From contig JBLDXI010000042.1 in assembly GCA_047495785.1 (NCBI GenBank), positions 1,736,001 to 1,800,000 of the forward strand: a DNA stretch of 64,000 nt, written 5' to 3'. Position 1 is the stretch's first letter, and each line of letters opens with the position of its first letter. Made by a program: the position numbers and the translations under genes. Shown piece after piece: positions 1 to 64,000 of the stretch. The stretch comes from Lepidodermella squamata (lineage: Eukaryota; Animalia; Gastrotricha). The notes under the pieces were generated by a model that searched no databases, was not told where the DNA came from, and saw only the letters and a program-made list of their open reading frames with translations.

Positions 1-10
1 TTTTCACCAG

Positions 11-475
11 CCAGTCTTTTTTCGGTGTCTCGGACCAAACGGCGTTGTTACATGCCGACCTTTAGATTGCAACGTTGACGAGAAGAAATATCCAAAGAAA
101 AACTTCACCAGCCAATCAGCTTGTCAAAACGCAGTGAAAACAGTGCAATTTTTCGGTGGAGCCTTTACTCGTTCTTCAGGAGACGGTAATTGCAAGCTGT
201 TCGGTGGGCTATTGGTGACTATCAAAACGCAGGCGGATCTTGACAGAGCCTTGAAAGATCTTATTGCCACGACGTTTGGCCACATTGGCTTGTCCAATAA
301 GTCTGGAAATTGGACGTGGGACGACGGCACGCCGTATACCAACTTCCCGCCCTGGGATTCTGGCGAGCCCAATTTCGGCGCTGATGCCTGTGCCATGCTA
401 TACGATGCTGGGGTCATCCAAGACTCGGGCTGTGACGTTAAAGCGAGCGGTTTTTTTTGTGAAACCTTTGCTTGA
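11..475 (+). CDS. Terminal exon (4-Cys module + C-type lectin domain) of a lectin gene that begins before the window
   Basis: Acceptor ttcaccAG at 9-10; same sequence as 4805-5269; CTLD motifs GGLLVTI, HIGL, WTWDDG, W..GEPN, C..., FFCE. Confidence 0.9.
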   Translation, partial: PVFFRCLGPNGVVTCRPLDCNVDEKKYPKKNFTSQSACQNAVKTVQFFGGAFTRSSGDGNCKLFGGLLVTIKTQADLDRALKDLIATTFGHIGLSNKSGNWTWDDGTPYTNFPPWDSGEPNFGADACAMLYDAGVIQDSGCDVKASGFFCETFA

Positions 476-894
476 AGCTGAAGAAACTTATCGAACTATA
501 TTACGAGCTGATTTGACATTTGACATTTGACTGTCAACTCCTTCCGTGTTGAATATTTAAATGCTGCAATGTATTAAAAATTTATTTTGAGAAATTCTAT
601 GCCTTGAACTCCTTGAATACATACGATATTAATTGTGAAAATAAAATATTATGTTTGGCCCGACTCTTTTAAATCCTCATTCGAAGCTCTTCGCCCCTCA
701 TTATTGGCAACGGAGAAAATAAAACTTGTGAACAGTGGCGTTTATAAGGCCTTCTAAACTTTTTTTAGACCTCATCATCGTAGATTTTGACGCCTTAGGA
801 ATACCCCAGACGCTACTGCATATTTTCCTGCTACAGTTGCCGTTGGATGAAAACTCCGTGTTATTGAAACAGGGACTATACCTGGCATTCTAAC

Positions 895-1181
895 AGCTTC
901 GTTGATAGTGGTTAAGGTTTAGTGCTCAGGCTAAACATCAGATGCGATATTCGTGCGTCGGTTCCATTTCTACTGGCTACTTTCAAAGAACAATTTTGCA
1001 GAGACTCAATGATGCCAGGTTCAGCAACCAGAAAATGCATCCATTCGAGCAGGCGTCAGTCGTGTAACGGTTTAGCATGGTGATGGTTGCCTTCCAAGAA
1101 TAATCATCTGGCTCACGGCGTAGACACGGCTAGTAAAATTAACGCTGATATTCCCCAAATCAGAGTGCGAGAGGTCCCATG
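895..1181 (+). pseudogene. Decayed tRNA gene remnants: Ser/Leu-like ~900-980, 5' half of tRNA-Gly(TCC) 1053-1098, GGTCCCATG start of tRNA-Gln at 1173; repeated at +4794 and +14231
   Basis: TAGTGGTTAAGG A-box-like stretch and GCGTCGGTTCCATTTCTACTGGCTAC T-arm/acceptor-like stretch; GCGTCAGTCGTGTAACGGTTTAGCATGG...TGCCTTCCAAG resembles eukaryotic tRNA-Gly(TCC). No complete cloverleaf. Confidence 0.55.
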
Positions 1182-1301
1182 ATTCACCTCAACGCGCTCA
1201 AAAGGTAACTAATTCACCTCGCAAAGCATCTGAAGCTTCGCAAAGAAAGCAGAGAAAGGTCGAGGTTGATGAGGGAATTTCACATGTTCGCTATTTTAAC
1301 C

Positions 1302-2979
1302 GCTCAATTCCGGGCCCATATTAGTTCCGTCCAGTCAGAGGGTAAAAGTGGACTTAGCGCAAAACGCGCATAAGTCGAAATTTTTAGAAATTTCAAGGCC
1401 GCGTGCGGTAAAGTCAAAGGGCAAGTTTTAGAGGTTTATTACACTTTGATAGAATAGAAAATTACACTTTGATGGCTGTGTAAATTACACTTTGATAAGT
1501 AGATGAATCATATTATTGTCGATTTTTTTTCTGCTGCGCTGCTTTTCTCTTCGAGAAAATACGCTAAGTCAGAGATTTCAGCTGATAGCTGATCACTCAA
1601 ACAACAAGACAATACTTTGCCCCATTACCATGCGAGCGGAGCGAGCATGTGAGCCGGCCTCGGTAGTTTTTGTGTTGAGTCATAATGAAGTGTTGGTTTA
1701 TTAGGTAAATTAGAAAAACAATTCCTCAGCCCGCAGGCTAAATAGGAGATTACCGGGCTGTTAGTGGCCCCTCAGTGTTAGCAAATTGAATATGCACAGC
1801 TACGGCTCCGCGTATTAAGCGAGGTCGACAGAATGACAAATAACTATAAATATACAGTGTTCATTATAATGTTAATACGGGAATACTTCCAAGCCAACGC
1901 CTCGGGCCGCCGCTTTGCGCGTGCCGCCACCCGAGGCCCAACCGCTGCCTGCATCGACGAAAATCTACAGATAGTCCATCAGCCACCAAAAGGAACCAAC
2001 CACTCATTGCCTCGGGCCGCCGTTTGGTGCGTGCCGCCACCCGAGGCCCAACTGCTACCAGGATCGACGATCCGCAAACTAAGAACATGCCTTAAGGACC
2101 ATGCCTCGGCATTACAATTCAATTTTAAAAAGTCTAAGATCTAGGACAAGAAAACAGAAAACATAGCCGGACTCGAACCGGGGCCGGCACATAACAAAAT
2201 ACGATTTAACCGGACCCGAACCGATTGCCTTTCACATACATAGAGATTTTGAAAAGATAATTTGAAAAGACCTAGGGGACTAGAGAAAGAAATAAGATAG
2301 AAGAGAGGAACTGAGAGGGAACCTACAGCGCACGGATAGCATCTATCCGCCACTAGTCAGGAACCGGAAAGGTCCGGCCGCGCAGGGAGCGATAAGTACG
2401 GGGAGAGTTTTCAAAATTACCAAAGTTTAAGTGATACTTTTTTATTGGGGTCCCGTGCTACGATGGGTTACGTTCCGTCCTGGTCAATGATTTGCATATG
2501 CACACGTGCTTGTGTGTGCAACAAATGCTGTGCGCGCGTGCAAATCGACACAAAAAAACTAGCAACAGGAGCTGGGCGCGATCGCTTAGCGCTAAAATTG
2601 CAGTACTGTTGATGATCCTTCGCAGTAAAAACTGTCGCGCATATGCAAATCAACGCTATTTCTTTGCCGCATCTCACTAAAAAAGGTGGTGATTGCTTTT
2701 TGATTGAAGATTACGCATTATCGCCGGTTAGTTATTATGCCCGTTTTACTCTCCGGTAGTTTACTGCGATGAAGCTAGTTTTTTGGAAGGGCACCCCGGC
2801 CCCCTGGGGAAAGCTGGCTGGTAGGTTTTTGGCAGGCCTTTCACAAGGTCTTCAAAAAGCTGCCAGCTAAGTTTTCCCCAGGGGGCTGAGGGTGCTCTTT
2901 TTAAAGCTAGTTTTATCAAAGTGTAATTTTCATTTATCAAAGTCTAGGGTATCATGATTTAGGCGGTTTTTATACCAAA
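1302..2979. mobile_element. Right-truncated copy of a non-autonomous MULE-like TIR element
   Basis: Left TIR GCTCAATTCCGGGCCCATATTAGTTCCGTCC preceded by ATTTTAACC; lacks the last 126 bp present in the full copy at 15533-17336. Confidence 0.85.
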
Positions 2980-2993
2980 TTATTTATTTGATT

Positions 2994-3058
2994 CCATAAA
3001 TAGAAATACGTGACTCCTGAAAAAGGTCATTTTTAATTCGGACGCAACGATCGCGTGC
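2994..3058 (+). promoter_or_regulatory. Conserved upstream block of type A lectin genes: ATAAATAG box, TACGTGA, AATTCGGAC, TCGCGTGC
   Basis: The same motif order is retained upstream of diverged paralogs at ~33517-33594, ~38753-38820 and, on the minus strand, ~20955-21020 and ~60020-60075. Confidence 0.6.
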
Positions 3059-3125
3059 CATTTTAGTTCCGTTCGGATATTTTTTAAAAGCCTTCATTCG
3101 AGTTTTTTTCAACATCATATTAAAC

Positions 3126-5269
3126 ATGATGAAAGCTTCAGGTCTTTTCTTTTTATTTTGCCTCTTTGGAGGTGTTTCGTGCCAATGGAAGCGCTGTATG
3201 TCACTTCTCGACAACTCATTCATTGACTGTGCGATGTCTTGTGATTTATTGAATGAATATCAGGTTTTTTTAATGATTTTTTCACCTTTTCATCATCATT
3301 GGCAACCAATTTTTCTATTTGTAGTCCGGCTCCAGCATTTCCACTTATGATTTGTGTCGAAGTGGGGTGAGCAATCATGAAACACTAATTCCAAATCAGA
3401 TTTCATTTCCCGGAACAGAATGGCCGCATGTGTTACAAATTTGCCACCTTAACTCCTAGTTGCCGCCCAGGAATTGTTCCGTGCAAAGCTCCGGATGAAA
3501 TATCGGTGCGTTATTGTGTACATTTATTCTAGCCTATCGCTTTTTTCTCGATCAGTTTCAGCCTTTCTACAGCCGATCGATACTTCGCTCAAGTTTGCAA
3601 TTCTGCGAAGTCGACAGGACTAATTTTGCGGTATTTTGCGATTTGAATTAATTAAATTAATTAAAACTTGTATTTGTTCCAGATTCAAAATTTCAAGCAG
3701 TGCTCATTGAATGGCACTCTGGTCACTTGCGTCCCAATCAATCAAACGTGCCCTGACATCACTGTAAGTCTTGTTTAAAAGCGTTTGAAAATTAACAGTG
3801 ATGTCTGTGAACTATTCAGAAAAAATTAATTAATTCATGAAACCTCAAAGTATAATAAAAAATTAGTTTGAAAAATCAATTCCCGTATCCGAAATGTATT
3901 TATCGAAATTCCTAAATTTAGGGAGATGGGGGAATAATTTTGTAAATATTATCTTTTTGGGAATTCCGCTTTATCTGTCTTATACATGTAATTTTATTTT
4001 TGTTCACAAGGCTACTGGTGCTCGAACATATTCCAACCTTGCAACTTGCGTCGACGGGAAGAGTGAATTTCCTAATTCATTAATTTTGCTCTTGTAGATC
4101 AATTTATTTTCAGTTCTGGTGCCAGACAGTGAGAAGCCTCATGTTCGCTGTTTCAGCAACCCTGGTCGAATCTTCAATGGCTGTCGCCTCAGCTCAATCG
4201 GCTGCTTTCCTAACAATGAGACCCAAGAAGCATCCCCGAAGCCGTACATCAACCGAGATAACTGCCTTCGAGGGGTAAGTTCAATTTCGAACTCAATTCT
4301 CTCAGTCATAGCCCGACTGTTGATTCCAGGCTGCAGCTCAGTGCGACTCAAACGGAACGAAGCTTTGCGTTGGAAGAGAATGCCCTGCGGGATCGACCCA
4401 GGTAACAAACATTTTTGAAAGTTTTCTTTCGAGAAACTCAAAATTGGAAGAAAAATTGAAATTAGTAGCCTTGTCCTTTTTATGCCTTATTTTCGTGCAG
4501 TCCGATAGGGCTCCTAGAAGTGAAGCAAAATTCATTTTGAGTTTCTTTAATCCAACTGGAATTTACAAATTTCCTTGTAATTAGGTTAAAATCCTCAGCC
4601 TTCGTAATAAAATGGAAGAAAATGTGACAATCAAGTGGATTTTTGGAATTTGTGCTATACCCATTTTTGTCTTTCAGTGGAAGCTCTACTTTAATACGAC
4701 AGCCTTCCAAACAAATTACGAGACTTGCTTAGCAGATATTAAGCCGGTATGTTTGTAGTGATTTGTTGGCGTTTTGTGGCCGTGAAATTGCGTTTTTTCA
4801 CCAGCCAGTCTTTTTTCGGTGTCTCGGACCAAACGGCGTTGTTACATGCCGACCTTTAGATTGCAACGTTGACGAGAAGAAATATCCAAAGAAAAACTTC
4901 ACCAGCCAATCAGCTTGTCAAAACGCAGTGAAAACAGTGCAATTTTTCGGTGGAGCCTTTACTCGTTCTTCAGGAGACGGTAATTGCAAGCTGTTCGGTG
5001 GGCTATTGGTGACTATCAAAACGCAGGCGGATCTTGACAGAGCCTTGAAAGATCTTATTGCCACGACGTTTGGCCACATTGGCTTGTCCAATAAGTCTGG
5101 AAATTGGACGTGGGACGACGGCACGCCGTATACCAACTTCCCGCCCTGGGATTCTGGCGAGCCCAATTTCGGCGCTGATGCCTGTGCCATGCTATACGAT
5201 GCTGGGGTCATCCAAGACTCGGGCTGTGACGTTAAAGCGAGCGGTTTTTTTTGTGAAACCTTTGCTTGA
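3126..5269 (+). CDS. Type A secreted C-type lectin, 10 exons, ~413 aa (signal peptide, six 4-Cys modules, EPN-type CTLD)
   Basis: Exons 3126-3263, 3325-3366, 3419-3505, 3556-3630, 3683-3763, 4011-4062, 4114-4274, 4330-4401, 4678-4746, 4805-5269. All introns GT-AG, frame continuous, exons conserved in paralogs. Confidence 0.9.
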
Positions 5270-7499
5270 AGCTGAAGAAACTTATCGAACTATATTACGA
5301 GCTGATTTGACATTTGACATTTGACTGTCAACTCCTTCCGTGTTGAATATTTAAATGCTGCAATGTATTAAAAATTTATTTTGAGAAATTCTATGCCTTG
5401 AACTCCTTGAATACATACGATATTAATTGTGAAAATAAAATATTATGTTTGGCCCGACTCTTTTAAATCCTCATTCGAAGCTCTTCGCCCCTCATTATTG
5501 GCAACGGAGAAAATAAAACTTGTGAACAGTGGCGTTTATAAGGCCTTCTAAACTTTTTTTAGACCTCATCATCGTAGATTTTGACGCCTTAGGAATACCC
5601 CAGACGCTACTGCATATTTTCCTGCTACAGTTGCCGTTGGATGAAAACTCCGTGTTATTGAAACAGGGACTATACCTGGCATTCTAACAGCTTCGTTGAT
5701 AGTGGTTAAGGTTTAGTGCTCAGGCTAAACATCAGATGCGATATTCGTGCGTCGGTTCCATTTCTACTGGCTACTTTCAAAGAACAATTTTGCAGAGACT
5801 CAATGATGCCAGGTTCAGCAACCAGAAAATGCATCCATTCGAGCAGGCGTCAGTCGTGTAACGGTTTAGCATGGTGATGGTTGCCTTCCAAGAATAATCA
5901 TCTGGCTCACGGCGTAGACACGGCTAGTAAAATTAACGCTGATATTCCCCAAATCAGAGTGCGAGAGGTCCCATGATTCACCTCAACGCGCTCAAAAGGT
6001 AACTAATTCACCTCGCAAAGCATCTGAAGCTTCGCAAAGAAAGCAGAGAAAGGTCGAGGTTGATGAGGGAATTTCACATGTTCGCTATTTTAACCGCTCA
6101 ATTCCGGGCCCATATTAGTTCCGTCCAGTCAGAGGGTAAAAGTGGACTTAGCGCAAAACGCGCATAAGTCGAAATTTTTAGAAATTTCAAGGCCGCGTGC
6201 GGTAAAGTCAAAGGGCAAGTTTTAGAGGTTTATTACACTTTGATAGAATAGAAAATTACACTTTGATGGCTGTGTAAATTACACTTTGATAAGTAGATGA
6301 ATCATATTATTGTCGATTTTTTTTCTGCTGCGCTGCTTTTCTCTTCGAGAAAATACGCTAAGTCAGAGATTTCAGCTGATAGCTGATCACTCAAACAACA
6401 AGACAATACTTTGCCCCATTACCATGCGAGCGGAGCGAGCATGTGAGCCGGCCTCGGTAGTTTTTGTGTTGAGTCATAATGAAGTGTTGGTTTATTAGGT
6501 AAATTAGAAAAACAATTCCTCAGCCCGCAGGCTAAATAGGAGATTACCGGGCTGTTAGTGGCCCCTCAGTGTTAGCAAATTGAATATGCACAGCTACGGC
6601 TCCGCGTATTAAGCGAGGTCGACAGAATGACAAATAACTATAAATATACAGTGTTCATTATAATGTTAATACGGGAATACTTCCAAGCCAACGCCTCGGG
6701 CCGCCGCTTTGCGCGTGCCGCCACCCGAGGCCCAACCGCTGCCTGCATCGACGAAAATCTACAGATAGTCCATCAGCCACCAAAAGGAACCAACCACTCA
6801 TTGCCTCGGGCCGCCGTTTGGTGCGTGCCGCCACCCGAGGCCCAACTGCTACCAGGATCGACGATCCGCAAACTAAGAACATGCCTTAAGGACCATGCCT
6901 CGGCATTACAATTCAATTTTAAAAAGTCTAAGATCTAGGACAAGAAAACAGAAAACATAGCCGGACTCGAACCGGGGCCGGCACATAACAAAATACGATT
7001 TAACCGGACCCGAACCGATTGCCTTTCACATACATAGAGATTTTGAAAAGATAATTTGAAAAGACCTAGGGGACTAGAGAAAGAAATAAGATAGAAGAGA
7101 GGAACTGAGAGGGAACCTACAGCGCACGGATAGCATCTATCCGCCACTAGTCAGGAACCGGAAAGGTCCGGCCGCGCAGGGAGCTTTTTTTTCCAACGGT
7201 CTTGTTTTATTGGAAAAACGGTCTCTTGTTTAACAACTTCTGACCGACAGTAGTAGCAATGATATCAAATGCAGCAAATCTTAACAATTACAGCATATGT
7301 TATGCGTTTCATCTTTTTATAAAAAACAAGAAATATATATGACAACGCACACACTCATTTACAGTCGTGGCACAGGGCTAATGTGGTTTTGTTGTTTATT
7401 TTATTTTGTGTATATATGTGTATTGTGTATGGGTTTTTGTTGTTTTATTTTCTGTATTAAACTGACTGATGCTCATATAAATACATAGATAGACAAGGC

Positions 7500-10286
7500 C
7501 TAACGGCCCACAAAATTGATGAACTGTCCGAGCGGGGTACCAGCCACGCCCCACTCTCGACGATGGTCGGCGATCATGGCGGCGACTGGTGGCACGAACT
7601 GCATAGCCCGATCAGCAAAGCCGACTGCTAGTTTCAGCCAGCGGCGTTCCAGCGGCTCCACTCCAGTTAGGCGGTAGAGCTCAGATTCGTCCTGCTTGTC
7701 CAGAATAGACGAGCCGATGATCGCCCGCAAACAGTTGTTCTGCAGCACGATCAAGCGCTTTTTCTGCGCATACGACGCATCCAACCAGGCCACACAGCAG
7801 TATTCAAGAACCGGTCTCACGATCGTCAGATACAGCAACTTCCGCGAGGCAAAGCCAAGCGGCGAACCAGGAAAGCAGACCCGGCGAAGAGCCCCGAGTC
7901 GAGATCGCGCATCCGCCTCGATGTTGTCGAAATGCGGCTTCCACGATCCGATCGCGTCAAACGTGACACCCAGGTACTTCGCCGTCGCGACCTTCGGCAG
8001 CTTCTCGTCACCCACAAACAGCCGGTCGTCGTCGTTGACTTGTCCGCCAAACCGCAACATTTGGCACTTCGGCGGACTAAGCGGCAACTTCCAGAGTCTG
8101 CTCCATCGAGAGACCCGCGTCAGCGCCGTCTGCACCCGCTGCTTCGCCATCCCAGTGTAGCAAGCCACAGCGAACAAGAGCACGTCGTCAGCGAACGAAG
8201 CGGTGAAGGCCTTGCGCTCGTCGCTGTTGTTGTCCGGCATCAAGTCCGCTGTGAAAAATGCAAAGAGTATAGGGCTCAATGAGGATCCTTGCGGAACCCC
8301 TGAGCCGATATCTGCTGTCTCACTGAAGGAGCTACTCACCTTGACCGTAAAGGTCCGGCCGGTCAGGAAGGACGAGACCCAGCGCACCATTGATCTTGGA
8401 ACAGCGACGCAGTCTCGAAGCTTCACGCGCAGCGAGTTGTGACACACCGCGTTGAAGGCGCCTTCGAAGTCCAGCAGGGCCGCGATCATCACCATCTTCG
8501 TTCGACGACGCCGCGCCATCGCTCTGGCCTGCGAGAATCGGAAAGTTTGATCGCTCGTCGATCGGCGTATCTGAAAACCAGACTGATGATCAGGAATTAT
8601 ATTATTTGTCCTGAAAAGAAGAGCTAGCCTAGTAGCCAAAATGAGCTCTAGCAGCTTCGCAACTGTCGGAAGAAGCGACACGGGACGGTAACCTGACGGT
8701 TTCGACAAGTCCTTCCCTGACCTCGGAAGCGGGACGATAACGGCCAACTTCCACCTCTCCGGCACGAACCCACAAGCTAGGCTATAATTGTACAAATGGC
8801 GCAGATACGCCCAAAGTACCGGCCCACCCTTCTTGATGAGCACGTTCGAAATCTCATCACGGCCTGGAGCCTTGAGCTTCAAACGTCGAACCGCGCTTCT
8901 CATCTCAGCCCTTGAGATCATGACTTTCACGTCAATCTTCTTGGTCTCAATCGGGTTAAATAACTCCCGATCCTCTTGAACAATCCTTTCGACCTCGGCA
9001 TGATGTGCCTTGATCTCTGGATCATTCTCGACCTTCGGCTTAGGGTTCAACTGAGACTTGTAATGATCGCGGAACAACTCGGCTCTAGCCGCGTCACCGA
9101 CAACCAGCTCACCTGCCTCGTTGGTCAGGGTGCGGATCGCTGGTCCTGGTGCCGACCCACTCTCCGCTGTGATCTCACGAAAAGCCCGGAAGAACGCCCC
9201 CGAATCTACCCTTCTACGCTTTTCCATCCGCTGAAGGTTACGCGTGTGCTTGCGCTCTTCAGCTAAGGCTGCTAACTCTTTGAAACGAGCATAGAACGCG
9301 TCCGCCCTGGCCTGAAACACAGGGTTTCCCGTAGAACGGTACTGCCGCAACGCTTTATGTCTACGCTCGATCAACGCAGCCATCTGCGGTGTCGACCTGT
9401 ACTTTTTCAGCTGTTTTGCTAACACCGTTGGCACTGATCTATCACGTGCCTCCTGCATGGCTTTATTGATTTCGCCATCGAACCTTCGTACCTCCTCATC
9501 ACTCGCTATTGCAGGCAAGGGAATCTTCAGCAGCTTATCTGTCACAACTGCCTGATAGAATCCTTCGTTCATCTTATTATAGTCGAACCTCACCTTGGGA
9601 TAGGGAGAACGACTAGCGCTAAGTTCGAAATCGACAGCAACCAGGTTGTGGTCACTGCCGTAGCACCCGCCCACATCGGGTACCCCGAACTGACCGGCCA
9701 AGTCCGGCGAAGCCAGCCATAAATCTAGCTGCCCGCCATGCTTGTGCGTCGGTACCCCAGCGCTAATGAGCTCTAACGAGCCATCCTCTACAAGCCTGAG
9801 CACTTCTCTACCCGCCCCGTTGTCCCGCTTATCTCCTGCCCACAGTCGCCTATGGTGACAGTTGAAATCACCACAAACAACCACCGGCCCGTGCAACGCA
9901 AGTTCTCGCAGAAAGGTTGCATCGAAGGCCCGCTCGCCGTTAGGAACGTAGACTGTAACAAAAGTCACCGTCTCCTGACCCGAGCATGCTACATCCAACG
10001 CCATCCACTCTACGTTCTCGCCTGTGCCGTTCCGCTGTCGGACGACCTCAAGGCCCTCTTTCACCCAGGCTGCTAAACCCCGTCTGCCCGCCTCGATTCC
10101 GTCGACCACCTGGTTGAAGGTGAACAACTTGAAGCCAGGCAACTCTATCTGCGTGGCTGCTTTGAACCACGACTCTACCCCGAAGAACAACTCGCACTCT
10201 GACTCATCTACAGCTAACTGAAACTCGTACGGCCTACTGGCAATGCCGTAGCCGTTCCAAACTCCAAGTCTTACTGATCTTGGCAT
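7500..10286 (-). CDS. LINE ORF2: APE endonuclease + reverse transcriptase, 928 aa, no RNase H evident
   Basis: APE motifs WNGYGI, ESW, VYVP, GDFNCHH, LDLWL, SDH; RT motifs KAPGRDEI, YRPVSLL, QSGF, LDFEGAFN, GVPQGSSLSPILF, FADD, KYLGVTFD. Confidence 0.97.
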   Translation of the reverse strand: MPRSVRLGVWNGYGIASRPYEFQLAVDESECELFFGVESWFKAATQIELPGFKLFTFNQVVDGIEAGRRGLAAWVKEGLEVVRQRNGTGENVEWMALDVACSGQETVTFVTVYVPNGERAFDATFLRELALHGPVVVCGDFNCHHRRLWAGDKRDNGAGREVLRLVEDGSLELISAGVPTHKHGGQLDLWLASPDLAGQFGVPDVGGCYGSDHNLVAVDFELSASRSPYPKVRFDYNKMNEGFYQAVVTDKLLKIPLPAIASDEEVRRFDGEINKAMQEARDRSVPTVLAKQLKKYRSTPQMAALIERRHKALRQYRSTGNPVFQARADAFYARFKELAALAEERKHTRNLQRMEKRRRVDSGAFFRAFREITAESGSAPGPAIRTLTNEAGELVVGDAARAELFRDHYKSQLNPKPKVENDPEIKAHHAEVERIVQEDRELFNPIETKKIDVKVMISRAEMRSAVRRLKLKAPGRDEISNVLIKKGGPVLWAYLRHLYNYSLACGFVPERWKLAVIVPLPRSGKDLSKPSGYRPVSLLPTVAKLLELILATRLALLFRTNNIIPDHQSGFQIRRSTSDQTFRFSQARAMARRRRTKMVMIAALLDFEGAFNAVCHNSLRVKLRDCVAVPRSMVRWVSSFLTGRTFTVKVSSSFSETADIGSGVPQGSSLSPILFAFFTADLMPDNNSDERKAFTASFADDVLLFAVACYTGMAKQRVQTALTRVSRWSRLWKLPLSPPKCQMLRFGGQVNDDDRLFVGDEKLPKVATAKYLGVTFDAIGSWKPHFDNIEADARSRLGALRRVCFPGSPLGFASRKLLYLTIVRPVLEYCCVAWLDASYAQKKRLIVLQNNCLRAIIGSSILDKQDESELYRLTGVEPLERRWLKLAVGFADRAMQFVPPVAAMIADHRREWGVAGTPLGQFINFVGR

Positions 10287-11764
10287 TTTCGGAGTTCAAC
10301 AAAGTACAGCTGGGCTTTCTCAAATGCCAAGTCAAAGCTAAATTCCGTCATATCTCTCTGACCCTGATATTTCATCACGGCCATTCCAGCCAGAACTATA
10401 CTGACTTGATTGATAAAGTCTTTCTCCGACTTGTCCGAAAAAATAACACTAGCCGCTGCGACTGCCGCGCGGCCCCACAACTCGTTCAGGAGCTCCTTTG
10501 AATTACTGTTCAACTTGCTGCCCGAATGGCCCTTGCCCTGACTGGCACGCAAGGGACCATCCTGGCGTCGCTCGTCCTGACTGGCGCCCAAGCGACTGCT
10601 CGTTGACCCGCTATTGCTAATCCTCGACACATCCATCGACGACTCTGCCTCGAATTCCGACTCAAACTCGGCCTCGGCTTCGACCTGCTCAACTACTGGT
10701 GCCTTCTTGCCAGCCTCGGCGGCCTTCTTCGCTGCGTTGCGCTTCCGCCTTCGCACGTTCTTCCGCTGGCTTCTGCTCAACTGCGGTTTCACTACTTGCT
10801 GACTCGAACCCTGGGCTGGCTTGCCCGCCCCTGACCCTTGTGCTTTGGGTCCTTCGGTGGTTGACGAGGCCACCGGTTTCTCCGCACGCTTTTCCGCGCG
10901 TTTCTCCGCCTCAGCCTTGGCCTTTGCCCTGATCGCCTCTGCTTCCGCTAACTGCCTTCTCTTGTCTCTCGCTAAACCATCTCTTACATACTGCACGTAC
11001 GGACATCCGGCGTAGTTGGTGGTGTGTTTCTGCGTGCAGTTGCGACACCGCATCGCTTCACATACTTTAGCCTTCGCCGCCTCATCCGTCAGGCCTTGCT
11101 CAACGCAAGCCTTTTTCGCAATTACCACCGGGCAAGCTTCGTCGCCCCTGAAGTGCTCACCGCTACAATCGGGACAGGTTATCGTCTGGCTACATGACGT
11201 CCAGGAGTGGCCACTACCCTGGCACCGCTGGCAAATTTTCACCTGCGGGCTATAGTCTTTGACTTGCTGCACTCTGCTCGTCAGCGCAAAGAAGCCGATA
11301 TAACCATTTCTCAGTTGGGCGTCCGCTTCGTCCTTAGTTTTGAACTCAATAAGGTACGTGCTGTAGCCAGGCCTACCCTGCTTCAGCTTCACCACATAAA
11401 CTGCTCCAAAATTCTCCTTATAGTACTTTACTACATCCTCAGCAGGCGCCGACGACGGTATGTCGATGGCTTTCACCTTGCGTTCCTCAAGCTTGAAGTC
11501 CGCTTGAGCTTTCGGTTTTTCACCAGATAAAGCCGCCGGAGGATGGGCGTTCGCGTTTGCCCCGAATGCCGGCCTTGACGGGTCTTTCCATGACGGGCTT
11601 TCGTAAAATGCTTTCATTGAGGCCTCGTCGGCAAAAACAATCTGCCATCCGCCTTTCGGTTTCGGCAGCATCTTCACAACCCTGGCGCTCGGTGCTATCC
11701 TGTGAACTTCTTGATTCATCAAATACTCGCTATTGAATCGTTGGCCATCGATTCGATCAACCAT
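10271..11764 (-). CDS. LINE ORF1: gag-like nucleic-acid-binding protein (RRM-like region + three CCHC zinc knuckles), ~497 aa from first ATG
   Basis: CQRCQGSGHSWTSC, CPDCSGEHFRGDEAC, CRNCTQKHTTNYAGC; overlaps ORF2 by 16 nt. The track's 11860 start lies outside the element. Confidence 0.9.
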   Translation of the reverse strand: MVDRIDGQRFNSEYLMNQEVHRIAPSARVVKMLPKPKGGWQIVFADEASMKAFYESPSWKDPSRPAFGANANAHPPAALSGEKPKAQADFKLEERKVKAIDIPSSAPAEDVVKYYKENFGAVYVVKLKQGRPGYSTYLIEFKTKDEADAQLRNGYIGFFALTSRVQQVKDYSPQVKICQRCQGSGHSWTSCSQTITCPDCSGEHFRGDEACPVVIAKKACVEQGLTDEAAKAKVCEAMRCRNCTQKHTTNYAGCPYVQYVRDGLARDKRRQLAEAEAIRAKAKAEAEKRAEKRAEKPVASSTTEGPKAQGSGAGKPAQGSSQQVVKPQLSRSQRKNVRRRKRNAAKKAAEAGKKAPVVEQVEAEAEFESEFEAESSMDVSRISNSGSTSSRLGASQDERRQDGPLRASQGKGHSGSKLNSNSKELLNELWGRAAVAAASVIFSDKSEKDFINQVSIVLAGMAVMKYQGQRDMTEFSFDLAFEKAQLYFVELRKCQDQ

Positions 11765-12562
11765 GGCGCTCAACTTCCAATTAATCGTCGGTTTGCCTCG
11801 CCAGTTGCCTGGTTTAGCGCAGGGAGCGATAAGTACGGGGAGAGTTTTCAAAATTACCAAAGTTTAAGTGATACTTTTTTATTGGGGTCCCGTGCTACGA
11901 TGGGTTACGTTCCGTCCTGGTCAATGATTTGCATATGCACACGTGCTTGTGTGTGCAACAAATGCTGTGCGCGCGTGCAAATCGACACAAAAAAACTAGC
12001 AACAGGAGCTGGGCGCGATCGCTTAGCGCTAAAATTGCAGTACTGTTGATGATCCTTCGCAGTAAAAACTGTCGCGCATATGCAAATCAACGCTATTTCT
12101 TTGCCGCATCTCACTAAAAAAGGTGGTGATTGCTTTTTGATTGAAGATTACGCATTATCGCCGGTTAGTTATTATGCCCGTTTTACTCTCCGGTAGTTTA
12201 CTGCGATGAAGCTAGTTTTTTGGAAGGGCACCCCGGCCCCCTGGGGAAAGCTGGCTGGTAGGTTTTTGGCAGGCCTTTCACAAGGTCTTCAAAAAGCTGC
12301 CAGCTAAGTTTTCCCCAGGGGGCTGAGGGTGCTCTTTTTAAAGCTAGTTTTATCAAAGTGTAATTTTCATTTATCAAAGTCTAGGGTATCATGATTTAGG
12401 CGGTTTTTATACCAAATTATTTATTTGATTCCATAAATAGAAATACGTGACTCCTGAAAAAGGTCATTTTTAATTCGGACGCAACGATCGCGTGCCATTT
12501 TAGTTCCGTTCGGATATTTTTTAAAAGCCTTCATTCGAGTTTTTTTCAACATCATATTAAAC

Positions 12563-14706
12563 ATGATGAAAGCTTCAGGTCTTTTCTTTTTATTTTGCCT
12601 CTTTGGAGGTGTTTCGTGCCAATGGAAGCGCTGTATGTCACTTCTCGACAACTCATTCATTGACTGTGCGATGTCTTGTGATTTATTGAATGAATATCAG
12701 GTTTTTTTAATGATTTTTTCACCTTTTCATCATCATTGGCAACCAATTTTTCTATTTGTAGTCCGGCTCCAGCATTTCCACTTATGATTTGTGTCGAAGT
12801 GGGGTGAGCAATCATGAAACACTAATTCCAAATCAGATTTCATTTCCCGGAACAGAATGGCCGCATGTGTTACAAATTTGCCACCTTAACTCCTAGTTGC
12901 CGCCCAGGAATTGTTCCGTGCAAAGCTCCGGATGAAATATCGGTGCGTTATTGTGTACATTTATTCTAGCCTATCGCTTTTTTCTCGATCAGTTTCAGCC
13001 TTTCTACAGCCGATCGATACTTCGCTCAAGTTTGCAATTCTGCGAAGTCGACAGGACTAATTTTGCGGTATTTTGCGATTTGAATTAATTAAATTAATTA
13101 AAACTTGTATTTGTTCCAGATTCAAAATTTCAAGCAGTGCTCATTGAATGGCACTCTGGTCACTTGCGTCCCAATCAATCAAACGTGCCCTGACATCACT
13201 GTAAGTCTTGTTTAAAAGCGTTTGAAAATTAACAGTGATGTCTGTGAACTATTCAGAAAAAATTAATTAATTCATGAAACCTCAAAGTATAATAAAAAAT
13301 TAGTTTGAAAAATCAATTCCCGTATCCGAAATGTATTTATCGAAATTCCTAAATTTAGGGAGATGGGGGAATAATTTTGTAAATATTATCTTTTTGGGAA
13401 TTCCGCTTTATCTGTCTTATACATGTAATTTTATTTTTGTTCACAAGGCTACTGGTGCTCGAACATATTCCAACCTTGCAACTTGCGTCGACGGGAAGAG
13501 TGAATTTCCTAATTCATTAATTTTGCTCTTGTAGATCAATTTATTTTCAGTTCTGGTGCCAGACAGTGAGAAGCCTCATGTTCGCTGTTTCAGCAACCCT
13601 GGTCGAATCTTCAATGGCTGTCGCCTCAGCTCAATCGGCTGCTTTCCTAACAATGAGACCCAAGAAGCATCCCCGAAGCCGTACATCAACCGAGATAACT
13701 GCCTTCGAGGGGTAAGTTCAATTTCGAACTCAATTCTCTCAGTCATAGCCCGACTGTTGATTCCAGGCTGCAGCTCAGTGCGACTCAAACGGAACGAAGC
13801 TTTGCGTTGGAAGAGAATGCCCTGCGGGATCGACCCAGGTAACAAACATTTTTGAAAGTTTTCTTTCGAGAAACTCAAAATTGGAAGAAAAATTGAAATT
13901 AGTAGCCTTGTCCTTTTTATGCCTTATTTTCGTGCAGTCCGATAGGGCTCCTAGAAGTGAAGCAAAATTCATTTTGAGTTTCTTTAATCCAACTGGAATT
14001 TACAAATTTCCTTGTAATTAGGTTAAAATCCTCAGCCTTCGTAATAAAATGGAAGAAAATGTGACAATCAAGTGGATTTTTGGAATTTGTGCTATACCCA
14101 TTTTTGTCTTTCAGTGGAAGCTCTACTTTAATACGACAGCCTTCCAAACAAATTACGAGACTTGCTTAGCAGATATTAAGCCGGTATGTTTGTAGTGATT
14201 TGTTGGCGTTTTGTGGCCGTGAAATTGCGTTTTTTCACCAGCCAGTCTTTTTTCGGTGTCTCGGACCAAACGGCGTTGTTACATGCCGACCTTTAGATTG
14301 CAACGTTGACGAGAAGAAATATCCAAAGAAAAACTTCACCAGCCAATCAGCTTGTCAAAACGCAGTGAAAACAGTGCAATTTTTCGGTGGAGCCTTTACT
14401 CGTTCTTCAGGAGACGGTAATTGCAAGCTGTTCGGTGGGCTATTGGTGACTATCAAAACGCAGGCGGATCTTGACAGAGCCTTGAAAGATCTTATTGCCA
14501 CGACGTTTGGCCACATTGGCTTGTCCAATAAGTCTGGAAATTGGACGTGGGACGACGGCACGCCGTATACCAACTTCCCGCCCTGGGATTCTGGCGAGCC
14601 CAATTTCGGCGCTGATGCCTGTGCCATGCTATACGATGCTGGGGTCATCCAAGACTCGGGCTGTGACGTTAAAGCGAGCGGTTTTTTTTGTGAAACCTTT
14701 GCTTGA
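12563..14706 (+). CDS. Type A secreted C-type lectin, apparently identical copy of 3126-5269
   Basis: Same exons shifted by 9437 bp. Confidence 0.9.
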
Positions 14707-15532
14707 AGCTGAAGAAACTTATCGAACTATATTACGAGCTGATTTGACATTTGACATTTGACTGTCAACTCCTTCCGTGTTGAATATTTAAATGCTGCAA
14801 TGTATTAAAAATTTATTTTGAGAAATTCTATGCCTTGAACTCCTTGAATACATACGATATTAATTGTGAAAATAAAATATTATGTTTGGCCCGACTCTTT
14901 TAAATCCTCATTCGAAGCTCTTCGCCCCTCATTATTGGCAACGGAGAAAATAAAACTTGTGAACAGTGGCGTTTATAAGGCCTTCTAAACTTTTTTTAGA
15001 CCTCATCATCGTAGATTTTGACGCCTTAGGAATACCCCAGACGCTACTGCATATTTTCCTGCTACAGTTGCCGTTGGATGAAAACTCCGTGTTATTGAAA
15101 CAGGGACTATACCTGGCATTCTAACAGCTTCGTTGATAGTGGTTAAGGTTTAGTGCTCAGGCTAAACATCAGATGCGATATTCGTGCGTCGGTTCCATTT
15201 CTACTGGCTACTTTCAAAGAACAATTTTGCAGAGACTCAATGATGCCAGGTTCAGCAACCAGAAAATGCATCCATTCGAGCAGGCGTCAGTCGTGTAACG
15301 GTTTAGCATGGTGATGGTTGCCTTCCAAGAATAATCATCTGGCTCACGGCGTAGACACGGCTAGTAAAATTAACGCTGATATTCCCCAAATCAGAGTGCG
15401 AGAGGTCCCATGATTCACCTCAACGCGCTCAAAAGGTAACTAATTCACCTCGCAAAGCATCTGAAGCTTCGCAAAGAAAGCAGAGAAAGGTCGAGGTTGA
15501 TGAGGGAATTTCACATGTTCGCTATTTTAACC

Positions 15533-17336
15533 GCTCAATTCCGGGCCCATATTAGTTCCGTCCAGTCAGAGGGTAAAAGTGGACTTAGCGCAAAACGCGC
15601 ATAAGTCGAAATTTTTAGAAATTTCAAGGCCGCGTGCGGTAAAGTCAAAGGGCAAGTTTTAGAGGTTTATTACACTTTGATAGAATAGAAAATTACACTT
15701 TGATGGCTGTGTAAATTACACTTTGATAAGTAGATGAATCATATTATTGTCGATTTTTTTTCTGCTGCGCTGCTTTTCTCTTCGAGAAAATACGCTAAGT
15801 CAGAGATTTCAGCTGATAGCTGATCACTCAAACAACAAGACAATACTTTGCCCCATTACCATGCGAGCGGAGCGAGCATGTGAGCCGGCCTCGGTAGTTT
15901 TTGTGTTGAGTCATAATGAAGTGTTGGTTTATTAGGTAAATTAGAAAAACAATTCCTCAGCCCGCAGGCTAAATAGGAGATTACCGGGCTGTTAGTGGCC
16001 CCTCAGTGTTAGCAAATTGAATATGCACAGCTACGGCTCCGCGTATTAAGCGAGGTCGACAGAATGACAAATAACTATAAATATACAGTGTTCATTATAA
16101 TGTTAATACGGGAATACTTCCAAGCCAACGCCTCGGGCCGCCGCTTTGCGCGTGCCGCCACCCGAGGCCCAACCGCTGCCTGCATCGACGAAAATCTACA
16201 GATAGTCCATCAGCCACCAAAAGGAACCAACCACTCATTGCCTCGGGCCGCCGTTTGGTGCGTGCCGCCACCCGAGGCCCAACTGCTACCAGGATCGACG
16301 ATCCGCAAACTAAGAACATGCCTTAAGGACCATGCCTCGGCATTACAATTCAATTTTAAAAAGTCTAAGATCTAGGACAAGAAAACAGAAAACATAGCCG
16401 GACTCGAACCGGGGCCGGCACATAACAAAATACGATTTAACCGGACCCGAACCGATTGCCTTTCACATACATAGAGATTTTGAAAAGATAATTTGAAAAG
16501 ACCTAGGGGACTAGAGAAAGAAATAAGATAGAAGAGAGGAACTGAGAGGGAACCTACAGCGCACGGATAGCATCTATCCGCCACTAGTCAGGAACCGGAA
16601 AGGTCCGGCCGCGCAGGGAGCGATAAGTACGGGGAGAGTTTTCAAAATTACCAAAGTTTAAGTGATACTTTTTTATTGGGGTCCCGTGCTACGATGGGTT
16701 ACGTTCCGTCCTGGTCAATGATTTGCATATGCACACGTGCTTGTGTGTGCAACAAATGCTGTGCGCGCGTGCAAATCGACACAAAAAAACTAGCAACAGG
16801 AGCTGGGCGCGATCGCTTAGCGCTAAAATTGCAGTACTGTTGATGATCCTTCGCAGTAAAAACTGTCGCGCATATGCAAATCAACGCTATTTCTTTGCCG
16901 CATCTCACTAAAAAAGGTGGTGATTGCTTTTTGATTGAAGATTACGCATTATCGCCGGTTAGTTATTATGCCCGTTTTACTCTCCGGTAGTTTACTGCGA
17001 TGAAGCTAGTTTTTTGGAAGGGCACCCCGGCCCCCTGGGGAAAGCTGGCTGGTAGGTTTTTGGCAGGCCTTTCACAAGGTCTTCAAAAAGCTGCCAGCTA
17101 AGTTTTCCCCAGGGGGCTGAGGGTGCTCTTTTTAAAGCTAGTTTTATCAAAGTGTAATTTTCATTTATCAAAGTCTAGGGTATCATGATTTAGGCGGTTT
17201 TTATACCAAACGAAAGTTCAGAAAATTCTCTATAGAATAGATATGGATTTCTGGCGTGAAAAGTCCACTTTTACCCTCCAATTGCGCAACCGACGCTTGG
17301 GGGCCGGACGGAACTAATATGGGCCCGGAATTGAGC
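15533..17336. mobile_element. Full-length non-autonomous MULE-like element, 1804 bp
   Basis: Perfect 31-bp TIRs (15533-15563 / 17306-17336), 9-bp TSD ATTTTAACC on both sides, inverted subterminal motifs GAGGGTAAAAGTGGACTT and ATTACACTTTGAT; no transposase ORF. Confidence 0.88.
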
Positions 17337-17834
17337 ATTTTAACCATAGCTTGAATTTCCAAAGTCCAAAGCCCCAGATTTGCAAAAATCCTGATGTTTC
17401 ATGATTTATTGTGATTTACCGGTGTCAATTATGATTGATTTGATTGATTTATTTATTTATTTGGTTCCGCGAAAATAGGTCATTGGTTGATTTTGATTGA
17501 TTGAAGGAGGTCCGTGATTTAAGTGACAACGCAAATACAATCAAATCCAAAGCGCTGACCCTCAGCAGGACTGAAACCGACGCGCAGATCCAGCACTAAA
17601 CCGTATTCACTAATAATAATTGCCCAATGATTGCTCGACAAGCTTGAAAGGGTTGAACGAAACGTTATTTAATATCGTAATTTATTATTCTTGTCTCCAT
17701 TAATATCGTATTTTAGTTGAAGAAATTGATATTCTTAAAATGGAATGTTACATAGCAGAATTTAAATATTCAACACAAAGAGAGTTTAAAGTCAAATGTC
17801 GACTCTTAATATAGTCCGATAAGTTTCTTCAGCT

Positions 17835-20800
17835 TCAAGCGTAGGTTTCACAAAAAGAACCGCTCGCGCGAACGTTACAGTCCGAGTCTTTAAGGACCCC
17901 GCCTTGGTAAAGATAGGCGCAGGCATTTGTGCCGAAATTGGGCTCGCCAGAATCCCAGGGCGGAAAGTTGGCATAAGGCGTACCGTCGTCCCACGCCCAA
18001 TTTCCAGACTTATTTGTCAAGCCAATGTGGGCGAAAGCAGATAAGCCAAGATCTGCCAAGGCTTTGTCAAGCTCCTCCTGCGTTTGGATAGTCGCCAATA
18101 GCCCACCGGACCGCTTGCAATTTGTGTCGGCTGTAGTGCGAAAAAAGGCTCCAGGGAGATATTCCACGGTTTTGACTGCGTTTTCACAAGCTGATTGGCT
18201 TGTGAAGGCTTTCGACGGGAATTTCCTTTCATCAACGTTGCACTCGATTGATCGGCACGTAACAACGCCGTTTGGTCCGATACACCTATAATAGACGGCC
18301 TGAAGCAGAATTCACAAAATTCCACGTCAACGGAAATGTAAAAAATGGCTGAAAACTTACCGGATTAAGGTTTGCTAAACAATTATCGTAATTTAATTGG
18401 AAGGATGTCGTATTAAAGTAGAGCTTCATCTGAAAAGACAGCATCAAACACAAATTTCAATAATTTGTATGAAAGTAAAATCGTCCTTGATTCTATCTAG
18501 AATGGTGAGGATTTTTGACAAACGAAAGTACGAAGGAAAATGTCCTGGCTTCCAGAATTCGGCTTCGAAACGGCCCCTTACGGATAGCAAATGGGCGAAG
18601 AGCCCTTGTTTTTTACAGCTTATTTACGGCTCCTTGCAATTAAAATTAACAACGGTGCGATTACATTCAGCGCGCGAAGTATGATCCTCGAACTAGGGAG
18701 TATTTTCAGGCCAGAATTTTATGACCAAAGGGTCCCCCTGGGGTCCTTTCGATGCTTTCTACCTTGGCCTGCCGAACTGGGGGTACGATGTACGATATCC
18801 CTCACTTTTTAAGGAGTTCATAGACAATTCGAACTAGCCTCCATTTATCGTTTCGAGTGGAATTCTTATATCTCCTAATTTCTAATGTACCAGAGGTAGA
18901 ATTTAGTTGATTTGAAATGGTTTTTTCAAATTTCTAGTCTTCTAGTCTTCACGTATTGGCGCTATGATCGGTCAGTTTACGAATTGTACATCTTGTATAG
19001 CCGATGTCGATTCTAAGAAGTATCGAATTTTGAGATCAGTGATTTTCCCGATATCAACCGTCTTGGAAATCAACGGCGATAATTTCTACGTCAGGGCACC
19101 ATGTAGCTTGTAAAAATCCTAGGATCAGGGATGGCATTAGTATCGATCAAAAATCGAAACTCGCCGAAATCGTAAATAATCTGAAAAATATAGCGCCTGG
19201 CCCCGTAAATTGAGTGCTGGAACCTCATTATTCGTGGTGGAAATATTTAGACCAAAAAATGTAACCTAGAGTTAAAAGAATAATTACTGGGCAATTCCAG
19301 TGGGTTTAAAAAACTCAAAATGAAGTTGGTTTCACTTTTAAAAAATCCCTAACGAGCGCGGGCAACGAGCGCGCGCGCAAAAATGAGCGGAAATTATGGG
19401 TCAATCTAAATATTTTGTAAAAGGCAATTTCGCTTATTCGCCTGTTTTTTTCAATTTTGAGTTTCTCAAGAGATGATATGGGTGAATACTTTCAAAAATG
19501 GGTGCTACCTGGGTCGATCCCGCAGGACATTCTCTTCCAACGCAAAGCTTCGTTCCGCTTGAGTCACACTGAGCGGCAGCCTGGAATGAATCAACGGTCC
19601 TTCATCTGCCTTAAAGAATTTAGCTCGAAATTAAGCTTACCCCTCGCAGGCAGTTTTCACGGTTGATGTACGGCTTTGGGGCTGCTTCCTGGGTCTCGTT
19701 ACTAGCCGAGCAGCCGACTGAACTGAGACGACAGCCATTGAAGACTCGACCAGGGTTGCTGAAACAGCGAACATGTGGCTTCTCACTGTCTGGCACCAGA
19801 ACTGAAAATAAATTGAGCTACAAGAGGACAATGATAATTTATTGAATCACTTTTCCCATCGACGCAAGTTGCAAGGTTGGAAAATGTTTGAACACCGGTA
19901 GCCTGGTGAGAAAAGAAAAAAAAAGCCAATTTAATGCTACAGATTTTTTTAGGCGACAATCAGACAAGACAATAAGAGCGGAATTCTCAAAAATTTAACA
20001 TTCATGAAATATTTTCAAAATATTTAGAATTTCATATTACCACTGTCCTGAAATTCCTGAAATTTTAGAATTTTGGTAAATACCTGTTACCTTGAATTCA
20101 AAATTTGTGTTTTCATAGACTGATTTATTCTTTCATTCTCGGAACTCGATAATCTAAACGAAGCTATTTTAAAAAATTTCGGAGCTACGTAGTTCATAAT
20201 AGTTCGCGAAAATCACTGTAAGGTTCGAATAAATGAAGCACATACCGTGCTGTTAGGGCACGTTTGGTTGATTGGGACGCACGTGGCAGGCAAGCCATTC
20301 AATGAGCACTGCTTGAATTTTTGATTCTGAAAAATACAGATTCGAATTTTAGCGATCAATTCATAAAAATCGAAACGTACGGCAAAATTATTTCTATCAG
20401 CTTCACATAATTGCAAACTCGAGCGAAGTAGTGATCGGCTGTAGAATGGCTGGAACTGATCAAGAAAACAGTTATAGGCTAGAAAAATGTTTCAAAATAT
20501 CGTACCGATATTTCATCCGGAGCTTTGCATGGAACAATTCCTGGGCGGCAACTTGGGGTTAGGGCAGCGAATTTGTAACACATGCGACCATTCTGTTCAG
20601 GAAATTAAAATCAGATCTGAAATGAAAGTTTGAGTATTACTCACCCCACTTCGACACAAATCAAAAGTGGAAATACTGGCACCAGACTAAATAAGAACAA
20701 TTGGTCCTAAAAATTGGGAAATGATCAAAAAATGTCAAAATAACCTGATATTCCTTCAATAAATCACAAGACATCGAACAGTCAATGAATGAGTTGTCGA

Positions 20801-20882
20801 GAAGTGACATACAGCGCTTCCATTGGCACGAAACACCTCCAAATAGACAAAATAAAAAGAAAAGACCTGAAGCTTTCATCAT
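17835..20882 (-). CDS. Type A secreted C-type lectin, 10 exons, intact, EPN-type CTLD; enlarged intron 8
   Basis: MMKASGLFF start at 20882; all ten exons recovered with GT-AG sites; terminal exon 18299-17835. Confidence 0.88.
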
Positions 20883-21394
20883 GTTTAATATGATGTTGAA
20901 AAAACTCAAATAAAGGCTTTTAAAAAATACTCCAACAAATTTAATCACGTAGGAGCACGCGAAATCTGCGTCCGAATTCAATATGGTCTGTTTACATGAA
21001 TCACGTATTTTTTCTATTTACAGAAATAGAATAAACACGTGGCCTCACAACAACTGCTGATAATACGAACAAAATTGCGAACAAAACAACAGTGGAAATT
21101 AGAGTTTAGAGGCACTTTCTTATAAAGTAGACCTGTTTACGATCGAAAAGGATTAGCGCCCAAGATGATGCCATTTTTTTTCTTTTTCAAAATAAATGTA
21201 CGGCGACCTTGATAAAAGCACCCCTCGTTAAACGAAAGAGTCTGGCGTCGGACCCCGTTTTTACACCAGACTTGCGTTTCTTATTGAAACCACGGTGTGC
21301 TTGAAACTAATTACACTTTTACTGCCAAAAGTAGACTGCGAGATCGATATTTGGATCCAAATCCTGTGCGTGTTAAAATCGATTTATTTAAAGA

Positions 21395-21634
21395 CAACGA
21401 TGCGTCGTAGGGCAAAACGCCTGACGGCGCTGAATATAGTGAAATTTCGATTCCGCCATAATCTTGGTCTAATAATTAGGTGCAATTCTCATTTTTGGCT
21501 CTAATCTAAAATTTCACAGTCATTGTCAAAGACCTTCTCAGACCTTGTGGCCCCAAATTTGGTGTCAACAGAACCGGGCCATGGCCTACATGTCAGCCCG
21601 CCGTCAGGCGTTTTGCCATGCGACGCATTCGTTG
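21395..21634. mobile_element. MITE-like element with ~35-bp imperfect terminal inverted repeats
   Basis: ATGCGTCGTAGGGCAAAACGCCTGACGGC versus GCCGTCAGGCGTTTTGCCATGCGACGCAT; TSD not resolved. Confidence 0.55.
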
Positions 21635-22765
21635 CCGGGTTGAAACGTATGACTATACGAGTTTACGCGTTATGGTAAATGGGGTGCTTATTTCAATGAT
21701 TTATCAATTGATATCTGGACCTTAAACACCTTAACGGCAGCCCCTTTTTATTTGACAACAAAAAAGCTAATTTTCTTTGCCTTTTTCTGTTCCTATTGAA
21801 CCGATCGAGTTTATTGTTTGCAGCAATCAATAAAATATGATCGGGAAGCATGAAAACACAAAAAAGTCGAATCACAGGTGATGACGAACTCGTGCATTTC
21901 GCGTCGATTTTGTTCATCGCCCAGAAGTAGGCCGTGTACAATTTCAGCCAAGTCCGTAAAAGGGTAATTGTCTGGCATAGATCACCTTCAAGATAATTGT
22001 CTCACAAAAAATCTGCAATGCCAGCATTTTCAAAAATGATCATTCATAAACGAAAAATCAAAATTTTTGCGAATTTGCAATGTTTCAAATCGGAAGAGAC
22101 GTATATATTTTTTCAAGTCCCAACAATTTTTCGCAAAACTTTTAAACTTCAAATTTGAGAGATCAAACTCGATAATTTATTATTTTTTATGATTTTATGT
22201 CAGAGGTCAGTAAAAATGGTACTGCGATGATGTTTGATTGGTCGACGAGTTCATAAATCGGCAGCAATTTTATTGGCGATCAAGGGAGAAAGCCGTCGGT
22301 ATCGCAATGTATCACATGACTGATGCTGAAAACTAATCAGGAAAATCGACTGCGCTCGATAAGCCACTTCACTAAATGCGTGCTTTTTATAGCCATATCG
22401 TATGATTATTAATTTGGTATCAACAACATGAGCACTTGGGCGTCAGCATCCACCTACTTCTTCCTACTATCTGTTAGATGAGCCAGCAGAAATAAAATTA
22501 AAGTAAATTTTAAAAAAAGTTGGTTCTATTTGCCAGTAGGGATTTTCAAGCAAGCTTTTATACCGAGGTTTTACCGGCAAAGTCTGCCCCGTATTATGCA
22601 CGTACCTAAATTTATTGCCCATAGCTCAATTCTGTAATTACGAGGCTGTCACTGCGAACAGTAAAACGAAGCGCCTAATAAATCATTGGAATGCTAATGA
22701 TCTCAAGGCACGCGAGAATTTCCGATTTTCAAACCATTCTATAAAATTTCATTTTTTCACAAACC

Positions 22766-24431
22766 ATGATATTGCTAATTTCAATAACGATCGTCTTTGT
22801 GGGTTTGTCTTATATCTAACATGATCTATCTAAAACTAACGGCTCCTTTTCCATTAGGCATCGCCTTCTCTGAAGCAGGGCTTGCTACTCCCAGGCGACA
22901 GCCCAAGCACAGAGCATGGCGACGTATCGCCCTCGGTGACGATGCTAACACTAACTCGAATGTGAATCGACTCGAGACTTCGCCGTTTATTTATTATGCG
23001 ATCGATGATGGCAGCGACGAGGCCACGCCGCTGCTGCCATGGTGGATCTACTACTATCACCCAGAACCTACGACGCCGACTACAACATCGACAACGACAA
23101 CAACAACAACTGCAACAACAACAACAACTACAACAACAACAACTGCTGCCCCGGTATAAGGCTTATTATCATTTTAATCCATCTTATCGGAATGATAATC
23201 ACGGGGTTAATTTTAAAATACCGCATTTTTTTAAAAACGATCATTCATTATTAAAATAATCTCTTATGACGCGATTGAACAACTGATGTCTCATGGTGAA
23301 AATTTTATATTATAATTAGTAATATAGGAACAAGTTGTTAACCTGAACCAAATATTAAAATTTGACTCTCAAAGAAAACTTTTAAAAATTGTCGTTTTCA
23401 AAAAATTATGTTGCATAAGGTCATGATGACCTCTAACTTCATTCTTCAAGCTTCACGAAATTGACGAAATCTGAGCGGTTACTGGGTTTTCCAAAATTCC
23501 AAAATTCCAAAATGTACAAAAATGTACGAATTTGCAAACATATGATAATTTATTTCTACCGATCTCAATCCTTGTCACTTTGAGGTTATTTATCTATCTT
23601 TCATAATGTAATTTTCATGAGGTAATTAGTAGTAGTTGTTGTCGTTGATGTCGAAGTTTTCGTTCGTGTTGTAGAACATTTTTTATGGCAGTAGAACCAA
23701 CAAAAAAGGACGACGGCGCTTCTTCATAGAAGTACAGCTTATATCGACTTTGTTCATATTCGAGTTGGCGTTTGAATTTGTCATCGAGCAAAATTTGGCG
23801 CCATTTTTTGTATTTGTGATTCCGCCTAGCAGCAAGAATTCTTGATTCAGCAAAAGCGATGGCTGTTAACAAAAAACCATAGAGCACAAAAAATAACATT
23901 ATTTTTCATTAAGCGTTGAGCAATTTTTTTAATTTCCGTGGACGAGCAATTTTGTGAATTCTGCTTCAGGCCGTCTTTCGGTGTATCGGACCAAACGGCG
24001 TTGTTACGTGCCGACCAACCGATTGCAATGGCGATGAGATGAAGTTCCCGTCGAAAGCCTTCACAAGCCAATCAGCTTGTGAAAACGCAGTCAAAACCGT
24101 GGAATATCTCCCTGGAGCCTTTTTTCGCCCTTCAGCCGACACAAGTTGCAAGCGGTCCGGTGGGCTATTGGCGACTATCCAAACGCAGGCGGAGCTTGAC
24201 AAAGCCTTGGCAGATCTTGGCTTCTCTGCTTTCGCCCACATTGGCTTGACAAATAAGTCTGGAAATTGGGCGTGGGACGACGGCACGCCTTATGCCAACT
24301 TTCCGCCCTGGGATTCTGGCGAGCCCAACTTCGGCACAAATGCTTGCGCCTATCTTTACCAAGGTGGGGTCCTTAAAGACTCGGACTGTAACGTTCGTGC
24401 GAGCGGTTCTTTTTGTGAAACCTACGCTTGA
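22766..24431 (+). CDS. Type B secreted C-type lectin, 3 exons (signal peptide; conserved W/Y-rich peptide + poly-Thr stalk; 4-Cys module + EPN CTLD)
   Basis: Exons 22766-22802, 22858-23153, 23970-24431 with phases 1 and 0; same structure at 56083 and 62956. Confidence 0.87.
23070..23144 (+). repeat. Coding (ACA/ACN)n microsatellite encoding a mucin-like poly-Thr stalk
   Basis: Encodes TTPTTTSTTTTTTTATTTTTTTTT in exon 2. Confidence 0.85.
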
Positions 24432-25544
24432 AGCTGAAGAAACTTATCGGACTATATTAAGAGTCGACATTTGACTTTAAACTCTCTTTGTGTTGAATAT
24501 TTAAATTCTGCTATGTAACATTCTATTTTAAGAATATCAATGCCTTCAACTAAAATACGATATTAATGGAGACAAAAATAATCAGTTACGATAATAAATG
24601 TTTTCGACCCCTTCTAGCTTGTCGAGCAATTATTGGGTACGGAGATGTTGAAACATGCGAACAGCGGCATTAAGGACCCTCCAAACTACTTTTGAGCCTC
24701 ATCAGAGTTGAATTTGATGCCTTAGTTGGGTTACCCTCGGCGCTACTGCGGATTGCCTTACAGGAGACCTGCTGCAGATGCCAACTACAGAAGAAAACTC
24801 TTTTTTGAGCGCACATGAACACCTTGTGTTGAAAGCAACCTGACATTGCATCCGAAATCCGAGATTTCAAGTTTTTCGATTGCATCCGTAACGGTTAAAA
24901 GTTGAAACAAATAACCCTGGTTACTTGAACTTTCCGCTTGAGTTGAGAACAGCTCTTTTAACGTCAACTCTGTAAATCTTCAGGGTTCAATCAAGAATAG
25001 CGAAGGGCAACTTAAGGACAGTCTTGTTCCGACAGATATCGATGGTTTTACGCTATAACAGACCGATCGCATACACGCTCAAAAAACTCTGCAGCTTACA
25101 TAAAAGTATGCAGGGCTACTAGCGCGTATTCGGAGTACTGCGCACTATAAAAAGTACTACGCGCGCGCATAATACTATGAAATATACTTGGCCCGCAATT
25201 TTGTGGTAAAAAATGAATGCACTGGACAATTGACCGACAAATATACTGAGCTTTTTGTGGATGTTTCCATGAAATTTTCGGATTACCCGGTGGAGAACAG
25301 TCGAACGTATCCAGAAATTGATAAAAATGCATGTGTAACCGTGGGTTTTCTGCCGTTAGGCGACCTGATAGCGATCCGAAAGCGCAAAAACCTTGGAAAA
25401 ATGCACCCACTGGCGTTTTTGGCGGCGCTTCTTCAAGAAGCAGGATGGGTTCAACCACAAGTTTGTCACATTCCCTAGTAGAGCACATAAAAGGCTTTGT
25501 GGGGAACCAAGAAATAGCTAGTTAATATGGTGGTTATCCACGGC

Positions 25545-28500
25545 TTTTCAGTCGCTTCCCTCCCGGCTTGCAAATCAGTGAGAAAATGAAAATTTGGTGT
25601 TTTCAGTCGCTCTTATCTCGAAAAAACCCATGGTTGCACCATAGCTTTTTGTTGTCAAATTGGAGACGGCGCTGGGAGGAAGGTTTTGACAGGAAAAGCA
25701 GCAAGGATCCCCACAGCCAATCCACGACTTTTTCGTCGTGATTAGCACTCACTACGTCAGACCCAACACCTCGAAAATGCATGACCTTGCGTCTTTTGGA
25801 GCACTGCTGCAGAAACGGAATGGGTTCAACCATAGTTTTGTCAAATTCCCTAGTAGAGCACAACAAGATCTAACTTGGGAAGAAAGAAGTCCCAGTAAAT
25901 GTAGTGTTTATCCACTGCTTTTCAGTCTTTTCCCTCCACTTCCGAATCAAGTCCGAATCGAAGGAAAAGTGAGCATTTAGGATCTTTCATCGCACTCATC
26001 TCGAAAAAAACCATGGCAGCACCGTAATTTTTCGTAGTCAAATGATGGAGGCAATTGAGAAGAAGGTTTTAAAAGGGAAAAAAGCAAAAACCACCACAAC
26101 TTATCCACGACTTTTTCGTAATGCTTAGCAATGACATTTCAAGCACAAAATCGAGATTCGAAACTGCATGACATGGCGTCTTTTGGGGCATTGCTGCAAG
26201 AAACAGATTGGTTTCAACCGCAGTTATTTCGCGTTCTCTAGTAGAGCACAACAAGATCTTACTAAGTAAGAAATTTCCAGTAAATGCGGTTTTTATTCAC
26301 AGTTTAAAAGCCTTTTCCCTCCATATCCGATTCAAGTTCGAATCGAAGAGAAAGTGAGCATTTTCATCTTTCATGGCACTTATCTTGAAAAAACCCATGG
26401 CTGCACCATAAGTTTTTGTATTAAAAAAGGAGAGGAGATTGAGAAGAAGGTTTTAAAAGAGAAAACAGCAAGAACCACGTCAACTTATCCACGACTTTTT
26501 CGCCCTGATGGGCAATCACATTTTAAGCTCAAAATCGAGTTTCAAAATTGTGCTGTTCCGAGACCTTATACAGCAGAGCCCTTTTTCACTTGTAACAAGT
26601 TGAAGGAAGCGCATACTTCTTATAAAATAGCAAATATGCGGGTGCTACCACGATTTGCTATCCATTCGGTCCCAGACTGCGGTAGCAAGATGGTTGAGGT
26701 AAGGAGTCATCCGATTTTAGTCCGATTTCAGTTGCTCGTTTCCGTTTAGCTGCTTGGTAAAGATGCGTTCCCCATCATAGTTATCCACACCCGTTTTAAC
26801 TTGCATCGTATCCAAGACATTTTGGTGGTAAAACCGTTAGTCGGAAAAGTATCACTGTAGTGGCCTACTATGGCCCCTTTTCAGTCGCTTCCCTCCCGGC
26901 TTGCAAATCAGTGAGAAAATGAAAATTTGGTGTTTTCAGTCGCTCTTATCTCGAAAAAACCCATGGTTGCACCATAGCTTTTTGTTGTCAAATTGGAGAC
27001 GGCGCTGGGAGGAAGGTTTTGACAGGAAAAGCAGCAAGGATCCCCACAGCCAATCCACGACTTTTTCGTCGTGATTAGCACTCACTACGTCAGACCCAAC
27101 ACCTCGAAAATGCATGACCTTGCGTCTTTTGGAGCACTGCTGCAGAAACGGAATGGGTTCAACCATAGTTTTGTCAAATTCCCTAGTAGAGCACAACAAG
27201 ATCTAACTTGGGAAGAAAGAAGTCCCAGTAAATGTAGTGTTTATCCACTGCTTTTCAGTCTTTTCCCTCCACTTCCGAATCAAGTCCGAATCGAAGGAAA
27301 AGTGAGCATTTAGGATCTTTCATCGCACTCATCTCGAAAAAAACCATGGCAGCACCGTAATTTTTCGTAGTCAAATGATGGAGGCAATTGAGAAGAAGGT
27401 TTTAAAAGGGAAAAAAGCAAAAACCACCACAACTTATCCACGACTTTTTCGTAATGCTTAGCAATGACATTTCAAGCACAAAATCGAGATTCGAAACTGC
27501 ATGACATGGCGTCTTTTGGGGCATTGCTGCAAGAAACAGATTGGTTTCAACCGCAGTTATTTCGCGTTCTCTAGTAGAGCACAACAAGATCTTACTAAGT
27601 AAGAAATTTCCAGTAAATGCGGTTTTTATTCACAGTTTAAAAGCCTTTTCCCTCCATATCCGATTCAAGTTCGAATCGAAGAGAAAGTGAGCATTTTCAT
27701 CTTTCATGGCACTTATCTTGAAAAAACCCATGGCTGCACCATAAGTTTTTGTATTAAAAAAGGAGAGGAGATTGAGAAGAAGGTTTTAAAAGAGAAAACA
27801 GCAAGAACCACGTCAACTTATCCACGACTTTTTCGCCCTGATGGGCAATCACATTTTAAGCTCAAAATCGAGTTTCAAAATTGTGCTGTTCCGAGACCTT
27901 ATACAGCAGAGCCCTTTTTCACTTGTAACAAGTTGAAGGAAGCGCATACTTCTTATAAAATAGCAAATATGCGGGTGCTACCACGATTTGCTATCCATTC
28001 GGTCCCAGACTGCGGTAGCAAGATGGTTGAGGTAAGGAGTCATCCGATTTTAGTCCGATTTCAGTTGCTCGTTTCCGTTTAGCTGCTTGGTAAAGATGCG
28101 TTCCCCATCATAGTTATCCACACCCGTTTTAACTTGCATCGTATCCAAGACATTTTGGTGGTAAAACCGTTAGTCGGAAAAGTATCACTGTAGTGGCCTA
28201 CTATGGCCCCTTTTCAGTCGCTTCCCTCCCGGCTTGCAAATCAGTGAGAAAATGAAAATTTGGTGTTTTCAGTCGCTCTTATCTCGAAAAAACCCATGGT
28301 TGCACCATAGCTTTTTGTTGTCAAATTGGAGACGGCGCTGGGAGGAAGGTTTTGACAGGAAAAGCAGCAAGGATCCCCACAGCCAATCCACGACTTTTTC
28401 GTCGTGATTAGCACTCACTACGTCAGACCCAACACCTCGAAAATGCATGACCTTGCGTCTTTTGGAGCACTGCTGCAGAAACGGAATGGGTTCAACCATA

Positions 28501-28826
28501 GTTTTGTCAAATTCCCTAGTAGAGCACAACAAGATCTAACTTGGGAAGAAAGAAGTCCCAGTAAATGTAGTGTTTATCCACTGCTTTTCAGTCTTTTCCC
28601 TCCACTTCCGAATCAAGTCCGAATCGAAGGAAAAGTGAGCATTTAGGATCTTTCATCGCACTCATCTCGAAAAAAACCATGGCAGCACCGTAATTTTTCG
28701 TAGTCAAATGAGGGAGGCAATTGAGAAGAAGGTTTTAAAAGGGAAAAAAGCAAAAACCACCACAACTTATCCACGACTTTTTCGTAATGCTTAGCAATGA
28801 CATTTCAAGCACAAAATCGAGATTCG
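25545..28826. repeat. 2.46 tandem copies of a 1333-bp unit (25545-26877, 26878-28210, 28211-28826)
   Basis: Identical ORFs at 1333-bp spacing; internal diverged subrepeats (CTAGTAGAGCACA, CCACGACTTTTTCG) about every 380 bp. Confidence 0.92.
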
Positions 28827-29291
28827 GAGCCGTTCTATTCTGAAACCGCACAACGCGGAGACTTTATTCCAAGTCTCACAAGTTGATAAAAGTGCCTTCT
28901 TCTATAAGGATAACTAATATGCCGGTGATACCATGAATTGGGGTATGCATTCCGGCCTGAACCGTTGCCCTGACCGCGGCAACAAGACGCTCGAGATGCG
29001 GACCCATACCATTTAAATCCCTGGTATCTGTGGACTGACGTAGTACACAGATAGGTTTCCGATTATCCTTCTTGACTCTCATGCTCGCTTGCATCAACTT
29101 AAAGAAAATACGGTGGTAAAACCAGTAGATTTTGCTAATTACTCCTGCGGAATGCTCTTTGTGAGATGTAAGTAAGTTGGTTTCCCTTTGATTTAGTAGG
29201 AGTGGTAAAGGTACCATTTTGGCACTATGGTAGTCTTCACTTCGTATCAAGAACGCGGACAAGATTTACTAAAATGCCCACAACGGCAGTT

Positions 29292-30247
29292 TGATTCATT
29301 GTTGCGGCCGCGGTTGGCCCTTGGTCTTGGCCTTGATCTTGCAACAGCATGCGCCTAGAGTGCCTACAACATGCGCCACCGCACCACCGACAACTGGCCT
29401 CTTTGTCGAGTTGCGCTGCTGGACTGCCTAGGGATCGGGATAACTTTTCCCGTTGGCGCTAAAACGTGATAGAGTGCCATCTAATATGGCTAAAATCCTT
29501 GCTTTTGAGTCATTTCACTCAACGGTGCACTTTCCAAACCGCGGAAAAACCTTGATCCGTCATTTTTCAACTGCGTCAATCGCGTTCTATTGTTGGCGCC
29601 GCCCACCGTCAAATGTTTAGCTTCATGTTCAAAGAGCAAAGTAGCTTGCGTGTGCCTTTAGAATGGGAAGCATAATCTGGGGGCAGCTGGTTGTATGTAA
29701 GTTGGGTAGGTTGCTTTTGGTTAGGACTTAGGACCAGAGGGGAGACTCCCGTACCTCCACATCCATCTCCTTGTAGTTCGATGTTGTGAACATGTAAAGC
29801 ACTGGGGCCCCGCCAAGGCAGGAGATGACGGTCACTCGTCACTTTTAAACCAAGACCAAGTCTCCCAATTTGCTGGTAGCTAGCTAGCTAACGCGTGGAG
29901 GCTTTCCTAGACGATCGTTTTTCACTCGCCGAGAGTCCACTTTCAACGACAGCAGGGCGTACGCGACCCGACCCAACATAAACATGAAGCCGTGAATTAC
30001 GTTGCCCGCTACCGCCACGGGGAGACTGCCGTTGTCGCTTGAACAGTAGTAAGGTCTACCATCAAAAGACTCATTTGGGTAATTTAGTTAAGCTCGGTGG
30101 ATGGAAGGTTTTAGAGAACTAAATCGTTCAGCCAAACCATGGCTGCAACTCGAAAGCGAGAAAAGTTGCCAGTGGTTATTAGTACGGCCGAGCATGCCCG
30201 CTGCAGGATCCAGCCCAAGGGCCAACCGAGGCCGCTACAATGAATCA
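29292..30247. mobile_element. 956-bp non-coding segment bounded by 33-bp imperfect inverted repeats, within the foldback spacer
   Basis: TGATTCATTGTTGCGGCCGCGGTTGGCCCTTGG versus CCAAGGGCCAACCGAGGCCGCTACAATGAATCA. Confidence 0.6.
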
Positions 30248-32009
30248 GAGGGCCATAGTAGGCCACTACAGTGATACTTTTCCGACTAACGGTTTTACCA
30301 CCAAAATGTCTTGGATACGATGCAAGTTAAAACGGGTGTGGATAACTATGATGGGGAACGCATCTTTACCAAGCAGCTAAACGGAAACGAGCAACTGAAA
30401 TCGGACTAAAATCGGATGACTCCTTACCTCAACCATCTTGCTACCGCAGTCTGGGACCGAATGGATAGCAAATCGTGGTAGCACCCGCATATTTGCTATT
30501 TTATAAGAAGTATGCGCTTCCTTCAACTTGTTACAAGTGAAAAAGGGCTCTGCTGTATAAGGTCTCGGAACAGCACAATTTTGAAACTCGATTTTGAGCT
30601 TAAAATGTGATTGCCCATCAGGGCGAAAAAGTCGTGGATAAGTTGACGTGGTTCTTGCTGTTTTCTCTTTTAAAACCTTCTTCTCAATCTCCTCTCCTTT
30701 TTTAATACAAAAACTTATGGTGCAGCCATGGGTTTTTTCAAGATAAGTGCCATGAAAGATGAAAATGCTCACTTTCTCTTCGATTCGAACTTGAATCGGA
30801 TATGGAGGGAAAAGGCTTTTAAACTGTGAATAAAAACCGCATTTACTGGAAATTTCTTACTTAGTAAGATCTTGTTGTGCTCTACTAGAGAACGCGAAAT
30901 AACTGCGGTTGAAACCAATCTGTTTCTTGCAGCAATGCCCCAAAAGACGCCATGTCATGCAGTTTCGAATCTCGATTTTGTGCTTGAAATGTCATTGCTA
31001 AGCATTACGAAAAAGTCGTGGATAAGTTGTGGTGGTTTTTGCTTTTTTCCCTTTTAAAACCTTCTTCTCAATTGCCTCCATCATTTGACTACGAAAAATT
31101 ACGGTGCTGCCATGGTTTTTTTCGAGATGAGTGCGATGAAAGATCCTAAATGCTCACTTTTCCTTCGATTCGGACTTGATTCGGAAGTGGAGGGAAAAGA
31201 CTGAAAAGCAGTGGATAAACACTACATTTACTGGGACTTCTTTCTTCCCAAGTTAGATCTTGTTGTGCTCTACTAGGGAATTTGACAAAACTATGGTTGA
31301 ACCCATTCCGTTTCTGCAGCAGTGCTCCAAAAGACGCAAGGTCATGCATTTTCGAGGTGTTGGGTCTGACGTAGTGAGTGCTAATCACGACGAAAAAGTC
31401 GTGGATTGGCTGTGGGGATCCTTGCTGCTTTTCCTGTCAAAACCTTCCTCCCAGCGCCGTCTCCAATTTGACAACAAAAAGCTATGGTGCAACCATGGGT
31501 TTTTTCGAGATAAGAGCGACTGAAAACACCAAATTTTCATTTTCTCACTGATTTGCAAGCCGGGAGGGAAGCGACTGAAAAGCCGTGGATAACCACCATA
31601 TTAACTAGCTATTTCTTGGTTCCCCACAAAGCCTTTTATGTGCTCTACTAGGGAATGGGACAAACTTGTGGTTGAACCCATTTTGTTCCTCGCAGAAACG
31701 CCGCTAAAGGCGCCAGTATTTGCATTTTTCCAAGGTTTTTGCGCTTTCGGATCGCTATCAGGTCGCCTAACGGCAGAAAACCCACGGTTACACATGCATT
31801 TTTATCAATTTCTGGATACGTTCGACTGTTCTCTACCAGGTAATCCGAAAATTGCATGGTAACATCCACAAAAGCGCATTATATTTGTTGGTCATTTGTC
31901 CAGTGCATTCATTATTTTTCACACAGAATGCGGGCTATAAGTATATCTTATAATATTATGCGCGCGTAGTACTGTTTATAGTGCGCAGTACTCTGTATAG
32001 AGGTTTTTT

Positions 32010-33380
32010 CTCGCTGGTCGCCTTTAGCGCAAAATCATCGATATTGGCCCATGACTTGAATAAACGGCAGACGTAGTAGCCGTGTTAATGTCCCTTCTCG
32101 TGATGTTGATCGGCAGGTCTTCTTTTCCTGGAAAGAGATAAGTTGTCCCAATCAATCTTGACATGGGCTCAGTCGCATCTTGCCCATTCTCAACGAAATT
32201 AGTCATCAGTGTGGATCCGTTTTTAGGTTGGGAAATACCTTTTCATGTCAACAGTTATGTTGTTTTTTTCAATTGAGTTGGAAATGATGAAACCAGAAGA
32301 TGCCGCGCCAATGAGTGTTTCATCCTTACCAGGCCAGTCAATCGTGGCGAACAAAATATCAGCATCCTCCCAGAATTCGGCAAATATTCATGACATTTTG
32401 GGGAATAGTGATTAGTATTAGCTCGAACTATCTCTCGAGTAGGGTTTGGCCAATTTATCGTTACATATTGCTCTAGGGGACAGCTCACATATTACAATTA
32501 TGTTACATAATTCCCCTAGGGGAAAACTTCACATATTGACAGTTTAAGGCGGATTTTTTAAAATGCGAGCGAAGCGAGCCATGATCCAAAATCCTTGCCC
32601 CGCCGTAAGAGCGAGCGGAGCGAGCATTACGGGGCAAGGATTTTGGGACGAGCGTAGCGAGGCACCGAGCGAGGCGAGACAGCAGCGATTAATTTTTGTC
32701 GCAGTCGAGCGAAGCGAGAAAAGTAACCAACAACTTGTTTCTTCCTTCCGCTAGATAAAGGCGACCAGCGACTGTCTTACGCTTCTCAACGACGATCTCA
32801 CTGGCGGGTATAACACTGGCAGGTAAAAAGAGCCGGAAACAAAACGAAATCGGTCACTTCCAAACTTGAAACGAGTCGAAGCAAGAGTGAAACGAGGCGC
32901 AGCCGAGTGTAACGAATGCGGAGACGAGTTTTAACATTTTCGAATTTTTTTGAAGGCCCACTTTTTCCAAGATAATACATGTACGAGATACACACACGTG
33001 AAAATACTGCAATTTGCACCTGACAGCAATTTGCGAACTCAAAAATTGGCGCGGCATTTTAATCGTCGAAATGCGTTGATAAGTGTTCGAGAGTTCAAAA
33101 ATAAGAATTTGTCTAGCTTTCATGATTAGGATGGATTTTTTATTGTTTGAGAATTCATGCCCTCGTTTTTTTTATATGCAGCGAACTATGTGAATTATGT
33201 GGATTTCGACACACTCAAACCCCTGTATCTCAATAACGGTGATAGCTGTCCCCTTCGAGCAATATGTAAAATAGTTCCCACGGTCCGGCCTGTTTCGAGA
33301 TGATAACATAACTGCGCCTCGGCTTCGCCTCGGCTTGTTATGTGATCATCTCGAAACAGGCCTCCCCTAGGGAACTTATA
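32010..33380. mobile_element. Non-autonomous hairpin-rich element(s) with GCGAGCG(A/G)AGCGAG motifs
   Basis: Inverted pairs TCGCTGGTCGCCTTTA (32010 / ~32756) and TTACATATTGCTC..GGGGACAGCT (~32461 / ~33244); long hairpins at 32586-32646 and 33287-33362. Confidence 0.55.
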
Positions 33381-33668
33381 AAACTTAGATGGGCTTCAAT
33401 TCAAATTCAAGAACAGTCTAGTTAAGTTTTATCTAGCCAAATATTGCTTTGTTCTTGTTTACTTCCTATTTTTGAATTTTCGGCACCTTTTCTGTGGGCC
33501 CGTGTTCATATTGTTTCTATAAATAGATCAAATACGTGATTCCTTTATTCTGTAAACAGCTGAACCTCATTGAATTCGGACAGTTATCGCGTGCCCTTGC
33601 GTGAGAAATTTTGGGTTCGTTATTTGAAAAAAACATTCATTTTAGTTATTTTCAACATCGTTTTAAAC

Positions 33669-35248
33669 ATGATGAGGGCCATAGATCTATTCTCATTCAT
33701 TTGCCTATTTGGAGGTGTCTCCTGCCAATGGAAACGCTGTATGTCACTACTAGACAATTCATTCGTGGATTGTGCGACGTCATGTGATTCATTGAAAGAA
33801 TATCAGGTAATTTTGTTATTTCCCGACCTTTTTACCTTTACCTGATCACAAACAAATTTCCATAGTCCGGGTCTATCATTTCCACCTACGATTCGTGTCG
33901 AAATGGAGTGAGTAATCATTAAAATTAAACTTTAATTTAAATTTTAAATTTCATTTTCCTGAACAGAATGGTCGCATGTGTTACAAATTCGCTGCCCTAA
34001 CCCCAAGTTGTCGCCCCGGCATTGTTCCATGCAAAGCTCCTGATGAAATATCGGTACGTTATTTTGTAAATTTATATATACTAAACTATGATTGTTATCT
34101 CGATCAGTTTCAGCCTTTCTACAGCCGATCACTACTTCGCTCGAGTTTGCAATTATGTGAAGCTGATAGAAATAATTTGGCGGTAAGTTTCAATTTTTAA
34201 TGATTCGATCGCTTAAAATTCAAATCTGTATTTTTCAGAATCAAAAATTCAAGCAGTGCTCATTGAATGGCTTGCTGGTCACTTGCGTCCCAATCAACCA
34301 AACGTGCCCTAACAGCACGGTATTTATATTGTTTAAATTACCTGAGAATTAACAGTAATATCCGCGAACTGTTTGAAATCATGGATTCTCGACATTTTGA
34401 ATTGTGGCCTCTTATTTATCAGGCTTTCGCGAATAAAAATATTAATTATTAATCAAACCAAAAAGATATTTTCCTAAATTTCTGGAATTTCTTCGCCCGG
34501 GTTCTAAGTTGAACTTCAGTACAGTGTGACTCGAGCGGAACAAAGCTCTGCGTTGGGAGATCATGTCCTGCGGGGTCTACTCAGGTAGAAACTCGTTTTA
34601 TATTTATGATAGGATTTTGTAAAATAAAACTGTTGTTGTCGTTTCAGGTCAAGCTCTACGCAGATTTGTCATCCTTCCAAACAAATTACGCAACCTGTTT
34701 AGCAGACCTCACACCAGTAAGTTCCGAGCACTTGTAAAATGGTTTCTCAAATTCTCAAAATCCCCATTTTTCTCCATCAGGCCGTCTATTATCGGTGTCT
34801 TGGACCTAACGGCGTTGTAACATGCCGCCCAGCAGATTGCAACGGTGACGAGAAGAAGTACCCATCGAAAAACTTCACCAGCCAATCGGCTTGTCAGAAC
34901 GCTGTAAAAACCGTGCAGTATCACTCTGGCGCCTTGTATCGCTCTGGAGCTGACGCAAATTGCAAGAACCGAGGCGGGTTATTGGCGACTATCAAGACGC
35001 AGGCAGAACTCGACAAAGCTGTGGTTGATAAAGGCGCGGGTAATTTTGCCCACATCGGCCTAACGAATCTGTCGGGCAATTGGACTTGGGATGACGGCAC
35101 GCCGTATGCCAACCTTCCGCCCTGGGATTCTGGCGCTGGCGAACCCAATTACGGCGCAGATGCCTGTGCCATTCTCTACGATGGTGGGGTCATCAAAGAC
35201 GACGGCAGTAACTATCCCGCGATCGGGTTTTTCTGCGAAAGCCGATGA
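33669..35248 (+). CDS. Type A lectin with an internal deletion of exons 6-7 and the start of exon 8 (shortened variant or pseudogene)
   Basis: Exons 1-5 present (to 34319), then an exon 8 remnant that is in frame only from acceptor tacAG|34525; exons 9 (34648-34716) and 10 (34781-35248) intact. Confidence 0.7.
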
Positions 35249-35565
35249 ATTTTATCGGACTATATTAGGAGCCGATAAATTTGACATTTGACTGTTTCTC
35301 TTTCTGTTTTGAATGCGTAACATTTTATTTTGAGAACATGCAATTTTGACTAGTGGCAACGCCTCGAACTCAAATAGGATATTAAGCATCACAATAATAA
35401 AGACTGTTTGATTCGACTCCTTTCAACCTTTCATTCGTAGCTCGTCGAGAAATTATTCGATAATAAAACCTGTGAACCATTGCGTTGACCGTTGAGCACC
35501 TTCCATGTGCTTTCTAACTTTCGCCCTGCTTTTAGACCTCAGCATAGAAACATTCCACTTACATG

Positions 35566-35721
35566 CAAGGTTCGATCCTGGCTGATGCACACATGCTTGA
35601 CACGTGTTTAAAAGCGAATAAGCCACTATGAAGGATTTAGATGAACTTCCCCAAATCAGTGTTGGAGTTCGCATTGTGAACTCAGAAACCAGCGGTTCGA
35701 GTTCGATTCTCGATGGGACCT
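35566..35721 (+). pseudogene. tRNA remnants: 3' part of tRNA-Gly (35566-35589) and degenerate tRNA-Gln (~35660-35721)
   Basis: CAAGGTTCGATCCTGGCTGATGCA; TCGAG-TTCGATT-CTCGA perfect T-arm followed by TGGGACCT. Confidence 0.6.
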
Positions 35722-35792
35722 TGATATGTTTTTTCAATCAAATAACAGCATGTAAGCCTAAGATGAAAGGGCCCAACAGCAGCTTATTTCAG

Positions 35793-36879
35793 TTCAAGTA
35801 CCAGGCAGTGAGAAGTGAGAAGCCACATGTTCGCTGTTTCAGAAACCCTGAGAGAATCTTCAATGGCTGCCAATGGAGTCGTCTCAGCTCAGTCGGCTGC
35901 TCGCCCATCAGCGAGACCCAAGAAGCAGCCCCGAAGCCGAACCTCAACCGGGATGAATGCATTCGAGGCGTAAGTTTAATTCATTTTTTCTGTCAGATGA
36001 GCATTTGTAAATTCCAGGCTGCGGCTCAGTGTGGCTCAAGTGGAACGAAGCTTTGCGTTGGAAGATCATGTCCCGCACGACCGACCCAGGTAGAAACCTC
36101 TTCTTTTCAGTTTCGATAAGATGTCATCTATAACTTCAATTCGTAATTTGCGCTTTTTAAAAAAAAACAATTAGGAAATACCGTGATAATTATTCACTAC
36201 GATAACTATCACTCTATCATTCTCGCATTTGAGTAGCCTTACATAAAACCGATACTGTCATTTCAGATCGAGCTCCACCAAAATTCGTCTTCCTTCCAAA
36301 CAAAGTACGACAACTGTTTAGCTGACCTTACACCGGTAAGTTTTAAACCGAAATTGCCCATTTTCCAGTTTTGTGATCCTTATTTTAATTAAATATCGCA
36401 TTCTTCTTCAATAGGCTGTCTATTTTCGGTGTCTCGGACCAAATGGCGTTGTCACATGCCGAACATCAGATTGCAACGTTGATGAAAAGAAATAACCATC
36501 GAAAAGCTCCTCCAGCCAATCGGCCTGTGAAAACGCAGTCAAGTCCGTTCAACACTATAAGCAGACCATAATTCGCCCAGGAGCCGACGAATATTGCAAG
36601 AATCTCGGCGGGCTATTGGCTACTATCAAGACCCAGGCAGAATTTGATAAAGTTAGGCAAAATCAAATCAACATGGCCCACATTGGCTTGTCGAATACGC
36701 CTGGAAATTGGACATGGGATGACGGTACGCCGTTTGCCAACTTCCCGCCCTGGGATACTCGCGCTGGCTCGCTTAATTATGGTGAAAATGCCTGTGTTGC
36801 ACGAATCGATGGTGGGGTCCCCAGAGACGGCAGCTGTAACATTACCGCGTTTAGCTTTCTCTTTGAAACTTTTGCTTGA
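35793..36879 (+). pseudogene. 5'-truncated type A lectin pseudogene (exons 7-10 only)
   Basis: 7-bp duplication GTGAGAA and another insertion in exon 7; premature TAA at 36493-36495 replacing Tyr; no exons 1-6 upstream. Confidence 0.85.
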
Positions 36880-37585
36880 TGATGAAAAACTTGTCGGATT
36901 CGTTTCGAGTCGATAAATCAATTTTTGACATTTGTTTGACCTTTTCTGTGTATTAATTAACTGAATCGATATAATAAACATGAACTTTATCTCTAATATG
37001 AACTGTTTTCTCTGATATGATACGTAATGATAAATTGTCTTTTGATGTTATCGACAAGTGACAATGAAACATAACGTAACATAACTTTGGTTTGGCGTTA
37101 ACCATTGTAGAGTCCCTGAGAAGTGGGTCAATTCTGTCAATTATTCAAATGAGGTGGATCAAAGCGAGGTCATGATGATGAGTCACCCTCGGGGTTTCCA
37201 CGAAATACGAGTGGTATCGGCTGCAAATAGCAAGGTATGTAAACGCGTAAGGCAGATGTTAGCTATCTGGCTTTATGCGTTCGGGATTCACACCATGCGC
37301 GAAGCTCAACGGTTTTGAAATTGCTGGCACCAGATCTGAGCACCAGAGATTCTGAGCTGACCTCGGCGGCTTAATCTTTCCGCTTGAGTTGCTGCTTGTC
37401 GACCACTTACGAACAGCCTTGTGCGGGCAGATAGTGCCTTGCGGTAACGGATGACCTACTAGCTTTGATATTATCGCAATTGTTGTTTTGACGTCCTACC
37501 GCCCCATGCTATGTCGGCATGGGTTCAAACGCATGTTCCCATCCTCAGCGATATTTGAGTCAACGGTCCTCTCATCATCAATCTC

Positions 37586-37924
37586 GGTACAGCGACAAAA
37601 CAGCAGTTACGAAGAACAGCGAATGCGACGAAACAGCTAATTTTTTATTTCGCGACAAAACAGAATAAAACTAAGTATGTAAAAGATGCAACGTGTTTCT
37701 GCTGTTATGCAGTGCTCCGAGTACGGGGAGTAAACAAACTACAAACCCCCCTGGCCTTCGAAAATTTCTGAAAAACGCATGGGTCCCCCATGTTGATTTG
37801 CTAATTTTGGGCTCAAAACGGCCCTATTTACCCCCCTCAGAGCTGGACCTAGTCGGATCACTGCTGTTATGTCGCAAGTTAAAACTTTGCTGTTTTGTCA
37901 CATTTGCTGTTATGACGGTCTGCC
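37586..37924. mobile_element. Short dispersed repeat (GCGACAAAACAG-rich); an inverted copy lies at 49262-49443
   Basis: Both ends match the reverse complement of 49262-49443; this copy hosts a nested hAT MITE. Confidence 0.65.
37710..37863. mobile_element. 154-bp hAT-type MITE
   Basis: TIRs CAGTGCTCCGAGTA / TAGTCGGATCACTG; 8-bp TSD CTGTTATG. Confidence 0.8.
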
Positions 37925-37980
37925 TCAAACTCAACTTCGTCAGCGAGGTCGGAATTATATTCAGATTCTGACCAGACAAT

Positions 37981-38621
37981 GATTAAAACTAAATAATTAT
38001 TGGATTATGAAACTGTTGGAGCCCGAGTCCGAATTCTGCCCGTACGCAGACGGGTAAGAAGGATTTGCCGCTCCGCGCTCGGGCCGCTTTAAAACATGCC
38101 CGTATGCGAAGTTTACTGTAAATTAAGCAAATTCGAAGGAATCACGCTCCACCGCACACGGGCCGGCCAATGTGTTGGGCCGAGCACGGCGGAGAACAAT
38201 AGGAATCAGCGCTATTGTTCAGCCCCGCACTCGGGCCGCCGGGCTCGGGCATCTGGAATCGAGCCGTCGGGCTTGGGTCATCCTACAACCAACGCCCGCA
38301 CCGATAACTGTATCAAGTCCCGGCCCGAACCCGGCCGCCCGGGTACGGCGCGCGCGAGTCCTTAACAATAGCGCGGTTCCCATTGTTCTCCGCCGTGCTC
38401 GGGCCAACGCCCTGACCGGCCCGTGTGCGGTGAAGCGTGATTCCTTCGAATTTGTTGAATTTACAGTAAACTTCGCATACGTGCATGTTTTAAAGCGGCC
38501 CGAGCGCGTAGCGGCAAATCCTTCTTACCCGTCTGCGTACGGGCCGGCCCGAACGCGTACGGGCAGAATTCGGACTCGGGCTCCAACAGTTTCATAATCC
38601 AATAATTATTTAGTTTTAGTC
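37981..38621. repeat. ~640-bp near-perfect GC-rich palindrome (foldback MITE)
   Basis: Arms AAACTAAATAATTATTGGATTATGAAACTGTTGGAGCCCGAGTCCGAATTCTGCCCGTACGC... match in reverse complement for ~250 bp. Confidence 0.85.
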
Positions 38622-38893
38622 GCATACGGGCACGTTACAGACTGGCCCGAGCGCGGAGTGGTAAAGTGCTGTTACCCTCCGCTGTTGAATTTTGCTCGCC
38701 TTTTTTTCGTATTTTTAGCAGTTGTTGTGATGCCATCTGTTTAATCCATTTCTATAAATAGAAAAAATACGTGATTCTTGTAAACAGCTCGCATTGAATT
38801 CGGACGCAGATTTCGTGTGCTCCTATTTTTGTTTCAGTTAGATAGTTCTAAAAGCATTCATTCAACGTTTTTTTAACATCATTTTCAACATAC

Positions 38894-40798
38894 ATGATGA
38901 GGGCTTTAGCTTTATTTTGCTCATTACTTTGTCTATTTGGGGGTGTTTCCTGCCAATGGAAACGCTGTATGTCACTGCTCGACAATTCATTCGTGGATTG
39001 TGCGACGTCTTGTGATTCATTGAAGGAATATCAGGTTAATTTTAAAAATTCTCCGATCTTTTTCAAAATTGGCAACAATCTTTTATTAGTCCGGTTCCAG
39101 CTTTTCCGCCTATGATTTATGTCGAAATGGGGTGAGCGAGCATAAACATTCATTCCAAAGCTGATTTTTTATTCGAGCAGAATGGTCGCATGTGTTACAA
39201 ATACGCAGCTCTGACTCCGAGTTGACGCCCCGGCATAATTCCGTGTAAAGCTCCTGATGAAATATCGGTACGTTATTTTGTAAATTTATATATACTAAAC
39301 TATGATTGTTATCTCGATCAGTTTCAGCCTTTCTACAGCCGATCACTACTTCGCTCGAGTTTGCAGTACTGCGAAATCGATAGGAACAATTTTACGGTAA
39401 GTCGTCACCTTAAAAAATATTTCGTCATAGGCAAGTCTGTTTGTTCATCACAGAATCAACATTTCAAGCAGTGTTCATCGAATAGTTTGTTGGTCACGTG
39501 CGTTCCTATCAACCAAAACTGCCCGATTAGTACGGTTTGTAAATAATTTAGCTATGAATTTTTGAAGTGGACCTTCACCTATGTTCGCCTAAGATTTCAG
39601 CGAATTCTTAGTTGGTAGAAACTGGTCTTAGATCTAGGAGGACAACATTTTAACAATACCATATTTATTCATTCACTCTTCGAAATAGGGACAGCTTGGC
39701 ATTACGTTACTGATATTCTTGTATTTTTCCCAGATTAATGGTAGCCAAATATTCGCAAACCTTGCTGCATGCGTTGATGGGAAAGGTTTGGAGATTTGTT
39801 TCTAAATTGCTTTGGGAATATAGCTATCTTTTATTAGTTCAAGTACCAGACAGTGAGAAGCCACATGTTCGCTGTTTCAGCAACCCTGGACGAATCTTCA
39901 ATGGCTGTCGCCTCAGCTCAGTCGGCTGCTCGGCTAGCAACGAGACCCAAGAAGCAGCCCCGAAGCCGTACATCAACCGAGATAACTGCCTTCGAGGCGT
40001 AAGATAATTGTTCATCTTTCTTCTGATGAGGATTTGTTTTTTCCAGGCTGCTGCACAGTGCGATGTGGGCGGGACAAAGCTTTGTGTTGGTAGAGCCTGC
40101 CCTACTGGTTCGACTCAGGTATGAAAGGTTACTTCTCTTCAAAAATCTTCACCGTTCGACAATAAATCAAGGAAATTTTGTTTGTTGAAATTTGTAATTT
40201 CAGACGAAGCTCTATTCAAATTCGACATCCTTCCAAATGAATTACGAGACTTGTTTGACCGACATTAAGCCGGTAAGTTTTGAACCATTTTTTTTTTAAT
40301 TTCCGTGGCCGTGATATGTTGTTTTTTCCACAGCCAGCCTATTTCCGGTGCCTCGGACCACAGGGCGTTGTTGCATGCCGACAAACAGATTGTAACGCTG
40401 ATGAGAAGAAATACCCATCGACGAGCTACATCAGCGAGACAGCTTGCCTCAACGCAGTCAAAACCGTGACATTTTATGCGCAGTCCAAGTTTCGCATTCA
40501 AACAAGTAATTTTTGCAAGAGCCTCGGTGGGCTATTGGCGACTATCAAGACGCAGGCGGAACTTGACAAAGCTATGGTTGACAAGGGCGCGTTGGCGTTT
40601 GTCCACATTGGCCTGTCGAATCAATCTGGAAATTGGACTTGGGACGATGGCACGCCGTATGCCAACCTCCCGCCTTGGGCTTCTGGCTCGCCTACGTCGA
40701 ACGCAAACTCATGTGCCATGCTTAACGATGGCGGGATCATTAAAGTCGGCTACTTCAACGATGTCGCGCTTGGATTTTTCTGTGAAACCTTCGCTTAG
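38894..40798 (+). pseudogene. Type A lectin, 10 exons, with a single in-frame TGA (39223-39225) at a conserved Cys in exon 3
   Basis: All exons and splice sites are otherwise intact; AGT-TGA-CGC versus AGT-TGC/TGT-CGC in paralogs. Confidence 0.75.
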
Positions 40799-42829
40799 CC
40801 GTGCTAAAACTATTGAATTTGACTGGATTTTGATATTACCTACTAATCATGAGACATTGGGATATTGATATCGGCATGCATATGTTCATGTCCCTAATAT
40901 AGAAAATGCTAATTTTAAGTCGTAGATGATGGATTTGTGAGCGACAAATAAAAAGTTGATTATTAATTATTTTAATTCTCGGGTTTATTTCCGCACATTT
41001 TGTGAGTAATCGAAAATTCCTAAAATACCTATACCAATAAAACATCTTATTGGAATTAAAATAATTAATTAATTAATCAATATTTTATTTGATTAATCCG
41101 AATAATTTCTTCAAAATGCCTCTCGCCTTGCTTATGACGCTTCCAATTATATATTTCAATGATGATGCTTTCAGCCGCAAGAGAAATCGACTAATGATTA
41201 TCACTAGGAAAAAAGTAAAGCTAATTAGCTATTTCTATTTAGCCAAAGCTAGCTAAAAAACCTAGGCTATGCCTCAGCTTTTTATCAGCTAAAAAGCTAT
41301 AGCTAAATAGCTATCGATAGACTGCGACTGGAAGCATGCGGCGTAATAAAGTTACACAACAATGGCTGTGACCCTTTCTGATTACCACTCGAAGCTGCAT
41401 TCGAATCGTTTTTCATCCATATACACACAGAAGCAAAAAATATTTATTTTAACAACTTAGTTCTTAAATGCTACGACTCCAGCAGTGGCAGCAGTTTTCA
41501 ATTGAATAATTTCAAATGGAGTTGGCTCCAGGTAAGAATTGCCATCGACTCACCAGGTAATTACTTTTATCAATGGCCTTTTTTAACTAAATTTTCTCAT
41601 AAATTCGGGAAAAAATCAGAATAATTTCCTCCAGCTAGCACGAGCTTCATGATCTTGCCCTAACTAACGCAGCGCGAAAAATAACAATTTAATTAATGGA
41701 CTAACCGGAGGAGGCTTGTGTTGGTTAGAGGCTTCATTATTCAATACGTATTTCATTAATTCATTTGAGGATTCACTAATTTTTTTCAATAATATTCAAT
41801 TGAAATTTCATTATTTTTGTCAGAATTGCAGGTCATGGATTTAGCGATAAACACTTCTGAAAATGCATTGTAGCTGAAATTTACAGGTAAGAAGCTATTT
41901 TGAATTTAATCGATTAGCTTCCTTTCACGCAATTTTTTTATTTTTTTCAGGAGAATTCTGGTTACCTCAGTTGATGATCATCGGTTGAAGACCATCGGTG
42001 TGCAATCCGTCATTGCTGGGTAAGAGGTAAGGATACTGTATTTTTTTGCTAAAATAAATTTTCAATCTCGAAATTTTTAAAAATTCATACAATTAATTTT
42101 CAGTGATTCGTTCATTTTTCCTGTTTTCGGACGTCAACCCCGAGCTATTAGCGTCTGGGCAACTATTGGAAATAATAGTAGTCACTCCTTTATTTTCTTG
42201 AAAATCAGATATTTTTTCATGCTGAAAATGCTTTACTGAACTTGATTGAATTGAATTGAATTTATTTGAAATTTTTGAAATTTTCAGGCAGGCTAAGCAT
42301 GAATTTCACTTCGTCTTATACCTAGAGAATGTTGCGCTTAATTCATTGGTGAATTTTCTAGAATTATTGTGGCCAATCTTGACCTGCAAGAAATGTCCAT
42401 AAAGCGATTTCAGGCTACTAGAAAATTCAAAAATTTGGTTCCGCTAACAGCAAATTTGGTTCCGCTGACAGGAGGACCCAAGAATAAAGTAATGTGAAAC
42501 AATTTATAAAATATACAAATTTCTCAAAATTAAACCTGAAACTTGACTTTTTTGAAAATTTGAAATTTTTGAAAAAATTTGAAAAATTCTAGTGTTAAAA
42601 AAATTACCGAAAGTTACTGAAATAACAAAATGCGATGTAATAAAATTGTTGGCACTTGGTTAAGCAAGTATCAAGTGTAATTTCAAGTGTCAAAATAAAA
42701 ATTTTAAAATTTCAAAATTAAATCAGAAAATTGAAAAAATTGTAATCCAATTCTTTTAGCGATTAACTCCTAAATATCTGAAAATCAATTTTAAATTTTT
42801 CGGAAAATTTTTCATGAAATTTAAGGGTT

Positions 42830-43218
42830 CTATGACTAAAGAGCACGCGATCTAAGAGCAACGATTAAAGAGCAATGCATTAAGAGCAACCGATAAGAGA
42901 GCAACTGATTGAAGAGCAATTGGTCATAAGAGCAATTATTAATGAGGAATAAGTGGCACGCGACTTGATTTTTTTTGCTTTTCCTAATCAAGTGAATCTC
43001 GACCGATTAAGATGCCTGAATTGCTGTTTAATCGGCTCCCGTATTCACTTGATCGCCTACAGAAAAAAATGAAGTCGCGTGCCACTTTTTTGCCCTGATT
43101 TATCATTAATAATTGCTCTTATGACCAATTGCTCTTCAATCGGTTAATCTCTTATCGGTTGCTCTTATTGCATTGCTCTTTAATCGTTGCTCTTAGATCG
43201 CGTGCTCTTTATTCATAG
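42830..43218. mobile_element. Palindromic MITE nested in the CACTA element
   Basis: ~110-bp inverted arms of AAGAGCAA repeats; flanking direct repeat TAAGGGT. Confidence 0.7.
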
Positions 43219-43795
43219 TAAGGGTAAAAACGTGTAACTGTCAACCTGACCACCAGAAAAAAAATTCGCGATTTAGATAGAAATTTATATATTTCCAGAA
43301 AGCCCTGGACATGAGCTTTCAGAAAATATATATGACTATAGTCAGTTTTGTCAGTTAACATGATTTTTACCTTGTCAAAAATGGTACACATTTGACATTG
43401 ACGAAATGCCAAAAGATGGCATTTTTCCCAACAACATTTTGACGACAGTTGAAAGTGCCTATGTAATATTAATATGTTTAAATGTTGATGACCATGTAAG
43501 CTTCAATTTGAGACATTGCTCGATGCCGTAGTCAAAATATTTTTTGACCAGGTGATGTTACATTTTTTGACACTGTCGCGTCGTTCCGTCCATCAATTAT
43601 TGTTTCTAATTAGATTTCAACTAAGCGGTGCACTTTTAAAGGCCTCGGGGATGGGTAAAGCTGCGTCTATATTTGTTGGCAACATTTTGGCCTAAAAATT
43701 TTCCGGTCAGATGCTATAGATGTTGCGCAATCACATGGACGGAACGACACGTGACGGAACGACGGACGGAACGACAAAAAAATAACTTTTCAACG

Positions 43796-44102
43796 CTGAG
43801 GAATTTCAAAAAATAAATTAGATATTCTGATTCAGCATGAAGAGTTAGAGATGGATACTAATTTGCGCGCGATTATCTTCCAAAATGGGGAAGAAATAAG
43901 GCGGGATAGTGGAACAGCGCGTGCATGTGCGTGTGAGTGCGCGCGCGCACATGAACTTCGCGCTCAACACGGGTGAGAGCCGTATGCGCAGATAATGCCC
44001 AAATCACGCGCAAATCACTCACTAATCATGCGCAAATTTGCACACCGCCCTAACTTTTCACGCTTATTCAGAATATCTAATTTATTTTTTGAAATTCCTC
44101 AG
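43796..44102. repeat. Inverted-repeat element nested in the CACTA element
   Basis: CTGAGGAATTTCAAAAAATAAATTAGATATTCTGA and its reverse complement; flanked by GACGGAACGAC repeats. Confidence 0.6.
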
Positions 44103-45050
44103 GGTTGCTGAGATAATCAGAGCGTTGTTCCGTCCTGTCGTTCCGTCCTGATGACCCTACATTGAAATGTGATGCGGCGTAACCATACGATAAGCTATCA
44201 TGTCTTACCGAATGCATTACCAATTTAAGAAGGGTGTCATAACTCGTTCTCTTTATTCTTCAGATTGCACGCGACCTTCAAGTTCGAGAGGACATTCTAC
44301 GCTGAAAGCATGGCTGTTCTCCTCAACGCCAGCATCGACTGGCTCACCGAGCCGAAGTTCGCCCTAAATTGTTCAATTCGGGAAATATCTAGCAGCGAAA
44401 TGGAACTTTTTTAAATAAATATTGCAATTACTACTTCATATTCGAACAAAATCGGTCTCATTCGAGGTCAAGTATTCTCATACTGTGAATTATCTTTCGA
44501 AAAATTCGAAGACATTTTTCGCCGTGATGAAATGTGCTGGCAAATATTTTGTTATTTGTGATTCAGTCTCGACTGTTCTCGTTTTTTACCTGTTGAATAC
44601 TTTTATAAAAATTGTTCTGAAATAAAAATGACAAAGACGCTGAAATTTCATGTTTTATGAATTGAAATTGAATAAGAATATGGGGGAAAGGGGTAGGGGG
44701 CTGGGTGCGATTCTAGCTAATAAACCATGAGCTTATTAGCTTTCAGGCCAAAAAGGGACATCGCGCAATGTGCAACAGCTGTGATAAACAAGAATTCCAC
44801 GCCGACCCACCACTCGCTCGGAGCCTAGCTATTTAGCCATTCATGGGTTATTAGCTTCCCTGAATTTAGCTGAAATAGCTAATTAGGGGGACATAGGAGG
44901 GGTTATTAGCACTCTTGGTCCTTGGGTTTATTAGCTAGCTAATAAACTATACTTTTTTCCTAGTGTATCTGATCCCCTGCATTTTACCTTCAAGTCAAAT
45001 GTGTCAAATAGGTACATATAGGTGTTGCTAGGTTTTTTGTCCGAATGTTC

Positions 45051-45406
45051 TCAAGCTTTATACTCCTTGCATTTGTTGTTGCAATCGTCGAGTTTTGTGA
45101 AAGCGAACGGCTTCACAGCATCGACCAAGCAGGAATCCTCCAGCTCGACACGTATGCATTTGTTGATATTATCGTCGAAAACATAGGCCCATTTAGCTAC
45201 GGGTTCGCAGCCGTCGTACTGGTCGCGGCGGAAGAACTCACGGTAAGCACATCGATCATGCTTCTGCCTGCCACCTGTGCGACCTAGCAAGAGAATAATT
45301 GAAGAAAAGCCTCTATTTGAATGATGCCGAGACGCGACTTACAGGCTACAGACGCAGCAACAAGCAAGCACAGAGCAAAAAGTAGGCAAAATAGTTTTCG
45401 AAACAT
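45051..45406 (-). CDS. Small secreted divergent Kunitz/BPTI-like protein, 2 exons, ~98 aa
   Basis: Exons 45406-45343 (signal MFRKLFCLLFALCLLVAASVA) and 45283-45051; six-Cys spacing with YVFD...C and F....C...C. Confidence 0.75.
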
Positions 45407-46011
45407 GTTCAGTGATTATAGCCGAATAAGCTCAAAACCAGTGCAGAGCGTAATGAGCTCGGTTCAATTGTTTTTTTTCACCGATTTAACGTGAGCTACG
45501 GTAACTCGTTTGAATATTAATTTGTTTTTGCAGCAGCATGAGCATCAGATCTCATTACGTTTCTCCAGCTCTGATGAACTCAATGCTTACAATTGGCACA
45601 GGATTAGGGGGAGGCATTGAATAGGAATTATCAGCATGTATAAAATGAGGTTATTGCAGTGGGCTCAAATATCCACCGACCAGCTTCGAAACAACCCATT
45701 GGCAGTGTAACCAGCCAGTGTACCCAGATTGAGCCTTACATGGTCTAAAACGCATCTAATTGCAAGAAAAAGAACTAGAAAAATACTTTAACCCGCAGCA
45801 AATTCATACTCTTTTCCGCAGCAAATTTCTTTATTTTCTTTCCAGCATCTCCAATTTTTCTCCAAATCTTGGGATTCTCACTTATTCTGATAGAGGAGGA
45901 TTAGGGCTGTCGAAAAAGCCCTAACTCATTAATAAAAGATTGACTAATTTGGGGATATGATGGGGATATGAAGTCCGAAGTCATCATACTTTTGTCTCAC
46001 AAATCACACTA

Positions 46012-47111
46012 CAGTGCTCCCTCGATATAAGCAAGGGGGCGGGATCCACGCGATTGCTCTTATCGAGGGTTGCTCTTATAGAGGGCTGTTAAAGAGCTAG
46101 CGATGAATCATAAGTGCGTCGCCAGGTTTTTTTCTCAGTTGCTAGGGCGACGTTGATTTTACTGGTTAGCCATATCCAAGATAATCTGGTGTTCATGTAA
46201 TGATTTTCGATGTGGTAGATAGTATTTGATATGCAAAGTATGATCCAATTTGATATGATTAATTGATCCACATTTGGAAATTGGAAGGTTAGCAAAGCTT
46301 GAAAGCCTTCATTAGAATTAAATGTAGCAATTCCATTTGGTTCGAATACAAACCATGGATACACTAGCGGATAAGCGAACAATGTTAGGTAAAATTCGGC
46401 TAGGAGCCTGTGATGCCTAAAACCTATCCAAGGTTGAAACGCATCTTTTCTCATAAATCCGTGACAAAAACTGAAGGACTCGGGGCGAACCTTGCTTGGA
46501 AATCTTATTGGAAGTTTGCTTGAATCTTGAGTCGAAGCTGCATCCTAACTTTATTTTTTCAGAATTCTATTGAATTAAAACAGATTCACGGCAATTCCTC
46601 GTGATGTGCTTTGATAGAATACAACATGCTTGAATGCCACCTTTATCTGTTCTCAACACTTCGGTCAAACAGTAGATAATCTGCGGTTTGCTTTTTATCG
46701 CTTTTTAAATCATTTTTTCTGACCCGTAACGTAATCACTATCATTCTTTAAAAAATCTCATCAATGGCTAGTAGTAGTGTTTGTGAATGAAGAAATACGA
46801 GAGAGCAAACGCGCGCGCACGATCTCAAAATTGAAGCCAGTGCTGAGATAAAAAACATCGATCTGTAAAGATGGAGATCAAGAGATCACGAGGCGCCGCC
46901 GTCCAACTGAAAAATCGAAAACGCCAGGAGCAGTGTTACAATTCTGTTGCTAACGTAAACAAATTCTTCATGTAAATTAAAAATTATCATGTAAACAATT
47001 TTAATTTGTCGAAAAATAATTTTTTAACAAATAAAATCAACGGGATCCAAAAAAAGTTGCTAGTAGCGAGGGATTGCTCTTATCGGGGTTGCTTATATCG
47101 AGGGAGCACTG
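46012..47111. mobile_element. Non-autonomous Tc1/mariner-superfamily (pogo/Tigger-like) element, 1100 bp
   Basis: Perfect 23-bp TIR CAGTGCTCCCTCGATATAAGCAA with TA TSD; no intact transposase. Confidence 0.85.
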
Positions 47112-47720
47112 TATTGGTGAAACTTGAAAAGGGTTCGTTTGGCAACATTAGTGCCAATCGATAGCCCTCGAACCCCGCTATCAACTGGCGTCGTGATTAG
47201 CTTCTTATCAAACGTAACCTGGCGTCCATGATTGAACAAATGGAAATTTGCTGCGGAAAAGAGTGTAAATTTGCTGCGGCCAAAAGTACCGTCCAAGAAC
47301 TAAAATGATATAATTTTCTGCAAATTCCGTTAATTGCAAGGTTCATGAAATGGGAAGGCCACGCCAATAACCCCAAGATATTGCAATTCATTCAATTCAT
47401 TTTCCATAAAAACATATCATAATGAAAATCCTGAATAGCGGAGCTACTCTCATAATTGGATTATTAATGCGCAACTTTTGGGTATGACGCTTTTAGCAGC
47501 TATCAGCCCACTCAAAAACCTAGCCACACAGCTATCTTAGTCTATCATGCGGTAAGATGACGGACTTAGAGGGTTATATATTATTTATCGTCAAGGTGAG
47601 TAGGTGTCGCATGCGCATGGCCTAGGGAGGTAGTGGGCGGACGTAGGCGTGCTAGAATCACCTTTTTCGTTCAAGCAGGCCAGGCAGAGTCTTACCTACG
47701 TTTTTAATCTCTTCGATAAC

Positions 47721-50700
47721 ATGAATTAAATTCTTGCAGCCTCTTACCTTCTAATCTTTGCAAGATCCACTTGTTCGCAGGCAACAATTTGCTCTGGCGC
47801 AACTTACCAGCCGCAGTATTCGCTTGTAGACTTCTCGAACTTCAAGTGGGGAGGCCAGCGTAACTATATTCTCAAAACTATATCCTTGAGCAATTCGGAC
47901 AGTGGGACAGCGGCCGCTCCTAATCTATCAGTAAGTTGTTTGCTACTACAGCGCGTTACAGTAGTTGCCCAGTAGTTGAACACTCCCATGGTGAATGGTT
48001 CGATGGTATTTTACCCGGTTAGACCAAATTGTCTTGGACTTTGAAATCCCATTTACAAGTGACATACTTACTCGATTACTATTATTGTTACTTATTCAAT
48101 TTTTATAAAAATTTTCTGGCCATGAGATGGTACTTCGTCTCTCATTTTAGGGTTTCAGAACCCTTTTCCGTGTATTTTCTCATGGGGTAACGCTGTACCT
48201 CTTTGTGAGCTTTGGCTAATTTAAATCAACGCTCTTATTTTTTAAAATTGCAATCGAAAATTGTTTGTATCATTCACCAATGTAATTTTCAACAGCCGTT
48301 CACTCTCGACGACTTTTATGCTGAAATAACCATTTCGATGGCAACATATACCACCGAGAGTCCTCATCCCGGGTTCAGCGTGCTATTCAACAGTGAGACA
48401 TTTGGCAGTTATGATGGAAGTCTGGACATGGGTATGGCTTTCTTTCCTACCTTTATTTTACGCCTCATGTTCCACGTATGGCCCCAGGGTTGCGCTTAAC
48501 AATATCCCCGTCGACTGGCTCTGTTATTGGAGGCTGGTTTCCTTTGCCCGACGCCAAAAAATGGTTGGACATGGGCAAGAGCCAATCATGCGCTTCGTAC
48601 GCCATGTGCTGGACTGGCTCGCAAACGCTGATGATGACATACCTGAGCGGGAAAAAAGTCACGTGGAAGTTACGAATGAGCCGGAACAGCGTGTCACTTT
48701 CCGCTTGCGTTTTCAACACTAGTGACTGTTTGAAAACCCTGGAGAATGCTGCGCTGCCAGCTTCCTTACAGACTACGTTTGGCGATTTGGATACCTATTT
48801 TTCGATGATGGCTGCAACCGATAAGGCAGTCGAAGTTTACTCGATTACTGTCTGGGACTGCGCAACAGGATCAACCACAACAGTGACACCCACGGTTAGT
48901 AGAAATGTTCATTAAACCCTTCCGTGAATGAATAATCGCAATTGTTTGATTAAAGTGCGCCTTAAAAATCGAACTTTTGCATAAATTATTGATCCCCTAC
49001 GCAATGAGTGCGGATGTTATTTTCTTATGCGCTGTCGGTATTTTCGAGGTTAATCCGAGGTGATTAACTTTGCAAAATATTAGAAAAGTTCGGTGAAATC
49101 AAGTTAGTATCTCAATATCAACTTGAGTTTCGATCCTAATTAGAAGTCCTGTCTTTTAAGGAGGAAGGGAGCATCCTAGATTTTAGAAATGTTTAGAATT
49201 CGACATTCCGAAAAAATTTTCTAATCCCTGATTAAAGACTAATCCAAGAATACAAGAATCGGGCAGACTGTCATAACAGCAAATACCAAAAACAGCAAAC
49301 GCGACAAAACAGAAAATTGTTCAACTTGCGAAATAACAGCAGAAAGTCGATGCATAGTAAGTTGTTGCTGTTTCGTCGCGAATAAAAAAAATCTGTTATG
49401 TCGTAATTGCTGTTCTGCGGAGTTGCTGTTTTGCCGCTGTACCAAGAATCGTCCTTCAAATAACTTCGAAAATATAACAGAAAATTCGCCCAACTCCACT
49501 ACTAGCCAGACATTTTTCTATTACTGGTAAAGGTCCAACCCCAAAGTCTGATGTGCTCGAAAGGAGTATTCCAGCCGCAACTCTCGATGCAAAGCTTGAT
49601 CGACCTCGTTACAAACTGGACGTACAACGTTGACCTAAAAAAATCCTACCAATACCAGGCTATGAGTTTGTCAACCGAGGATGATTCACGTGCAGCTATG
49701 TTTGCGAAAGCGGTCAGTATAGATCAGCCAAAGTATTTGAGGAATTAAAGAAACTTTTGTAATTCGCAGAAGTTCAATCTAACAGATTACTACGTGGAGG
49801 CAGTATTAGTCAGTCGTCTGGATTCTGCAGCCCTATTTGCCATCTCTCAAACCTGGAATTCCACTGATACTAAAGTCACCGGTAAGCTAAATTTCCGCGA
49901 ATTAGATGGAATGACACTGCGTTTTCCATTATTAGGACTTGGCATTTATCTCCCAAATGTGGATAGGGATTCTACTAAGGATCGTGATGTTCCTTTGGGT
50001 CGATATTTGACTGCAAATTTCTTGAATAAAGACGCCGACCAGTCGAAGATAAGGAATTGCAGTGGCGCAAATGCGTGCTATATGCCAAATCAGCATTTCA
50101 TCACATCGTACATGCAAACGGGATCTGTTTGGCAGCTCAGAGTGAAAGGCAACGATTTTTCTTTAAATGTGTGTCGTGCCGGTTTGAAATACTGCGCACG
50201 CGTGTTCAATGCAACTATCGACCATGGCATGGATTTCTCACGCATGAACCTATCTCTGGGAATCATTGCAGCTGATGCCCATTCTAGCGTCGGTGTGTTT
50301 TCTATCAGCGTTTGGGACTGTTCGCAAACTGCTAGTGGAACGGCCGCAACTTCGAAACCTGAACTACCAGTTTGCTCGAACGCAGTTTTGCAGCCGCAAT
50401 TTTCGATGGCTAATATAAGTCTATTCAAAGCGAACTGGGGATACGCTCAATCGGAATGGCGACCCAGTGAGATGTTATATTTTCCAGGTTATTTGAAGCT
50501 CAGCGAAGTTGACTCAGTGTCATCGTGGCTGATTTCGCAGAAAGTGAGAAATTTTTTCGAAAAATGTTACAAAAAATAAATTAATTTTTTGAACATCAAA
50601 GGCATTTAAACTCGACGATTTCACCGCTGAGATAACAATGTTTTTGGGACCATATGAAGCTAATCAGTCAGGGTTTGGAATTTTCCTGACCAACCAGTAC

Positions 50701-53490
50701 TCTAACAGTCGACAAATGCAATATGCAATTAGCGGCAGCGAAAATATCGGTGAGATTCTCTGCTTTGCTTTTTGCCTCGATATATTATTGACGCGTTTCA
50801 GGACTAGCCCTGCTCATATCACCTGTGAAGCGAAGCGTCTTCGGCGGTTTGATTGGTCCAGATCCCGATGAAACGAAATGGGGCAGCCGGAATAACGGCG
50901 GACCTTGTGGATCGTTTGAGTGGTGCTGGAAAGATCCGTCGAACCTAATGGACCTTTACCTCAACGGCCGTATGGTAACGTGGAAGCTGCGGGTCACTAC
51001 AACGAGTATATCGCTTGACTTTTGCTTGGTTGATACCAGCGATTGCATAAGAACACTCGATAAGGTCGCGCTTTCTACTTCGTACCAATCGATGTTTGGC
51101 GGCATGAATTCGTATCTGATGATATCAGCCACGACTAACCAGGAGATCAATTTGAATGCAGTCAATGTATGGAACTGCGCCGATGCGAACTACGCTCCAG
51201 CGGCATCGGCAAGTTACTTAATTGTTGATCTTATCGATAACTTATAAGGTACCCAAGTTTTTACTACAATTGTGCAATAGGGAAATAGCTCTATGAATTT
51301 TTAATTATTTAATTATTTATTTTTGTACTAATTTGTAATATTTAATTTTTAATTAATTTTAATACTTTGAGGTGGATTTTTTACAATTTATTTTTGAAAA
51401 TCTCACAGGGCTATTTTGTTATTGTTTGAAATTTCAAGATTAGCTTGCCGTAGAGAAATCATAATGGCTAGCTATAGAATATTCTCTTATTTTTTGAATA
51501 ATTCGCTGCCCTTCATATAAATGTGCAGTGAGATAATATGTATCCAATTAACTATTTTATCAGCAGCTGCAAGCTCACAATCTGATGTGTCCCAAAGGCA
51601 TCCAGCAACAAAGATTTTCATATGAAAACAACGAAAATCCATCAAATGCTTGGGATATCTACACCAATCCAATTCAATTGCCATTCGACTACTTGTCTTT
51701 TGGTACTCTCAGGCTGTCAATGCTCAAAAATGTATCCATGTGGAGCAAAGCTGTAAGTAGATTTTATGCTCTGCGTATTGGTTTTTTTCCAACTGATCGA
51801 ACTTTCAGAGCTTCAACTTGACCGACTTCTACGTTGAAGCATTGCTGACGCCAATATCTGGCGGCATCGTTTTGATGATTGCCAACAGTTCAGTGATTAT
51901 CAGGCCAGATTCTAGCGGGAACTTAAATCAATCCTTTGATATCAACGACATGATTGTCAATAAAAATTCGTTCTCAGGTTTGAACTTTTTCAATTGAAAA
52001 TATTAACCTAGTGTTGTCTGTACACAGGCCTTGCAATCTACGCTTTGGCCACCCAAGGTGTACCTCAAGAATATTCGACGCTCAACTTGAAGAGCCAAGC
52101 CAATACTCCATGCTATCAATTGGACGGCACTCAGTCGCACTGCTTTCTCAATTGCACCACATCCGATGCGTGCTATAAACACTCACGTTTGTTCCTTGAA
52201 ACCTATTCCGGTTACCAATCAATTTTGCAAATTCGAATGCGGAACAAGGAAGTTACTGTCGACGTTTGCCGCGTTAATTCAATTTTTTGCTCACGAATTT
52301 TCGCCACGACATTGAACAATAACTTGAATTTTGCCAGCATGAATAATTCATTTGGCATAAGCGCTACTGGCATCCTTGATTTATCTTCGGTCAAAGTCTG
52401 GGATTGCGCAATACCTTTCACTGGAACGGGATCGGTTGAAGCATTGGCAACCATGACAGCCGATAAGTTACCAGAGAGCGACAAAGGCTTGGTGAACTTC
52501 CTGCCTCCATCCTCGGGACTTTCAACTTCCGATTGGTCGTCGTGCTCCACAACTTGCGGGATTGGCTTGAAATGGCGACTAACGGCGAATGGAACGAAAG
52601 AGAGCCAACAGTGCTCGAATTCCGGCCGATGCCCGGCGACTACAGAGGAACAATCGCGCGGTGTCGATTTGATCTTCTCGCCTGTTCCAACTCTGGACGG
52701 CTATTTCAAGGCGAGAAAGGCGATCAAACTCACCCTGGCGAGGAAGATTAGTGATACTTGCGCGAAAAACTACTCGAAATGCTGCCCAGCTTACACTGCA
52801 TGGACAACAAGCCCTACTTTCAGCTACGTCGAAGCTGATGATCTGATCGATTCGAACTACGCCAATACTTCATTGAAGGCGAATGGCTGCTGCTTCAGGG
52901 TTACGATTCTGATCAGCAAAACTACACCGGGCAAATTTTGCGAGGCTGGTGGGAAGCTGAAATCAGCCAGTAGTAGGAAGAAACGTGCGGCAGCCGATTC
53001 AACTATATTGAGCCAGGCAGATCTCAGCGCGGTGATTGCAGACCCTGATTTCAAGAAAGCGCTATCGACAGAGCTTGGCTATTCAGTCGAAACGAATGCC
53101 TGTCTACCAACTGAGAGTCGGTGCTCCGGGGAAGACGCTCTACCATCGCAGCAATCCTCTCAGTCAAGTGGCGATTCTGGATCAAGTGGACTGAGCCAAA
53201 CTACGATAATTATCATTGGGTCGGTTGTTGGGGGAGTTGTAGTCCTTGGAATCGCGATCGGCTTAATCGCTTACTTTTGCTGCGTTAAGAAGAACGCGGC
53301 GAATAAGATATCACCGCCCTATCACCCAACCGATCGTAGAATGTCGACTGGAGTTGGAGCGAATGATTGGTACACAGATCCGAAGGCAGGGGTTTATGCT
53401 CCTCAGCGGGCTTCTTCGAACGGAATGCCGGTTCAGTTCTCCGGCAAATATCCGATTCATTCGCAGAAGCCATACGGCAACAATTTTTGA
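47721..53490 (+). CDS. Type I membrane receptor-like protein, 11 exons, ~1342 codons: 4 tandem L-type-lectin/ConA-like domains, TSP1 repeat, Cys-rich juxtamembrane domain with RKKR, TM, Tyr-containing tail; TAA at codon 3
   Basis: Exons 47721-47930, 48296-48431, 48488-48894, 49533-49712, 49770-49881, 49936-50543, 50602-50749, 50802-51208 (GC donor), 51564-51752, 51809-51977, 52028-53490 total 4029 nt in one frame; WSSCSTTCGIG..R; TM IIIIGSVVGGVVVLGIAIGLIAYFCC. Start is uncertain. Confidence 0.8.
49262..49443. mobile_element. Intronic copy of the short dispersed repeat at 37586-37924, in opposite orientation
   Basis: GGCAGACTGTCATAACAGCAAAT...GCTGTTTTGCCGCTGTACC. Confidence 0.6.
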
Positions 53491-53758
53491 CTGCTGATAA
53501 CTGATTTTCAAAGATGCACGGCTTATACATCAAAACAAATAAGTACTCTTTGAATTGATTGATTGGTGATTGGTGACATGTGCTCTGTAAAGAATCCATG
53601 GTTCATGGTTCAATTAATTATCACATTTGACGATGATCCTGTGTTGTGTTTTATCAAAAAAAATGGGTTGAAACGACAGCGGTGAATGAGCGCAAATCAA
53701 GTAAGCAGTCTACGAATCGGTCCGGAAATTATTGTGAGTTCACCTAAAGAGCGCCTTA

Positions 53759-54010
53759 CAGGGTGCGATCTTCGATCCCGGAGCTGCCGGGGATGGAAAA
53801 AATTTTTTTGCTGTATTTGCCAAAATGACTGGTCATTTTGACTTATAGCCGAGCGAAGCGAGAAAATTTTGAAAATTGCTTACTAAAACATGCTCCACAA
53901 CCTCTCAAAATTAACAAAACAGTGGGATAAATTCTCATTTTGTTGTCTGGCCTGGCCGAGCTGGGGGGGATGATCCCCCCCATCCCCCCCCCCCTGAAAG
54001 TCGCACACTG
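53759..54010. mobile_element. 252-bp hAT-type MITE
   Basis: Ends CAGGGTGCGA / TCGCACACTG; 8-bp TSD GCGCCTTA. Confidence 0.82.
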
Positions 54011-54337
54011 GCGCCTTATATAGTGGGAAACCTGTGTTATCAGTTCCGATCTACCTGAGAACATCTGTGGCCCCTCTGCAGAACGACTGGCAGCAGGGCC
54101 CCGTTTCAGAGTGCTCTGAATTCAGAATGACTGCTCAAATATATCAATGCTCTTGAGTCATAAGTCTTCTGCTGGAGAGCTGTCTGCTGAAACAGCGATT
54201 GCTGAGGTTAATGCTGGAGTATCGCCTGCTCAAACACCGCTGAAGTGAAGTCGCTGAAATAAGTTCTGCCGATCTGTCTTGCAACCATCAATTAACGTCA
54301 TTTGGAGTACAATTTAAAATGAAATTCTTATCGCTCC

Positions 54338-54718
54338 CAGGGTGCGATCTTGGATCCTGGAGCTTCCAGGGATGGAAAACATGTTGTACATGTTATACTT
54401 TGCCAAACTGACTAGTGAGTTTGACTACGAGCTTTTTCCAGTGTCGAAGATGGCGGGGGGGGGGGGGACTGTCCTACTAAGCCTAACCACAGGGGGGACC
54501 CTTATGTTTTCTTTCCTGGCCCCTGCAGAAACTTGAGCGATGTAAGGGGGGCCCTTACCTATATTCCCCTTTCGCTGAAATCCTCAACTTCTACTCTGAT
54601 TTGTTCTCTAAAACACGACATAAAACCTCTCAAAATTGACGAAACAGTGGGATATATCTTCATTTTCTTTCCCGGCCTGGCCGAGCTGAGGGAGGATACC
54701 CCTGAAAGTCGCATACTG
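54338..54718. mobile_element. Older, longer copy of the same hAT MITE family
   Basis: CAGGGTGCGATCTTGGATCC...CCTGAAAGTCGCATACTG; no TSD retained. Confidence 0.65.
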
Positions 54719-55611
54719 ACCTAGGTAATTAAGGCGTTGCTTTTCAATTAATCTACCGGCTGCGATAATTTCACCGCACCTAGAGCACATAGAGCCTAAT
54801 GTTTCTGATTTAATTCATTACTGTAAACTGTAATTCCTATTAAGACGAAGCGCAACCATTTATATTTTTTGGCGTTTAATCCTATTTCCTCGTCTTTTCT
54901 GTCGTATACCTATGTTTAAATAGATATTTTGAAATGCTTAAAAATGTCTTTGTTGCTCTGAAAGCAACACGGGAAAGAATCCTGAGACAAGATCACAAGT
55001 CGAAAAAATATCGGACAATCAAAATTCAATATTCACGGGACAACTTTTATATCGCAGATCGCAGTATGCTGAGAGAGGATGATCCATTTTTTTAAGAATT
55101 TCCATAAACGTTCCGAATGAACCAAGTGCGGCAGAAGAATGAAATTTTTTAGCGAATTTTCGAAAAATATCAAGACTTTTTTGAAAAGGGGAACATATGG
55201 CTTAGTCGATTTTTGAAATTGATTAAACTCATAATGGGCGGGTTGCACTCTTTCGAATTCAGCTCTAATCTCAAATAAATTAGCAGCCTATTTTTGAGTT
55301 TATGATCCCTCCAAATCAATCAATGGAGCGGGATTGACCAAACCACAGGGAGGGGCCCTTTGGTCTGAAAATGCATGGCCAAAAATATTCGAAAATAGCT
55401 CGAGGATCCTTCTTTTGAGCGGTTATAAAACCTGATCAAAATGGCAAATATTAATAAATTAATACCCATCGCGTAGTTTCATACGATTTTTACAATAATA
55501 CGATAGCTGAAGCGATCAGTGATTGATTGAATGCAAGGGTTGTACGTGAGTCTATAGGAAGTTTGGATTTCAGACTTCCGGCGTATCACGAGTTCTTGGT
55601 TGATTTGTCAG

Positions 55612-56050
55612 TAGGGATTTTCAAGCAGCTACCTTTTATTCACAGGTTGGAACGGCAAACTCTCCCCCTCATTCTGCACCTAAATTTATTGCCCATTGCT
55701 TAACTCCTTGCTACGCTCTGTCATTACGAGGCTGTCACTGAAATCAGCAACACCATTACTTCAATAAATCAATGGAATACTAATTATTTCAAGTCACACG
55801 TGATCGATGAAAGAAATCAATTTCCGATTACCAAGATTTTCAAGCTAGTTATAATTCCGAGGTTTGACCGGCAAAGTCTGTCCCATATTATGCACTATGC
55901 ACAGATCTAAATTTATTGCCCATTGCTTTATTCTGTAATTACGAGCCTGTCACTAGAAACAGTAAAACGAAACGCCGAACAAATAATTCGAATGCTAATT
56001 ATCACAAGGCACGCGCGAATCGATGAGAGAAGTCAATTTCCGATTACCAA
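55612..56050 (+). promoter_or_regulatory. Tandemly duplicated ~220-bp type B upstream module
   Basis: Two diverged copies of GATTTTCAAGC...CGGCAAA...CTAAATTTATTGCCCAT...TTACGAG.CTGTCACT...TCAATTTCCGATTACCAA; a single copy lies at ~22540-22735. Confidence 0.65.
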
Positions 56051-56082
56051 ACCATTCTATAAAATTTAATTTTTTACAAACC

Positions 56083-56952
56083 ATGATATTGCTCATTTCA
56101 ATAAGCATCATCGTCTTTGTGGGTTTGTGTTTTATCTAACATTATCTATCTAAAAATAACAGCTGCTTTTTCGATTAGGCATTGCCTTTTCTGAAGCAGG
56201 GATTGCTACTGCCAGGCGGCAGTCCAAGCACAGATCATGGCGGCGTATCGCCCTCGGCGACAATGCTAACACCAACTCGAATGTGAATCGAATCGAGAGT
56301 TCGCCGTATTTCTACTATGCGATCGATGATGGCGGCGACGAGGTGGCTCCGCCGCTGCTGCCCTGGTGGATCTACTACCACCCGAAACCAACGACACCGT
56401 CTACAACTAGGCCAACTGAAGCTCCGGTAAGAATTTCTACGGAGTAAATGAAGAGAAAATTTAAAAAAAATTTCATTGGTTTTTCAGGCTGTATTTTCTC
56501 GCTGCCTCGGGCCTGATGGTGTGGTAACATGCCGATCGACCGCTTGCGACAGTAATGAGAAGAAATACCCGTCGACAACCTATGCCAGCAAGTCCGCATG
56601 CCAGAACGCCGTTAAAACATTGACATTTTACCCTAATGGCGGGCAAGTGTCTCAAGCTGTCACGTACTGTACCAATCTTGGCGGACTGTTGGCGACCATC
56701 AAGACGCAAGCGGAACTTGATGTTGCTATGGCACTTAAAGGATCAACTTCGTTTGCTCACATTGGCCTGTCGAATGAGTCTGGGCAGTGGACATGGGCCG
56801 ATGGCACGCTGTATGCCAACATGCCGCCTTGGGGCGCTGGCCAACCAGGCAACCTGGCAAATGCTTGTGCCACTCTGTGGGATGGCGCGCTGGTCTACGC
56901 AAATCGCTGCTTCGATGGCGCACCGGGATTCTTCTGCGAAACCTATGCTTGA
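56083..56952 (+). CDS. Type B secreted C-type lectin, 3 exons, QPG-type CTLD
   Basis: Exons 56083-56122, 56179-56426, 56488-56952. Confidence 0.87.
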
Positions 56953-57655
56953 TTTCGCCAAAAAGCTACTAACAATAAAAGGAAATCAAACTTCATTATT
57001 TATAACTATGTGTATACTGTTCAAGCAGATTTTGACTATTTTTGAACATCGGTTTATTGTTTATTCGGAAATGGAAACAAGAGGATAATAATAGCAAGGA
57101 TAAATAATATCCGGGAAATTCCACGTCAAATAATATGTTCAAATGTTGAATCGTTCGAATATCAATTCGTATAGAATTCAATTCAACAACATGAAAAGTT
57201 GTGGATCTGGCTGAAGTTGGCGGTCCACTTTTCTTTTTTCTCAGCTTCTCAGCAGAGAAATGAAATTCCCCTCCGATCTGGAACCGATCTGTAACCGATC
57301 TGTAACCGATCTGGAACCCCGAAAACACATATTAACCCGTTTTCCGGCCATGCGTAGACGATCGTATGCCCAGACGATCATGTCAAACGGCCCTCGATTA
57401 GCCGAGAAATAGAGATGAGCGAAGCCTCGGCATCGTCTCGCCTTATTACGTGGGGTTTTCTTCGAAACAAGCATCCCCTAGGACACCATAAAATTTAACA
57501 GTCAAGAGTGGTTTATGAGCACGTTTCCTACTGATCAGCTTTTTATTGAAGTTAATCTGTATTCACATTATTCCCAAGAAAATTGATATCAGAAAATATT
57601 CAGAAATTGTTATAATAGATTGAAGCCTGCTGATACCATGTCAGTATTCGTTTCA

Positions 57656-59935
57656 TTAAGCATATGTTTCACAAAAAAATGCATAGAAATCATTGCTGCA
57701 CGAAAAGTCGAAAATAACAGGGCTACCGCTGAAATAGTCCATAACAGCACAAGCATTTGGACCAGCATTTGGTCGACCGGAGAGCCAAGACGGGATGTTG
57801 GCATAGGGCGCACCATCGACCCACGTCCATTGCCCAGAGTCATTCGACAGGCCAATGTAGCCGTCAGAGTTTGAAGAGGCCGCCAGAGCATCCATAGCTT
57901 CCGCCTGTGTCTTGATTGTCGCCAACAGCCCGCCAATGCCCGCGCAAGTTGCGATTGCCTGGTCGCGAGTCTTTTTGGTTGAGTAGAATTTGAATGTTTT
58001 TACGGCGTTCTGGCAGGCTGACATGCTGGCGAAGGGCGTCGATGGGTATGGCTTCTCAGTGTCCTGGCAAGCTGTCTCTCGGCAAGTAACTGCGCCATTT
58101 GTTGCAAGGCAACGGAAAACCGCCTAATAATAACACCGAATAAATTTCGTGCAAAATTTGAATAATGTCAAATTTCTCAAACTTGGTAGAATGGATAAAT
58201 AATGAGAAAAAATGCAATAAACAATAAATTAACTTCGGGAAAATCGAGAAATTGGAAATTTGTGGTTTTTGTAAAATTTTACATTAAATTCGTGAGATCA
58301 GAGAAATGATTTCCGTCACTATCTATCCGAACAAACATAAAATAAAGAAGTAGTAGTGGTCATTTCAGCAGAAGTGACCGAAAATTGTCGAAATTTGATT
58401 TTATTTCTTGTATGTTTCTCTACATATTGGGTATCGATAACTTACAAGCTATTTCATCAATCACAGCTCACAGCATCCCAATTTAGAAAACTCACCGATC
58501 ACCGAGTTATGAGGAGATCAAAAAAATTGGAGGCATTGCAAAGCTCAAACCTCAAAACGCACCTTCGTGATATCTGACAAACAGGCCTGATAGTTAGCTT
58601 CAAATGAAGTCGAATTCGAGTAGCGCATGATCTTTTAAAAAACAAGAATATCGCTACATGTTGAGAAGTGAATCATTTCAAAAGCGTTTAAACTAGAACT
58701 ATAGAAATATGTGTTATCTACCTGAGTCGAACCAGCAGGACATTCTCTTACGACGCAAAGCTTTGTTCCACCTAAATCACACTGAGCAGCAGCCTGAAAT
58801 ACAAACCCTTATTGGATCCGATTTAAAGATTTTATTACAAAATTTAACTCACGCCTCGAAGGCAGTTATCCCGGTTGATGTACGGCTTTGGAGCTGTTTC
58901 TTGGGTTTCGTTGCTAGGCGAGCAGCCGATTGAGCTGAGACGACAGCCAGTGAAGATTCGCCCAGGGTTGCTGAAACAGCGAACATGTGGCTTCTCACTG
59001 TCTGGCACTTGAACTGAAAAGGGATTCCAACATTGTTGGAACATGTCAAGAGCAGAACTTCCTCACTTTTCCCGTCGACGCATGTAGCAAGGTTGACAAA
59101 TGTTCGACCACCGGCAGCCTGAAAAATGAAGGATCACCATCAACCGACTCTAATAGTGTGCTTTGACAGAATTTAGTAATAAATAAAACTGAAAGCGATA
59201 GAAATTGGAATTTATACAATAGGAAAATTTGACAATTTAATTTCGACAATTCAGATATTTTGAGATTCACATACCGTATTATTCGGACAGGCTTGGCTAA
59301 TTGGGACGCACGTGACTAGCGTACCATTCGACGAGCATTGCTTGAATTTTTGATTCTGAAACGAATCGAAAATCATACTTTCAAAGATGAAATCATGAGC
59401 TATTACTGCAAAATTCATCCGATCGACTTCGCAGTATTCCAAACTTGCGCGAAGTATTGACCGGCTGTAGAATGGCTGAAACTGGTCGCATGAAAATTAA
59501 AAGAAAAAGATGACTGGAATGACGCGATAATGTTATGGTTTAGTTGAATGACGCACCGATATTTCATCAGGAGCTTTGCAAGGAACATTGCCGGGCCGAC
59601 AACTTGGCGTTAAAGCTGCAAATTTGTAACACATGCGGCCATTCTGTTCCGAAAATTAACAAAAGTCGTTTATGAGAAAGCTTTTTATAGAACTACTCAC
59701 CCCACTTCGACATACATCGGACGTAGCAAAACTGGGGCCAGACTATGGGATTTTTACATGGTAGATCGGCTGAATGGTGGAATATTTGAATGAAAACCTG
59801 GTATTGCTTCAATAGGTCACAAGCCACCGAGCAGTCCACGAATGAGTTGTCGAGTAGTGACATACAGCGTTTCCATTGGCACGAAACTCCTCCAAATAGG
59901 CAAAATAATGACAAGTAAGCAACGACCTTCATCAT
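57656..59935 (-). CDS. Type A secreted C-type lectin, 10 exons, RPN-type CTLD
   Basis: MMKVVAYLSLFCLFGGVSCQWKRC start; homologous exons with GT-AG sites; terminal exon 58123-57656. Confidence 0.85.
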
Positions 59936-60509
59936 GTTTCAAATAATCTTGAAAAGAATTGAATGGCTGGAATGAAATAACAAATTCAGTCCACCAAAAA
60001 ATCCAAGCCGCCACCATGTCCGAATTCAATAGGCTGTTTACAATTCGAAATCACGTATTTTTATTTATTTTTATAATTCAATTAAACACGCGACCCCCAA
60101 ATGTTAAAAACACAAAATCGAAACAACATGTTTCTCATATGAATCTATGTGCGACCTCCCAGTAGTCGGAAATCACAGATAAATACGTGAAAATAACATT
60201 GTTATGTATTGAAAACAAGTCGTAGAATGAACTGGTGATTCCGCGCGTTGCGGACAGACAAAATTTGCCATAACGTTCCAATTCATCCTACGCAGTAAAT
60301 CCAAATTTGAGTCTAATCATGTATTTCTTGCCAGATGATAGCTCGTAATAAGCTTTATTAAAAAATACTAACAGTACCAAGCTAGAGTTCATAGCTTTTT
60401 CAACCAAGTTGCGGACAAATTGTTATTTTGTCTGTCCGCAACATGTATAGAACTGTAAGCAGAGTTAATACCACACAATACTGAAACATGTTCATTTCTT
60501 TTATTATTA

Positions 60510-61769
60510 TCAACCGAAAAACTGCTGTGCGCAAATTTCACACGAATAGGGATGGGTCGATAGGGCTGGGTGCAAAATCACGCATTCAACATCGTACACA
60601 TACAAGTCCCTTAACTTGATTCGTGCGACGGCAAGTAGAGCACATGTCCCAAATCGAAGCGTCGCTATCATCACCCTCATCCTCGCCATCATCGGCTATC
60701 GGCTCGCTCTATTCGGCTTGCTTTTCGTGAGGCAACGCGTCGACCCTTCGACACTCGAGTAAGATACGAGAGGATGAGGCATTAGAAAAATGAGATTTTA
60801 CTTACCGTTTCGTGGCGATGGGCTTTCTGGGTTCTTCAACAAAGGTACTCGAAGACGCTGGGTGAAAGTTCAGATCGTCCTCGTCCGCATCTTCAAAGTC
60901 AGCTTCGATGCTGAAGTGTCGGAACCCGCTGCCAGCTGCCAGCATTTCGAAACTTTTGCCAGCCATCGCAGAGATCAAGGACGTTTCTACTACGAAAGGC
61001 TCGTGGATGCGTATGCAATATTGTTTCACAGTTTGCGGGATCGGCTTCACCTCCTCATGGAGCCACTCCGACAGCATCGGCTGACTTCTTCTTAGCTGCA
61101 ATGGAGGACTGATTTTCGTTGCCCATTTTTCAGCCAGCATTACGAACCACAAGATCCCCATCATTTCTTTGCGAACTGCTGATTTTACGCAAGCTCCTAC
61201 GCCATCCACCGCACCCTTTTCGTGATGATAAGAGGCGAAAAAATGCCGCTGAAGGCTTTCCAAGCAAATCTCGCGCACAAGGAAACTTCGACTCCCAAGG
61301 AAATATCGCTGCATAAAGTGGGTCTTCGCATCGTCACTGAAACCGTGGAAGTTGCGTAGGGTCGGATAGCGGAGCTTCAAGTGCGACAACACCTTGAGCA
61401 GAAAGCAATAGGCCGCATTCGATCGCTATATAGCCACAACGTACGAAGCGATATCTGACCCGATCCAGGCGACGAAAGTAAACAAAGTGACTTGTTTATG
61501 GTTCCAATGAGATTACTGGACCTGAGACTAAAAAATGAATGGGCAAGGTTTGCTGAGGTACGGACATATAATTTGAAATTTATTACCTGTTGGTGAAGTG
61601 CGAAAATTTCGGCAAAGTCTATCTGGAGAACGCATGCTGATTCATTAGAATTGGCGATCAATTGGTTATTGGTTAATTGTGGCCTATGCTTGTGGGCCTT
61701 GACCCAGTGACCCAGTAAACGGCATACATTGCCCGTTGTAGAAAAGAGAATTTTCAATAAAAATTGCAA
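60510..61769 (-). pseudogene. Degenerate DDD transposase, Sola2-like
   Basis: Fragments LQIDFAE, (Q)*SHWNHKQVTLF, FSDDAKTHF, HFFASYHHEKGAVDGVGACVK resemble the DFxENY / Q..HW / SDG / HGKG..DG.GG.VK pattern; stops and frameshifts present. Superfamily assignment is from recalled motifs. Confidence 0.6.
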
Positions 61770-61949
61770 TCAGTATTTTTGTCATCAATTTCTTCTATCA
61801 AATCTCGAATATATGTAAAGCGGTTAAGAGTAGTTTATGAGCACGTTTCTAACTGATCAGTTTTTATTGAAGTTACTCTGTGTTAAAGTAAAGCGACAGA
61901 AAATATTCAGAAATTGTTATAGATTGAAGCCAGGCCAGTTTTGTTCTAC

Positions 61950-62956
61950 TTAAGCATAAGTTTCACAAAAAAATGCATAGAAATCATTGCTGCACGAAAA
62001 GTCGTAAATAATAGGGCTGCCGCTGAAATAGCCCATAAGAGCACAAGCATTTGGACCAGCATTTGGTCGACCGGAGAGCCAAGGCGGGTAGTTGGCATAC
62101 GGCGCACCATCGGACCACACCCATTGCCCAGAGTCATTCGACAAGCCAATGTAGCCGTCCGTGTTTGAAGAGGCCGCCAGAGCATCCATAGCTTCCGCCT
62201 GTGTCTTGATTGTCGCCAACAGCCCGCCAATGCCCGCGCAAGTTGCGATTGCCTGGTCGCGAGTCATTTTGGTTGAGTAGAATTTGAATGTTTTTACGGC
62301 GTTCTGGCAAGCCGACATGCTGGTGAAGGACGTCGATGGGTATGGCTTCTCAGTGGCCTGGCAAGCTGTCTCTCGGCATATCACCGCGCCATTTGGTGCA
62401 AGGCACCGAAAGACCACCTAATAATAAAATAAATAAATTTCACGTAAAATTTGAAAAATAAAATTTGTACACATTCGAAAAAATCAAAAGAAAAGCTGAT
62501 CATTTTATTATGCTCCTTAATGATCCGAATTTTTGTTTAATTTTCAATTTAATATTTATGGCAAATCTTTTTTTGAATTCGTGAAATTAGGGTTCAAACC
62601 GCTTGTTATTACCTGAGTCTTCGTAGTCGTTGCCGGCGTTGTAGTCGTTGGATTCGGCGGCTGATAGTAGATCCACCAGGGTAGCGGAGGAGGAGCAACC
62701 ACGTCGCTGCCGTCATCAATTGCATAGTAGAAATAAGGCGAACCCTCGAGTCGATTCACATTCGAGTTGGTGTTAGCATCGTCGCCGAGGGCGATACGCC
62801 GCCATGCTCTGTGCTTGGGCTGCCGCCTGGCAGTAGCAAGTTCCGCTTCAGAAAAAGCGATGCCTAAGCCAGAAGAAAATAATTACTTTTTGACGAAACA
62901 TTAATGAAGAAAGAACAACCTATGAAGGCGAGGCTTATGGAAATTATCAACTGCAT
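61950..62956 (-). CDS. Type B secreted C-type lectin, 3 exons, RPN-type CTLD
   Basis: Exons 62956-62920 (MQLIISISLAFIG), 62863-62613, 62417-61950. Confidence 0.87.
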
Positions 62957-63329
62957 TGCTTATTGTTTTTTAAAATTGAAAATAATGAATTTGAAATTGA
63001 CTTCTCTCATATCGATTTCGCGTGCCTTGAAATAATTAGCATCCCATTGATTTATAGGGCGTTGGGAATTTTGCTTTATGATCTGACAGCCTCGAAATTA
63101 GCGATCAATCGAGCAATAATAAACTCAGCCCCAGGATTGGATTGTCGGCAAAACTTCATGAGAAAATACGACCGAAAATTATTTTTGAGGAATTTTGTTA
63201 TGGAGTATGGATACGATCGACCACACTCTTGGATCAAGCTGCTAACGCAAACCAGAAAATCAATAATTTATGATCAAATCAGCAAAAAATTGTTATTTGA
63301 AATTATTACCAAGCCCTTTTGCCCACATG

Positions 63330-63471
63330 GGGACTACTCCAAAACAAATGAGACTAAAATAAATGATACCATAACAGCCAAACTTTTCGATTGTTGCGCA
63401 ACGAGAACAATCGGATTTTTTTGGCTGTTTTGGTCTCTTTCGTTTTGTCTTGGCTGTTTTGGAGTAGTCCC
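63330..63471. mobile_element. 142-bp MULE-type MITE
   Basis: 17-bp TIR GGGACTACTCCAAAACA; 9-bp TSD GCCCACATG. Confidence 0.82.
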
Positions 63472-64000
63472 GCCCACATGACCATCTGGATGGTAATCGG
63501 GACCAGTTTTCACATGCTTGAAAGTTCATTTTCCCAATTTTGAACACAACTTCAGAATCCTCAGCTCAATTCCTATCTCAGCAATGTGAAAAAAGTTTCG
63601 AAGTTTCGAACTTCTAATATTAAAAATGGCAGAAAAGAAAACGTTGAGCGTGGAAAGTGGAAAGCTTTCCTAGTCGGGTTTAGTTTCAGAACCAAGCCTT
63701 CAAGAACACTCTATGATTCGGGAACCTTCCAGATTATTGCATACACATTTATGAAGACCTTTTTGTTTTCTGTTAGCTACAGATCGTATTATTGTATAAA
63801 AGTTACAAGCTCTTGCCCCTGCTTTTGTTCTCGGTCCTTACATTAAGGTCGAAATATGAGACAAATCCTCGCAGTTCAAATTGAAAAAACAGGTTGAATT
63901 CGTCAAAGGGGAGCCAATACTTAATAAAATCCCACAGATCAATGGTCGAAGGTCGAAAAGGCGCATTGTAACATCTTGAAGTTGCCGTAATTCTTGACTT

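Follow-up and report, generated by a model that had tools for sequence, protein, structure and literature searches.

A probable membrane glycoprotein gene with four tandem, divergent L-type-lectin-like domains in the gastrotrich Lepidodermella squamata

Introduction

The known ERGIC-53/VIP36-type lectins contain one lectin domain, sort cargo between the ER and the Golgi, and carry C-terminal sorting motifs. The plant LecRK proteins likewise have a single legume-type lectin domain, borne by a single-pass membrane receptor with an intracellular kinase, and they form large families. The L-type-lectin-like C-terminal domain of thrombospondin and many LamG and pentraxin domains have protein-binding, adhesion, or structural roles. 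To our knowledge, the L-type lectins so far studied in animals are few, and they are single-domain receptors for sorting in the early secretory pathway.

Here we describe a locus in a 64,000-nucleotide stretch of the genome of Lepidodermella squamata (assembly GCA_047495785.1, contig JBLDXI010000042.1, positions 1,736,001 to 1,800,000), referred to below as the window. On balance, we favor reading the locus as a real multi-exon gene whose product is a type I membrane glycoprotein some 1,340 residues long, in which four divergent L-type-lectin-like heads stand on a base made of a TSP1 repeat, an RKKR module, and a transmembrane helix.

Results

The gene lies on the forward strand at 47721–53490 of the window, with 11 exons and approximately 1,340 codons, and encodes four repeats of about 250 residues in A-B-A-B order; a TSP1-type repeat comes next, then a Cys-rich module that includes RKKR, and finally a membrane helix with a 67-residue tail. 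All features below are on this strand. The start codon and the stretch coding for the signal peptide occupy 47721–47777 and are broken in this copy by a TAA, to which we return below. Repeat 1 (type A, 47778–48894), delimited by HMM envelopes and splice candidates, consists of piece a1 to 47930, b1 at 48296–48431, and c1 at 48488–48894, the last being the 407-nt exon 3. Repeat 2 (type B, 49533–50357) consists of a2 at 49533–49712, for which 49506 is a possible alternative acceptor, b2 at 49770–49881, and c2 from 49936 to about 50357; b2 and c2 are separated by an in-frame intron of 54 nt (49882–49935) that measures 55 nt in a syntenic copy of the gene on contig C85 and so must be spliced out there. 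Repeat 3 (type A, 50367–51212) and repeat 4 (type B, 51574–52443) were placed by HMM envelopes, splice candidates, and the tree. In repeat 3, a3 runs to 50543 and is continuous with c2 of repeat 2 with no intron between them, b3 lies at 50602–50749, and c3 at 50802–51212, with a length in this sequence-based model of 411 nt, or 422 nt with the alternative donor 51223, its 3′ end being uncertain. Repeat 4 comprises a4 at 51574–51752 (alternative acceptor 51564), b4 at 51809–51977, and c4 from 52028 to about 52443. Exons on both sides of the gene encode C-type lectin domains (Pfam Lectin_C), and an Rfam search of the entire window returned no family at threshold.

The alternating order of the four tandem repeats, proposed in a sequence-only reading that preceded this work, was recovered both by pairwise comparison and by phylogeny. 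In blastp comparisons of exon translations, repeats 1 and 3 were 41% identical over 130 residues (E 3e-35) and repeats 2 and 4 were 27.5% identical over 138 residues (E 2e-17), with about 28% identity (E 1e-10) between type A and type B; no further copy was found within the window besides these four. A maximum-likelihood tree built from 60 repeat cores placed repeats 1 and 3 together in one starred clade (98/97) and repeats 2 and 4 in another (98/94); each window repeat groups there with the repeat of the same number in a paralogue from contig C19. Intron positions are common to all four repeats, with a phase 0 intron between pieces a and b and a phase 1 intron between b and c, the latter falling in every case inside the codon of an invariant Gly, and none of the paralogous loci examined carries a whole repeat in a single exon. 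The sequence-only reading was right about the matching introns and the 407-nt length of exon 3; it gave that same length to the counterpart of this exon in repeat 3, which our model puts at 411 or 422 nt.

For the fold of the repeat we relied on an AlphaFold model with pTM 0.71 and core pLDDT of 84–91, computed on a stretch that is not a clean domain: b2 and c2 are followed in it by a3, and the unspliced in-frame intron adds 18 residues. With this partial-domain model, Foldseek returned 26 matches at E ≤ 1e-3 (3e-5 to 1e-3), all of them to ERGIC-53/LMAN1, VIP36, Emp46p, or Emp47p. VIA-align gave ERGIC-53 a Z of 11.4 (154 residues aligned, rmsd 3.5) and VIP36 a Z of 11.0, and the modelled b and c part aligned to ERGIC-53 residues 104–277. 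The expectation of a ConA-like beta-sandwich with L-type lectins as best structural matches was therefore borne out by both programs; of the families named beforehand as possible other identities, MAM was rejected because it was absent from the structural matches, and LamG because it ranked lower in them (LamG and pentraxin-type chains, Z 8.7–9.1). Profile comparison pointed the same way, if weakly. The Pfam L-type lectin profile PF03388 matched six of 52 N-terminal pieces at E ≤ 10, at profile positions 8–82, and no second family recurred; these matches, to N-terminal pieces of six paralogous repeats, are collinear with the fold match, and the best of them reached 19.7 bits (E 5.7e-4), short of the curated cut-off of 24 bits. 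Three sub-threshold PF03388 matches in the genome adjoin loci of the family, and two canonical L-type lectin genes are present elsewhere in the same genome. Pfam searches of every exon translation gave no match on the window's own repeats, and no family recurred in a search with the full set of 60 sequences in the repeat alignment. Taken together, the model and the collinear profile matches support the view that the repeats would be related to the L-type lectin domain of ERGIC-53 and VIP36, from which they have diverged very far, and that they are arranged as an A-B pair in duplicate.

An alternative explanation could be that the repeat belongs to some other ConA-like family, for example the galectins, and that the match to ERGIC-53 reflects only the common jelly-roll. 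Galectins scored Z 10–10.6, within one unit of ERGIC-53, but their alignments span 122–130 residues as opposed to 154–159 for ERGIC-53 and VIP36, and at about 250 residues the repeat has the length of an L-type domain rather than that of a galectin (135 residues). This alternative would also not account for a Foldseek list made up, at E ≤ 1e-3, of L-type lectins only, or for PF03388 as the sole recurrent Pfam match and at a collinear N-terminal position. The Pfam galectin profile had no match to the repeats, and we regard this explanation as improbable.

A more serious alternative is that the repeats have the lectin fold without lectin function, binding proteins or serving as adhesion or structural modules. 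Conservation across about 60 copies falls mainly on hydrophobic residues and on Cys, Gly, Trp, and Arg. Piece b also has conserved Asp, Glu, and Asn, and piece c conserved Asn and Asp; these polar positions could be matched to no binding site, and no conserved acidic or amide residue could be placed on a metal or sugar site. It is in keeping with this alternative that the threshold of the L-type lectin profile was missed and that thrombospondin C-terminal domains were among the structural matches (Z 8.8–9.2). Against it, the best structural matches of the repeat are true sugar-binding domains, and an extracellular, multivalent, heavily glycosylated setting beside C-type lectin genes would, circumstantially, suit glycan recognition. 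We think this alternative rather unlikely, and continue to favor lectin-like heads that recognize ligands.

The base of the protein was found much as the sequence-only reading had described it, by direct reading of motifs and by hydropathy. The TSP1-type repeat (52471–52653) has the core motif W-S-x-C-S-x-x-C-G-x-G-x-x-x-R from 52534, preceded by a short helix-like stretch, and the motif is kept in the tails of paralogues. Pfam scores for TSP1 families were below their cut-offs (TSP1_CCN 24.4 bits as against 27, TSP1_ADAMTS 19.9 as against 23.8, and TSP_1 16.8 as against 21.6); these families matched seven to eight of the nine rows of the tail alignment, and a profile search of the PDB found the alpha-TSR of circumsporozoite protein at E 1e-3. 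The Cys-rich juxtamembrane module (52654–53127) includes RKKR at 52975–52986, a predicted furin-type site that fits the R-x-K/R-R pattern and is conserved as RKKR or RRKR in the window copy and in six of the seven other copies with aligned tails. It is followed by a linker rich in Ser, Gln, and Gly (53128–53199) and by a single transmembrane helix with a Cys-Cys and Lys-Lys stop-transfer stretch after it (53200–53286), with a best 19-residue hydropathy window of 2.67 at 53206–53262. The cytoplasmic tail with its stop codon occupies 53287–53490 and, at 67 residues, is close to the approximately 70 first estimated; it holds several Tyr and Pro, has motifs common to the window gene and its four closest paralogues, and is devoid of a C-terminal di-lysine or di-aromatic ending. 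AlphaFold modelled the tail module at a mean pLDDT of 43, too poor for a fold search, and the Pfam SEA profile did not match it at E ≤ 1.

The window copy opens ATG AAT TAA, with the ATG at 47721 and a stop at 47727–47729, codon 3, that had been overlooked in the sequence-only reading. At this position the C85 copy reads TAC, and its signal peptide is intact, the leader consisting of Met and a hydrophobic stretch that ends before Q-A-T-I-C. The two copies are 95.65% identical in exons, with no frameshift, and 89.4% identical in introns, which hold all of the frame-breaking indels; mismatches are distributed over the three codon positions as 34:27:108, with 91 synonymous and 60 non-synonymous codons. 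A non-coding artefact was rejected on the grounds of this codon-position bias and the confinement of indels to introns. The gene is real and under coding constraint. Stopped at codon 3, the window allele is probably null and may yield no protein, while the C85 copy is intact.

Whether the locus is better described as harboring a dead gene, the window copy being a pseudogene of very recent origin or a null allele and only the C85 copy working, is to us an evenly balanced question. Four paralogues start with Met and a hydrophobic signal peptide in the same exon in which the window copy has TAA for TAC, and exon 1 has no later in-frame Met from which translation could begin. On the other side, the rest of the frame stays open for about 4 kb and differences from the C85 copy fall mostly on third positions, so that any loss of the gene must be very recent. 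It is possible that the stop is a single-base assembly or amplification error, the published assembly of the species having been made from amplified DNA (PMC11660948), or that splicing from an exon further upstream to the AG at 47738–47739 bypasses it.

The gene is one of many. At least 121 domain pieces of the repeat type were found in the genome, and the Cys-rich tail module occurs at about 29 places. The tandem layout and the membrane anchor of the proposed surface receptor are upheld, and the gene is not unique. Paralogues on contigs C19, C18, and C85 share both the lectin-like repeat and the base of TSP1, Cys-rich RKKR module, and membrane helix, and the number of heads varies among sister genes. 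In some genes of this genome this head sits on a Cys-loop channel subunit, and others have the base with other heads, with no repeat matches near C19:2.84–2.88 Mb or C13:2.96 Mb. Outside this genome, a HMMER search with the largest exon against 1.84 billion representative proteins gave no match at E ≤ 1e-3, and there was no match in a word-index search with the last exon or in a profile search with repeat alignment A1, none that was usable in the ESM Atlas, and only chance-level matches in PDB sequence searches with repeat profiles and one paralogue piece. Literature searches for tandem L-type lectin domains in animals found no relevant description. By sequence, then, the repeat is an orphan, and its family has been seen so far only in this genome.

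Discussion

The patterns above are consistent with a receptor whose outer part would consist of four beta-sandwich domains in a row, each about 250 residues long with six cysteines as staples; the TSP1-type repeat, the Cys-rich RKKR module, and a Ser-rich linker would connect them to the membrane helix and short tail. The four heads may bind extracellular ligands multivalently, most likely glycans, and a furin-type protease may cut the stalk during export, yielding a two-chain or sheddable receptor. A large and diversified family of this kind could serve as a repertoire for surface recognition or adhesion. That the protein cooperates with the products of the neighboring C-type lectin genes is pure conjecture. 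It is also conceivable, and to us a tentative idea held with less confidence than doubt, that gastrotrichs have turned the L-type lectin fold, normally single-copy and intracellular, into an independent, large system of surface recognition or sensing not seen in other animals, for immunity, food detection, or adhesion, with heads placed in tandem on a cleavable base or, in other genes, on Cys-loop ion channels.

Tandem L-type-lectin-like heads at the cell surface, in more than 100 diverged copies, would be a new example of a recognition repertoire built from an unexpected scaffold, and the family opens a way to test ideas on the cell biology of gastrotrichs, which is almost unknown. The syntenic pair, in which one copy stops almost at once, amounts to a small natural experiment in how alleles decay when an animal is largely clonal.

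Each of the known systems resembles the window protein in part. Among solved sequences the Plasmodium circumsporozoite alpha-TSR best matches the TSP1-type unit (E 1e-3, single-domain entries), and the match takes in the residues ahead of W-S-x-C-S, but it is short and weak and the remainder of both proteins is unrelated. Thrombospondins combine TSP1 repeats with an L-type-lectin-like beta-sandwich, as does the window protein, but they are secreted, lack a membrane anchor, and have a single C-terminal lectin-like domain after EGF and calcium-binding repeats, so that both the order and the number of domains differ. Plant LecRK proteins share with it a legume-type lectin domain at the cell surface, a single-pass receptor layout, and family expansion, the L-type LecRK of tomato also being a large family (PMC11600720); unlike them, the window protein would have four such domains and, in its 67-residue tail, nothing catalytic. 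The closest likeness is to ERGIC-53/LMAN1, VIP36/LMAN2, and yeast Emp46p/Emp47p (PF03388), which provide the best fold match and have a domain of about 230–250 residues; they too are type I membrane proteins whose domain faces the lumen or the outside, and the N-terminal third shows weak, collinear similarity at the profile level. From these cargo receptors the window protein is set apart by its four domains with six cysteines each, its TSP1 repeat and predicted furin-type site, a different tail, and a sequence similarity that stays below the profile cut-off.

Gene model and repeat organization

The window DNA is eukaryotic with short introns, and 47721-53490 on the forward strand comprises ten open stretches coding for related pieces. 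Blastp between exon translations bore out both the four tandem repeats and the A-B-A-B alternation proposed in the sequence-only reading: repeat 1 matched repeat 3 with 41% identity over 130 residues (E 3e-35) and repeat 2 matched repeat 4 with 27.5% over 138 residues (E 2e-17), with about 28% (E 1e-10) between A-type and B-type repeats. No further repeat copies were found by tblastn elsewhere in the 64-kb window. Each repeat is made up of three pieces: a (about 60 residues) contains one Cys and a Q-P-Q motif, b (about 55 residues) contains the motif F-x-L-x-D-F-Y-x-E, and c (about 140 residues) contains five Cys and has V-W-D-C at its end.

The gene model was built from splice candidates preserving the frame together with family envelopes, and has its exons, all on the forward strand, at 47721-47930 (a1), 48296-48431 (b1), 48488-48894 (c1), 49533-49712 (a2), 49770-49881 (b2), 49936-50543 (c2 and a3), 50602-50749 (b3), 50802-51212 (c3), 51574-51752 (a4), 51809-51977 (b4) and 52028-53490 (c4 and the remainder of the protein). 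Together the exons amount to about 1,340 codons; the protein would have 19 N-x-S/T sites, and each repeat six Cys. Intron positions match as had been claimed, the a|b intron being in phase 0 and the b|c intron in phase 1, within the codon of a single invariant Gly, in all four repeats. The equal length of 407 nt given for exons 3 and 8 holds for exon 3 (c1), but the counterpart in repeat 3 is 411 nt in the model, or 422 nt with the alternative donor at 51223. The b2|c2 intron (49882-49935) has 54 nt and is in frame without stops, and so would be missing from any list of open frames; the corresponding stretch has 55 nt in the copy of the gene on contig C85 of the same genome, which proves that it is an intron.

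Coding status and the early stop

That C85 copy lies in a 10-kb stretch (G000:C85:249001-259000) collinear over at least 15 kb with window 38831-53727 at 89–93% identity, the window carrying two insertions, 41203-44996 and 45781-47294, relative to it. The arrangement suggests either an alternative haplotype that has been retained or a segmental duplication of recent origin. Exons of the two copies share 95.65% identity with a single 3-nt gap, whereas introns share 89.4% and contain every other indel; exon mismatches fall on codon positions 1:2:3 as 34:27:108, and 91 differing codons are synonymous versus 60 non-synonymous. Identity, indel placement, codon-position bias and synonymous excess all indicate purifying selection on the predicted frame, which on this comparison of sequences is a real coding gene.

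The sequence-only reading began the gene at the ATG at 47721 and overlooked a stop at the third codon (TAA, 47727-47729): window 47721-47729 is ATG AAT TAA, whereas the C85 copy has ATG AAT TAC at the same place, followed by a normal hydrophobic signal peptide. Four paralogues likewise have Met and signal peptide in the same exon. Most simply, then, the window copy is a very recent null allele; a base error behind the TAA, or a bypass of the stop through an unseen 5′ exon, is less likely.

Fold of the repeat

Searches and fold prediction used single open stretches with exons unjoined. The repeat is an orphan by sequence, with no match for the window repeats in Pfam, for the repeat queries in the ESM Atlas or among PDB sequences, or for a 60-row repeat profile in the protein library, and a search of 1.84 billion representative proteins gave 0 matches at E <= 1e-3. 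Among 52 N-terminal pieces (a or a+b), the only Pfam family matched by more than one was PF03388, the L-type lectins, matched by six (best E 5.7e-4, profile positions 8-82). A six-frame genome search with PF03388 returned two canonical L-type lectin genes above the cut-off (G000:C21:1846645-1847439 and C55:1187226-1187774), indicating that ordinary ERGIC-53/VIP36-type genes are retained alongside an expanded divergent family, and three sub-threshold matches, of which two adjoin matches to the repeat family and one is about 5 kb from its C21 cluster.

No paralogue with a whole repeat inside one exon was found among the loci fetched, and therefore window 49764-50546 was folded instead, with 60 aligned exon pieces from paralogues as input. 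It codes in turn for b2, for 18 residues of the in-frame intron, left unspliced, for c2, and for a3, which belongs to the following repeat. The model had a pTM of 0.71 and a core pLDDT of 84–91, with the intron-coded loop and a3 poorly predicted. All 26 Foldseek matches in the PDB at E <= 1e-3 were ERGIC-53/LMAN1, VIP36, Emp46p or Emp47p, with legume lectins and GH16 glucanases in the next ranks. VIA-align against 48,161 representative chains also agreed with the earlier guess of an L-type lectin fold, placing ERGIC-53 first (Z 11.4, 154 residues, rmsd 3.5) and VIP36 second (Z 11.0); galectins reached Z 10–10.6 over only 122–130 residues. An alternative explanation could be a MAM or LamG fold, but MAM was absent among the matches to these chains, and LamG-type chains scored lower, with thrombospondin C-terminal and pentraxin-like chains, at Z 8.7–9.2. 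In the alignment to ERGIC-53, the modelled pieces b and c cover residues 104-277, corresponding to the C-terminal two thirds of that protein's lectin domain. Since this fold evidence is collinear with the sequence evidence from piece a and both point to one family, we conclude from model and profile together that the repeat is probably a very divergent L-type-lectin-like domain; its matches remain below the PF03388 threshold and thus fall short of formal family membership. We regard the gene architecture and fold as described as highly probable.

The family in the genome

The window gene is one early-stop member of a large lineage-specific family. In the 121.2 Mb searched (151 contigs), a profile from the alignment of 60 pieces found at least 121 pieces at E <= 1e-5, with clusters on C3, C7, C19, C21, C24, C55 and other contigs, and a more distant repeat-core subfamily (E 1e-13 to 1e-6) lying mostly in one region of about 400 kb (C7:4175339-4549729) with further scattered loci on C32, C34, C43, C24 and C2. 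The four-repeat layout recurs in a paralogue on C19 (3.531-3.537 Mb), and in the tree each window repeat clusters with the repeat of the same number in that paralogue, so the A-B-A-B design is older than the gene duplication.

The module that follows the repeats (TSP1, Cys-rich, RKKR and membrane part) occurs at about 29 places, including long open frames at C19:2841922-2880547, C13:2960765-2974333 and C48:1084039-1084971. The repeat profile had no match near these modules at C19:2.84-2.88 Mb, C13:2.96-2.97 Mb and on C48, and so this base seems, from its genomic distribution, to be combined with other heads as well. The head, in turn, appears to be mounted also on ion-channel subunits, since at G000:C19:2192013-2195351 a Cys-loop channel ligand-binding exon (positions 2474-3337 of that stretch, forward strand; Pfam Neur_chan_LBD, E 2.3e-10) comes after the same lectin-like repeats and a stalk rich in Ser and Thr.

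Neighboring genes

The gene does lie inside a lectin cluster, as had been noted, its flanking open exons matching Pfam Lectin_C at 34721-35245, 40277-40795 and 56452-56949 on the forward strand and at 57659-58123 and 61953-62417 on the reverse; these C-type lectin exons are tied to it by proximity alone. Open frames with identical listed ends recur at 2-472, 4733-5266 and 14170-14703, at 1782-2141, 6576-6935 and 16013-16372, and on the reverse strand at 4142-4486 and 13579-13923, at intervals of about 4.8 and 9.4 kb. They indicate that a C-type lectin gene unit was duplicated in tandem very recently. Between two copies of this unit, inside the C-type lectin array, a GC-rich stretch (GC 0.54) houses a retroelement of LINE type, with reverse-strand frames at 7503-10295 and 10274-11863, including a 931-codon frame with endonuclease and reverse-transcriptase domains (Pfam Exo_endo_phos_2 and RVT_1). 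A 159-codon open frame also occurs three times with identical listed ends (26270-26746 and 27603-28079, forward; 30380-30856, reverse); the copy at 26270-26746 had no Pfam match, and the triplicate is probably a repeated element. Rfam over the whole window gave no family at threshold, and no ribozyme was seen behind the receptor gene.

Putative binding function and the C-terminal base

Across the family, the positions that are strongly conserved hold mostly Cys, Gly, Trp, Arg or hydrophobic residues; piece b has a few conserved polar ones as well (Asp, Glu, Asn), as does piece c (Asn, Asp), none of which was located at a metal or sugar site. The pattern is compatible with a structural core whose binding loops vary, and also with the fold being used for something other than a lectin. 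Glycan binding by the heads is accordingly put forward here only tentatively, as a putative function.

Behind repeat 4, the TSP1 core, RKKR and single membrane helix proposed earlier were read directly, all on the forward strand: the W-S-x-C-S-x-x-C-G-x-G core of a TSP1-type unit runs from 52534, RKKR sits at 52975-52986 within a Cys-rich module, and a linker rich in Ser leads to a hydrophobic helix (53200-53286), with Cys-Cys-Val-Lys-Lys behind it and then a C-terminal tail of 67 residues, close to the 70 or so given earlier. A basic RKKR-type site is present in the window copy and in six of seven other aligned copies. A SEA-like fold of this base was not confirmed, the AlphaFold model of the tail having a mean pLDDT of 43 and Pfam giving no SEA match at E <= 1. 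Most likely, the protein would enter the secretory pathway, become heavily N-glycosylated and be cut by a furin-type convertase at the predicted RKKR site, displaying four lectin-like heads on a stalk of TSP1 and Ser-rich sequence. The heads would then bind extracellular ligands multivalently, glycans being the most likely ligands, while sorting or signalling would fall to the tail, which is short and rich in Tyr and Pro, and to the Cys pair next to the membrane.

Assignment of the TSP1-type unit is based on the motif, on Pfam TSP1 families that matched seven to eight of nine rows of the tail alignment, all under cut-offs, and on the PDB. There the best profile match for 52471-52600 (among single-domain entries) was the alpha-TSR of the Plasmodium circumsporozoite protein (E 1e-3), and the alignment takes in the stretch before W-S-x-C-S, which in the alpha-TSR is a helix.
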